This document shows, in pieces, positions 1 through 64,000 of a stretch of DNA of 64,000 bases. Under the pieces are notes generated by a model that had not been told where the DNA came from, ran no database searches, and saw nothing but the letters and a program-made list of their open reading frames with translations. Position 1 is the stretch's first letter, and each line of letters opens with the position of its first letter. Source of the DNA: Chlorokybus atmophyticus (taxonomy: Eukaryota > Plantae > Mesostigma and Chlorokybus algae); assembly GCA_009103225.1 (NCBI GenBank), contig RHPI01000026.1, forward strand, positions 939,103 through 1,003,102. The letters are read 5' to 3'. The position numbers and the translations under genes are program-made.

Positions 1-183
1 TGACTCCACCATCACCAATACACAACACCAAATACAACATAGTGTCCCCAATCCTATTGTATGCCAATCATCCGACACATCTTGGTGAATACAATTATGG
101 GTATACCTTATCACTTTGTACCAGCTATACAGAACGCAGACAACAGTGGTATGCTCGTCACATTCAACCAGAGCACCCCTCAC

Positions 184-1272
184 CTTGGATCCTGGAAACG
201 CAGCTGGTCCAGCTGCGCCAGATGGCCCCGGCACCGCTTGCACTGGCTGAACTTCCGACACCACAGGAGTGACACCATTCTGGTCTATTGGCTACAAGCA
301 AAGTTTGATTGGTATCAGAGTCAACACCGACTGTACAAGGCAACGACAGCTTCTATTGACTAGACTATATACGACCTTATCCACAGCAACATGCACAGGT
401 TGCATGCACACAATGAGACCTAATTTGCTCCGTTGCGCAAAATCACTACCGTCACAGACCTGTCGGTAGAATGGATTGTCGTTGGTGGGGACGGGTGCTG
501 TGTATGCGCTGACGGGCTCAGGTTGATATACTTGTGGCGGGTTGTATCCGGTGGTTGTGTGCGCTGTCACTGCCGGGTCCTGCAGGTAGCAAAATGCCCA
601 TCAAGACAAGCGTGCTTGCGGCATTCTACGCTGTTTTGCAAGTGCTGCTCAGCTTGCCATCCCATGCATAGAGAAAACGGTTGCAAAAGCTCAGATAATG
701 CTCAAACATGGCTCAGGCCATGGAGCATTCTTTTTAATCAACTGCAACGTTGTCGCCACATTGCATGCACAGTCTGAAATGGCGCGGTAAAGCTTAGCGA
801 ACCAGATGGGTCAAAACTTCTCATTGATCAATACACGATCCACTGCAGTGGGGCCCCGACGGCATGCAAAAGGGTGCTGCCAGCATGCCTTTCTGCACTG
901 TGTTGCGCGCAGGTATGTCGTGCTCTTGCAAAGCAGAAGCCAACAATGCGTCGGTACATCAATTAAGCAAAAAACCTGTGTAGGCTTAACTAGCACTAAC
1001 ACTTAACGACTGCGGAGAGCCGATAACAGAGGAAAAGCCAAGGGCACTAGACGGCAAAGCTAAGTGCTCGGGTTGGCAAGAACGAAGCAATGTCAACGAA
1101 CTGCTATCAAGAAGCCATGCTGCCAGAGAGACATGAAGACAGAAGAGAGAACACGCATGCTGAACGAGGTGAAAGTTATGCACGTGCGCACATTGAAAGG
1201 GTTTGGCTCGTAGGAGGGCTCGTCGAAAGGGTTTGCCTCCGCAGCGGAAGGCTTACGGAAGGGGTTCGACAT
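184..1272 (-). CDS. NPF-repeat protein, SCAMP-like N-terminus; 5' part only, gene runs off the left edge
   Basis: Exons 1272-1192 (MSNPFRKPSAAEANPFDEPSYEPNPFN), 579-460 (DPAVTAH...TNDNPFYRQ) and 291-184 (PIDQNG...AFPGSK) have GT-AG ends and are all phase 0. Four NPF motifs at the N-terminus are typical of SCAMPs. The transmembrane part is outside the window. Confidence 0.6.
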
Positions 1273-2950
1273 GACGTCGACAGCGGCGGCGGACTACCCT
1301 CTTTACCTGCCCCGTCTACGTCACCAATTCCCTCAAACCGACAAATTTCTTCGCCTACTCCTGCTACCTGTCCTCCGCCTCCGCCTCCGCCTCCGCCTGC
1401 TTGCTGAGCCCGCTAGGTTTTTGGCGCGAGGCACAGTCCAGCTGTCCTGCCCACCGTTTTCGGTTACGCCGTGCCCGGGTCGTGTCTTGGTTACGGTGCA
1501 TGCTGTTTTCTCGCGCGTGCCAAAAAGCGTGCGGGAGGGTGCGTCTCGTGCGTGTTTGTGCGTGCCATGCACAGGGCCAGTGTACAACATACTCTACCAG
1601 TAGGTACTCTCAGAGTTCCTGAACTGCCGGAAGTGACAATGTGTGCTGCTACTGTTGCAGTGCTACACAACATGATGTCATTAGGATGTATTTATTACCA
1701 TATTACAGCTATAAAGAGTAAAGTTGCGTGTGCAAACTAAATAACTACTCAAAGCAACGAGACTGAATTACGGAGATTGCAAGTAGCGCTAGCTAATAGA
1801 CAGTGTGTGGAAACATGTATGTGAGCATTGCACAATATGCATGCGTGAAACTACAACATCGTGATGACATTGATCACGTGTATAAGTTGGCAAGTCAAAA
1901 TTGTTTCAAAGGGGATTCATGCATGCTTTGTACAGTTATTTCCCGTTTGCAATTTATCCAAGTACCTGCAAAAGTGTTCATACATGACGTCAACGTGTGC
2001 ATTCACAACATACAGCGATATATGTATGTGTGTTTGTGGATGTATATGGCAGCTGGTTGCAACCGACATTGTTAAAATGTGGCGCAGGAGTTATTCATGA
2101 GGGACTGAAAGAGAGCTACTGTTTGAACGGTGTTACTGGTAGTACATGCTTGCTAAGCAGCATGTGAGTTGCAAAAGTTGCAAATTGGCAAACTTGGGCG
2201 CAATTTGCGCCCAAGTTTCTCCGCTTTATCAATTTGTCTTATGAGCCACTTTTCATGACGATGTTTATGAGAACATTAAGGTATGGGCTATCAAGTGCTT
2301 ATGTAATCTTGATGCAAGATTGGTAGCTTCCAATATCAACTCAGTGTGCGCTTGTGTATACAAGATTCAGCTTCGCATGTACGTTCATCAGCTGCGTGTG
2401 TGTGTAGCGTTTGCGTGTATTTGGATATGAGTGCGTATCTGCATGTGTGTTGTTGTGTCCAAGTGTGTGAGATGCTTGACGTAATCACAAATCTCATACA
2501 TGTTAAGACATTACCTTATCTCACAAAAATTGTCCAAAAGCAAGGAGGAAGCAAATGAGAAATGACATGGATCGCGCTCGGAGAGCTACTTATTAACAAC
2601 GCGGCTTGCGTTAAAGGTATTGCAATGAAAGGTTAATGGAAGCAACCGCAGTGCTCGTAACCATATACGTGTGCATGTGTGTTGGTTGGTAATTCACATC
2701 ATGTATACTTTTACCCCACATCTATTTTTTGGCAAATCATATTTACTGTATATTACAAGACAGCTCCTCAACGCATAACAAAACGTTTTATAATCAAAAT
2801 TACACAAACGGTTTATTTATCAATGTTCGTAAGGCTACAAGATCATAATTATGTTTAACTACTCAGACCTTGATACACATACACCATTATGGCTTGATGC
2901 ACGCTAAAATATCATGCATTTGTAAGTGATGTTCATTATGATACATTGCA

Positions 2951-2975
2951 ATATATATATATATATATATAAATT

Positions 2976-3036
<61 letters not shown>

Positions 3037-3044
3037 GTGTGTGC
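2951..3044. repeat. Compound (AT)n/(TG)n microsatellite in an AT-rich intergenic block
   Basis: Read directly from the sequence. Confidence 0.95.
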
Positions 3045-3659
3045 GTAAATGGATTCACTAATACATGTAAATGCGAATATGCAAATACGTATATGAAAAA
3101 TAATGACAGTAATGCAAATGCTTGCAACAACAGTGGTTGCACATATGATACCATTATGTGTTACATCTAACAACACATCAACTACGTCACAGTTGATGAC
3201 GTAGATTGTTTATTATTAAATTATAGAAAAGTATATTTGTAAGTGAGATAGCACGTTTGCAACAATTGGCAACAATTTACCGAAATACCCAACAATGGCT
3301 GTTGATAAAATGCCGTGACACATAATGTCAAGCTATTAAACTCCAGCGTAAGGTGAGTTACAACACCTTGCGCTGGAGTTTCATAGTGCAGTACATGTAT
3401 TAAGTCGAAACCGGTAAATGGTTCCTATTTCAAGGTCAGCTTCACATGAAGCAAGTAAGCTATCATGTCGCTTGGCACTACCAGTACTGAGTGGCTCATT
3501 GCTCCTTGCGAAGTATACTGCTTTGGTAGCAATTTGCTCCGCACCTCAACGGAAGTTTTGCTGCGCCGACGGAAGCGGCGGCCGCTGAGGAGGAGGAGGA
3601 AGCGAAGGAGGACGCGGCGGCAAAGGGGAGGAGCAAAGGCAAGGGCGAAGGCTCCAGCC

Positions 3660-5807
3660 ATGGTTACGACGGAGTCGCCGACGCGGGGGAAGGACATCGC
3701 CGCAACGGTTCTGACGATGCTGGCAGGGCTGGTGACAACTTGGATGGCCGCCAGTTGGTTTGTGAAGCAGCTAGACCCCACCCAGAAAACTGCCAAACAG
3801 GTGCCCTTGATGAGCAACTTTAGCTCTATCGCAAACAATTGACACGCTGTTCAGTAAACATCGTGTTTAAAACCACAGCCTTCATTCTCTTGAAGCATGC
3901 CTGCAGTGCCCAAACCTCAACGCTGCCAGCTGTTGAAGTTAAGATGATGTCATCACAGCACCACAAGCTTGACTTAACGTGCAGTGGTTCTGCCCGGTTG
4001 TTGGCTTTTTGGTGTTTTGAATAGTTTCAGATTGTGCGCAAGGCTTGTTGCTTGGTTGCAGTTATTCATGCTGCACACAATATGCATGTTTGCATTAGCT
4101 GCATGCATGCTCTTGACACATATCACACAGAGCAAATGACAGAGCACAGTTGTGCGCACCAGCGAAGCGCGAAGTGTTAAGCAATATACAACACAACGCC
4201 TGTCATATGGCCCTCTTCGAGCTGTCAAGTCGTCAGGCTTTGTACTGCAACGGGCGTGCACACATAGTCATGTCTGCACGCGCTCAACAGAGTAGGAGAC
4301 CCCCATTGTATGTTGAGAGCCTGTTTTCAGCCTGTCTTCATGTGCAAGCCCTCTTGCATGTGAACATATGCGCAAGCTTGCACACGCATGCACTTATGTG
4401 TTGTGGTTGTGTGACCATCCGGCAGGCGGCTGCGAGGAGGCAGGAGGTTGTGAAGCGCCTGGGGCGACCAAACGTTAAGATGAATGCGTATGAGGACGTG
4501 GTGGCGTGTGATGTGGTGAGCGCGGATCAGCTCAGCACTACCTTCGCCGACATTGGCGGCCTTGAGGATGTTAAGAACTCTCTTATCGAACTAGCCATCC
4601 TCCCACTCCAACGACCCGAATTGTTTCACAATCACGGTCTGCTCAGCCAGCCCCCGAGGGGCGCTCTGCTTTTTGGACCTCCAGGCAAGCACTCTGTCAA
4701 ACACACATGTGGGATCGCTTGGATGCTGTTGTTGTTGTTGTTATTGTGTGCAAAGCTTAGCGTCTTCCTGCGGCTTTGCAGGCACCGGTAAGACTGCCCT
4801 GGCTCGAGCGTTGGCCAAGGAGAGCGGAGCCTGCTTCATCAATGTGCGGCTGTCGTCTCTGCAGTCCAAGTGAGCATGTCCTAGACCACAAGCGCATAGT
4901 ACACGCAATCAAATATCGGCGTGCTTTACAACAGCTTGCATTGGTTGTGATCTTTGTACACTGTAGGTGGTTTGGTGATGCTCAGAAGCTTGCGGCGGCC
5001 GTATTCAGTTTAGCTGCAAAGTTGCAGCCTTCGATCGTCTTCATCGATGAGGCTGACGGACTGCTGGGCTCGCGGCGAGGCGACCGCGACCACGAGGCTG
5101 TCACCGCCATGCGCACGGAGTTCCTGTCTTGCTGGGACGGCCTCCTCACCGACCGCGAAGCCCGTGTCCTTGTCCTCGCCGCCACCAACCGCCCCTTCGA
5201 CCTTGACGAAGCCGCCCTCCGACGCCTCCCGCGCGCCTTCCATGTGCCCATGCCAGGCACGTGTTGTCCTTACCTGTGCGCATGTGTGTGTCCATATCCG
5301 TGCGTGCATGTGTGTGTGCGCATGCGCTTGTCACAGCATGCATTCGTGTGCGGCTGTTAATTTGCGCGGGCGTGGGCATGTTTGATAGACCTGTTTGTTT
5401 TACAAACTTCAGATAGGGAGCAGAGGCGGCGCATCCTGCAGGTGATACTGCAAGGCGAGCATATTGACAAGGACGTGGACTACGAGGAGCTTGCGGCGTT
5501 GACGGAAGGCCACAGCGGGAGTGACCTGGCCGAGCTGTGCCGGTCGGCGGCTTATGCACCCGTGCGCGAGCTGCTGGAGCAGGAGCGCAGTGCCAAAGCA
5601 CCCACATCATCATCGTCGTCATCTTCAAGTACACAGCGGCATGCTGTTAAGGTGTTGAGAGCGCTGCGGCAGTCAGATTTCATGGAGGCTCTCAAGTCTT
5701 CCTCACCGACAATTGAACTAGCCAAACAGTACAAGATGCAGAGCAAGCAAGGGCAGGAGGTTGACATGAACAGGTTCTTGGCCTTCTTGCAGCAGTTCAA
5801 CAGGTGA
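3660..5807 (+). CDS. MSP1: MSP1/ATAD1-like membrane-anchored AAA+ ATPase, 5 exons
   Basis: Exons 3660-3800, 4426-4684, 4782-4869, 4967-5256, 5413-5807. It has an N-terminal hydrophobic anchor, TFADIGGLEDVK, Walker A GPPG|TGKT, Walker B IVFIDEAD, LAATNRPFDLDEAALRR and GHSGSDL. Two introns need GC donors. Confidence 0.9.
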
Positions 5808-5929
5808 TGATGGTGATGGGGCACCTGTCCGTCGTGTCTTCAGTGGAGAAGGGTGGTACACTCTAGCTCTAGTGTTTCCGCGTGCAGCAGGATCGATTGT
5901 TAGAGCGTTGCTTGGTACTGTTGCGGTGC

Positions 5930-5961
5930 GGTTGGGTTGGGTTGGGTTGGGTTGGATTGGG
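5930..5961 (+). repeat. (GGGTT)n pentamer run downstream of the ATPase stop; potential G-quadruplex
   Basis: Five GGGTT units followed by GGATTGGG, read directly. Confidence 0.8.
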
Positions 5962-7199
5962 ACAAGAGGGTTAGAGCTCTGATGACATGGTGGTCGTGGC
6001 ACAAGGCAATATGTCTTGCAGTCACTGCTGCAGTGTGCAAAAAATGCACTGCCATGTACAAGCAATGCACAACGAAAATGTGTGCAGACCTTGATTGCTT
6101 ACCGCAGGGCCACAAAGTGTTAGTCACTCACGCAGCACAGGTGTGAGCATGCTTGTGCTGCAGGAGTTATGTAGTTATGGCGCAAGTTTCATGTGGGTGC
6201 ATTGCATTCTGGCGATGTATGGTATGGCATTGCACTGCAGATATCCTTCAGAAAACTATCGTAGGCCCTGAACGGTTACGGAGGCGCACAATACACTCCA
6301 TCATGTATTCATTGTTCAGTCATGAGCAACTCTTTTTGAAGGGGTCCCACGTCGGCTGACTGCTGTAAGTACATGGCTATATCATGGTGTACTTGCAACC
6401 CAGCGTGAAGGTGCTAGTGTGTATTGCGCTTGGGCGTGCGCCGGGGAGGGACCGCAATGCATACACACCACATGCATCTATAAGCATCAGCAGTTCATCA
6501 CCACTGGTGGGCAGGGTCAGGGTGTCACGTGGGCAATGAATGTGTTGCCTGTTATACACTCAGCAACACTCATCATGTACTCTAAGCGAGTTGGCAATGT
6601 TACGCTGAGAAGTCTCCAGTCCTTCGCTCTCCCGTTAGCGGCAAGAATGATGTGTGCACGCGGAGGTGAGGTGGGTAAGGGTGACGAGAGCTGTGTTGCA
6701 TATACAACATGCTGTGTGTGCTACTTTGTGTCATGTGTTTCTCATGCATTCAAGCGTGTGCGCGGGGGTGCATGCAGCCAGGCCTAGGCGCGTACATGTG
6801 TGCGTGACAGTGTGCATGCGTGTCCACCCATAAAGCACCAATGACTCATATTCCACATGCAATGCACTGTCCAATTGAGACCGAGAAGGGAAGCGCGCTG
6901 GTGCGTGTACGCACGCACGCAAGGATGAGTACACACGCACGCACGCACCTGCCCAGGTATGGGATAGAGAGAGGAGACAGACGGACACGGTGAGCGGCTG
7001 GAGCGCTTACTGACAACAAACCCCAGGCGTCCCCACCGCCAGCACTAAGCTGTGGCCGCCGCCGCCCTCCGCTACCTCGAGCCTCACGTGTTAGGTTGCG
7101 GAAGTACAGTGCACAGTGTCCTGTAGTCGAGGTTGTCCGCGGCGGCGGCGGTAGCTCGGCGGTGTTGGCGAGGTTGTAGGCCTAGCCAAGCCAAGGGCC

Positions 7200-7390
7200 G
7201 CTGTCGTGTTGTTGGTGCTGGTGTTGTTGATGCTGCCGTTGGGCGTGTGTAGCGGCGAGCGCTGTCGCTGTCACCATGTTGATGGCCAGACAGTCGCGTC
7301 AGGAGGGGGCGGCGGCAATATCTCCCTGTCGCTTGGGCAACGATTCAGCAATACCCATGGTGTGCATGCTTGCCACTGCCGCTGGCTCCC
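7200..7390 (+). pseudogene. Diverged fragment of gene X exon 1
   Basis: VLLVLVLLMLPLGVCSGERCRCHHVDGQT aligns by eye with SLLPLSESRGERRRHDDGQT (20170-20000, - strand) and AALGESSCEHRHRDDGQT (~12540). The nucleotide motif atgcttgcca.tgc follows in each copy. Confidence 0.45.
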
Positions 7391-7938
7391 GTGCGCCAAC
7401 ATGCACATTGGTGTGTTGGTGCTGGTGCGTTGTGTGCGTTGGTGCCAGCGCCTCCCTGTTCTGGAGGTTAGCCTCTGTCATCCATGCTTCTATTGTACAA
7501 GCTGCTGTCTGTCCCTTACTTGTGTGTGAGACTTTCTCCAGCAGACAGCTGTGCCTGAGGCATGATGCTTGCAGCGCTCAGAATGATGCCAGCGTCCACC
7601 CACAGCCTATGACGAAATTTAGCTTGTGCATGCTCTGCTTGTGGTTGAGCACCATGCTGCCTCTGCTGATACTGTCAGTGCACTGCTGGTCTGGCGCTTG
7701 AAGCGTTCCGTGCATGCGCCATGCGTTGTCGAGTCTCGCTACTGTCGGCCTACTTTGCTGTGTTTGCCACTGTGTGATTTGTGCATGCTGCAATATTCAT
7801 TGCTAACGCCATTCTGCGTATGCAACCAACTAATGGAATCGTCTTTGTTTTTGCTTGCAGTTCGCCTCACGACTAGACTAACTTCGCGCCGGCAGGCACC
7901 TCCCAAATCAGTTAGGTTGCCTTACAGGGCCCCCAGCA

Positions 7939-9370
7939 TGGCACTGCAGGGCCAGAGCATGGTACGTGCTTGAAAACACTTGATTAGTTGCAGCTCCAAG
8001 GAAAGTTGTATGCAAAGGCATTTGTCGTGTTGCAATGTGTCCTTTGCAACCAACTTATTCAGTCATCTTGCAGGTCCGCTGGATTCAGGAGACACTTTGC
8101 GGCGTATTGTGCGCGAAGAGCTAGTGGACGTTAATAGCAGGTTGGAAGGCCTGGAAGGCGGGATGGACAAACTGAATGGAGGAATAAAGCAGCTGGTGGG
8201 TGAGTCTTTTGAAAGGCTCCTGCAAGATGATTGGATAAACTTGGTCACGAGCCTTTTATGTAAGTAGTTATTCCCCCATTCGGTTTGTCCATTCCCCCTT
8301 CCAGGCCTTTCAACCTGCTATGAACGTCCACCAGCTCTTTGCGCACAATACGCCGCAAGTGTCTAGTAAAAGACAACCCATCCAACTATTTGTCAAAGCT
8401 GCTACGGGTTGTACGGCGGCCAGCCCGTACAGTGGGGTCTCGTGAATCCTTCATGGATCATGTGCAGGCCGCTGCACTTCGCAGCACTCTGACTGAAGAG
8501 GAGATACACAGATGTGACTGCGCATTGGTTGTTTTACATCACGAATTTCCATCACCATTGCACTGATGCAGACATCATTCAGGCCGCCAGACGTCGTGAT
8601 CTGTTACTTAAGGTCTACCAATACGGACGCGACGTCGCCACCGCCACTGGCAGTGGCATTGGGTAAGATGTAGCAATACGTTGGTGACTCTGTTGCCGAT
8701 AGCAAGTGTCTGATTTTGGCAGTTGACCGAGATGTGCTAGTGTACAACGACAACGACAAGTTATTGGACATCTTAGGTGAGCGCCTTGATCAACAAAGCT
8801 CATTCAACTGATTTCCAACTTTGCTTGCTATTGTGTGCAGGCCCCCTCAGCCGCTGCAGTCGCAGCGAGCGAGCTGCAGCGCGCGCAGCCAGAAGTACTT
8901 GGCTGACCTTTGCAGGTGAGACAGACAGGTTGTTGTCTTGCGCAAATGTTCTATCTAGCACTTAGTTCCAATGCCTTGGTCAAGGCAATGACATGCACAT
9001 TGATTGTGATATAGCAAGTACCCAACTCATCACACAAATAGCTTTCAAGATGTTTACAACTACTTGTGCACACAATTGATGCGAGTAACTTAGTGTCAGC
9101 CTGATACTGTTTGCCTGGACGTTGCATGCCTTAAGCGGTGGACAAGTTGGTCTGCGGGAGCTTGTTGTATAATGTCGGTGTAGCGTAGTGCATTATGTTA
9201 CGTTGAGTCTATAAGTTCTATGTGCGCAGTGCGATGTTGAGACTAAATGGTCTGTTACGGCCTTGTTGTGGTTTGTGCAGATGAGGCATTGCCTGCTGCA
9301 GTTGTGGCTGCAGAGCTGACAAAAGAGTGCGAGCCTCAGCCCTTTCCAGTGCTGCACACCTATTTGCAGA
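7939..9370 (+). pseudogene. Possible decayed gene of unknown function with a short coiled coil
   Basis: MALQGQSM followed by a GT..AG intron, then GPLDSGDTLRRIVREELVDVNSRLEGLEGGMDKLNGGIKQLVGESFERLL. Further exon-like blocks lie at ~8340-8530, 8840-8915 and 9280-9370. I could not build one continuous frame. Confidence 0.3.
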
Positions 9371-9412
9371 TGAATGGACGCTCTTGTACAATAGTTCCAC
9401 TGTTGTACAAGA

Positions 9413-9541
9413 GCTCCAGCCCAATACAGACTCACTATCTGTGCACATGCACAACATTGACCAGCAGAAGGTGCAAGTTGCACCATCTGCTGGTCAAAGT
9501 TTTGCATGTGCACAGATAGTGAGTCTATGTTGGGCTGGAGC
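9413..9541. ncRNA. Pre-miRNA-like hairpin, 64-bp arms
   Basis: 9413-9476 is the reverse complement of 9478-9541 with 5 isolated differences, one of them a G-U pair on the + strand. An abutting 11-bp hairpin lies at 9381-9413. Expression is unknown. Confidence 0.5.
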
Positions 9542-10059
9542 AGTTGCTGCTTGTAGCATTGCACGTGTGTAAGTTGTACTTTGGCAAGGTTTGCACTTAC
9601 TGTGTCCACTGTTATTGTACACCGTCACGTACGGTCTGTTCCTTGCGTTTTATCATGGTGTTTCTTGATGCGAGATGTGTGGGCGACAACCAGCGTGCAT
9701 GTGGTAGGCAATGCTAGCACAAACTGCAGCGGCGAAGTTGCGTGGGCACAATGCATTACAAGGGTTGGTGAGCTAAGCTATTCTTTGCTGCACATGTGAC
9801 TTTGTATAATTCTCAGAGTGGTATACACATAGTACCATACCCTTTATATACACTGCATTGTGCGAACATGCAGGCCAAGCGAATAATTCGCAACACTGTG
9901 GATCCCGCTGCAGCAACCATGTATGCCATGTGGCGAGCCAACTGGCGAGCCAAACGAAGCTGCTAAGGAGTAGTGTTCTAATCGGCAATACTGAGCGACA
10001 TAACCGCGTAACATATTACCATTCAAGTGTCATATCATCTGGTCTGGTTGTTTGACAAT

Positions 10060-12246
10060 GTGTATCACTTGAATGCAGTGGCCATCTCCTTGTCCAGCTT
10101 TTGCATTAGCAGCTTCTGTATCAGTTCTTGGTCAGCGCGCCCCCCCGACTTCTGCATGATCTGCAGAACAGATGTGCTTGTCAACCTGCAATGCCACCAC
10201 ATGCAAGGCAGGAACATACTTGTCCGACGAAGAAGCCTGGCACTGTCCGCTTCAGTTGGTGATGTCTCAGCAGTACAACACCATGTTGAGGTGCTGAATG
10301 ATCAATACACCGTATACAAGCAGACATGCATGCGTTGAACAATGCCCTGAGCTGAGCCTGGGTAAAACTCCAGAAGTCTGATGTCGTCATGCGCCTGCTT
10401 TGGGTTGGAGTTAAGTACCTCATCCAATGACGCCCATCATCCACAGTTGGCAACAGCCTTGGGCTCGGCTTCCGACAAGCATTGTCGAAGAACAAAGCAT
10501 TGGTTGCCTCATCCACCAACAACAGCGCCTCCGCAAGAGGCAAGCGGAGTGCGAGGTAACCCTGCCTCCTCTGCAAGCACTGTAATGAAAAGCCTCGCTA
10601 GCACCCAAGCAAGCAGGGTACGCATGCACGCACAGAAGCGTGCACACACTGACGCACGCACGCACAGCACCTCAACTTTTGACACCATCTGAGGTGCTAT
10701 AGTGCTGTGGTGCAAGCATGCAAGCAGTCATGTGCATGCAAACAAGGATACACACGCACATGTGCACAGCAGCACGCACACATCATGCACACGCGCATGC
10801 ACGCACAGAAACTGACAACATCACAGCACTTCAAGATGTGTTATGACACTTCAGGTGGCGTGCTAATGTAGTTGCTTTGTGCTATCAGCGCTCACCTCAT
10901 CTGGCAGCTCTGGTGGTGTGCTGCGCTCATTAGCCAGAATACCATCCGTGATGCGCTTCAGGAACATCTGGCTTGGGGAAGTATCAGTAGTCTGCGAGGC
11001 CCTCTCTGTTCAGGCATAACAGTCATGAAGTTGACACGCAGACTTGCCGGAGCTGTTTGCCATTCAAGATGCTTACTGGCGTACTTCCTTCGCATGATGA
11101 CTGTTAGTTGACCAGCTTCATCCCACAGCCTTGTCTCGCTGATCTCGTGTTTTCGACCAGCTTCATGCAGAGCTACCTATCTACGACGCTATCTCAAGAT
11201 CTACTGCGCGCTGCACGCCTACACACCATCAGCTGAAACTTAGACCTGCCAACTGCCTGTTCCGAAAGCACACACGCCATGCAAGCAACACAACACGCCC
11301 ACAAGCCTGTGCTAGTCACAGAAGTCCAGACGTCAGCAGACACGCCAAAAGATGAAGAACACACATGCCCGCACACGCACACATCTGTGTTTCACGCATG
11401 CAATTGCACACGCGCACGCGCGCATGCAGATGAGTGTGCACCTGAGGACATGTTGCTGATCTCCACTTTGGTGGCACAAGAGGCACGCTGGGCCGGTGCG
11501 CTGAGACTTTGGGGCAGCGCAGCGCAGGCTGCCCTGACGCGCGTCGCCCGCAGACACACGTAGATACCGTCTTATCTCAGCGCAATACTCGGCTGCTTTG
11601 ATTCCCAAAGGTAAGTGGGGCGCGGACGCAATCTCCAGCAGAGGCACGCCGGGCCGATCACCCGCATACACCTTTGTACATACCACATACGCTGCTGCCA
11701 TTCACAGCACCTTGTGTACCTGTGTTACAGTAGATTGTCGTGCAAAGCGAGCGCACTTACATGTGTACGCACCCACACACGCTTGCACACACACAGACTG
11801 ACAATACAGCTTTGGCTGAGCCAGTGATAACGGAATGAGCAGCTCAAAATCCCGACCCTCACCACCGGCAACAGCAGGAGGCAAACGCTGCATAGCCAGG
11901 TGATCTGACAACCTTAGCAATGCAATGGGATTGGCCATACAGCATGCATTACAACAAGCAACCAAAGCGCTTAGGTGCTGAGGTCCATGTAGTTTGTGAG
12001 CGCGTCACACGGACTACGCCCCCAACCTGCACATGGGTTTCAACTCCAATGACGGCCTCCAACTCTCCACCAGGCAGCTGAAGCTGCCGCAAGCACTGAC
12101 GCATTCCCCGGCAGCAACCACCTCAGTGAAGCAGGCTGGTGCGCCTTCAGCTGCGCACCTGTGAAGGAGGAGGACGACGACGGTGAGGACGGCAAAGGCG
12201 CCGCATGCTTACGGGACACCCTCAAGCACACCTCCTCCGCCTGCAT
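10060..12246 (-). pseudogene. GATB: GATB pseudogene copy A (remnants of all 8 exons)
   Basis: Matches the intact gene at exon 1 (12246-12030, frameshifted), the 3' part of exon 2, exons 3 and 4, a fused exon 5/6, and exons 7 and 8. Introns are retained; it has stops, frameshifts and internal deletions. Confidence 0.9.
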
Positions 12247-12249
12247 TGT

Positions 12250-12425
12250 CCACTACATGCTGGGGTAGGTGTAGACGGCGGCAGCGGCGAGGCGGAAAGG
12301 ACGACGAGTGAGATGAGCGGAAGGTGGAGGAGCAGGGGCACAAGGAGGAGCAGCAGGAAAGAGCGTTGACGGCAGGGTGGCGAGGCCATGCCAGCCTGCC
12401 GTGCGGGTAGGAGGCGGCAGGAGTG
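12250..12425. promoter_or_regulatory. Duplicate of the GATB/TPS intergenic (bidirectional promoter) segment
   Basis: tacatgctggggtaggtgtagacggcggc...gggtggcgaggccatgccagcctgccgtgcgggtaggaggcggcagg matches 32003-32165. Confidence 0.8.
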
Positions 12426-12467
12426 GGGTGTGTCGTCGCTGTGTTTAGCAGCTGCAAGTGGCTGTAG

Positions 12468-13371
12468 TTGGTGTGGTCGTGGAGCTGGGTGTTAGCGCTG
12501 TGTTGCCTACCTGCGCTCTTGCCACTGCATCTTGTTGTTGCTGCCTTGGGCGAGTCCAGCTGCGAGCACCGTCATCGTGATGATGGCCAGACCCGTCGGC
12601 GGCGTTTCATTGTCGCTAAAGCTGGAGCAACGCACCCAAAGTATGTGCGTGTGCGTGTATGCTTGCCAATGCGAGTAGCATCAACCTTTAAGAAAGCGTC
12701 TGTAGACGCACGCGTGCAGTCGTTAGAGCAGCTGCGTGCTGGTCATTCGTAGCGTCTTGCATGTAAGCCCAACAACTTGCTGTCATCATTGTCTTCTAAC
12801 CCCAATTAGCTACTACCGACGCATACAACCTGCGCATGCATCCAATGCAACCTTTGCTTTGTGTTCGCGCAGTTCGCAGTGTTGCCAAACCAATTTTGCC
12901 GTGCCGGGAGACTACACTCAGATCATCATTGAAGCTGCGGCATGCAATGACGCTCCAAAGTCCCGAGCATGGTGCGTGCTTTCAACATCAAAACATCTCT
13001 GTTCAAGCACAGGGTTGCATTCACACGCATCCTCTTTGTATTGGTGCAATGCCGTTGACAATTCCAAGCTTAAGTTCAAGTGTTGTATGCAGGTGCGCCA
13101 GACTCTGACAGTTACACTCTTCAGGATTTGGGGCGAATGATGCGAAGCCCTTGAACGGGGAGTGGATTGGCTGGTTTACGACTCTTTTGCAAGAAAGTAT
13201 GAAGCAAAGCCGGAATTGTACCTATCCATACGGGTTGAACTTCGGGACCACTTTGAATCACTAACGACATGCGAGGATATTGGTTCCGATGCTGCGCATC
13301 TGTTGGAGATGGCGGTCGAGTTGGGGATGCTGTGTGTGCTTCCCAACACAGTCGTCAGAAACCCCGAGTGA
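12468..13371 (+). pseudogene. Gene X copy 1 (unknown protein, signal-peptide-like start), decayed
   Basis: Four exon-like blocks: ...DDGQTRRRRFIVAKAGATHP; ...SLEQLRA...; ...QTNFAVPGDYTQIIIEAAACNDAPKSRAW; ...EMAVELGMLCVLPNTVVRNPE*. Homologous to 19268-20170 in inverted orientation. No ATG; frameshifts present. Confidence 0.6.
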
Positions 13372-13429
13372 GTGACTGTACCTTGCTGAACAATTGTTGT
13401 ACATTGCAAACTCCTTTGTAACATTACCG

Positions 13430-14400
13430 TGCTGTGCGCAGAGGTCCCATCCAGACGCAATGAGCGCCATATGGCCCATCACTTGTGTTCGGGCTTGCAG
13501 CCTTTCCTGGAGCGGTCTTATAGTGAATGCTGTATTGCATTGCTATCTTATGCGGTGCATGCGAGCTTACAATCAATGCGCAAGTGTTTGTTGTTGTGGG
13601 AGTCTGACAGCACTGTGGTCCTCCCAACATGCAGATCACGACATACTGCATGAATAGTCCAGTTTATTCATAGCTGGAATAACCACTCCGTCGTCAAATT
13701 GTACAGGGCTCTGAACATAGCTTACTGTGTGCAGCTGCTTACCTAATACAATGCACTGTGCAACCGCGAAGACTGCGCAGACCTTGCGCGACATTGACAA
13801 TTCCACTGCAGCATTTACAAATTGCCATTTGAGCTGGCACGAGCCGAACTAGGCTACCAGGAATGGAGCAGTACACTAGACACTGCTAACCTGAGTGAGT
13901 AACTTCCGGTCTACAGCTATTCCGAATGTTATGTCACTTGGATGCAGTGGCCAGCTCGCCGTCCAGCTTTTGCGTTGGCAATTGCTGTGTCAGTTTGTAA
14001 TCAGCGCGCCCCCCCAACTTTTGTATGATCTGCAACACGCGCACTTGTGAAGCTCAAACTGCACTGCAAAAGGCGCAGCATGCAAGACAGAAAGTTGCCC
14101 ATCATCCTGTTGGCAACAGCCTTGGGCTCGGCTCCTGACCAAGCACGCGCTGTGCGAAGAAACAAAGCATTTGCTGCCTCGTCCGCCGGCAACAGCCCAT
14201 CCGCAAGAGGCAAGCCGAGGTCAACATATTGCTGCCTCCTCTGGAAATGCACCATAATAAGAAACCTCACTAGCACGGCAGCAAGCATGCATGTGCGCAC
14301 AGATGCACCAAAGCATGCTCACACTGCGCGCACGCACTCATGTGTGCGCGCACAAGGATACGCACGCACGCACCTCATGATTGATCAATTTATGAAGCTA
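13430..14400 (-). pseudogene. GATB: GATB pseudogene copy B (3' flank, last exon, part of exon 5)
   Basis: 13430-13960 resembles 28470-29000; 13950-14035 is the last exon; 14090-14240 encodes [28 protein letters not shown]...PKAVANRMMG. Confidence 0.85.
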
Positions 14401-14460
14401 CTTGAGGTGCTGTGGTGCTGTCGCGCAAGCAATCATGTGCATGCTGCTGTGCATAAGCAA

Positions 14461-14846
14461 AAACGCATCCTTTGCTTCGTGCTCGCGCAGTTCGCAGTGT
14501 CGCCAAACAGATGCTGCCGTGCCGGGAGACAACACCGAGATCATTGAAGTTGCGGCATTCAATGACGCTCCAGGGTCCCGAGCATGGTGCGTGCTTTCAC
14601 ATCGTTGTCCCAGCATAGGATTGCATTTCACAAGCATCCTCTCGACGACATCACACCAATGCACAGAGGATGCTTGTAAAATGCAATCCTATGCTGGGAC
14701 AAAGATGTAAAAGCACGCACCATGCTCGGGATCCTGGAGCGTCATTGAATGCCGCAACTTCAATGATCTCGGTGTTGTCTACCGGCACGGCAGCATCTGT
14801 TTGGCGACACTGCGAACTGCGCGAGCACGAAGCAAAGGATGCGTTT
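14461..14846. repeat. Near-perfect foldback: 182-bp arms with a 22-nt loop, built from gene X exon 3
   Basis: 14461-14642 is the reverse complement of 14665-14846 with about 5 substitutions and no indels. The arm sequence is homologous to ~12845-13040 and ~19590-19785. Confidence 0.95.
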
Positions 14847-15139
14847 AATATATGCACAAGGTTGTAGGCGTTGCTGCTGGCTATTTGGGGCTAGAAGTCA
14901 ATGATGACAGCAAGTCTTTGGGCTTACTTGCAAGACGCTGCGAATGACCAGCACAGCACGCAGCTGCTCGGACGACTGCACGCGTGCAGCGTTCTCAAAA
15001 CCTGATGCTCATGTTAGAGGCAGGCGTGCGGCATACTCAACTCGCAGTAACCAACACAACGTGGCGAGTGCCGGCAGTAGCTAGACAAGAAGCTACGCAG
15101 CACCAGAGCAGGGACGTTTGCAGCAACATGACGGACCAG

Positions 15140-15300
15140 CACCCCTACCGGTCTACTGTTGGCGCACGGCAACGAGCCAGCGGCAGAAGCAAGCGTTGGG
15201 GCGTGGACATCCACACACGCTGACCTTGCGTGCGTTGCCCCTGGCCCCTATCAGCCCCAGCGAGAGGGGGAGACGCCGCTGCACAGCGCGCCAGGTCCGG
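15140..15300 (+). pseudogene. Possible degenerate ankyrin-repeat fragment
   Basis: LLLAHGNEPAA...GAWTSTHA...REGETPLHSA resembles the ankyrin consensus (LLxxGADxN, GxTPLHxA). It is isolated and preceded by a stop. Confidence 0.3.
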
Positions 15301-15609
15301 CCATGATGAAGGAGAGCGAGCGCTCGACTCGCCTACCGGCAGCAACAAGACCAGTACCGCCTCCGCCTCTGCCACAGCCGCGTCAATGAAGGAAGGAATG
15401 ACCTCCGACTGCTGCTCCTGTGTCCGCTGGTAACCATGCCACGCAGAGTGATGACGTGAGCGGTCATGTGAAACTCGTGTCTGTCGCCAACCAAGTGAAT
15501 GCGCTGTCAGCAGTGGCTAATCTCGCAGTTCATTTCAGCACCAAAAGTGTGCACAGAATCGGTGGGAGCGGTCCGCAGTACTCTGTACGCCGATCTGTGT
15601 GCCTCTGTT

Positions 15610-16670
15610 GCACACAGGCACACAAGCTGGCGTTAACGGCAGCGGAGAGCATGCGTGGTACATGTATGCAGAGGGTACAAGTCATCTTGGCATGCATGCA
15701 GGTAATCGAGCCGGCATGCACACCCCTGCTGGAGATGTTGTCCGAGCCCGTCTTGCGTCCGGGAATGCATGCGCTGCGATGTCCACGTCTCAGTGCACCT
15801 CATGCAACCGAAAATGGAGATGCTCAACACGAACTGTTTCCCAGGTGCACGCCCATCTGCATGCGCGAGTGCATTTGTGCATGTGCGTGTGCGCACGCGT
15901 GTGTGTTGGCTTGTATGTTTACGTCTGCACTTCTGCGACTAGCACAGGCTTGTGGGTGGGTGTTGTGTTTCTTGTATGGCGTGTCCGTTGTCAGAAAGCG
16001 GCTGGCAGGTCTGAGTTTAAGCAGCGCGCAGCAGATTGTGAGATAGCGAGGCACACAGCGCTGCAGATGAAGCGGGTCGGGGACACGAGTGAGACAAGGC
16101 GGGCAAAAGACGGTCACCATGCGAAAGAAGTACGCTAGCAAGCTTCTTGAACAGCAAACAGCTCCGGAAAGTCTGCATGTCAACTTAATGACTGCTATGT
16201 CTGCACAGAGCACAGTAGTCTGAGAGGCCATCTGTGCCTCTCAGACTATCGTTACTCCCCGAACCCAGGTCTTCCTGAAGTGCGGCATCACGATTGCTGT
16301 TCTGGCTGACGAGCGCAGCAAACCAACAGAGCTGCCAGATAGGTGAGCACTGATAGTAGAAAGCGACTACATAACCACAACAGCTCAAGTGTCGAAATAA
16401 AGAAATGGAAGTGACGTGCTGTGGCAATGTAGCCAGCTGTGCGTGCATGAGTGTATGCACGCACATGATTGCTTGCGCGACAGCACCTCAAGGCGTGTCC
16501 TGTCCATCACGGAGATCGCTCGCAAGCCAGAGAATCTGGCTGAACTTCTACAACTCATCCAGAAGGGCATTATCTCTGTGAAGATCGTCAAAGAGTTGCT
16601 GTCAGAGCTTCTGCGCAATTGGTTGTAAGGCTGCCGAGCTTGTCGAGGCCAAGGCCTTTCGCAGGTGCGA
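15610..16670 (+). pseudogene. GATB: GATB pseudogene copy C (inverted): intron 1 end, 3' part of exon 2, exons 3 and 4, part of exon 5
   Basis: + strand matches to the exons, e.g. 16500-16665 VLSITEIARKPENLAELLQLIQKGIISVKIVKELLSELLR versus intact [40 protein letters not shown]. Confidence 0.9.
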
Positions 16671-16999
16671 TTGCCTTGCTCACCACTTGAGGACGTTGCT
16701 GAATATTCTTCTTTCGCTGATTGTGTTTGCCTACTCGTCTAATGGTGCAGATCGTCAACGTAACGCGGCCTCTGCAACGGCACTGTTATTACAAACCTGG
16801 CACGCAAGCAACCATGTGCACACCCACAGGCACAGCCGCGCACGAAACCATGCACACACTCACGCACACATGCATGTGTGCGCGCGCACACAATTGCATG
16901 CACGCACAGCACCTCCGATTGTGATTTTACGTGCTGTGGCGCAAGTACACAAGCAAGCAAATGCACGCACAAGCAAATAAGCACAGAAGCATGCACGCA

Positions 17000-17890
17000 C
17001 ACAGAAAGTGACTACAACACCACAGCACCTCAAGTTGTGCTTTGAAAGTTGGGATACTGTGATGATGTAGTTGCTTTTGGATATCTGTGCTGGCCTCATC
17101 CGGCAGCTCTGGTGGTGTGCTGCGCGTCATGAGCCAAAAAACAGCATCCGTACTGCGCACTTCAGGAAGATCTGGCTCGGGGAAGTACCAATAGTTTGCC
17201 AGGCCCTCTCTGGGCCGCCCAGAGATGTATGCGGCAGACATCACAACTATCAATTGATGTTCAAACTTGCAGACCAGACCTATCTGCCAGTCAAGATGCT
17301 TGCGTGCTTGCTTGCTTGATATACATCTTTCGCATGGTGACCGTTGTCTGACCAGCTTCATCCCACAGCCTAGTCTCGTTCGTAATTTCCTGTCCCCGAC
17401 CCACTTCATGCAGCGCTATCTGCCTTCCAATCTCCAAATCTGCTGCATGCCTACAGATTATCAGTTGGAACTTAGACCTGCCAACCAAGTTTGTTAAAAG
17501 GACACACGCGCAATATGAGAAGCAACTTGCTAAAGCAAGCTGGATTAGTCAAGCAACTGCATGCAAACATGCACGCCAAAGCACATCGCCAATGTGTACA
17601 GGTAACTACGCATGCATGTTGACTAACGGGGCAAGGGCTTAGCGAAGGTAGCTTCCTAGTATGTATAGGTAGCCCGGTGGTGTAACAAGTTGTTGTTTGC
17701 TGGCGTGTGCGAGTGCGCTTGTGTTTGCATGTGTCATGCATGTGCACAATGCAATGGGGTCACATGCATAGCATTGCATATACGCTGCACACGCACGCAT
17801 GCAGACTCATGTGCACCTAAGAAAGAGTTCATGTTGTTTATCTCCACTTTGGTGCCCAGAGTCGTGCCGGGTCGGTGCACTGTTCAACGT
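17000..17890 (-). pseudogene. GATB: GATB pseudogene copy D (exon 2 end, exons 3 and 4)
   Basis: [36 protein letters not shown] and [18 protein letters not shown]. Exon 2 is degenerate and truncated. Confidence 0.9.
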
Positions 17891-17993
17891 ACGCTCATGT
17901 ATGTTTGCGTGAGCGCGGGCTTGTATTGAGTGCACTGGGTTTTCATCCCCAACATCACATGGTACTGCAGCTAGAGCATTACTGATGACGGCG

Positions 17994-18095
17994 NNNNNNN
18001 NNNNNNNNNNNNNNNNNNNNNNNNNNNNNNNNNNNNNNNNNNNNNNNNNNNNNNNNNNNNNNNNNNNNNNNNNNNNNNNNNNNNNNNNNNNNNNN
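17994..18095. other. Assembly gap (N run), followed by a G run
   Basis: N characters in the sequence. Confidence 1.
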
Positions 18096-18164
18096 GGGGG
18101 GGGTGTCTGTCGTGCACACTGCGCCTTGTGCAGTGCAGTTTTAGGTTCACAAGCGCGTGTACTG

Positions 18165-19260
18165 CAGATTATGCAAAACTTGGGGGGACGCGGTCATCCT
18201 GAAGCACAAGTTGGACGGCCAGCTGGCAACTGCATGCAAGGGAATTTATACTGTGAAAGAGATAGACACTGGACAGATCAGGATAGCAGTGTTGTATAAT
18301 GCTCCATTCCTAGCAGCCCAGTGTCGCTCGCGGCAGTCATGATGGCAACGTGTGTACAGGATATGCGCGTGGCTGCTGGTCACATGCATCACACAGCATA
18401 CTACACGCGGCGTACAGAAGATGCAAGCTACATCACGCGCATGCCAAGCATACTGCACTCACATGTCACACACATTTAGCATGATATTTCACATATAACA
18501 CCACCGGGGGATATACTATCCTTTGACTACTACACTACTCGCTGAGCACATACCCCATTAACCATGTATGCATGGCAATTCACAGTCTGTACCTGCACGC
18601 ATGAGCAGCTAGTTAGTCTCCGACATCTTTGCAACAGCACGCAGTATCAACAGCAGACAGACGCCCACTCCCACTCCCACTCCCACTCTCTCGTTCGCCT
18701 TCACCCACAGTCTCACTCATGCCATCCCCTGACAGTCTTGCTGCGTCAACCCCTCATCCAAGACCCCTCTACCCCGCCCCTCTGCCCCACCCCTTTACGT
18801 ATGCTGCAGTGGAACTGTCAATGCTGCGCGACGTCTGCGTGGTCTTCAAAGCTGCACAGTGCATTGTGTACACGCTAAAGGCATTCACTGGCGCTGCACG
18901 CAGTAAGCCATGTTCAGGAATCATGCGAGCTGCGCGACCAACTTGTTGAACCAACGGTATCTATAGCGTGGTTGTTGATGCTGAATGTCATAATCTGCTT
19001 GAGGGCCACACTGCAGTTCTCTCTGACTCTTACAAAAACAAACATTTGCTATTACTGTACATTCTGGGCTCGCACGTGCTGCATAACATGGCAATGTAAC
19101 ACGGCAGTCACTATGGAACCGCTTCACGAAAGGCTGCAAGCGACCAACCATGAGTGATGGGCCGCATGGCGCTCACTGCGGCCGCAGGATGGGAGGTCTG
19201 CGCACAGTGCAATAAAGTTGCAAAGGAGTTAGCAAAGCGCAACGTTTGTTCAGCAAGGCA
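18165..19260 (+). pseudogene. GATB: GATB pseudogene copy E (inverted last exon plus 3' flank)
   Basis: cagattatgcaaaacttggggggacgcg...ttggacggccagctggcaactgca matches last exon [10 protein letters not shown]...KLDGELATA. 18780-19230 is the reverse complement of the 28470-28880 flank. Confidence 0.8.
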
Positions 19261-19267
19261 GAATGAC

Positions 19268-20170
19268 TCACTCGGGGTTTCTGACGACTGTGTTGGGAAG
19301 CACGCACACAAGCCCAAACTCGGCCGCCAGCTCCAGCAGCACAGCATCGGAAGGTGAGCCGTCCTCGCATGCCGTTTCGTGATTCATGTGGTTGAGTCCG
19401 AGCATCAAGTATTCGTAAAACGCTGCGTTCTCTTTTATCTTTCTTTTCAAGGAGTAGTAGAGCAGTTCATCCAGTGCCCGTTCCATGCTTTGCAACATTG
19501 CCCCCAATCCAGAACAGTACAATTGTCAGAACTTGGCGCACCTGCATACAAGATTTAGTAAGCTCCGAGCAGACTGTCAACAACATTGCACCAATGCAAA
19601 GAGGATGCTTATGAATGTAACCCTATGCTGGCACAAAGATGTGTTGATGATGAAAGCACGTACCATGCTTGGGACCCTGGAGCGCCATTACATGCCGCCG
19701 CTTCGATGATCTGAGTGTCGTTGCCCGGAAAGGCAGCATTGGTTTGGTGACACTGCGGACTGCACGAACACAAAGTAAGAGTTAAGTTGCATGCATGCAA
19801 GGTTGTATGCGTTGGTAATGGCTATTTGGGAAGGAAGACAATGATGACAGCAAGTCTTAGGCTTACATGCAGGACGCTACGGATGACCAGCACAGCACGC
19901 AGCTGCTCTAACGACAGCAATGCGTCTACAAGCGCCCTCTCAAAGCTTGCTTCTATCGGCAATGGCAAGAATACGCGCACGTACATACCTTGGGTGCGTT
20001 TCTGCCCCAGCTTCAGCGACGATGAGACGCCGCCGACGTGTCTGGCCGTCATCATGACGACGGCGCTCGCCCCTGGACTCGCTCAACGGCAGCAGCGACA
20101 AAATGCTGTGGACGGCGAGAAGCAGGTAGGCACCACGGCGCTAACACCCCACTCCACAACCACACCAACT
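19268..20170 (-). pseudogene. Gene X copy 2 (inverted), decayed
   Basis: GAYLLLAVHSILSLLPLSESRGERRRHDDGQTRRRRLIVAEAGAETHP; SFERALVDALLSLEQLRAVLVIRSVLH; QTNAAFPGNDTQIIEAAACNGAPGSQAW; ELAAEFGLVCVLPNTVVRNPE*. GT/AG signals flank the blocks. An upstream in-frame TAG is present. Confidence 0.6.
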
Positions 20171-20199
20171 GCAGCCACTTTCGGCTGCTGATCACAGCG

Positions 20200-20382
20200 A
20201 CGACACACCCCGCTCCTGCAGCCTACCCGCACGGCAGGCTGGCGTGGCCTAGCGACCCCACCCAGCACTCTCTTGCTACTCCTTGTGCTCCTGCTTCTCC
20301 TCCACCTCCCCCATCTCGTCCTCGTCCTCGTCCTTGTCCTCTTGCCCGCCCCCCCGCCGCCGCCGTCTACGCCTACTCCAGC
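20200..20382. promoter_or_regulatory. Second, inverted duplicate of the GATB/TPS intergenic segment
   Basis: Reverse complement of 12250-12430 and 32003-32165; homology ends at ...cgtctacgcctactccagc (20382). Confidence 0.8.
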
Positions 20383-20524
20383 TTCAAGGCGCGAATGCTG
20401 CTCTTGGTCTTAGATTTAGTTAGAAAAACCAGATAGGTAGGCCTATTTTCAGGCGGGTGGCCTGGCTCAGCCGTGGAGGCTGCCTCTGGCAATCATCAAC
20501 CGAGGTGACGGTGTATATATCGAC

Positions 20525-20991
20525 CAGCTTAGGGGCAAAGCCCTCAAAACGGCCAGTCCTTGCGTTGTCCGGGTCTGCGCTAGTGCAGCGCGGTCATCAG
20601 TGACCGGCGCTGAGTCGGCGTGGATATTGGTGTGATGGGTCCAGCGAGTCGGCATCGACCGACTGTTGGGATTTGCATAGACAGTGCCTGACAGGGTTAT
20701 GACAGGCTGCCTTTGTCGACGCTGACGGCGGCAATTAACATGCTTCTCCTCAATGGATCCCAACTGATAGACGACACCCGCTTTGACGACCGCCGACAAA
20801 AGTGCTCGTAGTCTGGCGTGGTCACGCGGATCAGCACCGACAAACCACACCGGTCCGCGCAGACTCGTGCACGGTCAGCAACAGCGGTCACCGTAGACTC
20901 TCGACGTCCAAAACCCCCACGTCGGCGCAGACCGGAATAGCCGGCCAGCGACCCGGACAACCCAAGGAAATGAGGCTTTGCCCCTCGGCTG
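20525..20991. repeat. ~470-nt island closed by imperfect terminal inverted repeats (MITE-like or structured RNA)
   Basis: 20525-20575 pairs with 20950-20991 (aggggcaaagccctca with tgaggctttgcccct; tccttgcgttgtccgggtc with gacccggacaacccaagga). Several internal hairpins are present. Confidence 0.5.
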
Positions 20992-21726
20992 CGACGTGGG
21001 AGCTGTGAAGCTGTTGACTGTTGCCGTGTGGTGACCTGTGACAGGTCGTGTTGGTGGTGTTGTGAGCGGCTGTGAAGCTGAGTGTGCTCGTCCGTGCTGC
21101 GCTGTGAGATGTTGTGATCCTTTAAGTCTGTCACGAGCACGGATGCTGGTACACTGCTTTGGCCTTTGGTACACACCCCGTCAGGGTACACGCGATGTGC
21201 CATAGTACATGACGTAAAACATGACTTTCTTATGCATGCGTAATAAGTGGTTGATGATAGCTTTTATCAACTTGATTATGTAAAGACAACGCGTAGTTGT
21301 GGTACTAGTCAAGAGTATGCAGAAGCACATGGCATCTACTTACACACAAGCGCGTGAATGAGGTTTAAAACACATAGTGCGTGTAGCAAATGTCAATTGT
21401 TTTAAATATTATTTGCGATATTATTCTTGTTACGAGTAGTACTTATAATATTCTTGCAAGCATGTGTGTGCGTACAATATATGATGTAAACATGTATACG
21501 TGTTGTTGTTAACTTGACGTAGGGCTATCATGCCTACATCGCCCGCGCATACCAGCTTTCATCGAGCATGCCTACATCGAAACCATTGCCCAGCTTACCA
21601 GTATACCAGCTCGCGCGCATCACTGATCAGTAGCGAGATCATAGCTCTGGAGTAGCTCATGACCATAGCCTACATAGGCACCATGCGTAGCTGTCTATTT
21701 GCGAGTGCGATTATAGGTTATGTTCC

Positions 21727-22060
21727 ATATCGAGTGGGGGTTTTGTTAGAAATAGCCTCAATATGACAAATAGCTTATGTTCCGAGTAGTCATGATTTGA
21801 CTTGTATAAGTAGTCAGGGTGTTCACCGGATCAGCTGGTGACACTGTGAGCGAGAAAGCAAAGAGCTTGTGGAGCAACTTGATGTATGCTTAGTTGTGAG
21901 TTGTGCTCTATATCAAGTGGGGGTTTCTTTGGAGGTAGCCTCGGCATGACCATTAGCTTAAGTTCTGAACATCATATTTTGACTTGTATAGTCATGGTGT
22001 TCAGCGGATCAGCTGGTGACACTGTGAGTGAGAAAGCTAAGAGCTTGTGAAGCAACTTGA
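21727..22060. repeat. Diverged tandem duplication, ~183-bp period, 2 copies
   Basis: Units start at 21727 and 21910 and share ggatcagctggtgacactgtgag.gagaaagc.aagagcttgtg.agcaacttga. Confidence 0.9.
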
Positions 22061-22788
22061 GCTATGAATCACGCTGTCTCGATTGCCAAGAATCCCTTCA
22101 CAGTGTGAGGGCCTGTGCATGCTCTTGTGCACTATGCTTGTCATTGCTGTGAGCGCGGTGTGCTTGGTTGGCATCAGTGGCATCATTGTGGGTGTCAGTA
22201 CATATGTCCACGCACACGTATGTCTAAGGGGCTAGTAGTAGCATAGCGTAGCTGAGTTAGCGATTGAGCTACCCCGGTGGTGTTGGTTATGTGATAAGCT
22301 GTGTGGGCTGGTGATCATGCATGCCATGCACGATCTCCGCGCACCATGCATGTTGGCATACGTACCATACCCCTTATATACGCACTGTAGCATGCATGCG
22401 GACTCCATATCTCAAGTATGTATACGATAATCAAATTTGGCTTGATGTGTGTTAGTGCATGCAGCCGCAGCTGCTCTTGCTGCTCTGGCAACAGCTGCTT
22501 GTGTTGCAATTGAAGTAATTGTGAAACTAACACAAACTGCATGCAATAGCATCGTTAATATGGCAGATGGCACTTGACAAAACTTCTTGACGTCTTGAGT
22601 ACCCCACATTGAAACTACCGGTGCAGGAAGTGTCTCATCACCCATTACTGCTGAGCTACACTGAAAGATCGACTCGCACTTATCCCTTATGCTATGCTCA
22701 TCCATCTATCAACTGCCCAGCGTGTATGCAGTGGTTACAGCTTGCAGAACGGGTTAGTGCAGACAGAACTATGGGTCTACCGCTACTA

Positions 22789-25070
22789 CTACTTGCACAG
22801 CTTGCCAGCCACCCATGCATCGTCAACAACATTCAGCTCAGCGTTGCCGTAACACTTGTTGGCATAAACCCGTCCCGAAAGAGCTTGCACACCTGCGATC
22901 AGCAGCAGATGTGAGACACACATACATGTGTGTGCGTGTACTCGCGTGTATGTGCATTGTTGCAGTTGACAGAGTTTGCGCACATTGTTGTTGCGGCCCG
23001 TCCCGGTGTAGTACGCCCAGTACTTGCAGGCGAGGTTGGTCTTGCACTTGTGGCAGCAGGTGTCAGAGTCGCGGACGCCGTTGATCCACTTGATGCAGTC
23101 TAGCAGGAAAGTCTTCCACAAGCCCGTGGACACCGGCCTCGAGCAGAACGACTTACACTCCTTGATACCGTTGAGACGCTTCTGCACATGCCAAGATCCA
23201 ATCATTTGTAGCAAGATGCATGTAGCCATTCACGCCTGCGCACACGCGCCTGCGTACATACACGCCGATGTGCGCACACACGCACTTATAGCATTGTCAA
23301 CACACCTGTTCGTAGAACCTATGTTCGCAGATGCAATCATAGCCGCTGGTCAGAGGCTGGCAGCGGCCGTAGGTGCCGCACGGGTTGGGGTTGCAAACTG
23401 TGCACACGGATAGTCAAAGAGCAAACACTGGCGTGTGACAGGCAGTCGCACGCCAGTGTGCATGTTTACGTGACCAATCTCCTCTTCACGTAGGCACTCA
23501 CCATCAGGAGTAGGTGCCGGTGGCAGTGGCGGTGGTGAGGGTGATGGGGGTGGCGGCTGTGATATCTCTTCGAAGGTGCGCAGTGTAACTTTTGATGCAT
23601 TGATGACCCACAGGGCATCTGCTGCGGGAGGATGATTATACCCCTGCACGCCCATGAAGGCGTGCGGGGCGTAGGCGCCAGGACCAGCTGACGTGACCGT
23701 CCATGCACCCCCATTATCTTGTGCTCCTGTTGATATACGCTCAATGTCAATACGAGATGTGGACGCAATGTTTGTGTGCGCCCTGGTCTAGCCTACGTGC
23801 GCAAATACGCGCGCACCTGACCCTCGGTCATCCCATACAGATTGTGCTTGTCCAGGGCTGGCCAGGGCTGCACGCAGAGTGACGAAATATGGTGCCTCTT
23901 TAGGTGTGGGTGCTTCCTCATTGGAACCCCCCCCGGCGCTCCACAGGCACCCCAGAGCCCGGTATCCTTGCGGCACGGGACACCAGATGCTGTACGTTCG
24001 GGGGCTTCTCATCCTCCACACGCGCTGCCAGCCGAAAGGGGAGGCTATTGGTGGCCATCCACGAAAAGCGGGTTGAGTGTTTAAGTCGATGGTGTCGTCG
24101 CTGCTGGGCGACGACACCATCGACTTAAGCAACACACCAGGTTTGCAAGCACATACAAAGTAAGTCGCTAGGCAGCCACAAGCACTGGCACTCAACACTC
24201 GGCATCAAAGACGGACCCCTCCCCCCCCCCGTCCCTTCGTACAGTTTGATGTTTGGGTCAATGTGGCCAGCCGTCGCTGTTTGCCGAAGTATTAGCCTTG
24301 ATGGGGCTTGAAGAAGGTCACATTCTTGTCAGCCGTGGAGCCCTCATCATCTCCCGCGAATGCAAGCTTGAACAAGTTGGCATTGATGGCTGACACGTCC
24401 CAAACTTATTGTGGGTCGGGAGCGGGAGGTTTGAGGGCAGGTTGACGAGTTGTGTTAAGCTCTGGAGCGGGACCCTAAGGCCATTGACAGCATGAAGAAC
24501 TTCTTGAGGAGGAGGAGGATCGCATAAGGCCGCCCGACGAAGCTGAGTGGGGCATTGTTCCCTTGCGTGGCTGAGGCCTCTCACACAGTGCCGTCGTCCT
24601 GAGCACCTGCACATGTGCACGCGCAGTCGTACAGCATCAGCATGGTTGTTGCGGGCATGTTGTGCACAGCGCGGGTGGCTGAACTGGGAGAGAACACACA
24701 CAACACCGCAAACGCGCTCAACCTAAGCCCCGGTCGTTCAATATGAACCTTGCTTGGCCTTGGACCACCAGGTCGTCGCGCAGTGTGACGAGTCCCACGA
24801 TTTCGCTGGGGTCAGGTGCAGCGGCGTCTGCCTGGCCGTTGCCTATACATGAAGTATACCGCCAGACGCACCCCAGGGTGGTGTAGCCAGGAGGAGGTAC
24901 CGGGCACCAGATGCCAAAGGCCACATTGCTCCTGAGGAAGCCGCATTTGGTCATCCCCCAGATCCTGTTCCACCCCGCGGGAGGGGTGACAGCTGGCGTG
25001 TTGTCTTGGGGGGAGTCGAATGCGGGGCCCTTCCCGTACAGCACCACCGGAGTGCCCTGGCTGCGCACGC
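22789..25070 (-). pseudogene. Vps62-like repeat protein with a Pro-rich linker and C-terminal PAN/Apple-like domain; pseudogene, 5' end not located
   Basis: Repeats: [25 protein letters not shown]|AQDDGTV*, VTFFKPHQG*YFG, SIWCPVPQGYRALGCLWS..WDDRGSGA, GAQDNGGAWTV. Then PPPPSPSPPPLPP, then DCIKWINGVRDSDTCCHKCKTNLACKYWAYY. In-frame stops at 24583-24581 (TGA) and 24294-24292 (TAA). Confidence 0.65.
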
Positions 25071-25072
25071 TC

Positions 25073-25198
<126 letters not shown>

Positions 25199-25431
25199 AA
25201 AGGCCCTCCAATAACTGAGGCGGACGCGGTGCTCGCGTAGCGCAGTGACGTGCACGTGTGGGTGGGTGTTTAGGGTTGTATGTGGTGTATGCGGGCAGGC
25301 ATGGTGTAGCACTGACAGCCAACACGTACGTGACCATCGTAATAGAGATTTCTCATCAATTCAATAAAAAGAATCTTAATCTCACCGCTGCAGGAACTTT
25401 GCTTGTTGGCATAATGGCTCTGAGGTAGTAG

Positions 25432-27222
25432 GTGATCTTATTAAGCGGTCCTGTGCACATCACATGCGAAGTGTTAATATGCAACATGCATGCCAGCGCT
25501 GACATTTTGTTTCTCCATTTTGTTTATTCATCAAGCACACAGTATTATACAAGCTTACACCAGCACCGGGCTATCACAGCGACTGTGATAGCCCGGTGCT
25601 GGTGTTGCATGCTTGTGTGCAGTATGGAGGTGCGCAAGACTTGCTGCATGTGATGCATGGCGTTGAAATGCATGTCTACAACATTGCCACGCTCATCCTG
25701 TACACTATTCCTGCATCACCTACTCCACAATACATGCCTTCCAGCATCTATACCGCAACACGATGCCGCACCATCATCTGCACAGTTGCATCTGTCGGCA
25801 TCAGACCATGCTGTTGTACGCGTGCTGCAAGACCACATGATCCTTACACAGGTGGACAAGGCAGCTAATGCTTTTGCTTCTGTTTGCAAGTCATACTACC
25901 TCCGAGTGCTGCATGCTGAATTGTCTTCATCGACCTATCAACTTGTGGCTCATGAGACTGCAGAACAGGTGTTGGCCAGGCATGACACTTCCAACGAACA
26001 ACACGATCTCAAGACTGTCCAACACGGTAGCCCAAAGCTGCCACACTTCTACATGACAGCTAAGATGCATAAGGCTCCACTAAAGCTGCGGTTCATTGCA
26101 CCGCTTTTGCCACTTCTCTGGCTGATGTCTGTGTGGCTAACACGTGCTTACAAGTTCTTGAGACCAGTCGCTGACGATTTGTGGGCACCATGTGTACATG
26201 ACCCTATGGTGCGACAGTCATGGGTCCTGCAAGACTCACAGGGTCTCAAACGGTGGCTGCTCTACCTCAAGACATCCTGTACCATGCAAGAAAAGCAACA
26301 ACCCGTACACCTGGCTACGTATGCTTTTACTACTCTCTACACGTGCATACATCATGCTGAGTTCCTGATGCGCATGCAGAGTCTAGTTACTACAGCTTTC
26401 TTGTACATGCACATGACGACTCTTGCTAACACTCTGCAAATTACGGTTTTCAATGGCATTGCGACGCATAGTTGGGCTGCTGAACACACCATCATTACTG
26501 AGGGGCAAACCAGAGTGTTTTTTATACCGCTGAGGGGTTGCATGCTGTACTAACCCATGGTGAGTAACATGTATGTGCGTCTTGCAGCGGACAGGTTGCA
26601 TCAACAGGTCATTGGGATTCCTATGGGAAATAGCGCAGGTGTCTACCTAGCCAACAATTTCCTGACATCCCTTGAGCTAGACTGGTTGAGGTTACTCAAA
26701 CCTCTGATGCCTCGTCCGTTATTCGCACATTATGCACCAGGCATTGCACACTTTGTTGATGATCTTTTTGTTGCGGGTGTGCCAAACTTTGCTGACGTGA
26801 TGTACAAGTCGGAGGGTGCAATAGCAGGAGGCATCTATCCACAAGACATGTTGACACTGGCTATGACCGCTCAGGGAGTGCAACTGCCTTATCTTGATAT
26901 GCTTGTGTTTCAAGCACCTGACATTAATGTGGTGACCCGTTTGTACAGTAAGCGGAGAGAAGCTGCATTTGCACAACTGCCGATCATGAGAGCACCTCAT
27001 CCGGCGTCCAACATTGCCAAGGCTACAAAGCAGAACGTGGTTGTGTGAAAGTGCTTTAGGTTCTCTCGGATATCCACATATCGTGCACACTTCCTGGCAG
27101 AGATCACGCGCCTCCTGGATGATATGCAGGCTATGGGCCACAGCTGGAGAACTTTGCTGTCTCGCTTGCGCACTGTGGTGTGGTCTAGGCCGGGATTTGT
27201 ATTGAATGGCATTTACAGGTAA
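25432..27222 (+). mobile_element. Penelope-like retroelement reverse transcriptase (Naiad/Chlamys type), inactive, probably truncated
   Basis: One reading frame broken by stops at 25651, 26551 and 27046. Motifs: VDKAANAFASVCKSYYLRVLHAEL, KLPHFYMTAKMHK.PLKLRFI, TYAFTTLYT (Asp lost), QVIGIPMG, FVDD, PYLDM, TRLYSKR, CFRFSRI. No GIY-YIG domain or hammerhead ribozyme was recognised. Confidence 0.85.
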
Positions 27223-27885
27223 TTGCATCTGCTGCAGCAACGCCACAGGTGGGATGAACACTGGTAAGTGAGGTTAGTGAGGTGAGGATGAATGTGTGTA
27301 TTAGCACACAACGGAGGGGAGCATTTTCGTGCCCGCTGATAGTGCATGACACACGTGACTGTGGGTGCTTAACACTGACACTAACGGCTACAAAATTATC
27401 CTGCAGCCTGCAGCCGTTGTGAGTTGTGAATGGCGGGTGTAAGCCGCGATTAAGACAGCTGGCAGCGAGGGGGCTGGTCGTGGTCGTGGTTCTGGTCGTC
27501 AGTCTGTCCGGGCCTAACCTCTCCCTCTCCCTCTCCCTCTGCCTCTACGCTGTACTGTGCAGGTACAGCTGCTGCGCCTCCTGTCGGCATCTTCCTTGGT
27601 TGGTTGGCGTGCACTTAGCTAGCCAGCCCTTACAGCACTTAGCTCTAGGATTCGTGGTCGTGGTCGTGGTCGTGGTTGTGGTTATGGTTGTGGTGGTTGT
27701 GGTGGTGGTGGTGGTTGTGGTTGTTGTTCTTGTAAATGAAATTGCTGGTGGGAAGGAGTAGACATTGGGTATGTCACATACTAGCTTAGCGCGCCTGTCA
27801 TGGGCCTGCGCTGTGAGGCCGCGTGTGTGTGATCCTTGGTGTTCTACCACTCTTGCTGTGCATATGTGTTGGCTTGGCTTGTGGA

Positions 27886-28136
27886 TTGGGGGCCCCTCTC
27901 TTTTACCTTATGCCTTCCAGCATCGGAGTGACTTGCTGGTGCTGCTATTGATTTGTAATGTTGAGTGGGGGTGGGGGCCAGTGTCCCCCACCTTGCATTG
28001 ACACTGCCACTTGGGGGCCCCTCTCTTTTACCTTATGGCTTCCAGCATCGGAGTGACTTTGCTGGTGCTGCTATTCATTTGTACTGTTGAGTGGGGTTGG
28101 GGGCCAGTGTCCCCCACCTTGCATTGACACTGCCAC
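27886..28136. repeat. Recent tandem duplication, 125-bp unit, 2 copies
   Basis: Units 27886-28010 and 28011-28136 differ at about 5 positions. Confidence 0.95.
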
Positions 28137-28209
28137 CAACCCCGATGTGTATACCAATCAACACCCTTACGATGCGCATGGGCAGACAACGACACTGCCA
28201 TCATGTATA

Positions 28210-28405
28210 TTATATTGGCTGCTGAGCGAATCCTTCAAAAGACAAGTTATAGAGGCCGGCATTGTATCAGTCCCTGGTCAGACTCGTCCACTTGGAAACC
28301 ACCAACGGCATGTGAGGACATCACCTCATGCTCCGTTGCTGTTGTTGAAGCTAGCGGTTGAGTGGTTGTTGTTGTCCCAACACAGTCACGGGAAACCCCG
28401 AGTGC
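28210..28405 (+). pseudogene. Gene X last-exon remnant next to the intact GATB 3' end
   Basis: attggctgctgagcgaatccttcaaaagacaag...gttgaagctagcggttgag...cccaacacagtcacgggaaaccccgagtg aligns with 13168-13371. Confidence 0.65.
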
Positions 28406-28998
28406 CTACATGTACCTTAATTAAAGAACATATGTGCATTTCAAGATTCTTTGTACCTGTACCATGCTGTGAGCACACCTCCCATCCCGGGGCCGCAGTG
28501 AGCGCCCATCACATTATGTTTGGTCGCTTGCAGCCTTTCTTTGAAGCGGTTCCATAGTGACTGCTTTATGACATTGCTACCCTATTCGGCGCATGTGAGC
28601 CCAAAGTATACAGCAACAGCAAGTGTTTATTGTTGTAATAGTCCGAGAGAACTGCATTGTGGCCCTCTCAACATGCAGATCATGTATATACAGCACTCAA
28701 AATCCACTTGATAAACACCGCTGCGTCAACAAGTCAGTCGTGCAGCATGCACGAGGGCTCTAAACAGTGCTTACTATGTGCAGTGCAGTTGAATTTCCTC
28801 CAAAGTGTGTACACTATGCTCTGTGCAACCATGAATACCACGCAGACGTTGCACATTGACGATTTCCACTGCAGCATATGCATGCTGTCGTGATAATTGG
28901 CATGAGCCGAACTGGGCTGCTAGGAATGGAGCATTATACTAAACACTGCTAACCTGAGTGAGTAACTTCCAATCTGGCCTGTCTCAAAGTGACCCTTA

Positions 28999-31950
28999 TC
29001 ACTTGGATGCAGTAGCCAGCTCGCCGTCCAGCTTTTGCGTTAGCAACTTCTGTGTCAGTTCGGGATCAGCGCGTCCCCCGGACTTTTGCATGATCTGCAA
29101 CACACACGCTTATGAATCTGAAACTGCACTGCAACAGACGCAGCATGCAAGACAGGTAAACATACTTGTCCAACAAAGAAGCCTCGTACTTTTGTCCGTC
29201 CCGATCGGTACTGTTCCAACTGCAGTACCACATGGTGTTAAGGTGATGAAAACTCAATACACCCGATACAAGCACGCGCTCACGCAAGCATACATGTGCG
29301 TGCATCGAACACTGCCCTGAGCTAAGCCGGCAAGCTTAACACTCCAGTAGTCTGCTATAGTCGTGCCCCCCCACCTGCTTTGGGTTGGAGTTGACTACCT
29401 CATCAATTATTTTCGCCAAAGCATCAACGTCCGAGATCTGCACATGAGACGCGTTGGAGTAAACACAACGAAAGGAGGCAAAGAAGAACTCTGTCATGCA
29501 TACACAGCAATATCCTCATGTGGCAAGCAAGGCAAAGTCACCTGTGAAAGGCCTTTGGCCTCGACAAGCTCGGCGGCACTCCCGCCAGTGCGCAGAAGCT
29601 CCGGCAGCAACTCTTTGGCGATCTTCCCCGAGATGGTGCCCTTCTGGATGAGATGTAAAAGTTCAGCCAGAGTCTCTGGTTTAAGAGCGATCTCTGCAAT
29701 GGACAACTTCTCCTCCTTGAGGAACTTCGTAATGTCGCCCATCATCCAATTGGCAACAGCCTTCGGCTCAGCTCCTGCTGAGCATGCGGTGTCGAAGAAA
29801 AGCGCATTGGTTGCCTCGTCCGCCAGCAACAGCGCATCCGCAAGCGGCAAGCCAAGGTCCAGGTACCGCTGCCTCCTCTGCAACAGGTATCGCTGTGATC
29901 AGAAACCTCTCTGGCATCAAGCAATCAAGTACACATGCAGGCAAGCAATCATGTGCACGCCCACAAGCACGGTAACGAAGACAGCATGCACACACACTCA
30001 AGCATACATGCAGGCAAGCAATCATGTGCACGCCCACAAGCACGGTAACAAAGAAAGCATGCACACACACTCAAGCACACACGCATGCATGCGTGCGCAC
30101 ACAAATGCTCCACGCTCAGAACCTTAAGTTTTGAGGTGCTGTGACGACGGACTTGCACATGCATGCACGAACAGAGAGTGGATACAACACGACAGCAAAA
30201 CACAACTTGAAGTGCTGTGGTGATGTAGTCTTTTTTGTAAGTCAGTGCTCACCTCATCCGGCAGCTCTGGTAGTGTGCTGCGCTCATTTGCCAGTACAGC
30301 ATCCGTGATGCGCACTTCAGGAAGATCTGGCTCAGGGAAGTACCGGTAGTCTGCCAGGCCCTCTCTGTGCAGACATAACTATCAAGTTAATTTGCCAACT
30401 TACCATTCCTATCTACCTGTCAAGATGCTTGTTAACGTACTTCTTTCGCATGGTGATCGTTTTCTGACCGGCTTCATCCCACAGCCTTGTCTCGTTCACA
30501 ATTTCCTGCCCCCGACCCGCTTCATGCAGCGCTATTTGCCTTGCAATCTCAAAATCCGCTGCGCGCTGCATGCCTACAAACCATCAGTTAAAACTTGAAC
30601 CTGCCAACCATCTGTTCAAGGAACACGCGCGCATTGTAAGAAAGACATTATTAAACTGTAGCTTGAAGCAGCCTGGGTTAGTCAAGTGCATGCAAACATA
30701 CACGCCAAAGCGCACGCATGCAAACGCATGTGCACCTGAGAAAGAGTTCATGTTTTTGATCTCCACTTTGGTGCCCAAAGGCGTGCCGGGCCAGTGCACT
30801 GAGACATTGACATCGCAGCGCAGGCTGCCCTGACTCATGTCGCCCGCAGACACACCAAGATACCGCACAATGCGCCGTATCTCAGCACCATACTCGGCCG
30901 CTTCAACCCCCGACCGCAAGTCAGGTTCGGACACAATCTCCAGCAATGCCACGCCGGCGCGATTGTAGTCCGCAAGGCTGTGTGAAGACCCCGACAGCGC
31001 GCCCGCAGCTGACCCCTGATGGAGGAGCTTCCCCGCATCCTCTTCGAGATGGCAACGCACAATGCCCACGACACGTTGCTCACCGCCCACCTCGGCCGGG
31101 AGGGTTATGCGAAGCCTCCCCTCGTGGCCGAGCGGGGTGTCGCTCTGCGTGATTTGGTAGCCCTTGGGCAGGTCCGCGTAAAAGTAGTGCTTGCGGGCGA
31201 AGCGCGTGGTGGGGGCGACTGTGCAGCCGAGCGCGAGGCTCACGCGTAGGCCCGCGCTCAGCAGCGACGCATTCAGTCTTGGAAGCGAGCCTGGCAAACC
31301 CAAGCACGCTGGACACACGTCCCCATTAACTGCTGCTCCGAACCCTGCCGCGCACGAGCAGAACGCCTTGCTTACAGTGCTCACCTGCATACAAATCGCA
31401 TATGCTCTCTGCTACCATAAACACCAGCTTGTGTGCAACTCTAAATTAAAGTGCAAAGCGCGCATGCGCGCACACTCTGTCACACACTCTGGCTGTACGA
31501 GCAGCGCCCACCTGGCTAGCAGCAAGCAAACGCTGCAATGCCAGGTTATGTGATGATCATCAACACTGCACGCAACAAGTGGCGTTTGGCCATACAGCAA
31601 CTACTCCACCAAGCATTCAAACGCTAAGGTGTGAGATCCATGTACAGTCTAAGCATGTAACACGTAACGTGACCCATGCCACTGACCTGCACATGGGTTT
31701 CCACTCCAATGACGGCCTCCCACTCTCCAGCAGCAGCTGAAGCTGCCGCAAGCACTGCCGCATTCCCCCGCCCCTTCTGCAACCACCTCAACGCCGCAGG
31801 ATTGTGCGCTTTCAGCTGCGCACCCGTGAAGGAGGAGCTGCAGGCGGTCGATGAAGACGACAACGGCGATGAGGACGGCAAAGGCGCCGCATGCACACGA
31901 GACACCCTCAAGCACACCCCCGGCCCAACCGCCGTCGCCGCCGCCTGCAT
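28999..31950 (-). CDS. GATB: Glu-tRNA(Gln) amidotransferase subunit B, organellar; intact, 8 exons
   Basis: Exons 31950-31687, 31384-30736, 30573-30441, 30364-30253, 29877-29542, 29437-29375, 29219-29166, 29094-28999. All GT-AG and phase-consistent. Motifs [61 protein letters not shown]. Ser/Ala-rich transit peptide. Confidence 0.97.
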
Positions 31951-31982
31951 TGTGCGCAGGCTAAAGCCTACCGCTTCGCCTC

Positions 31983-31991
31983 AAACCCTAA
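31983..31991 (-). promoter_or_regulatory. Telo-box (AAACCCTAA) 33 bp upstream of the GATB ATG
   Basis: Exact motif. A site II-like TGGGCC lies at ~32105. Function is inferred from land-plant promoters. Confidence 0.45.
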
Positions 31992-32274
31992 CCCGGTCGA
32001 GTACATGCTGGCGTAGGTGTAGACGGCGGCGGCGGCGGGGCGGGGAGGAGGACGAGGAGGAGGTGGGGGAGGAGTACGAGCGCAAGGAGGAGTACCAGGG
32101 CAAGTGGGCCGAAAGCAGGGTGGCGAGGCCATGCCAGCCTGCCGTGCGGGTAGGAGGCGGCAGGAGGGGACGGCGGTGACGTGACAGCAGTGGAGGCTAA
32201 GGAGGAGGAGCAGGAGGGGGAGGAGGCATAGGAGTAGGTGGAGGCGGAGGACCAGGACAGCGTGGCCGCCTGCC

Positions 32275-35200
32275 ATGGCGGGGTTTGGGATCCGCACCAG
32301 GCGGACGCAGTGGGACATGTCCGGGCTGGACGGTGCTCTTGCTGCAGCTGCTGCTGGAGGAGGGGGAGGAGCAGGAGCAGGAGCATTAGCAGGAGGAGCA
32401 GCAGCAGGTGCAGGAGATGGCAGAGGGGAGGACGGCGCGGCGGTGGACGACATGGATAGTTTGGAGCCATGGACGCCGACCTCATCGTCCCACCAGAGGC
32501 TGGTGATAGTGTCCATGCAGCTGCCGCTGAGGGCGAAACAGGCGCCTGAGACAGGGCAGTGGGAGTTTGAGTGGGATGAGGACTCACTGGTGGCGCAGAT
32601 CAAAGATTGCATGGGCCTGGAGAGCCACCTCCGCGTGGTCCACGTCGGCACCCTCCCTGTTTATATTGAAGATCCGGCCGAGCAGGACCGCATTTCCGCC
32701 CACCTCGCCTCCACCTTCGCCTGCCTACCCCTTTTCTTAGACGAGCGCCTCTACGGCAGATTCTATGACGGTGAGTCGTCGTTGTGATTGTTGTGTCTTG
32801 ATTATTGTCATCGTTGTCATTGCTGATTGCATTGCTTGCAATGTGGTCCGCTTTGTCAACTCTAAGATCTGTATAGACTCACATCTTACCTGCAATGACA
32901 TTGTCAGGCACAAGCGCCATGTCTGTTGAGAGAAGTGCATGCATGTTGTGTAAATATGCATCGGCATGAGTTGCTGCGGGCTGTTTCATCAGTGCACTGT
33001 ATGTACGACACGTTGAGTCTGCTGCCAAACAAGCATGTCAGCCTGTTAAGGTCAAGGAGACGGAGGTTTGCTTGTTGCATGTCGTTGCATAAGGTAGCTT
33101 GTGGTCTTGACTCTGACCTCTGCTTTCAAGTGCAGTGCATGTGTCAACAGCTTACTTAATTCGTCATGTAATGTTGCAGGCTTTTGTAAGCAGTACATAT
33201 GGCCCCTTTTCCACTACCTGCTGCCACTGCACCCTGAGCACGGAGTGCGTTTTGAGCGCAACCATTGGCAAGCTTACGTCGCCGCCAACAAGAAGTTTTC
33301 CGACAAAGTCATGGAGATTGTGAACCCCGACAGAGACTACATCTGGATACATGATTACCATCTGATGGCGCTGTCCACATTTATACGCAGAAAGTACAAC
33401 AACGTGCGGCTGGGCTTCTTCCTGCACAGCCCATTTCCATCATCAGAGATATACCGTACTTGCGTAGTGCGAGAGGTATGCACATATGTTGCATGGCTGC
33501 AAGCTTGCGCTCAATGTTGCATAGCAAGTGTGGTCAGTTGTACTAATCGCTTTGTCTGTGGTGTACAGGAGCTTTTGCGTGCTGTTCTCAATTCAGACCT
33601 GATTGGCTTTCATACATTTGACTACGCTCGCCACTTCCTCAGCTGTTGCAGCAGGTGCATGCAAGTATTCATTGGAATTGTTGTTTTTTGCTGCTGTTTC
33701 GCTGATGACTTCTGCTTGCAGGATGTTGGGACTAGAGTTCGAGTCTAAAAGAGGTTACATTGGCTTGGAGTACTACGGGCGCACAGTATCAATAAAGATA
33801 ATGCCGGTTGGCGTGCGCGTAGATCGTTTGATTGGAGGGTTCAAGTGGCCAGAATGCCAATGGCGGCTTGGGGAGCTGCGGTCACAGTATGAGGGCAAAA
33901 CCGTGTTTGTCGGCATGGATGATGTCGACCCCTTCAAAGGGCTGGCTTTCAAGTTTCAAGCCCTGGAGATCTTCCTCGAGCAACATCCCGAATGGCATGG
34001 CCGCTTTGTGCTTGTGCAGGTCTGTTGTTTGCAGCAAGTTGTATGTCTTAAGTTTGATGACGCATGTGCGAAGTATATGACATACTGACACCTGCGCGTG
34101 ACTGGACAAATGCCAGGTTGCAAACTCAGCTCGCGGTAGCGCAAAGTTTGAGCAGTTGCGTGAAGAACTCCGGCATCAAGTTGCTCATATCAACTCGAGG
34201 TGGGTGAGGTGCAGCTCTTGACTTGTTTATTGGAGTCTTCATTGGACTTATGGTTGATGTTTCATCTAAATGTAGATTTGGGTATGATGCTGTGGAGTTC
34301 TTGGAGCGCCATGTACCGCTACACGAGCGCATTGCACTGTACCATATAGCGGAGTGCGCCATCGTAACCGCCGTGCGCGATGGACTCAACCTTGTGCCGT
34401 ATGAGTACATTGCTTGCCGGCAAGGCTTGACAGACGAGGACGCGAATGCCCCTCGCTCATCGTCACTCATTGTTTCTGAGTTCATGGGCTGCTCTCCTTC
34501 CTTGTCCGGCGCCATTCGAGTCAACCCATGGGATGTCGAGTCGGTTGCAGATGCAATGTTCACTGCCATTTCTTTACCAGATGCTGAGCGGGAGTTGCGG
34601 CACGCAAAGCACTTTGCGTATGTTGCGCGACATACTGTTGGGTATTGGGCTCAGTCGGTTGTGGCAGATCTGCAACGCGCGTGCAGGCGGCACTCGCTGT
34701 TGCGTTGTTACAACCTCGGGCTTGGTCTGGGCTTCCGTGTCGTGGCGCTGAACCCAAACTTCCGTAAGCTTGAAGCCGGTGATGTGCTGTCGTCGTACGC
34801 GCGGTGTCGGAATCGTGCCATCCTGTTGGACTACGACGGCACAATGATGGCAAGCAGCAATGCGCACGCGGGTGGGAGCAGCAGCGGGGGCGCGGGTGGC
34901 GCATCCCTTGCACACTCGCGCACACCTTCGCCAGATGTCCTCACTGTGCTGCAGCAGCTATCTGCTGACCGCCGCAACCATGTGTTCATAGTGTCGGGAC
35001 GCGACCGCCGCACGCTGCACAACTGGTTCGGGGGTATTGAGAGACTCGGTCTCGCCGCTGAGCATGGCTTCTTCTACCGTTGGCCTGGTGCTGACATGAA
35101 AGCCGCCAGCTGGGACCAGTTGTTGCCCGCCTCGCAACCGTTCTTGTGGAAAGAGGTGGCTCTCCCCATCATGCAGCAGTACATGGAGTCCACGGACGGG

Positions 35201-35883
35201 TCGTACATTGAGGAGAAGGAGAGCGCGCTTGTGTGGCATTACGGGGAGGCCGACCCGGCCTTTGGTTCGTGGCAAGCCAAGGAGCTGCTGGACCATCTTG
35301 AGTCCGTGCTGTCCTCCACAGAGAATGTGGCCGTGGTGTCCGGCCAGGGCATCGTCGAGGTGAAGCCCAGCGGCGTGTCCAAGGGCGTCGTTGTGGAGCG
35401 CGTGCTCACCGCCATCTCGCAAGGCCCTTCCCATGTCGAGCCTGATTTTGTGCTGTGCATTGGTGATGATCGCTCCGATGAGGACATGTTCCAACAAGTT
35501 GAGACTGTTAATTTCTCCCCGCACCTCCCCGCACAGGTAAGTAGCTGGTTGCATGCATTTGGCGTTGCATTCCTCAAGTGTTATTGCATGTACACGCGGC
35601 GATTCTCCTGATAGCCGCCAGTACAGGTGTTTGCTTGCACTGTCGGCCAAAAACCCAGCAAAGCGAAGTACTATCTCAACGACACTGTTGAGGTATGTCG
35701 TTGTTCCGCAATGGTGATGTGAAGATTAGAAGTCTGAACTCAGAAGTCTTGTGCTCATGTGCGGGATCTTGTTGCCTTGCACGAACTAACCACTTGGATC
35801 TGCAGGTGATGGAGTTATTGCACGCTCTAGCGCAGGTTAGCACATCACATCCACAGCACGAGCAGCAACAAATGGAGCAATAG
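32275..35883 (+). CDS. TPS: Class II trehalose-6-phosphate synthase/phosphatase, 8 exons
   Basis: Exons 32275-32770, 33180-33475, 33569-33654, 33722-34019, 34117-34199, 34276-35536, 35627-35692, 35806-35883. Motifs WIHDYHLM, GFFLHSPFPSSEIYR, RDGLNLVPYEY, SEFMGCSPSLSGAIRVNPW; TPP domain DYDGT, GVSKG, GDDRSDEDMF. Confidence 0.97.
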
Positions 35884-37412
35884 CCCAAAGCAGCATCAGC
35901 CGTCCGACGCCCTTGCCTGCACTTATGTCACTTGCCTGCTGTGCTTGTTGCCTTCTTAGGGCATTGTACTTTTTGGTTTCTTTTGCCGCATCAGTACAAT
36001 GCGCGTGACCCTATGCAACCCTGTAGCTGCGCATGCAGACACACTTTCAACAACACAGTTTCGCTAACGCGTTCTCAACCGCACAATATATGTTGGCTTT
36101 ATCCCGCCTCTGGTGCGGCTTTTCCACAGACGCGCTGCAGTAAACTTTGAGTGTACACAAGATTTTAAGCCTCGTAAGTGCTGTCTTGATCGCATGACTC
36201 CCAGGTCACCCAACCTCTGCCGCTGTCAGCAACTGTGTGGCAAGCCGGGAGTAATGCGCCAGACACATTGGAGGTCTGATCATGCTGGAAAGGGAGTCCA
36301 TGAGCTGTAGACAAGTTGCTCATGCAGCCTGCTGAATGTGGATTGCTAACGACATATGGATTGCTAACGAGGGCACTTGGCGCACGAGCATGTCACGTGC
36401 TGATAGATGCAAGCATTGCAAGCATTGCAGATCACAGTGTGGAGGTTTGCTATACAGGCTGAAGGTCACCTTACGACACGCGCCTCATGTCGACTGCGGT
36501 GTTGGCGTCACAGGTGAGCCAGTTGCTGTGTTCCACGCTGCAAGCGAGCACTGCATAGATTTTTCACTCAACCACTCTAAGCAGCATCAAACAATGGCAT
36601 TAAAATATGGTGCAAGCCACCATTAACCACTGAGCGGCCCTATTCTGTGAGTCAACATCAGAATCCTTGGCAGATTGTGGTACACGCCATCTTTGCTTAG
36701 CTAACCCCGAGTTGTTCACACAACGAACTTCTCTCGCTTGGCAAATGTCTCGGCCACATCACATATAGAACAAATGTGCAGGGTCTGGTTTGCAGTTCCA
36801 ATAGGTCCATTTCCATACGCTGGATTTACACCATCACATAAACAGTTCTGCGCCTGCGTCTACTTGTTCCCTCCTCCCCTCCACCTACCTCCACCTTGAT
36901 ACACGCACGCACGCACGCATCCCCCGCGCACGCGGTTGCAGCATAGTACACCGCAAACATGCCGCGTTACTATCCTGTGCGGCGCCATCATCATCTTTGT
37001 CGTTTCTCCCCCTCCCGGCACTCCCACCATTGCCACATGGCCTGTCCGCATATCAGAGGTGGCAATCTACTCCAAACATAGGCTTTGCTGTTCATTGTCT
37101 TTGCAAGCACAATGCCAATCAGTGCCACAATGCAGTGCACTCTCGAAATTACACTCAAGGTGCGCATGCAGCACATTTCCTAGGATAAGCGCCACGCATA
37201 TCACTTTCAGCACACCCTCTCGCGCGCTAGGTCTCGTGTAGAGCAAAATGCACCTGACACATCGTATATGCCCATTACTCAGGTGTACAAGCAGAAAGGT
37301 GTACAACTACACACCCCTGTTGTACCTACGCATGCACTTTGCCTATGTACTGTACTGGTATACACAACGCACTATAGACGAGCAACATATACAGTCGACA
37401 TCAATATAGCGG

Positions 37413-39250
37413 CTACCGCATAAGCAATTTGGGCGCCGCCAGCGACAAAGCCAGCGCGAGTGTGACCGCCGCATGCCATCTCACAGCAAAATACTTCGCT
37501 TTGAACACAACTGAAGGGTCCGCATGGTTGGCCGACACAAAGCGCAGCATCTTGTTCACGATGGGCAGCGTGAGCGCAAAGAGGGCGAGAGCGGGGACAG
37601 GTAGCGCACCTGAAAACATACCCACTACCACCGACGTGTACACGCCCCCCGCCGCCCACGGTAACAACCCCGCCGCCCTCTTTGTCCCGAGCCTCACTAT
37701 CGGCGAGAGCTTCCCCGCAGCCCTGTCATCATCAATCTGATGAAAGTGGCTGCAGAATAGTATAGCTGTTGTGGTGATGCCCACAATTAGAGAGGCGATA
37801 ACCGCGCCGGGAGAGATGATGGAGATGATATCTGCAGCTGCGGCTGCTGGGGTGGATATCGCCCTTAATGTGGCCATATAGAAGGCTAAAGTGGCCATTG
37901 GGCCGAAAGAGATGAAGCAGAGTGGCTCACCCAGACCCAAATAGCCCAGCCTAAAAGGCGGGGACTGGTAAACGTAACCACAGGCTATTGCACCCGCCAA
38001 GAGCGCCATTGAAGTCTGATTGCGAACCTGAATGAAAGATTACAAGAGATGAAGGTGTAGTGGTTGATGTCAGGCACATGTGTGTATGTGTCAGGCACGT
38101 GCGTCTGCGTGTGCACACATATGCATGCGTGTACGTGTGCCTGTTCTTGGGCACATGCGTGTGTGCACGTGCACGTGTATGTGTATGCGTGCCCGTGTGC
38201 ATGTATATGTGTGTATGTGTGCGTGCAGGTGTGCACATGAGTGCGATCGTAAGAATCCACCTGCATGTACGTGTGCGTCCTTTTGTGCGTTTGTGTGTTC
38301 TGACCTGTGAGGCGATGAGGGCGATGCCGGCGGCAAGGGAGGCAAAAGACGCGGCGAGTGTGCCCCACATGCTACCGGTGATGTTCACAACGCTCTCGCG
38401 CTTATTCTCGTCCACGCCAGTCATCGCGTCAAACTGCAAACGCACATGCACAAGCGTACATCAAGCTTACAGCACCCGCATGCGGGCATCCAAAACTGCA
38501 TCCAATATGCAGCCAATCAGTGACATGACTGACTGTCACACACAATGCCGTATGGTGTGTGACGTGACTCATGTGTCACACAATGCAAACCTCAAAGAGA
38601 GGTTGTTGTACATGTTGTCAGCAAGCTGTCGTGACGGGTGACGTTGTCCCATGCACAATAAACTTGTACGTCACTGTCATATATGCACATGTAGGTTTGC
38701 GGGCAAAGCATTGTGTATTTGTGTGTCACGAGCTGTGTCTCACAGCATCGTTGGAGAGGTTGAGCCAGAGGATGACAAGAACAGCCCCGCCGGCGAGCGC
38801 TGAGAAGGCTGGCCATGGGAATGGCGTCATGGCCGGTGCCGCCGCCCACGCCGCCGCCACCCCCGCCGCCACCGGCGCCACCGCCACGCTGTACATGGGA
38901 GGCTTGGCGGCGGCCAGCAGCAGGCGGCGCTGCTCAGCTGGGGAGCACTCCGAGAACTTCGGCGCCCGCCTGACGCCTCCGTCCTCAGCCACGTCCCCAA
39001 CGACGCTGGTGCTCCCGACGACCAAGCCACTCGGCAGCTGCAGAGCGTCCCGCCATCGTGGCCGCCGCCGCCGGCGGCCATGCAGACAACTTGCAGGCAG
39101 CCATGCGCAATGCCAGCGCAATGCCGCACCGGCGCAGCTCCCCCGCCGCCTCCCAGGAAGGTTTGCCGCACCCGTCCCAACGCCAACCACCACCCCCTCA
39201 GCCCGCGACGCACAAGACGGCGACACCGTCGCCGCCGCCGCCGCCGCCAT
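37413..39250 (-). CDS. menA: DHNA prenyl(phytyl)transferase, UbiA family, plastid; 3 exons
   Basis: Exons 39250-38744, 38433-38305, 38027-37413; an alternative ATG is at 39283. Motifs AAKPPMYSVA, NLSNDA|FDAMTGVDENKRES, YQSPPFRLGYLGLGEPL, HFHQIDDDRAAGKLSPIVRLG. Confidence 0.93.
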
Positions 39251-39431
39251 CGCCACGTGGCGACAGTGCACTAGTTGGCGCATAGCATTTGGTTCAACTT
39301 TCAGATATGGTTCGATCCAGGTTGGGACCTGTCCCGCTTATGCTTTAGGATCAGTGAAGCCGGTTTGGACAAGTTGGGGTTTGGGGCGGGAAGGGCGAGA
39401 GGACAGCGAGCCACGTGGCAGTGTCGGGTGC

Positions 39432-41557
39432 ATGACGGGCGGTGGGGGAGCGCCGGTGGTGGAGCAGGAGGTTGCGGAGAGGAAGGTGGTGCGGGGCGAG
39501 GCGGGGGCTGGGGTGGAGAGCTCCACACCACGGTCTATGCGGGCGAAGAAGCTCCTTGTGCTGGACATCAACGGTCTGCTGCTGCACAGCGAGTTCAAAA
39601 ACAAATTCCCCGCCGCCACCGCCTCCCCCTCCACCGCCTCCGCCGTCTCGGTGAATGGCGACGTGGCCGTCGCTGTCCCCTCAGTTGCCGAGCCTGCAGT
39701 TAAGCAGCAAAAACTTAGGACGGTGGGGGGCAGGGCGGCGGACGCTGTGCTGGGCGCCCACGTGGTGTTCGACCGCCCCTTCCTGCGGGACTTCATCACC
39801 TGGGCGCTGAACACCTTCAAGGTGGCCGTGTGGACCTCCGCCAAGGGCCACAACGCCCGCGCCTACGTGCACCACGTCTTCAGCAAAATTCTGCAGGAGG
39901 GGGGAGAGGAGAAGCAGGAGGAGAAGCAGGAGAAGGAGGATGAGACAGTGGTTGATGAGCGCCTGGCGTTCGTGTGGGACCAGGAGCGCTGCTCTGTGGC
40001 AGCAGGAGGCGCTGCCCGACACCCTGACAACCCCTACAAGCCCCTCTTCCTCAAGGAGCTATCCGCCTGCTGGGCGCTCCCGGAGCTGGGCGGCCTCTAC
40101 GGACCCCACAACACCCTCCTCGTGGATGACGACGCCTACAAGGCCGCAGCTAATCCGGTCAGTGCCCCTTCTCAGCTGTCATTTTCTTGGTGTTCCAGTC
40201 AGTTTCGCTCAAATTCAACTCAGTACGCACTCAATGCTGTCTGGCTCGTAATCAGTCCATCAACTATGCAGCTAGTCTCAAGCACACGACATTGTCACCA
40301 ACATTTGCTGTGTTTTCAGGGTCGCACATGCGCTGACACGTGATTGCATGCTCACAAATCACAGTTGTTGGCCCACGCTAGCGGACATTGGTGTTTGCCT
40401 GAGTGTTTTTGGTTTCTCTTTTTGCTTACTAAGTACTTTTCTCTTCTCATTGCAAAACAGCCATACACAGCAATACACCCACCAAGGTACTTAGCCGACG
40501 ATGCCCACGACAACGCCCTCAGTAAGCTGTTGCAATTATAGTTTATTTTTGTATCTGGTACGAGTCACGCCATTTGTTATTGTTTGTCAATATCTGATTA
40601 TTTGAAGTTTGACATATATAGTAGGTCAACATCTTTCTCTGTTCAGGTCCTTTTGGTGCGATTCGTCTGTATTTGCAAGACTTGGCAGACGCGTCGGACG
40701 TGCAGGATTTTGTAAGGACACATCCATTCCACACATACTGCAGCGGGGCCAGCACGGTCACCCATGTCACGCTTGCGGACCTTCTCGAACGCTCCGCGCG
40801 CATCGCGCAAGCCGAAGAAGAGCCGAAGAGGCAGCTACAGCAGCAGAAGGAACATGCGCGGCAACAATGGGAACTGCAGCTACAACAACAAGCACAACAT
40901 CATTGGCAAGCACAACAAGCAGCACAACAACAACAACATTGGCAACAGCAATGGCACCCACCGCAGCACCATAACCACCTTCTTCAACAACAACAGCCTG
41001 CAGCAGGCTCACTTGACCTCGACCGCAGTGCCATTGCTGCATCAGCACGCTTTCACTTGCAGCAGCAGCACCCACACCCGCACCCGCATTCAAACAGTGC
41101 TCAGTGGACAGAACAACCACCACGAGAGACCCGCTGGGACGCGGCACGAGACCATACTCAACAATACCACACGCATCAAGACGCTAGGTGGGATGCAGGT
41201 ACATACCAACATGAGGCCTCCTCCCATCCCCAACATGCACGGCACACCAGATGGGATGATAATGGCTACGAACACAGGTACTCCCGCCCTCATGTCGACA
41301 TGCAGCAATGGCGTGTCAACAGATGGGAAGAAGTGGGTGATGAGTACTTGCCTCCACCACAACATCAACGTCTGCAACTTCAACAACCACAGCAAGCACA
41401 GTGTGCACCTTATGCACAGGCTTTGCAGTATAGTGGTGGTGGTAGTCAGCTTGTACATGGCACGCAGCAGCACTATCAGTACCAGCAGCAGCAGCAGCAG
41501 CAGCAGCATAACCCCATGCAATATTACGACCCCCGTCAACATCGTTGGCGCCGGTAG
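39432..41557 (+). CDS. FCP1/NIF-homology HAD-like protein with a long Gln/His-rich tail; 3 exons
   Basis: Exons 39432-40157, 40461-40521, 40647-41557. Motifs KKLLVLDINGLL, RPFLRDF, VAVWTSA, FVWDQERC, KPLFLKEL, NTLLVDDDAYKA. Confidence 0.85.
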
Positions 41558-42110
41558 CGAAGCTATGCTCTGGGTGTGGGTGCTTGCTTGACATGAATGC
41601 GTGTATGGTTGTCACAAGCGTTGTTGCTGCACTTCCCAACATTGCATCTGTGCTGCGGCCAGTTTGATCAGTGATCTTAATTTACACCTCATGTAACACT
41701 ATGCACAAGGCAGTTGGGAGTCACAATTGGTCTCAAGTCAAGGGACTTGCGTGTTTGTAACAATTACAGATGTTGTTCTTATGCGACACCATAATGCTAG
41801 CCGGACATCACTGGTTGCTGCGTGTGCGCGTGCTGAGGTAGCTAGGAAACTGGAATGCTCGACATCATGATGGTATGGTGTTCCCCTTAGCCAGCCCCTT
41901 AGGTCCAACATTGTGTACAAAAGAACGGCGAGGGGATGTGTGGTGTGTAACTCATGACTTACTTGCAGAAAATGTATGAGTTTGTGTGCGTCCAGTGATG
42001 AGTAATGCATCACACGTGCTTATATTTCGGGCCCCTATTAGACTTGGTGTGTGTTGAACCTTTACGGTACCTTCAGTTAGCAACAAAGTGTTCACGTCGA
42101 GCATGCACCA

Positions 42111-45100
42111 TCAGCAAGCATGCTGCAAGTCTGCGCGCTGCGCCACCCGTTCTGTTTGCCTCCGCTCACTGTCTGCAGGCCGCAACAACAACGTCGCGCC
42201 AAATTGCCGGCAAAACTCGGCCATTGTGGTGCGAGCCACGGGAACGGCCCGCAAAGCCGCCGTGCTAACCGAACCCACCTGCAGGAAAGTTGCCATCATA
42301 CGTCATGCATGCACGCATGCACATGCGTGTATGCGTGCCTGTGTGTTCATACTCGCACGCACGCGCGCGTACACACACACGCACCTCTACTGCCACATAG
42401 TCTCCCGGTCGCAGCCGCACCCGCGCCTCATCATCTGCGTCACCAAGCCTCGCGGCCACAGTCCGATCGTCGAAGAACACTCGCTTGTTAGTGCACGTGC
42501 GCCCAGTGAGCGTGCCGTCCCCCCTGCGTCCGGGCCCCTCCACGAGCACCAAGTGAGTGGCGCCGATTTCGGATGCGCTCCTTTCTGCAAGTTTCGCGCG
42601 GAATGTTGCAATCACCTCCTGCGTGACGAGCGTGAAACAAGCGCGAAAGACAATCCAATAACAGTGCATACAAGTGTACGCATGCGCAAGCATGTGTATG
42701 TGAGCGTACATGTGCGTGTGTGTGCGCATGGGTGCGCGTGCGGGTGCGGGTGCGTGCTTGCGAGTGGGTGTGCATGTGCACGTGTACATGTGTGCGGTTA
42801 TGCGCGTGTGTGTTGAAGTCTGTGCTCCCGAGGGTATGGGTGCGTGTGCGTATGCATGTGTGCTGAGATGCGTGTGTTCAGGCAAGCTGTAACAGATTAA
42901 TCAACCACAACGTGAATTTGCTAACTGGACCTGCAGTCGTCGTATCTTGACGGTTTGTGGCACATCGTCTGCGAATCTGCGCGCGGCACCGGTCTTCTCC
43001 CTCATTGAGTACGCAAACATAAACGCAGCGTCATACCCAACCTGCCTCAGCAACGACAGCGTGTCCTGGTGCTCTGCCTCAGTCTCACCGCAAAACCCTG
43101 CAAGCGCGGATGCGTGTGGGCAGGTCTGCTGCTGCTAAGTAGTGGTAGAACTACCTTACCAATCAAACCAACACAGGTTTCATTTCAAACACCCATTGAT
43201 TTACGCAGCATGGACACCATGCTGGACAGGGGTAAAACAAACATCATACAAAGTGTTTCAATGGTACCTGACAAAAGAGCACGTGACTATAGGCTTGTGG
43301 ACACGCATACACGCGCGCACACATGTTCACGTGCACACGCCCGCGCGCATGTGTGCACGCATGCACCCACGAGCACATGTGTACACGCACACACGCAAGT
43401 ACACATATGTGCAATCACCTGAGATAAAGTCGCTTGACAACGCAACATTGGGGACTTGATCGCGGATGTGGTCAACAAGCTCCAAGTACGCCTCCCGTGA
43501 GTACCCTCTGAGAAATAAAACACGTCTGTCACACACGTACATGCGTGCGCACGCGCACACACACACATGCACACATGAGTGACAAAACGCGCGGGACTCG
43601 CCTCCTCATGCGTTCGAGTACGGTTGTTGATCCGCTCTGCGCAGGCATATGTACGAACTTGCACACGTTGTCGCGCTCGGCCATCACGCACAGCACCTCA
43701 TCGGGAAAGTCCTGCCTCACACGCACACGTCCAACACTCTGAGTGACTCACTGCTTGGATGAGTGGGTTGAGTGAAGAACGTGACTCACTTTGGGGTGGG
43801 GTGATGTGAATCGGATGCGCATTTCTGGGTCTATGTTGGCTACGCGGTCCAGCAGCTCCGCGAACCTCACCGCGCCCTCTCGCCGAGGCTTGTACACGCT
43901 AGAATTACTCGAGGGGTGAGAATTCATCGCGAACTCACACAGTCCAATGCACGCCCACACGCGCGTGTACAGCAACCATGCGCCCACATGCGCACGCATG
44001 CACAGGCACATGACCGCGCACACAAAGAGCGAGTACAGACACCAATACATGGTGGATCAAAGCATGATCAGATCCACAACATGCAATTGACATGCAATAT
44101 GATCATAGTGATGTTTACGAGGTCGATCGCGAGTACCTTTGGAAGCCCTTGGCGTACACGTCCTCAATCGGTGTGGAAAGGCGCGTGGGTTCGGACTGCG
44201 CGTCGGCGTACGAGTTGACGTTCTGCCCGAGCAGCGTCACCTCCTTGAAACCCTCAGCCGACAACCTACGCACCTGCGAGAGATGGCGCGTCATACACTA
44301 CATGCGCGCGCGCGCACGCACAAATGCGCATGCAACTAGACACACACGCATGCACGCACGCACGACGCACGCACACGAGCGCATGTGTCCCATGCATGTG
44401 CACATGTCCCCACCCCCTCCTCTCACCTCTTCGACTATCGTCCCTATCTCCCTCGACCGTTCCCTCCCCCTGGTATACGGCACGACGCAGAACGCGCACA
44501 TGTTGTTGCAGCCCCGCATGACGCTGACGAACGCGGAGGTGGCGCCCGACTCACGAACAGGTGCGATGTCGGCGTACGTCTCGTCTAGACTTAGTTGGAC
44601 GTTCATGGCGGTGACAGGATTGCTATCATCGTCGTCGCCGGTCTTCTGCACGGCTTCAAGAAGGGTAGGCAGGTCTCGGTACGCATCTGGACTAGAGATG
44701 ACGCACACGCACACGCACACGCACAGGGACCACCAGTGAGTGAGTGACTGGATGACAGAGGCGTACATCTTGACTTGCAACATGCCCAGCCCCTCTATCT
44801 CACCCCACGACGATGTCGACGAGTTTGTGCGTCTCAAGCAACCTCTCTTTGAGTCGTTCGGCCATGCATCCCAGCACGCCCACCACGGGGAGGACCGGAC
44901 TGTGTTGGAGCTGGTGTTGATGCGCGCGCCTGTCGCGCTTCATGTTCTTGAAGAAACCGAGACGCTGCCAGATCTTGGACTCGGCGCTCTCGCGGATAGC
45001 ACACTGGGAGGAGGAGGAGGATGTGGGTGGGAGGGTGCGTGCGTGCGTGCGCGTACGTGCGCATTGGCCTGTGCATGTGTGCGTGTGCGCATGCAGAGCC

Positions 45101-45586
45101 GAGAGAGAGACAGTCTGTGTGCGTGTGTGAGAGAGATGTGAACCGCTCTGCTCACCGTGTTGATGAGTATTGCGTGCGCGTTTTCTGGCTCTCTCGTCCT
45201 TTCGTATCCCTCTCTTGCTAGTACGCTCAGCACCACCTCCGTGTCGCTCTCGTTCATCTGGCAACCGTAGGTCTCGATGTACACGCGCTTACCACCAACC
45301 TTAATTCCAACATCATCAACAGCGCTGGTGCTGGTGCTGGTGCTGGCATCATCTTCACATGCTGCATGCAAACAACTTCAACAACAACAATGATACCCAC
45401 AACGATGACAACGACGATGATGACTACGATGACAGTGACAGCAACACCTGATTGCCGTAGGCGCTCCGTCGCTGCCTTCTGCAAAAAGTCCTTCAGCCCA
45501 GGCCCGGCCTTCAGCGAGGACGCGGACGAGGCGGAGGCGGCGCTGGAGCACAACAGTCTCCTCGCCGCCGCCGCCACCGCCGCCAT
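42111..45586 (-). CDS. CDK5RAP1: tRNA methylthiotransferase MiaB/CDK5RAP1 (radical SAM, TRAM domain), organellar
   Basis: [104 protein letters not shown]. About 11 exons; one GC donor at 43601. Confidence 0.95.
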
Positions 45587-45709
45587 GCTGAACAAACAGC
45601 GATCACTCCCTGCCGCAGCTGTGACTGTGTTGTGGGCGTTGTTGTCGTCGGCGTCCGCGTTGGCGGCGGCGGTGTAGCTGTCCTCGTTGTGGTCGTAGTC
45701 GTCGTCGTT

Positions 45710-46717
45710 ATGGATCAGGTGATGCGCCTCAGCGTCGAGCAGCTCCAGGCCGCTCGCGAGCAGGGCGCCGCGGAGGCTTCTTTCCTAGCGGAGAACGCCG
45801 CTGCTCTGAGGGCGGCCGCCGCTCGCTTCGAGGCCGGGTCGGTGGCGCTGACGGATCTCGCCAGGCAGGACGACAACGCCGCCGCCGCCGCCCTGGTGCC
45901 ACTGTCGCCAAGCCTGTATGTGCCGGCGAAGCTGGCGGATACGCGGAGCGTGCTGGTGGATGTCGGCACGGGGTACTTTGTCCAGGTGAGCAACAACCAC
46001 AACAATGACGACGACAACAACCATGATGATGACTATGGCACTGGGTTGAGACTGGAATGGCTGAGATATTGTTTTCCTGTGTTGAGCGATCGATTGCACA
46101 CAATGTGTGTGCACGCACAATGCAGCATATATGGGGCATGCGTGTGCGTGTAGCAATCTCACTTGTGTTGTGCGCTTGCTGCTCGTGTTGCTTCATATTC
46201 AGGTGCGTGCGAGTCGAGCGCACGTGCTTGGGTTAAGCCTGCGTGTGTGCGAGGGCGTTCTGTAATACTCGCGTCTCTTTTGCAAGTGTGTGTTTCAAGG
46301 AATGCCCTCAACGTGTCGTGTGCTGCTGCAGAAAAGCACGGGTGCTGGGGTGGACTACTGCCAACGCAAGGTCGCCATGCTCAAGGAGAGGATAGAGAAG
46401 CTCGTCGAGGTGTGCACATGCACACATGCACGCGTGCGCCCACGCGCACGCACACGCACACGCATGCGCACGGATGCATACACACACGCATGCACGCACG
46501 TACACACGCACACACGCGCATGCACACACATGCGTCAAGCAACACAACCTGTGCTCGCAACATGACCTGACAGCGCGCTTACACTCACCTCACCACGCTC
46601 TTTGTTGTTTTCCCATCGTCTCCACAGCTCCTGAACCAGAAGCGTCAGCAGCAGGAGGTGGTCACGCTGGCGCTGCAGGCAAAGATGCGCGCGGCACCCG
46701 CAACCACCGCATCATAA
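45710..46717 (+). CDS. PFDN5: Prefoldin subunit 5 (alpha type), 3 exons
   Basis: Exons 45710-45985, 46332-46409, 46628-46717. Motif LVPLSPSLYVPAKL...VLVDVGTGYFVQK. Confidence 0.93.
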
Positions 46718-47559
46718 CAACAACAATATCGGAGCTTGATGCGGTGGTGCTGTTACGCGCAAAGTGTCGTGCCGTGTGAATAATTGTCATCGTATAATGG
46801 TTTATGTCCGTGTATATGTATGCGTATGAGTAAGGCAGGGATCGTGGTTGCAATCTCTTGACCCCAACATGTTATGGTATGGGAGCCAGCCAAGGATTGA
46901 TGTTGGGCTGAGTCATCCATGCACACCTCAGTTTGTCATGCAGCTCAGCAATAGGTAGTCAAGACAGCTTCAGTACAATCTTCCCTCAATGAACGCACAG
47001 CGCGTGTCATCCCCGTTGGCAGTCGATTAGAGTCCATACATACACATCGCATGACTGATTGCTGCTCTGTGCCCTACTGCCACCTACTTCGGGGTTGGCC
47101 GCGTGCAACCTTTGTGTGTTATATGTACACAGAGTGTCCAGCTCATTACCATCCGGTGCACTACTACAACATCGGCAACTCCGCATGTGCCTCACTGGTG
47201 TGCACTCATGTGAGTGTATGGATATCGGACGCTGCAGGTTTGTGAGGTGTTTGTTATTGGCAGTGTGGGGTTTGCTTGGCCCTGCCCTGGCTATTGGTTT
47301 TGGGTTTGTAACAGTTGCTGCTGCTGCTGCACGACACCAGAACTCCATGCAAGGTGAATATCATGTGTGCATGTCCATGCATGCATGAATGCGCGCGTGT
47401 GCGTGCATCCGCATGCGGGATGCATTGCACAAAGAGCGATGCTCTGCTTTTGCGTGTACTGCCAAAATTGTCTCACAACACCACAGATAACGGTACTGCT
47501 AATTAGTCAAAACCCCAACGCGCTGCATTGGCATAGCAGTCTCTTCATGACAGGCGCCG

Positions 47560-49727
47560 TCACGAGCGCGGCTGTGACTCGTCGGAGGAGGAGGAGGGTG
47601 ATGATGATGAAGAGGTGAAGGGTTTGAGCATCTTCTTTCTGAACGCGATCTCGATCGCGGCGGCGCAGAATCCCAGTATGAGCACCGAGTACCCCGCCGA
47701 CAGCGCCGCCGCGCCCAACGCCGCGCCGTCGCCGGGGGACAACATCTGCGCCACGTCAAGCTGCCCGAAACCTGTGTGCACACAAGCGCGCGCAGTTGAG
47801 TGTGTGCGTCAGTAGATGAGTTGGTAAAGGATCACGCAGTTGACACATGCACACGGCGCGCGGCACCCCGATGGTCTTGTATGTAGCGCGCAGGTGAGTG
47901 CGATGTGTTGCATGTTCTATGTGCACATGTGTCTCTCATTTTATGAACATCACACGTACATGCGCACATACACGCGCATGCGCGCGCGCACCCACTCCCC
48001 CACTCCCCCACCCTCACCTCTCGCTAGTCCGAACGCCGCGACGGCTCCGCTCTTGAGCTGCACGTTCCCCGTGTCCCCCCTCACGACGTAGCGGTACGTC
48101 ACGCCAAACAGTCCGCACGTTGCCACCAGCAGCGCCAGACTCAGCGCCGCGCTCGCGGGGCTGAAGGAAGGGTCGGCGCCGCCTGCGAGGACGGAGAGGC
48201 CGCCGGTCGCCAGCACAGGAAGGGCCATCACCGTGCCTGTGTGTGTGATCGTGATGTCAATGGTTGCGTTGTGAGCGCACGCACGCACCGACCGTACTCG
48301 CGTGCACACAAGCACACTCGCGCATGCAAATGCGCGTGCATATGTACACATGTGCGTATACTTGCACAACGTGTGTGCACTTGACAAACGTATGCACAAA
48401 CACGGTCACAAGTCACGCGCCACGCGCTCACACCTGCGATGGCCGAGTACGCCCCCGCTTTGACGGACTCGATCCTCTCCTCTCCGCGACCGGCGCCGAT
48501 GGCTTCCAGGCGACGGAGCTCCGAGGCGCGCGAGGACACCTCGGCTTGGGCGGAAGCCAACTGCAAGTGAGATTGTGGAGTGGGGATGTTGAATGACTTG
48601 GGTGTCGTGCTGCAGGTGTGAGTGCATGGGAATTGGCGTATACTGTGACGCTTGACGTCGCGTGTGCACATGCATGCGTACGAGTTGAACACACATTCGT
48701 TGAAAGAAACACGCACGCACGCACGCACGCATGTCACCACACCACTTGATACCACCCAACACCCGCCCTCTTACTTGCACCGCTGCTTGTTGCAGTCTTC
48801 TGTCCGCCTGCAGCGCGGCGTTGAGGCTCACGCCGGAAGCCACTTCAGACTCGTCGCCACCGCTGCGACGCGCGAGGTCCGCCTCGGCTGCCTGAGAAAG
48901 GGGTTGCGCAGGAGTTGTGACAATATTGCATATGGTGCGTGTGTGCGTGCGTGCGTGCGTGCGCCCACGAGTATGCGAGTGCATGCGCACGCGCGCGTGA
49001 ATGTGCGTGTGTCAGCATGTGTTATGGCTTGAACAATGGGGTGTCCAACTGGTACGTGCATATGCGTTGCCAAAAGAGTGTGTGCATATGCGGGCATTCT
49101 CATGCATGCAATGCACGAGAAAGCGACCACCACCATCGTGTATTGGTGGCAAGCATGTCATGCGTGTACTTGTCGCATAACAACACGAGACCCCTTGTGG
49201 CGCACGGCTCCCTGTTCTTCTGTTTCCTTTTCCCCATTGCCATGGCCGTTGCTCCCACCGGGAAAGCAAGAAGCCAGGACACTGGAGTAATGAAACTAAA
49301 ACAACTCAACATTGATAACAACTACATGCAAGCAGCTGACATCGTGTCTGTCTACTCTAAGCTTCACAAACCCTCCCATGCACGTCGTTCTCACCTCAAT
49401 GGCCTGCAGGTCCGCCCGCGCCTTGGCCACGCGTAGCGCCGCGGCCGTGACGCCAGCCAGGGCCTCGCGAGCCTCCTGGGAATCGAGAGCAGCGGCGAAG
49501 GCGCCCTCCACGTCCACGTCATTGTCATGGGGGGCGGCGCCCTCACCGCCGCCGCCGCTGGCTGAGACACGGACAGGCGTGCTCCTCTTTCTACTCCGCA
49601 CGGACAATGAGAGGTTCTGAGGGACAGGCCTCGGCCTGCTCACCCTGCTTCCAGCATGCAACCTCGCCTCGCACCCGCTCGTCCTCGAGCTCACCACCGC
49701 CGCCGTCGCCGTCGCCGTCGTTGCCAT
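47560..49727 (-). CDS. Probable plastid membrane protein of unknown function resembling a cyanobacterial-type family; 5 exons
   Basis: Transit-peptide-like start MATATATAAVVSSR, a coiled-coil region, then ERIESVKAG...GLFGVTYRYVVRGD..QLKSGAVAAFGLARG...KPF. Family resemblance is from recall, not a search. Start codon uncertain. Confidence 0.7.
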
Positions 49728-50198
49728 GGCTGCGCTCGTTGCCCGGGCTACAAGGCAAGGCATGACATAAGACACTTGTCTTGGGTATAAGACTGATCTT
49801 GCACAACGAGTTATGTAGTCACACACGAAAGTGATTAATGGCGCAATCACGTGAGATTCAGGTCTAATTGGCAGCCACGTAGATAAAGGTGTCGTCAGCT
49901 GGGCGGCTGCAGCGGCGGCGGCGGCGGTGTTGCTGGCGAGGGAGTTTGGCAGGGGGTGTGGAAGCTTTGGAGCATGCCGCATACGTCTGAAAGAGAGCTG
50001 GACTCTACCCAACCCTCTCTGAATCAACATGCCACTGACCAGTAGTAGTAGCGGTAGTAGTAGTTGTAGTAGTCGAAGTAGTAGTAGTAGTAGTAGTAGT
50101 GACTCTCTTTAGCAGAGAGCGTGTGTGCACCTGCTTGACTAAAGACACACACATTGACACTGCCATACACACCCTCCCTCCCTCCCTCCCTCCCAGTC

Positions 50199-52324
50199 AT
50201 GCCTACCGAGGCCACTCCTGCGTTCGAGGTGGGCGGCGCTCCCACCAAGCAGTTTCTGTCTCCGGAGTACGTCCTGCACGAGATCGGACACCTCAACGCG
50301 CACAGGGTCTGGAGCCTGTCCGTGCCGAAAATCATAGTGAGTGGGAAGAGTGTCGAGCTTCACGACTCGCATGCGCACATACATCAACACAAGTGTACGC
50401 ATGCATATTCAGATACGTACACACAGTGACTCATGCACGCATACACGCAGCGCAGTTGCATACACGGCTCTCAGCACTCTCAGCAACAGATACGAACATG
50501 CACAAGTATGAGCACCTGCACAAACATGAGCATTTGGTCTCACAGGTGCGTGCTGTCATGGCTGGCGCTTTCATCACTCTGGGCGCCCTTTTTGCTGTGC
50601 TTCTGTCCACGGGGGTGACCGCGCCGGGGCCGATGAGACTCATGGAAGGACTGGTAAGTACTACACCACACTGATAATAGCTGCATCGGCATCAATTCAA
50701 GTTGTGGGAACACACGCGCGCATGTGCGTGTGTTTGCGTTTATGGGCGCATGTGAGTGTTCGTGCATGCGATTGTGCGTGTACGCATGCACGCCCGTGCC
50801 TGCGCGCACATGCGCGCGTGCGCATGTGTGCGTAAACGCGCGTGCGAGTGCATGTGTGTGCGTGCGTGTGCGTGTGCGCGTGCGCATGCGCGTGTGCGTG
50901 TGCGTGTGTGCGTAACTGCCATCACTTGCACTCATCGTTGTGTGATCACTCTGCAGGGTTTTTCCGCCGGTTACTTCTTCGTGTTCCTGTCGCACTCCCT
51001 TCTCTTCACCGAAGCCAATGTACGTACCGCTGCATTGACAGTGATGCATAAGGGCATGAGTGAGTGGTTCATAATGCAATCACTGGGAAACGAGATCAGA
51101 GCATGACCATGTGTTGACAGCACTCATCCGCTGTCACGCACAAGTGATGATACTCATGGATCAGGGTGTGTGCATTGATGTACGTGTGTGCATGTCTACT
51201 TAAGTGTGCACGCAAGTGTGCTTTCGTGCCTGCGCTTGTTGACATCTATGAGTGTGTGTGGGTGGGTGCGAGCACTTGCACGCGTTGGCACTCTCATATA
51301 CACGTAAATGCGAACGCACGCACTTGCACGCACACACATATATACATGCACACACACGTGCACATACAGGTGGTCATGCCGACAGCCTTCATAGTTAGCC
51401 AGGACAAGCGGCGGATATATTGGCGTGTTTTGGTCTTCTGGACGCTGGCCTTCGCAGGCAACTTCCTCGGCTGCTTCGTCATGGGACTCGCCGTACACGC
51501 AAGCCAGTTCTACCCAGAAGACGTGCGTGTGTGGTAAATTGATACATATATGATCGTACGAACCAAAAGGACACTCTATGCGTGCAGGTGTATAGTACTT
51601 TGCAGGAGATAGTCGGTTTGAAGATGCAGTACATGGCTGTGGGCGGTGTTGGCTCGTGGTTCCGCATCGTGTTGTCGGGGCTTTTCGCCAACTGGTTGAT
51701 AGGTGAGTTAGGTTTGCACATTGGCTTAGTAGCACTAGCGTGCAGGAATGTTTGTTTCTGCAGTTGTGCTGACTTATGATGTTGCTGAATGACAGGCATG
51801 GCAGCGCTATTTGCCGTCATGGGTAGGACAATCATAGGTGAGCTCGCAATAGACATGCTTTTTGGCTACGAGGACACACATATAGAGATATGCATGTGCA
51901 TGTGCACACGTGAACATGCGGGCATATACCCTCACGCGAGCATCCACGCTTACACACACATGCACACCTACGTGCATACAGACGAGCGCGCACATGCACA
52001 TACACGTACGCACACTCTTCAAAGTGCCGTCTGTCTCCCTTTCTTTTTTCTGAACCTCACACCTCCCCAGGCATGTTTGTTCCCGTGTGGCTCGCCGTGA
52101 CCGCCTTCACCGCCGCCAATTTCCAGCACTGTCCCGCCAACATGGGGTTCTTCGGTCTGGCGATGCCGATGGGGGTGGGACCCGGTTGGGGCCACGCCAT
52201 CGTGTGGAACATGATACCCGCCGCCATAGGGAACATCATCGGGGGGACGTTCCTCGTCACGCTGCCGCTGTGGTACTCGCTCGCGGTGCACCCGGACCAG
52301 GTCAACATGGAAACCATCATCTAG
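50199..52324 (+). CDS. Formate/nitrite transporter (FNT, NAR1-like), ~7 exons
   Basis: RAVMAGAFITLGALF, LFTEAN, FAGNFLGC, GLFANWLIG, FQHCPANMGFF, WNMIPAAIGNIIGG. An upstream first exon cannot be excluded. Confidence 0.9.
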
Positions 52325-53033
52325 GGGGTTGTCTTTTGATGGCCACAAGAAGATGACCACATGAAAGGAGGCAAGGAGGCGTCTCGCTTTGCTCCTTTCC
52401 GTTGTTGTTGGGGGTGTATGAGAGAAATTAGTGGTTATCTTGAGAGTATCTTGAGAGTAGATGGGCTCTGTCCATTCTTGACTCTGATGTGTAGATGCAC
52501 AATTGGATGGGTGGCCAATTTCTGTTGCACGATAGTGGACACGACAGTGCACCCAGGAGGAAAGTCGGGTTGTGTGATTCTTGAAAACAATTGTCAGCGA
52601 GGGATGGAAATGCAACAGCAATGTTGATATTGCTGAGCTACGAACAAGCCATCTGAGGTATTGTCGTGCCAAGTAGTAGTGTGGCTGCGGGGATATCCAC
52701 GCATTAGAAAAGCACGCAGATGTGACATGGATCACTTAGCAGGTAACAAGATGTTGCCAGTTGTGATGCATCAAAGCGCACAAGCGCTGCACACAAGTTG
52801 CAGCCCATTGAGTGAAGTCACACCTTACATATAAGTATCCAATCTGCTTAGCTGGAGCACTGCAGGCACCCTACATACCACTAGTCCTCCAGCATATTGG
52901 TAACTGAACATAAAGGTCAGCCCCACATCAGCACAGTCTTCGCAACTCGCTGCTGACAGGTCTGTATTTGACAAGCTATCTACATGCTACATACTGCTTG
53001 GAATGGTGTTGCACAACAGCAATCATTTAATCC

Positions 53034-56000
53034 TCACTTAAGCATTGACTCAATGAGCGCGCTGTGCCGCTCCGCTATGATGCTCCGCTTCATTTTAAGC
53101 GTGGGCGTGAGCGTGCCACTGTCAATGGAGAACGCTTCATCTATGATCCTGAACCCGCCGAACCTCTCTTTGGTCGTGCGCTTGATGACCGCACCCAACT
53201 TGGACTCGAGCTCCGCTTTTATCAACTGATGCAACTTGTCAGTTTCGACATCTTCACCAACTTGAGACCTAATCTCATCCTTGTCTGGAACGATGAGTGC
53301 TCCGAGCCTGCGCTTGTCCTGGCCCACAATCATGATCTGTTTGATGAAAGGGGAGGCCAGCGCGGCCTCCTCCAGCGGGACCGGCTCGACGTTCTCGCCG
53401 TTGCTCAGCACGATTGTGTCCTTCTGCCGGCCCGCCAGCACGAGCATGCCGCCGGCGTGTCTTGCGGCCAACGGAAGGGCGGAGGTGGGAGTCAACCAGC
53501 CTAGATCGCCCGTGTCAAACCAGCCGTCGGTGTCGATCACGCGCGCTGTTGCAGCGTCGTCGTGATAGTAACCGCGCATGATCTGAACAGAGGTCAGCGT
53601 GTCATGTGAAGTCCTGTACATGTATGTGTGTTGATGCATGATCAGTGTACCTGAGGGCCGCGTGCCTGTACAACCCCTTGTGAGCCGGCCGGCAAAGGGG
53701 TGCGCATTTCCGCATCAATCACCCGTATCTGCGTGCCTGGAATTGGCGGGCCGACTGTGCCTGCCACATTGCACTCATCCCGCCTCACAGCCAGCACGGG
53801 TGAAGTCTCCGTAAGACCATACCTGTTGTTGCCACAAGTGAGACAACATGACTGGTGAAGAACAACATGAGGGGTGGCACGCAGACATGTGTGTACAAGT
53901 TCATGTGCGTGTGCGTGCGTGCGCGTGTGCAAGTTTACCCGTTAAGGAGTGTGATGCCAACAGTGCTGAAGAAATCATCAACATGGCGAGGTAAGCTCCC
54001 GCCGCCACATATGGCTCGCTTGCGAATGCCGAGAGCTGAGCGTATCTTGCTGTACACGAGCTTGTCGCCGATAGCGTGGACGGGCCAGAGCAACAGCGCA
54101 AGCATGCAAGCGCCCACAAACCGCAGGTTTTCGAGTACAGCTGGCGGTGCCTCCTCTTGCAAGCTGCGCCGTAGTGCCGGTAATGACAGCCCCTGTGCTG
54201 CGCGCTTGCACTGCACAAATATCGCGCTCACCGCAAAGAATAGAGCCGCTATGCGTTGACGCACCTTCGAGGCCGTGGCCAACCTCTTCTGCACGTTACT
54301 GCACCAAATAACAACATGTGTCGGTTGCAAGCGTGCAGCAAGCAGCAGTTGCTATGCGGCACATGTTTGAAACAACATTGCGCTTACTTGTAGAGTGTTT
54401 CAAAGACGAGTGGCACTGCGACAAAGTAATCAGGTGGGTGTGCAGCCAGGTCCTGCTTGAAGTTGAGCACGGAGGTATATACAAGGCGCATGCCTCGAGA
54501 GGCAACAAAGAGCTCGCAGGAGCGTTCGTACATGTGCCACGAGGGCAGCAAGCACAGCAGCGCGTCCCCCGAGTTGGGGTTGATGGCAACCCTGTAGGCT
54601 GAAACTTGGTGCATAAGATTGGCTTGCGTCAATGCCACACCCTTGGGATATCCGGATGTGCCACTGGTGTACGCAATGGTTGCCACATCACGAGGGTGTC
54701 CCTTGGGTAGTTGCGCATCTGACACAAACAAGTCAAACGCTCAATCACTTGTGTCATAGCTAACTGCCACAGCAGCCAACCTGCAGATGCTATGACACGG
54801 TTCAACAAACTACTTCTGTTCAAGCAATGCAACACAAGTGTGCTTGCACGCTTACAGATTCATGCATCTTGGAGGAGCGATCAGCAAGCAAAGCAAGCTG
54901 GATAACCATAATGCAGCAAGTCTAGCACACCGAGCGAAATTGACTATCTCGACGACTTACTGGGACTGTTGGCTATGGCTGCAGCCCCCGCTTCAAGAAG
55001 CTCCTCAAATGACATAACTGGAAATCTTGGCTGACATACACGAAACAAATAGTTGAAGGCAGGCTCTCAACCGGGGNNNNNNNNNNNNNNNNNNNNNNNN
55101 NNNNNNNNNNNNNNNNNNNNNNNNNNNNNNNNNNNNNNNNNNGGGGGGGGAAGGGAGTGTAGCTTAGATGCTGTGGCACTGCTGCCCTTTGTCTCTCCCA
55201 AACCAAGTACCTAACGAATGTCGGTGACACACTCTAAGAATGCACGACTGCTGCATGCTTCCATTCACCATGCTGCTGTAAATCGTGACGAGACACAAGG
55301 TCACCTGATGGCCTGATGTGACTTGCTTCTACTCTCAATTGAACTAGCACTGCTGTTGTGTAACATTTTGCACTTCCGTGACGCAGCTACAATAGTCAAA
55401 CAAAACACAAGCACAACACAAACACAACTACTGGTGGACTCTACCAACGGACACCACCGCCGGGATGCCGTCCATGTGAAAATGCCAATGTCGCTTGTGA
55501 CAGGAGAATGATGTGACTGCTATAGATATACCGACAAGAACGCGCTAGCTAGGTCCGTGCGAGATGATCATCACCGAAACGTGAAACAAATGTCACATCG
55601 CATGCCAACGTGTATGCTGCAATATGCGTTACGAATCCCACAACTTGATGGCCGTGCGTGCTGAGCGCACCTGGGTGTCGGGCTTGTCGCCCCACAGAAG
55701 CACTGCAAACTTCACAGCAGTGGTGCTATCCAACTTTGAAGTCACCTTTTCAAGAGCTGTTGCATCCTCCGCCACCAGGGCAGTGCTGGCAAATCACACA
55801 AGTTGGCCAAGTTGTTGCAATTTGCTCACCAGCTAGCTCTAGGTGATAATCAGTCATGCTCACCACTCTGCCTTTCCAAAGAGGTATGCAAGCTCGTCTG
55901 CCGGGACTTTTGACCCTCGCACGGCGTCAATGGCACCACAAGCCATGATTCCTACGACACCGAACAAAACAACAATGTGTCAGCATCATGAATTGTCACT

Positions 56001-56794
56001 TGAGGTGTCACACAGAGGCATAAACTGACCCTGATCAGCAATGAGCCACCGATGGGAGTTTTCCGAAAAGAGAGCAATAGTGTCTCCCCGCTGAATGCCG
56101 TTCGCGCGCAGTCCCCATGCAAATTTGCGCATGCATTCCCACAACTCTGCGTAGGTGAGCTGCTTGCCCCCTCTATGCGGGTCGTACGTCGCCACCAGAC
56201 TGCCGAACCGCTTGGCGCAAGTCTCAAACACCTCCGGTATGGTCGTCCATTCCACCTCAGTAGACTCGTTGCTGGAGACAACCCCGGTGTCATCCTCCTC
56301 AGTGGGCGCGCCGCTCACATGCAGGGGGTACTGGCCATCCGTCTTCTCGTGTGTGCCGTGCAGCTCACGTTGTATGCTTGCAGAGGATGATGGCGACTCG
56401 TGAGCTGACCGCTCCTGCGTGTGGATTACAAACAGAGTGTGCTAGAGGACAGCAAGCAACGAATAGCGTGTCTAGCTGCTCGTGCGTAGTGTTACACATG
56501 GCTGAAGCAGTCTGAGAGTATGTAAACCGTGAACTAAGATGTTACCGCAATGCAAGACGTAGGTAGGCGCTGGTGTCTACTGCGTCGCCGCCGGCTCTGA
56601 CTACGCTGCGCTCCAGCATCCAGTAAGATCGGGCTTGAGCAATTAGGCAAGGAGGAAGAGGAGGCAGATGACGGGACAGCAGCAGGCCGCGCTCTCTGCC
56701 GCACGCCATCAACCCGACTGACCACCTCGCATTGAGGCCTGAACAACAACCTGGAACTCGCGACTATGCCGGCAGCGGCGGCGGCGGCAGCCAT
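53034..56794 (-). CDS. Long-chain acyl-CoA/ACP synthetase (plastid AAE15/16-like); an assembly gap lies in an intron region
   Basis: ALFSENSHRWLIADQG, YTSGTSGYPKGV, GGGSLP, GYGLTETSP, GWFDTGDLG, GRQKDTIVLSNGENVEP, GTLTPTLKMKR. Ala/Ser/Arg-rich N-terminus. Confidence 0.93.
55077..55141. other. Assembly gap (N run) within a G tract
   Basis: N characters flanked by G runs. Confidence 1.
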
Positions 56795-57475
56795 GGCTGC
56801 AACCTACTAAGCAGACAAGCAAGCCCAGAGGTGGCACCACTACTACTGGGCAACTCAATCTATCCGCAACATCATCCAATCCCTCCTCACACAAGTCAAC
56901 AGCAACCAACAGGCAACAGCGCCGCCAACCCGCTCTCCTCTGCAGGCGCACGCCGCCCCGCACTGCGTTGAACCACGTCGCCGCCCACACCCAAGAGGAG
57001 GGAAGACGGCACACAGCACTGAAACGTGATTACAATTGTTCACACACATTTGTCAATAGACACCCTTTTCTCAATTGGAGAATTTGGCGGTTTTCTCTCC
57101 AAACAATATAACGCTTATATGGTTTGACATTGTAATGCACTGTGGGACAGTGCGAATGCATACTGAGACCAAGTTGCAATGCTCTGTTTAGTTGGGGTTT
57201 ATCCCTTTGCCTTTTGGTGGACTTGTTGAAAAACCTTTGTTATTCTTGCTGACTTTTCCTTTTTTCGCCCCTTGAAGGGCATTCCGTGTTTTCCGTAGGC
57301 TTTGTCAGAGATCGACGTCGAGGTATCTTGTGCTTATCGCTTCGCATCCGTGACGCCGGAGCGGCCGCAGCCGTCGGATCCGTTATGGGTCTGACACTTA
57401 TCCAGTCGCGTGCTGGGCGCATGTATGCGCCGACCATTGACAGCTTGACTGAGTCAGCGGTCGGCTGATGTGCAA

Positions 57476-57484
57476 TTAGGGTTT
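57476..57484 (+). promoter_or_regulatory. Telo-box (TTAGGGTTT) upstream of RPB8
   Basis: Exact motif ~65 bp before the ATG at 57550. Confidence 0.45.
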
Positions 57485-57549
57485 GCTGAGAAAGTTGCCG
57501 TTGTGCTTGCCGCCGCTGGCGGCGGCGGCGGCGGCGGCGGGACGGTGAC

Positions 57550-58575
57550 ATGGCGTCCGGCCAGGTCGGCAAGGTCGTGCTGTTTGAGGACATATTTGAT
57601 GTCCTGGATAAGGATCCTGACGGCAAGAAGTTTGACCGCGGTGGGTAGCAGCTATGCTAGCACTGCCTCGCACAATATGCATGTGTCTTCAGTTTTGCAT
57701 GCATGCTTGCTGCGACAAGCTGGCAATTGGCATGCATTCACCATTCATTACAGTGGTTGCAATGTGGTGTATGCACGAGAGATGCGTCAGCAATACACAT
57801 CTCAGCAGTATAATGGCAACGCAGTCGTGTTGTGTGTAACGCTGGTGCATTGTGCACTGTTTGTCTCCAGTCTCCAGAGTGCGATGCCGCAGCGACTACT
57901 ACGAGATGGAGTGCCTGCTAGACATAAATATTGACATCTACCCTGTAGAGGTGAGTGCAAGTAGCATGTTGTCAAGCATGCAATCTGCGTGTCAGCCAGC
58001 ATGCAGCTAGCTTAACACTGGCATGTATGCGTGTAAATCTTGTTAGGTTGGTGAAAAGTTGGCTCTTGCGCTGGCAAGCACTCTTGACTTGAATGCCACG
58101 CCTGATGAAGGCACGTTTGACCAGGTACACGACCAGCACGTGCAATGATGTGTGTACTTCAGTTGCCTATTCTATAGCTATTGCTTCATGTAAACAAGCT
58201 GACACTAGCTTGCTCTGGATACGCTCTTGCTTGCGACTGCTTGTTGTCTACTCATATAAAAGCTTTGTTATGAAGTCTGGCAATCCTTCCCTTGCGGACA
58301 AGTACGAGTACGTGATGTATGGAAAGCTTTACAAGTACGCCGATGACTCATCTGGAGGCCAGCCCAAAGTGTGAGTGCTTGCAGTCAAATTGTGGTATTC
58401 ACAATATGGCATTTCAACGCACACATCCTTGTTGAAATGACTGTTGTTTGTCCACCACAGAGAGGTATACATGTCATTCGGCGGGTTGTTGATGATGCTA
58501 AAGGGCGATCCACGTAACCTGCAGAACCTTGACTTGGACCAAAGGTTGTACTTATTGTTACGTAAGATTGCGTGA
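57550..58575 (+). CDS. RPB8: RNA polymerase I/II/III shared subunit RPB8 (RPABC3), 5 exons
   Basis: Exons 57550-57640, 57871-57950, 58047-58124, 58276-58370, 58461-58575. Motifs [51 protein letters not shown]. Confidence 0.97.
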
Positions 58576-59553
58576 TGATGCATGTGTTGTTGAGTAGTCT
58601 GGCAGTAGTCCTGTAGTTGCTGAAGGTTTCAATAAGTATGCAGTTGCTGCATGTAGCATATGGTTTGCTCGCATGGCTCCCTGTCATTACCACACGAGGC
58701 TGCTTGTGGCTAATCATACATCATGCTGAGCACAATGCAGCGTCGACATTGTGTGCACGAGCACACACTGCACTGAGGTACTCTTGCTTGTTCTGGATGC
58801 TTTTGCGGCGACCAATCAGCACGCGTTTCTTTGCTGTCTGGTTTCCACGCACTTGCACGCATCTTCTTTTTGTAAGCACTCTAACCGGTCTCATGGTTGT
58901 GCATACAGCGCTCCGTACCCACAGGTGGCTCATTACGCACCACTGCTTTGCCTGCCCTGCCCCGCCCTGCTCACCCGCCTTCACCCTCCCCCTTGCACGC
59001 ACTTAGCTACGGCACGTAGCTATTCCTGCCCCTGCCTTGATTCTATTGCCCGCTTGCTGTTGTGCGTGTGTAGAGAGTGTGAGTGTGAAGTGTTTGAGTG
59101 TGCTTCCGCGGTACTGGATAGCTCATACAGCACAACTTATTGCGTCACCCGCTCAGCGCACAATTATACATTGTGCTTCGCTTTTGTGTCGCGTACGCAT
59201 TGCCAACATGTTGTCAAGTGCAACCTTAGGCACGGCATGGCAGCACAATGAAGCAAAGCACACCCCACTGCTGTGACCATTGTCAAAAGCAGGACCAGAT
59301 AAAAACATATGAGCACAACACTTCACACATTCTCATGCATGCCACAATTCTTGCATACTATATACAGTCCAGTTAGTGAAGGGTCTGTAATCGCGAGTTT
59401 GGGAGAAACCATGCCTTGTGTTTATTGTGGGTAGGTAAAGGGAGGTGCAAGCGCATTAGGAGGAGCATGCGGCGGCGACCAGGCCGTAGGCTGCGGCCTG
59501 GTTAGCATGTAGAGCGGCTCGGGAGCGGCTTTGGGGGCTATTGATTGGTTGGG

Positions 59554-59562
59554 TTAGGGTTT
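59554..59562 (+). promoter_or_regulatory. Telo-box (TTAGGGTTT) upstream of the DUO3-like gene
   Basis: Exact motif ~32 bp before the ATG at 59594. Confidence 0.45.
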
Positions 59563-59593
59563 CCTTGCTGCCCCTGGCCGGCAGGAGCATAGC

Positions 59594-62500
59594 ATGGCCG
59601 CTAGCAGCGACGGCGCTGAGGAGGCTGCTGTGGAGGAGGAGGAGGAGGAGGAGGAGGGCTGTGGGCTAGGCTCCGCCTCCCAGTTGGAGCCAGCGCCGTG
59701 GTCTGTGACGTCGCGGCCGTCCGGGTCGTCCGCCTCCGCAGCCGGCGACGACCAGCCACCTGCTGCAGGAGCCCCCCAAGAAGTATATGCTTTGTTTCAC
59801 AACGGCTTCCCTTCCTGCTGTATGCAATTGACAACAACCAATCTGCGACTCGCGCAATTGGCATTTACAGATATTGCGAACGAAATGTAGTCTCACACAC
59901 AATATGGTTGCCAGGGTGAAGCCATGTCCAAGCATGCTCGCACCAGGTATGCTCAGCAAACGTTTGACAAGTAGGCGTCAAAACCCGTTAGACTACATGG
60001 CAGTCGCTTTGTTACCACATTTTAACAATGAGTGCATGCTGTGTGCGTGTGTCCAGCAGTGCTGCAAGGCGTGGAGTCAGTGTTCGCGGGCGAGGAGGAC
60101 AGCCGCGTGTGCAGCAGACCAGTACGCATGTTTCAAATCACCAATGGTAGCTACTGCTGAAAGCTTAGCTTCTTGAGATTTGGTTTGAAGTTCTCCAGCA
60201 GCTTACATACCATGCGAAAGCTTCTGTCCCACATGTGCGTGTGTGTGCTGTGTACGTCGCACCCACACACAACTCGTCTTGCGTATGGGCGGCAGCGCAG
60301 GTGACAATGCCGAGCCACAGCCTGCTAACAATGATGGTGAGCTGAGACACACACGCACGCACGCACACACATGCACATGCCCGCCGGCACACATGCACGC
60401 ATGCACCCAACGACGCACGCACGCGCACCTACGCACACTCTGCTGGCGTGCACGAGCACGCAAGGTGTGCACGTGCACGCAAGGTGTGCACGTGTGTGCT
60501 CGTGGGGGGTGGTTGTGCGCACCCATGCACATGCACGCACGGACGCTCATTTGTGCAAGCACAGACGCGTGCACACAAATACAGCCCATCACACTGTCAT
60601 GGCATTGAGCTGTGCCTTCAACAACCTACCACAATCTACATGCGCAGTCAAGATGAAGAAGAAGCTCGGGAGACCGCGGCAGCGGCGTTCAAGTCCCTTG
60701 AAGCCACATCGTCCAAGCAAGCTTGCAGTCAAACCAACCCCCGTCACCCCAACGGCACCCATCGTGCCGTCTCACCCAATCTTCCTAGCAAAGCAGGTGA
60801 GGAGTGGTTGCTGCTTGACACCCAACTTGCTATAACAATTCTATTCACTTTGCTCACAATGCTCGAGGTTCGACTGGCAGGTTGGGCAGCTGTACTGCAT
60901 GCTTCATGAGGTCAGTTGTTTTGCTACTGTGCAATTACGTGCACATGTGTGTTCATGGTTCTAGTTGTCTCATGTCTGTCATGTTGGTTTGTTGTCCTGC
61001 AGCATGTCCAGTTGCTTCTCCAGGTGTTTGCGCTCGCCGCTCGCGACCGCAGCACGGAGATAGTCTCAAAGACGCATCAGCTGATCGTAAGCTACCTGTT
61101 GGTTGTGTTATAGGTGCCTGGCAGTCCATGCCATGAGGCAGTAGTGTACGCCTACCACAAATGAGCCGTAACTGCGTGCCCTGCCACATACAGGTTCAAC
61201 TGCTCGAAGCACGCTCCTTCCATCTTGCGCACTACAATTTTGGCTACGCTTTCCCACCTGAATGCGTGAGTATGCGCTGTGTGACAACGACATCATCACC
61301 ATCAGCAGCAAAAGCATGTGTACACTGCCGAGTGTGTGTTTCATTGCCTCGTGTGCATCCAGTTTCGTCCTCCAAACACGCAAGCATCCGTTCCATTCCA
61401 TGACACCGCATTGTTCCCGCCCGCACGGCAACAGCTCGTTGCCGACTCGCCCGTGTGGCAACATCCCGTTGCCGACCCCGCATTGCTTCATACTACACCC
61501 GCCTCAACACAAGCGTGCCCTGGCACATGGAGCCCACATATCAATGGCTCAGGCCACGCTGTCTCCGTGCTCGACGTCGCGCCATTGCGCATCGCAGCAG
61601 AGTTCCTTGCAGAAATGGCCACAGGTGTGTTGCTGTTGCTGTTGTTGTTGTCATGCACGCTGCATTGGGGTGCAAGTGTTTTGCATTGGGTGGTATGTGT
61701 CTGAATTGTTATCAAAATCACTAGTGTTGTCTGTGTTTCTGCAGAGCTGCCAAGCCTTGCATCGTCTTCATCTGAGTTTGTGAACAGAGTGCCTCTGTTT
61801 GAGGTACACATTGCTCATTGAGCTATGTTGCTTCATGATGTGACAATGCGACCATTTTAACAACCACCACAATAACAACAGTTGGCTCCCAAAGAGCGCG
61901 TGAAGAGTATGGCGCCCAAGGATGGTGCAGCGAGGACGGTGACAAGGCCGAGCACAGAGCCGGTGATGGTCCCGCAGCGCATTGCCACCGCCATGAGACG
62001 CTTCCAGGACCTGTTCAACCCCCTATTGTTGCCGATCAGACCAGCCAAGAAGGACTTTGTCAAGCGCATGCTGTTCACTCCCGCAGAAGACCGGTGCGCA
62101 CGCACGCACGTGCACAAGCACACACATACACGCATGCAACTAATTGTCTTCACCTGGGGTCCTTCAAACTTAGGCTGCTGGCTTTGGGCATAGAGCGCTT
62201 TGGTGCTGACTGGAGGAAGATAGCGCAGCACTTCTTTCCAAGCAAGACCGAGCATCAGGTACTCACACACTTCGGCACACACAACACGCGGGTATGCTGT
62301 GTTGTTTTCCAGACTGTGCTTTTCACACAGCATCCTGCTGCAAACAGGTTGCTGCCAGACAGAAAAACCTGTGCTCCAGCCGTGCCGGCGACAACGTGGT
62401 GCGCGCAGCCAAGCTGAAAAACATGTCGCCACTTACCCCCGAGGTACACGCGCAGTGTTGTTTCAGCACAGGAGTTGTTGTAGTGTTGTGGTTGTTGCTT

Positions 62501-63558
62501 ATCGTTGCTTGCACAGGAGTTGAGTGTGGTGGAGCAAAGGCTGCAGTGGTTTGGCCCCGACTGGGCACGGATCTGTGAGGGTTTCCCGTACAGAGACCAT
62601 GACACGCTCAGGAGACTGTACGTCAAGGGCAAAGGTCCTGAGGCAGCGGTCCTGAAGCGCGGGAGAATGATTGGTCTCCCTCTGCCGCGGCATGTAAGAG
62701 TGTGCGTGTGTGCCTAGTGCTGTGCACAGGTGATAGAATATATATATATTTGTCGCAAACTGCAGGGCATAGCACCATCTTTGGCGGGAGCTCAGCCAAT
62801 GGCTTTGCTGCAACCTCTATACATGCCACATATGCAAGCACAGGCAAGCTGCAGTTAACAGCATCTTTGTGCTGTGGCATTTCCTGCACAACACGCTCAC
62901 ATGTCCATCTCTCTATAAACAGCCATTGTACATTCTTCCCCAGCAACCACCCCACGCGCACCCCGCCCTCTCTGCTACGCAACCTGTGCACCCGCGCGCA
63001 CAACCACCACCACCGATGATGTCGAGGCACGTGCCACCACACGCCGCTATTCAAACAGAAGGTGGGTGTTAACCACAAGAACCCATCAAAGCTTTTGTGT
63101 TTTGCTTTGGTGTATCATGTTCTTTCGCGCTGTGCAAAGCAGGTTTGAACTCGCCTGGCCGCAGTGGGCAAAGCAGCGGCTTCGTGCCATGGTCAGGTGG
63201 CAGCGGCAATGTGGACACGTTGATTGCATCACGTAGCAATGCCCGCAAGCGCCCTCAGTCCAAGTCTGAAAGGTTGCCGAAGAAGTCCAAAGCACCGGTC
63301 AGAGCAGCAACATATTTTGCAATGCCAGAGCCTCTCCCGCCTTCTGGCGGCCACATACGCATGCAAGAAGCGGGACTGGAGTTTGAGAGAGAGGAGTTGA
63401 TTGACTCTGATTCGGATACGGACATTGGTGGCGAGGAAGACTTGCAAATGGCGTGGGAGCCGCCACAGGAAGAGTTTGAGAAGGAAGAGCTGCCTGACTC
63501 TGAGGACGAGGTGTTTGAGCGTGAAGAGCTGCCGAACTCTGACTCAGATGCAGCTTGA
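59594..63558 (+). CDS. DUO3/GON4L-like nuclear protein with two Myb/SANT-like repeats and acidic termini; middle exons not fully resolved
   Basis: QHVQLLLQVFALA; RFQDLFNPLLLP..RMLFTPAEDRLLALGIERFGADWRKIAQHFFPSKTEHQVAARQKNLCSSRAGDNVVRAAKLKNMSPLTPEE..DW..PYRD, which parallels the conserved DUO3 block as I recall it. C-terminal FEREELIDSDSD repeats. Confidence 0.7.
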
Positions 63559-64000
63559 CACTGCTTTTAAGAATCCGCGTGCGAGTGTACAGAAGGCTTC
63601 TGGCATATTTCCTGCATGCAAGTGGTTGAGCGGATTGCACTGCACAAGTCGATGACGCTCAATACTGATATACTCACACGCTTACGTTTTAGCATGTGTG
63701 TGACAGTGCAATAGGTTGCAAGCTATGCCCTTTCCAGCTGCCTCCCTTTTTGCATCTTACACAGGGAAAATCTCGCAGCATGTCAGCATTGTACATGCTG
63801 ATGAGTTTGGCAACCTCGTAACCTCATAACTGTGAAACCCCTATGTTGCTTGGCATCGCAGTTACTCTGTTCGTGCAACTATGAGAGCTCTCACAGTTTC
63901 ATTACTATTGGAGAAAAGGACAATACACCCAAACCCTGTCTGGGCTTGTTCTGGTTCGTTTGCCTAATCGCAGGCTTGGTCAGTCAATCATGCTACTTCT

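Follow-up and report, generated by a model that had tools for sequence, protein, structure and literature searches.

Is the inverted-repeat interval near the GATB gene of Chlorokybus atmophyticus a dsRNA locus acting on GATB, or a set of decayed gene copies? We analysed a window of 64,000 nt (contig RHPI01000026.1, positions 939,103 to 1,003,102; coordinates below are those of the window), in which a first-pass annotation had described positions 12250-20382 as an ~8-kb imperfect palindrome with copies of the GATB/TPS intergenic promoter at both ends, facing inward through a "gene X". We found that this interval belongs to a region at 7.2-20.4 kb that is probably a decayed cluster of DNA-level segmental duplications, i.e., an ordinary GATB pseudogene cluster, and that, judging from the sequence, most likely has no role in GATB regulation.

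An intact GATB gene and five disabled copies

The following GATB and intergenic features were mapped:

28999-31950, minus strand: intact parent GATB, 8 exons by ORF and Pfam mapping
10063-12247, minus strand (as the intact gene): GATB pseudogene copy A, BLAST chain to 28997-31921 at 71-76%
13248-14246, minus strand: GATB pseudogene copy B, 72.6% to 28288-29155 and 82.7% to 29731-29883
15617-16701, plus strand: GATB pseudogene copy C, inverted, BLAST and nhmmer match to 31436 down to 29505, in reverse
16800-17883, minus strand: GATB pseudogene copy D, direct, 70.6% to 30010-30714 and 90% to 30711-30801
17877-19404, plus strand: GATB pseudogene copy E, inverted, BLAST match to 29315 down to 28275, in reverse
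31951-32274, unstranded: intact GATB/TPS intergenic region, between the GATB ATG at 31950 and the TPS ATG at 32275
12248-12426, plus strand: left copy of the intergenic region (bidirectional promoter), 81% to 31996-32169
20210-20442, minus strand: right copy of the intergenic promoter, inverted, 73% to 32169-32007

The intact gene has open frames in all exons, and its exon ORFs match the Pfam domains GatB_N (E=6.5e-75) and GatB_Yqey (E=6.3e-27). Within 20 kb of this parent, the five fragments A-E (10.06-19.4 kb) are 70-85% identical to it, and all are frameshifted and truncated. Copy A retains exons 3, 4 and 8 and parts of exons 1, 2, 5, 6 and 7, lacks equivalents of 29404-29731 and 30963-31518, and carries frameshifting indels in exons 1-5, the exon 2 ORF losing its frame after 50 residues that match the intact exon. 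Copy B retains exon 8, the downstream/3'UTR region and, of exon 5, the 5' part, which carries three 1-nt indels; the equivalent of 29155-29731 has been deleted. Multiple frameshifts occur in copy C, where exon 2 is present as fragments, alongside exons 3 and 4 and, of exon 5, the 3' part. In copy D we identified the 3' end of exon 2, exon 3, a frameshifted exon 4 and the minisatellite of intron 4. Copy E contains a piece of intron 6/7, exon 8 and the downstream region, with an N gap where exon 7 ends; a 478-bp insertion (18323-18799) in this copy is lacking in both copy B and intact GATB. The region downstream of GATB (28275-28998) is a further part of the duplicated unit. As introns were copied together with exons, the GATB copies are DNA duplications and not retrocopies. 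All five fragments are pseudogenes, and the intact GATB at 28999-31950 is the working gene. The first-pass list of GATB exons in the interval (2, 3, 4, 5 and 8, each in part) proved correct, and the map of copies against the intact locus confirmed that GATB- and X-derived sequence occurs there in both orientations.

The promoter copies, 170-230 bp each, do lie at the two ends of the 8-kb interval and face inward into X, as had been proposed. The left one is the upstream region of copy A, with its TPS side pointing into X1, and shares a 52-nt perfect run (12372-12423) with the intact intergenic region; the right one, matched at 20210-20382 by BLAST and extended to 20442 by the profile, is truncated near the GATB start codon. 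The duplicated unit stops at 32169, every copy diverging from the intact intergenic sequence at 32166-32169, and the promoter-X junction at this point is identical in the two outer arms. Since the switch from intact sequence to X occurs at one and the same base in the two arm copies, and the X sequence entered is the same, the junction was formed once. As the copies end 106 bp before the TPS ATG, the core promoter and start site on the TPS side may be absent from them. A 22-nt block (20222-20243 in the right copy) is invariant across all three promoter copies (p about 6e-4), which hints at constraint or gene conversion.

Sequence X and the young foldback

Four X copies, a remnant at the intact locus and one re-copied piece accompany the GATB fragments:

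7223-8174, plus strand: X0, leftmost, oldest and most diverged X copy, upstream of copy A, found by nhmmer with the X1/X2 profile
12427-13247, plus strand: X1, joined to the promoter fragment at the putative tandem-duplication junction, 79.6% to X2 over 788 columns
14436-14642, plus strand: left arm of a young foldback, an inverted re-copy of part of X3 (X positions 417-621)
14665-15348, minus strand: X3, inverted (X positions 654 back to 112), belonging with copy C, found by nhmmer
19405-20209, minus strand: X2, right-arm X copy, inverted, full-length nhmmer match (E=3e-301)
28213-28297, plus strand: faint 3'-end remnant of X at the intact locus, nhmmer match to X positions 755-847 (E=6e-4)

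X0 was matched at 7223-7383 (E=6e-14) and 7792-8174 (E=5e-14) and is followed by collinear remnants of the GATB-downstream region at 8782-8873 and 9844-9998, and X3 was matched at 15030-14632 (E=5e-99) and 15348-15207 (E=5e-7). The order of X and then the GATB-downstream segment recurs at X0-A, X1-B and X2-E and leaves a trace at the intact locus, where the remnant lies in the exact predicted place and orientation, just upstream of the duplicated part. These collinear copies of X, GATB and promoter substantiate the suggestion that the locus was born by duplication.

The designation of X as a gene, by contrast, was not supported. X matched no Pfam or RNA family and had no real protein homolog among 1.84 billion representatives; identity between X1 and X2 was equal in all six frames, without a coding substitution pattern or 3-periodicity (p=0.72), and their substitutions look neutral. 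An 84-aa ORF at 19271-19522, spanning the boundary of X2 and the GATB-downstream region, likewise had no real homolog.

The young foldback consists of arms at 14461-14642 and 14665-14846 that are 97% complementary (K2P 0.028) around a 22-nt loop (14643-14664), 386 nt in total, the right arm being the first 182 nt of X3. As RNA, its near-perfect 182-bp stem is predicted to fold at -379 kcal/mol (z=-40.7). Its 21-mers match X1 (60 with at most two mismatches, five of them perfect) and X2 (23) only, and we found no target outside the X copies within the window. If any part of the cluster makes dsRNA, the foldback is likely the best candidate, being the only hairpin that looks a likely source; if diced, its small RNAs would match X, not GATB.

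Might X then be a lineage-specific spliced non-coding or orphan gene, expressed from the co-opted promoter, with the foldback as a small-RNA precursor acting on X transcripts? We consider this unlikely, even if several features of X would fit it. X is the best-conserved part of the outer arms (about 81%, against about 73-74% in the flanks), splice-site-like motifs are retained in X0, X1, X2 and the foldback, and the two arms share, without a single difference, a 38-nt run made up of an exon end and a GTGAGT donor (p about 0.002), which has decayed at the intact locus; the run and the conservation of X hint at constraint or gene conversion. Fairly long hairpins, apparently cut with little precision, are also the precursors of some miRNAs in Chlamydomonas (PMC5511227). 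Against such a role stand the lack of any protein or RNA family match and the neutral-looking substitutions, and the five foldback mismatches are mostly not G-U compatible, so that a recent origin fits better than selection on RNA structure. An X-centred reading would make the GATB pieces passengers.

Two overlapping sets of arms and their relationships

The outer arms are reverse complements, as first described: 12259-14091 pairs with 20382-18106 at ~75-80% identity, comprising BLAST matches of 12259-13814 to 20382-18801 (75.2% over 1622 columns, E=0) and of 13822-14091 to 18348-18106 (69.7%). Complementarity amounts to 77-88% in their ungapped inverted blocks, which are 57-153 nt long, and identity across the aligned blocks is roughly uniform along the length, at about 75-88%. 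For the inner arms, complementarity extended over 15741-16390 against 17883-17058 (66-76% identity between C and D), with a BLAST match of 16028-16379 to 17446-17058 (66% over 397, E=5e-23) and a profile match placing 15869-15741 opposite 17791-17883, both being the 3' end of GATB exon 2; 16501-16701 had no partner. The common centre proposed at ~16.8 kb applies to the inner arms (16.7-16.8 kb) but not to the outer arms (16.1-16.3 kb), an offset due partly to the 478-bp insertion.

The arms are old, with K2P distances of 0.21-0.33. A tree of exons 3-4 gave ((R,D),(A,C)), R being intact GATB, with support 100/99; it places C with A and D with intact GATB, so that the inner arms are not sister copies, which contradicts a single clean 8-kb inverted duplication. 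Intact GATB, B and E form a three-way split (shared-site counts 68/63/52; K2P 0.32-0.36), the outer arms being no closer to each other than to intact GATB. Among the X copies, X3 is closest to X1 (K2P X1-foldback/X3 0.14-0.16, X3-X2 0.22-0.25, X1-X2 0.21). The 8-kb "palindrome" is probably a by-product of the scrambled arrangement of GATB and X copies.

Pairing potential and the proposed silencing of GATB

According to the initial proposal, the promoter copies would drive convergent or read-through RNA that is diced into small RNAs down-regulating GATB in trans. We regard this as quite improbable. If transcribed as one RNA, the arms could pair; with a short linker, the outer arms did so in silico over 1270 of 1556 nt, at about twice the control energy. 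Only four perfect complementary runs of at least 21 nt occur between the outer arms and none between the inner arms. All 12 predicted helices of at least 19 bp lie in X and the promoter copy, and none in any GATB exon, so that the pairing capacity was borne out while Dicer-sized helices fell outside the GATB exons. The claimed complementarity to the intact GATB mRNA is real: against the intact exons we counted 12 perfect 21-mers and about 283 with at most two mismatches, compared to 0 in the control, and such 21-mers are present for exons 2-5 and 8. The inward orientation of the promoter fragments and their invariant block would also suit the proposal. Furthermore, Chlorokybus is reported to have one Dicer-like gene and two Argonautes (PMC7994812), and pseudogene-derived siRNAs are documented in rice, some of them from neighbouring pseudogenes that lie in inverted orientation and are 83% identical (PMC2708354).

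However, these are old arms with mismatches, the two inner ones do not constitute a matched pair, the loop of the outer arms measures 4 kb or more, and the TPS-side core promoter may be missing. GATB, acting in the GatCAB pathway, is an essential, single-copy gene of organellar translation, and its constitutive silencing would be costly. The CpG observed/expected ratio was 0.77 in the cluster and 0.81 in the window, and thus carries no mark of long-term methylation decay.

Origin of the cluster

We infer an order of events in which the ancestral unit would have united the orphan sequence X, spliced in appearance (plus strand), with a convergent GATB (minus strand) and, as far as 32169, the GATB-side portion of the intergenic promoter. 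A tandem duplication may then have fused 32169 to the start of X, after which inverted (fold-back) duplications, deletions, one insertion and minisatellite growth would have scrambled the copies, leaving five fragments of GATB and four copies of X, some in one orientation and some in the other. The resulting cluster presumably has no function.

Capture and spread of GATB and X fragments by a transposon of the Pack-MULE or Helitron type could be suspected from the fragments in both orientations, the hairpins at 8090-8364, 9375-9541 and 14461-14846 and the long unclassified ORFs at 25.6-27.0 kb adjoining the intact locus, but it is very improbable given that the copies are local collinear units including whole introns and promoter, that the left end of the "palindrome" continues directly into copy A and not into a terminal repeat, and that we found neither terminal inverted repeats bracketing a unit nor a transposase or Helitron helicase domain in the ORFs scanned.

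An assembly artefact, in which the scaffold misjoins or inverts pieces of fewer real copies, is highly unlikely, even though this repeat-rich cluster contains a gap of 102 N (17994-18095) lying about 115 bp away from where the orientation switches between D and E. The gap flanks (17986 and 18107, corresponding to 29204 and 29155 of intact GATB) keep the order and orientation of the intact gene, with about 48 nt of reference missing; this collinearity supports the join and means that no rearrangement breakpoint coincides with the gap. Moreover, the copies differ by 15-30% and hence represent separate loci rather than reads that were collapsed or duplicated, and all other junctions lie in contiguous sequence. 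As the gap coincides with the end of outer-arm pairing (14090 opposite 18107), the point at which the right arm ends on its inner side can be placed no more precisely than within the gap.

Comparison with known systems

The segmental-duplication reading places the locus among duplicated (non-processed) pseudogene clusters: the copies keep the introns, promoter and flanking DNA of a parent within 20 kb, and are truncated, frameshifted and 70-85% identical to it. Unusual are the density, with five GATB fragments and four X copies, plus three short foldbacks and a pair of large palindromes that overlap, in 13 kb, and the parent, an essential housekeeping gene of the single-copy type.

Pseudogene endo-siRNAs are known from mouse oocytes (as cited in PMC2708354), and the rice inverted pseudogene pair of Guo et al. 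2009 is similar to our locus in that copies of one parent lie close together in opposite orientation with a predicted duplex (in rice, 185 nt long, 83% identical and closed by a 1.3-kb loop; PMC2708354). The outer-arm loop in Chlorokybus exceeds the 2-kb limit of that study (PMC2708354), and the stems that derive from GATB are less strong, with 66-76% for C/D. Whereas small RNAs were mapped to the rice duplex, the Chlorokybus locus is known from its sequence alone.

In the inverted-duplication model of MIRNA birth, reportedly put forward by Allen et al. 2004, brought up to date in PMC3237417 and taken up in PMC1790633, target-gene sequence is likewise inverted, with residual complementarity to the parent mRNA beyond the eventual small RNA. 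At young loci of this type the arms match almost perfectly and the loops are short, whereas the GATB-derived arms here are old and mismatched, and the one foldback with near-perfect arms originated from X rather than from GATB. Long-hairpin small-RNA precursors of Chlamydomonas were reportedly described by Molnar et al. 2007. The 386-nt foldback resembles such precursors in its long stem, short loop and similar size (PMC5511227), while the algal-type Dicer of Chlorokybus is little studied (PMC7994812). Unlike them, the foldback is predicted from sequence, and its candidate targets in the window are X copies only.

Fold-back inversions and palindromic duplications arise via hairpin-capped breaks or replication template switching. 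For the present cluster, such a mechanism is suggested by junction anatomy alone, the older junctions being too decayed to read. In line with it, the inverted copy adjoins its template over the 22-nt spacer at 14643-14664, the palindromes are nested, and the D|E orientation switch shows a 6-nt overlap (17877-17882).

GATB pseudogene copies in two orientations

Comparing the window with itself, we recovered the inverted similarity of about 8 kb (12250-20382) that the first-pass annotation had put forward as a palindromic source of double-stranded RNA (dsRNA) acting on GATB, and the exons it had placed there (part of exon 2 and exons 3, 4, 5 and 8) lie within the interval as claimed. The outer arms match over 12259-13814 versus 20382-18801 (75.2% over 1622 columns) and, further inward, over 13822-14091 versus 18348-18106 (69.7%), while the inner arms match over 16028-16379 versus 17446-17058 (66%), with an extra inner pairing of 15869-15741 opposite 17791-17883 detected with a GATB exon 2 profile. 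The inverted ungapped blocks are 57-153 nt long and 77-88% complementary, and the similarity is far above chance level (outer arms E=0). The two arm pairs differ in their centres, which fall at 16.1-16.3 kb for the outer and at 16.7-16.8 kb for the inner pair.

Mapping on the intact GATB locus resolved the arms into five GATB-derived fragments (copies A to E) and two promoter fragments.

GATB and its copies (copies and right promoter fragment mapped on the intact locus)
28999-31950, minus strand: intact GATB, with eight exons recognised from ORFs and Pfam matches (GatB_N E=6.5e-75, GatB_Yqey E=6.3e-27)
10063-12247, direct: copy A, followed by its own promoter fragment at 12248-12426
13248-14246, direct: copy B
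15617-16701, inverted: copy C
16800-17883, direct: copy D
17877-19404, inverted: copy E
20210-20442, inverted: right promoter fragment

Intact GATB is divergent from a TPS-TPP gene (TPS) with its ATG at 32275, and its exons are evidenced by single searches of each exon by reference and by open exon ORFs. In a word-index protein search, the exon 5 ORF had its best matches among bacterial/cyanobacterial-type GatB fragments (57-64% identical), and that search, with a length range fitted to the pseudo-copy ORFs, gave no self-hit. Because the alignments of the copies to the intact locus span introns as well as the 3' flank and promoter, the copies are DNA duplications. Each lacks several exons and carries indels of a length that is not a multiple of three, and they differ from one another by 15-30%. 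The features that define duplicated (non-processed) pseudogenes, namely homology to the parent including introns and flanks, disabling lesions and an intact parent, were all found. GATB sequence is present in both orientations for exons 3-4 (copy C versus D) and for exon 8 with its downstream sequence (B versus E). GATB intron 4 contains a 73-bp minisatellite rich in CACGCA (29925-30089), which was copied along with the fragments (14250-14460, 16800-16915, 10620-10760) and makes several copy boundaries. Upstream of the cluster, at 4150-5810 on the plus strand, lies an apparently intact, spliced AAA+ ATPase gene (Walker A 'GPPGTGKT'; AAA_lid_3 E=2e-13).

An assembly gap and an insertion interrupt the right side. 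The run of Ns at 17994-18095 lies within one GATB fragment, in which positions 17986 and 18107 correspond to intact positions 29204 and 29155 with the orientation preserved, leaving only ~48 nt of the reference, the end of exon 7, unaccounted for. Since a false join of two copies is unlikely to yield adjacent and correctly oriented coordinates, we treated the join as sound, and the reading frame across it is of no concern as the copy is a pseudogene. Copy E in the right arm also contains a 478-bp insertion (18323-18799) missing from both the left arm and the intact gene; rich in C and containing (CCCACT)4 and ACCCCTCTACCCC repeats, it resembles nothing else in the window.

An orphan sequence, X, amplified together with GATB

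In each arm, the promoter fragment and the GATB-downstream sequence are separated by ~820 bp that do not occur at the intact locus, which we call X. Profiles of the two arm copies and of the GATB-downstream segment located further members.

Copies of X and associated remnants
12427-13247: X1, left arm
19405-20209: X2, right arm
7223-8174: X0, older and strongly diverged, upstream of copy A (profile of X1 and X2)
15348-14632, inverted: X3 (profile of X1 and X2)
28213-28297: faint remnant of the end of X, adjoining the duplicated part of the intact locus on its upstream side (profile of X1 and X2)
8782-8873 and 9844-9998: collinear GATB-downstream remnants flanked by X0 and copy A (profile of the GATB-downstream segment)

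Both arms diverge from the intact sequence at one base (32166-32169) and enter the same X, indicating that this junction formed once. The presence of X0 and GATB-downstream remnants before copy A, together with the X trace at the intact locus, points to an ancestral order in which X (+) was convergent with GATB (-). We therefore read the amplified unit as running from X through to 32169 in the intergenic promoter, with the promoter-X junction as the apparent scar of a tandem duplication. Given the position of X0 upstream of copy A and of the trace upstream of intact GATB, we rejected the idea that X is a diverged 5' end of TPS. Just upstream of that trace, on the plus strand at 25657-27048, are two consecutive long ORFs (298 and 163 aa) that lack a Pfam match, in which a reverse-transcriptase-like 'FVDD' motif was seen by eye; they are flanked by an (AG)59 microsatellite (25076-25193) and a 126-bp tandem duplication (27886-28136), and may represent an insertion through which the intact locus lost X.

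X had been called a gene; the ~820-bp sequence is present in both arms and shows no coding signature. Pfam searches of 14 ORFs from X0, X1, X2, the foldback and the unexplained stretch returned nothing above noise, and the entire window gave no Rfam match at the gathering threshold. When the most coding-like ORF of X (84 aa, 19271-19522) was run in a deep HMMER search of 1.84 billion representative proteins, no real relative emerged, the sole match, a bacterial repeat protein, being judged spurious; as the ORF did not retrieve itself, no gene model in the searched library covers it. Between X1 and X2, similarity was equal in all six frames (tblastx) and codon 3-periodicity was absent (p=0.72). 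Splice-site-like motifs are common to the copies, and we regard X as an orphan transcript sequence, probably once spliced, rather than a demonstrated gene.

A proposed history of repeated tandem and fold-back duplication

The proposal that the arms arose from one inverted duplication failed against the phylogeny of the copies. Four copies overlap in exons 3-4, and there the tree was ((intact,D),(A,C)) with support of 100/99, so the inner arms C and D do not stem from a single inverted duplication. In the downstream non-coding segment, we found a three-way split between B, E and the intact locus with no pair clearly favoured (shared-site counts 68/63/52, K2P 0.32-0.36), meaning that neither outer arm is closer to the other than to the parent.

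The closest relatives lie elsewhere. X3 and the foldback, a hairpin at 14461-14846, are nearest to X1 (0.14-0.16), with X2 further away (0.21-0.25), and this closeness, combined with the grouping of A and C, revealed a second large imperfect palindrome in which the segment from A to X1 (10786-13058) opposes that from X3 to C (16459-14642) around a centre at ~13.8 kb, the spacer containing copy B. Unlike the inner arms, the arms of this palindrome are, as judged from these relationships, true sister copies (A/C and X1/X3). The foldback arms (14461-14642 and 14665-14846) are 97% complementary across a 22-nt spacer, with a K2P of 0.028, and we take the foldback to be the youngest event, formed by fold-back copying of a section of X3. 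Two shorter foldbacks occur at 8090-8364 (76% over 291 nt) and at 9375-9541 (91% over 129 nt, with a 44-nt one abutting), and the occurrence of three local foldbacks within 7 kb suggests that the region is prone to fold-back copying. We propose that tandem and fold-back duplication acted repeatedly and was followed by decay, and the anatomy of the locus would be consistent with hairpin-capped breaks or template switching as the mechanism. Capture by a Pack-MULE or Helitron is judged very unlikely, as within the window unit boundaries run into neighbouring units and no terminal repeats bracket them; the scanned ORFs contained no transposase domains.

Pairing potential of the arms

Only four perfect complementary runs of at least 21 nt (38, 23, 22 and 22 nt) occur in the outer arms and none in the inner arms. 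When the outer arms were folded in silico with a 10-nt linker, 1270 of 1556 nt were paired (82%) at about twice the control energy, and with G-U pairs allowed they formed 12 unbroken helices of at least 19 bp, of which 11 fall within the promoter copy or X, one at the X exon end and none in GATB exons. The natural C-spacer-D sequence paired 306 of 750 nt across its arms in silico, with two 20-bp helices. A near-perfect stem was found solely in the X foldback, whose 386 nt are predicted to pair almost perfectly over 182 bp (-379 kcal/mol, z=-40.7); the 21-mers of this hairpin match X1 and X2 alone and not GATB.

Across the whole interval, 12 of the 21-mers match GATB exons 2-5 and 8 perfectly, ~95 with at most one mismatch and ~283 with at most two, versus none in a size-matched control region, and perfect runs to the intact GATB exons are also seen at 20-27 nt. 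A lack of complementarity to the intact GATB mRNA, which would have counted against the proposal, is thus not seen at the sequence level, and action on GATB in trans would be feasible in principle. A CpG-decay test for past methylation gave no signal, with observed/expected ratios of 0.77 in the cluster versus 0.81 in the window.

Promoter fragments and hints of constraint

A convergent-promoter (cis-NAT) siRNA locus would need two opposed promoters, both of them active; here, two promoter fragments of 170-230 bp face inward, stop at a point 106 bp before the TPS ATG, and share a conserved 22-nt block. This block, GCCAGCCTGCCGTGCGGGTAGG, is identical in the intact region (32133-32154) and both decayed copies (12390-12411 and, on the minus strand, 20222-20243), occurs nowhere else in the window, and exceeds the run length expected by chance (p about 6e-4, column shuffling). 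It overlaps a small inverted repeat (CCTGCCG...CGGCAGG) in two copies, and we regard it as a candidate cis-element for bidirectional promoter activity. As the host is a eukaryote, a scan for bacterial-type promoters and terminators was set aside. A 38-nt run comprising the X exon end and a GTGAGT donor (ending in CGAG followed by GTGAGT) is identical between 13336-13373 and 19266-19303 (minus strand; p about 0.002), and it has decayed, with loss of the donor, at the intact counterpart (about 28375-28410). The run forms the end of an ORF that stays open in both arms (84 aa in X2) and lacks homologs. X itself is ~81% identical between the arms, compared to ~73-74% for the flanks. The 22-nt block, the 38-nt run and the conservation of X could reflect either residual function or local gene conversion, and they keep alive the alternative that X is a lineage-specific expressed non-coding or orphan gene, with the foldback as a small-RNA precursor and the GATB pieces as passengers.

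Discussion

The most probable reading is that the cluster consists of dead, inactive GATB and X fragments, among them one young foldback. As such, it provides a clear and well-resolved case of repeated tandem and fold-back duplication shredding a housekeeping gene and its neighbour into nested palindromes, and a natural record of fold-back rearrangement. For annotation, the GATB and X fragments should not be called genes.

A more far-reaching scenario would see here an active source of small RNAs, in an alga from an early streptophyte branch with only an algal-type Dicer, in which co-duplicated pieces of a bidirectional housekeeping promoter would drive X transcripts antisense into GATB sequence, the foldback would serve as the trigger, and the small RNAs would tune the essential organellar GATB. 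We regard this as very improbable. The dsRNA interpretation retains part of its structural basis, in the form of GATB sequence in both orientations and inward promoter fragments, while the single-duplication origin that it had assumed is contradicted by the trees. An algal-type Dicer-like gene and two Argonautes have been reported in Chlorokybus (PMC7994812), which makes RNA interference possible in principle, and next to nothing is known about the small RNAs of the earliest-branching streptophyte algae (PMC7994812). If the scenario were true, the locus would be a pseudogene-derived regulator midway between duplication and MIRNA-like refinement, and if small RNAs were found, it would offer a concrete test case for the origin of hairpin-derived regulators before plant-type Dicers evolved.

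Among known systems, the closest functional precedent comes from rice: small RNAs were mapped there to neighbouring paralogous pseudogenes in inverted orientation, with a predicted duplex of 185 nt, 83% identity and a 1.3-kb loop (PMC2708354). The locus differs from hairpin loci born by inverted duplication, as its arms are not the products of one duplication. Structurally, it matches a cluster of duplicated pseudogenes, with all three defining features present.
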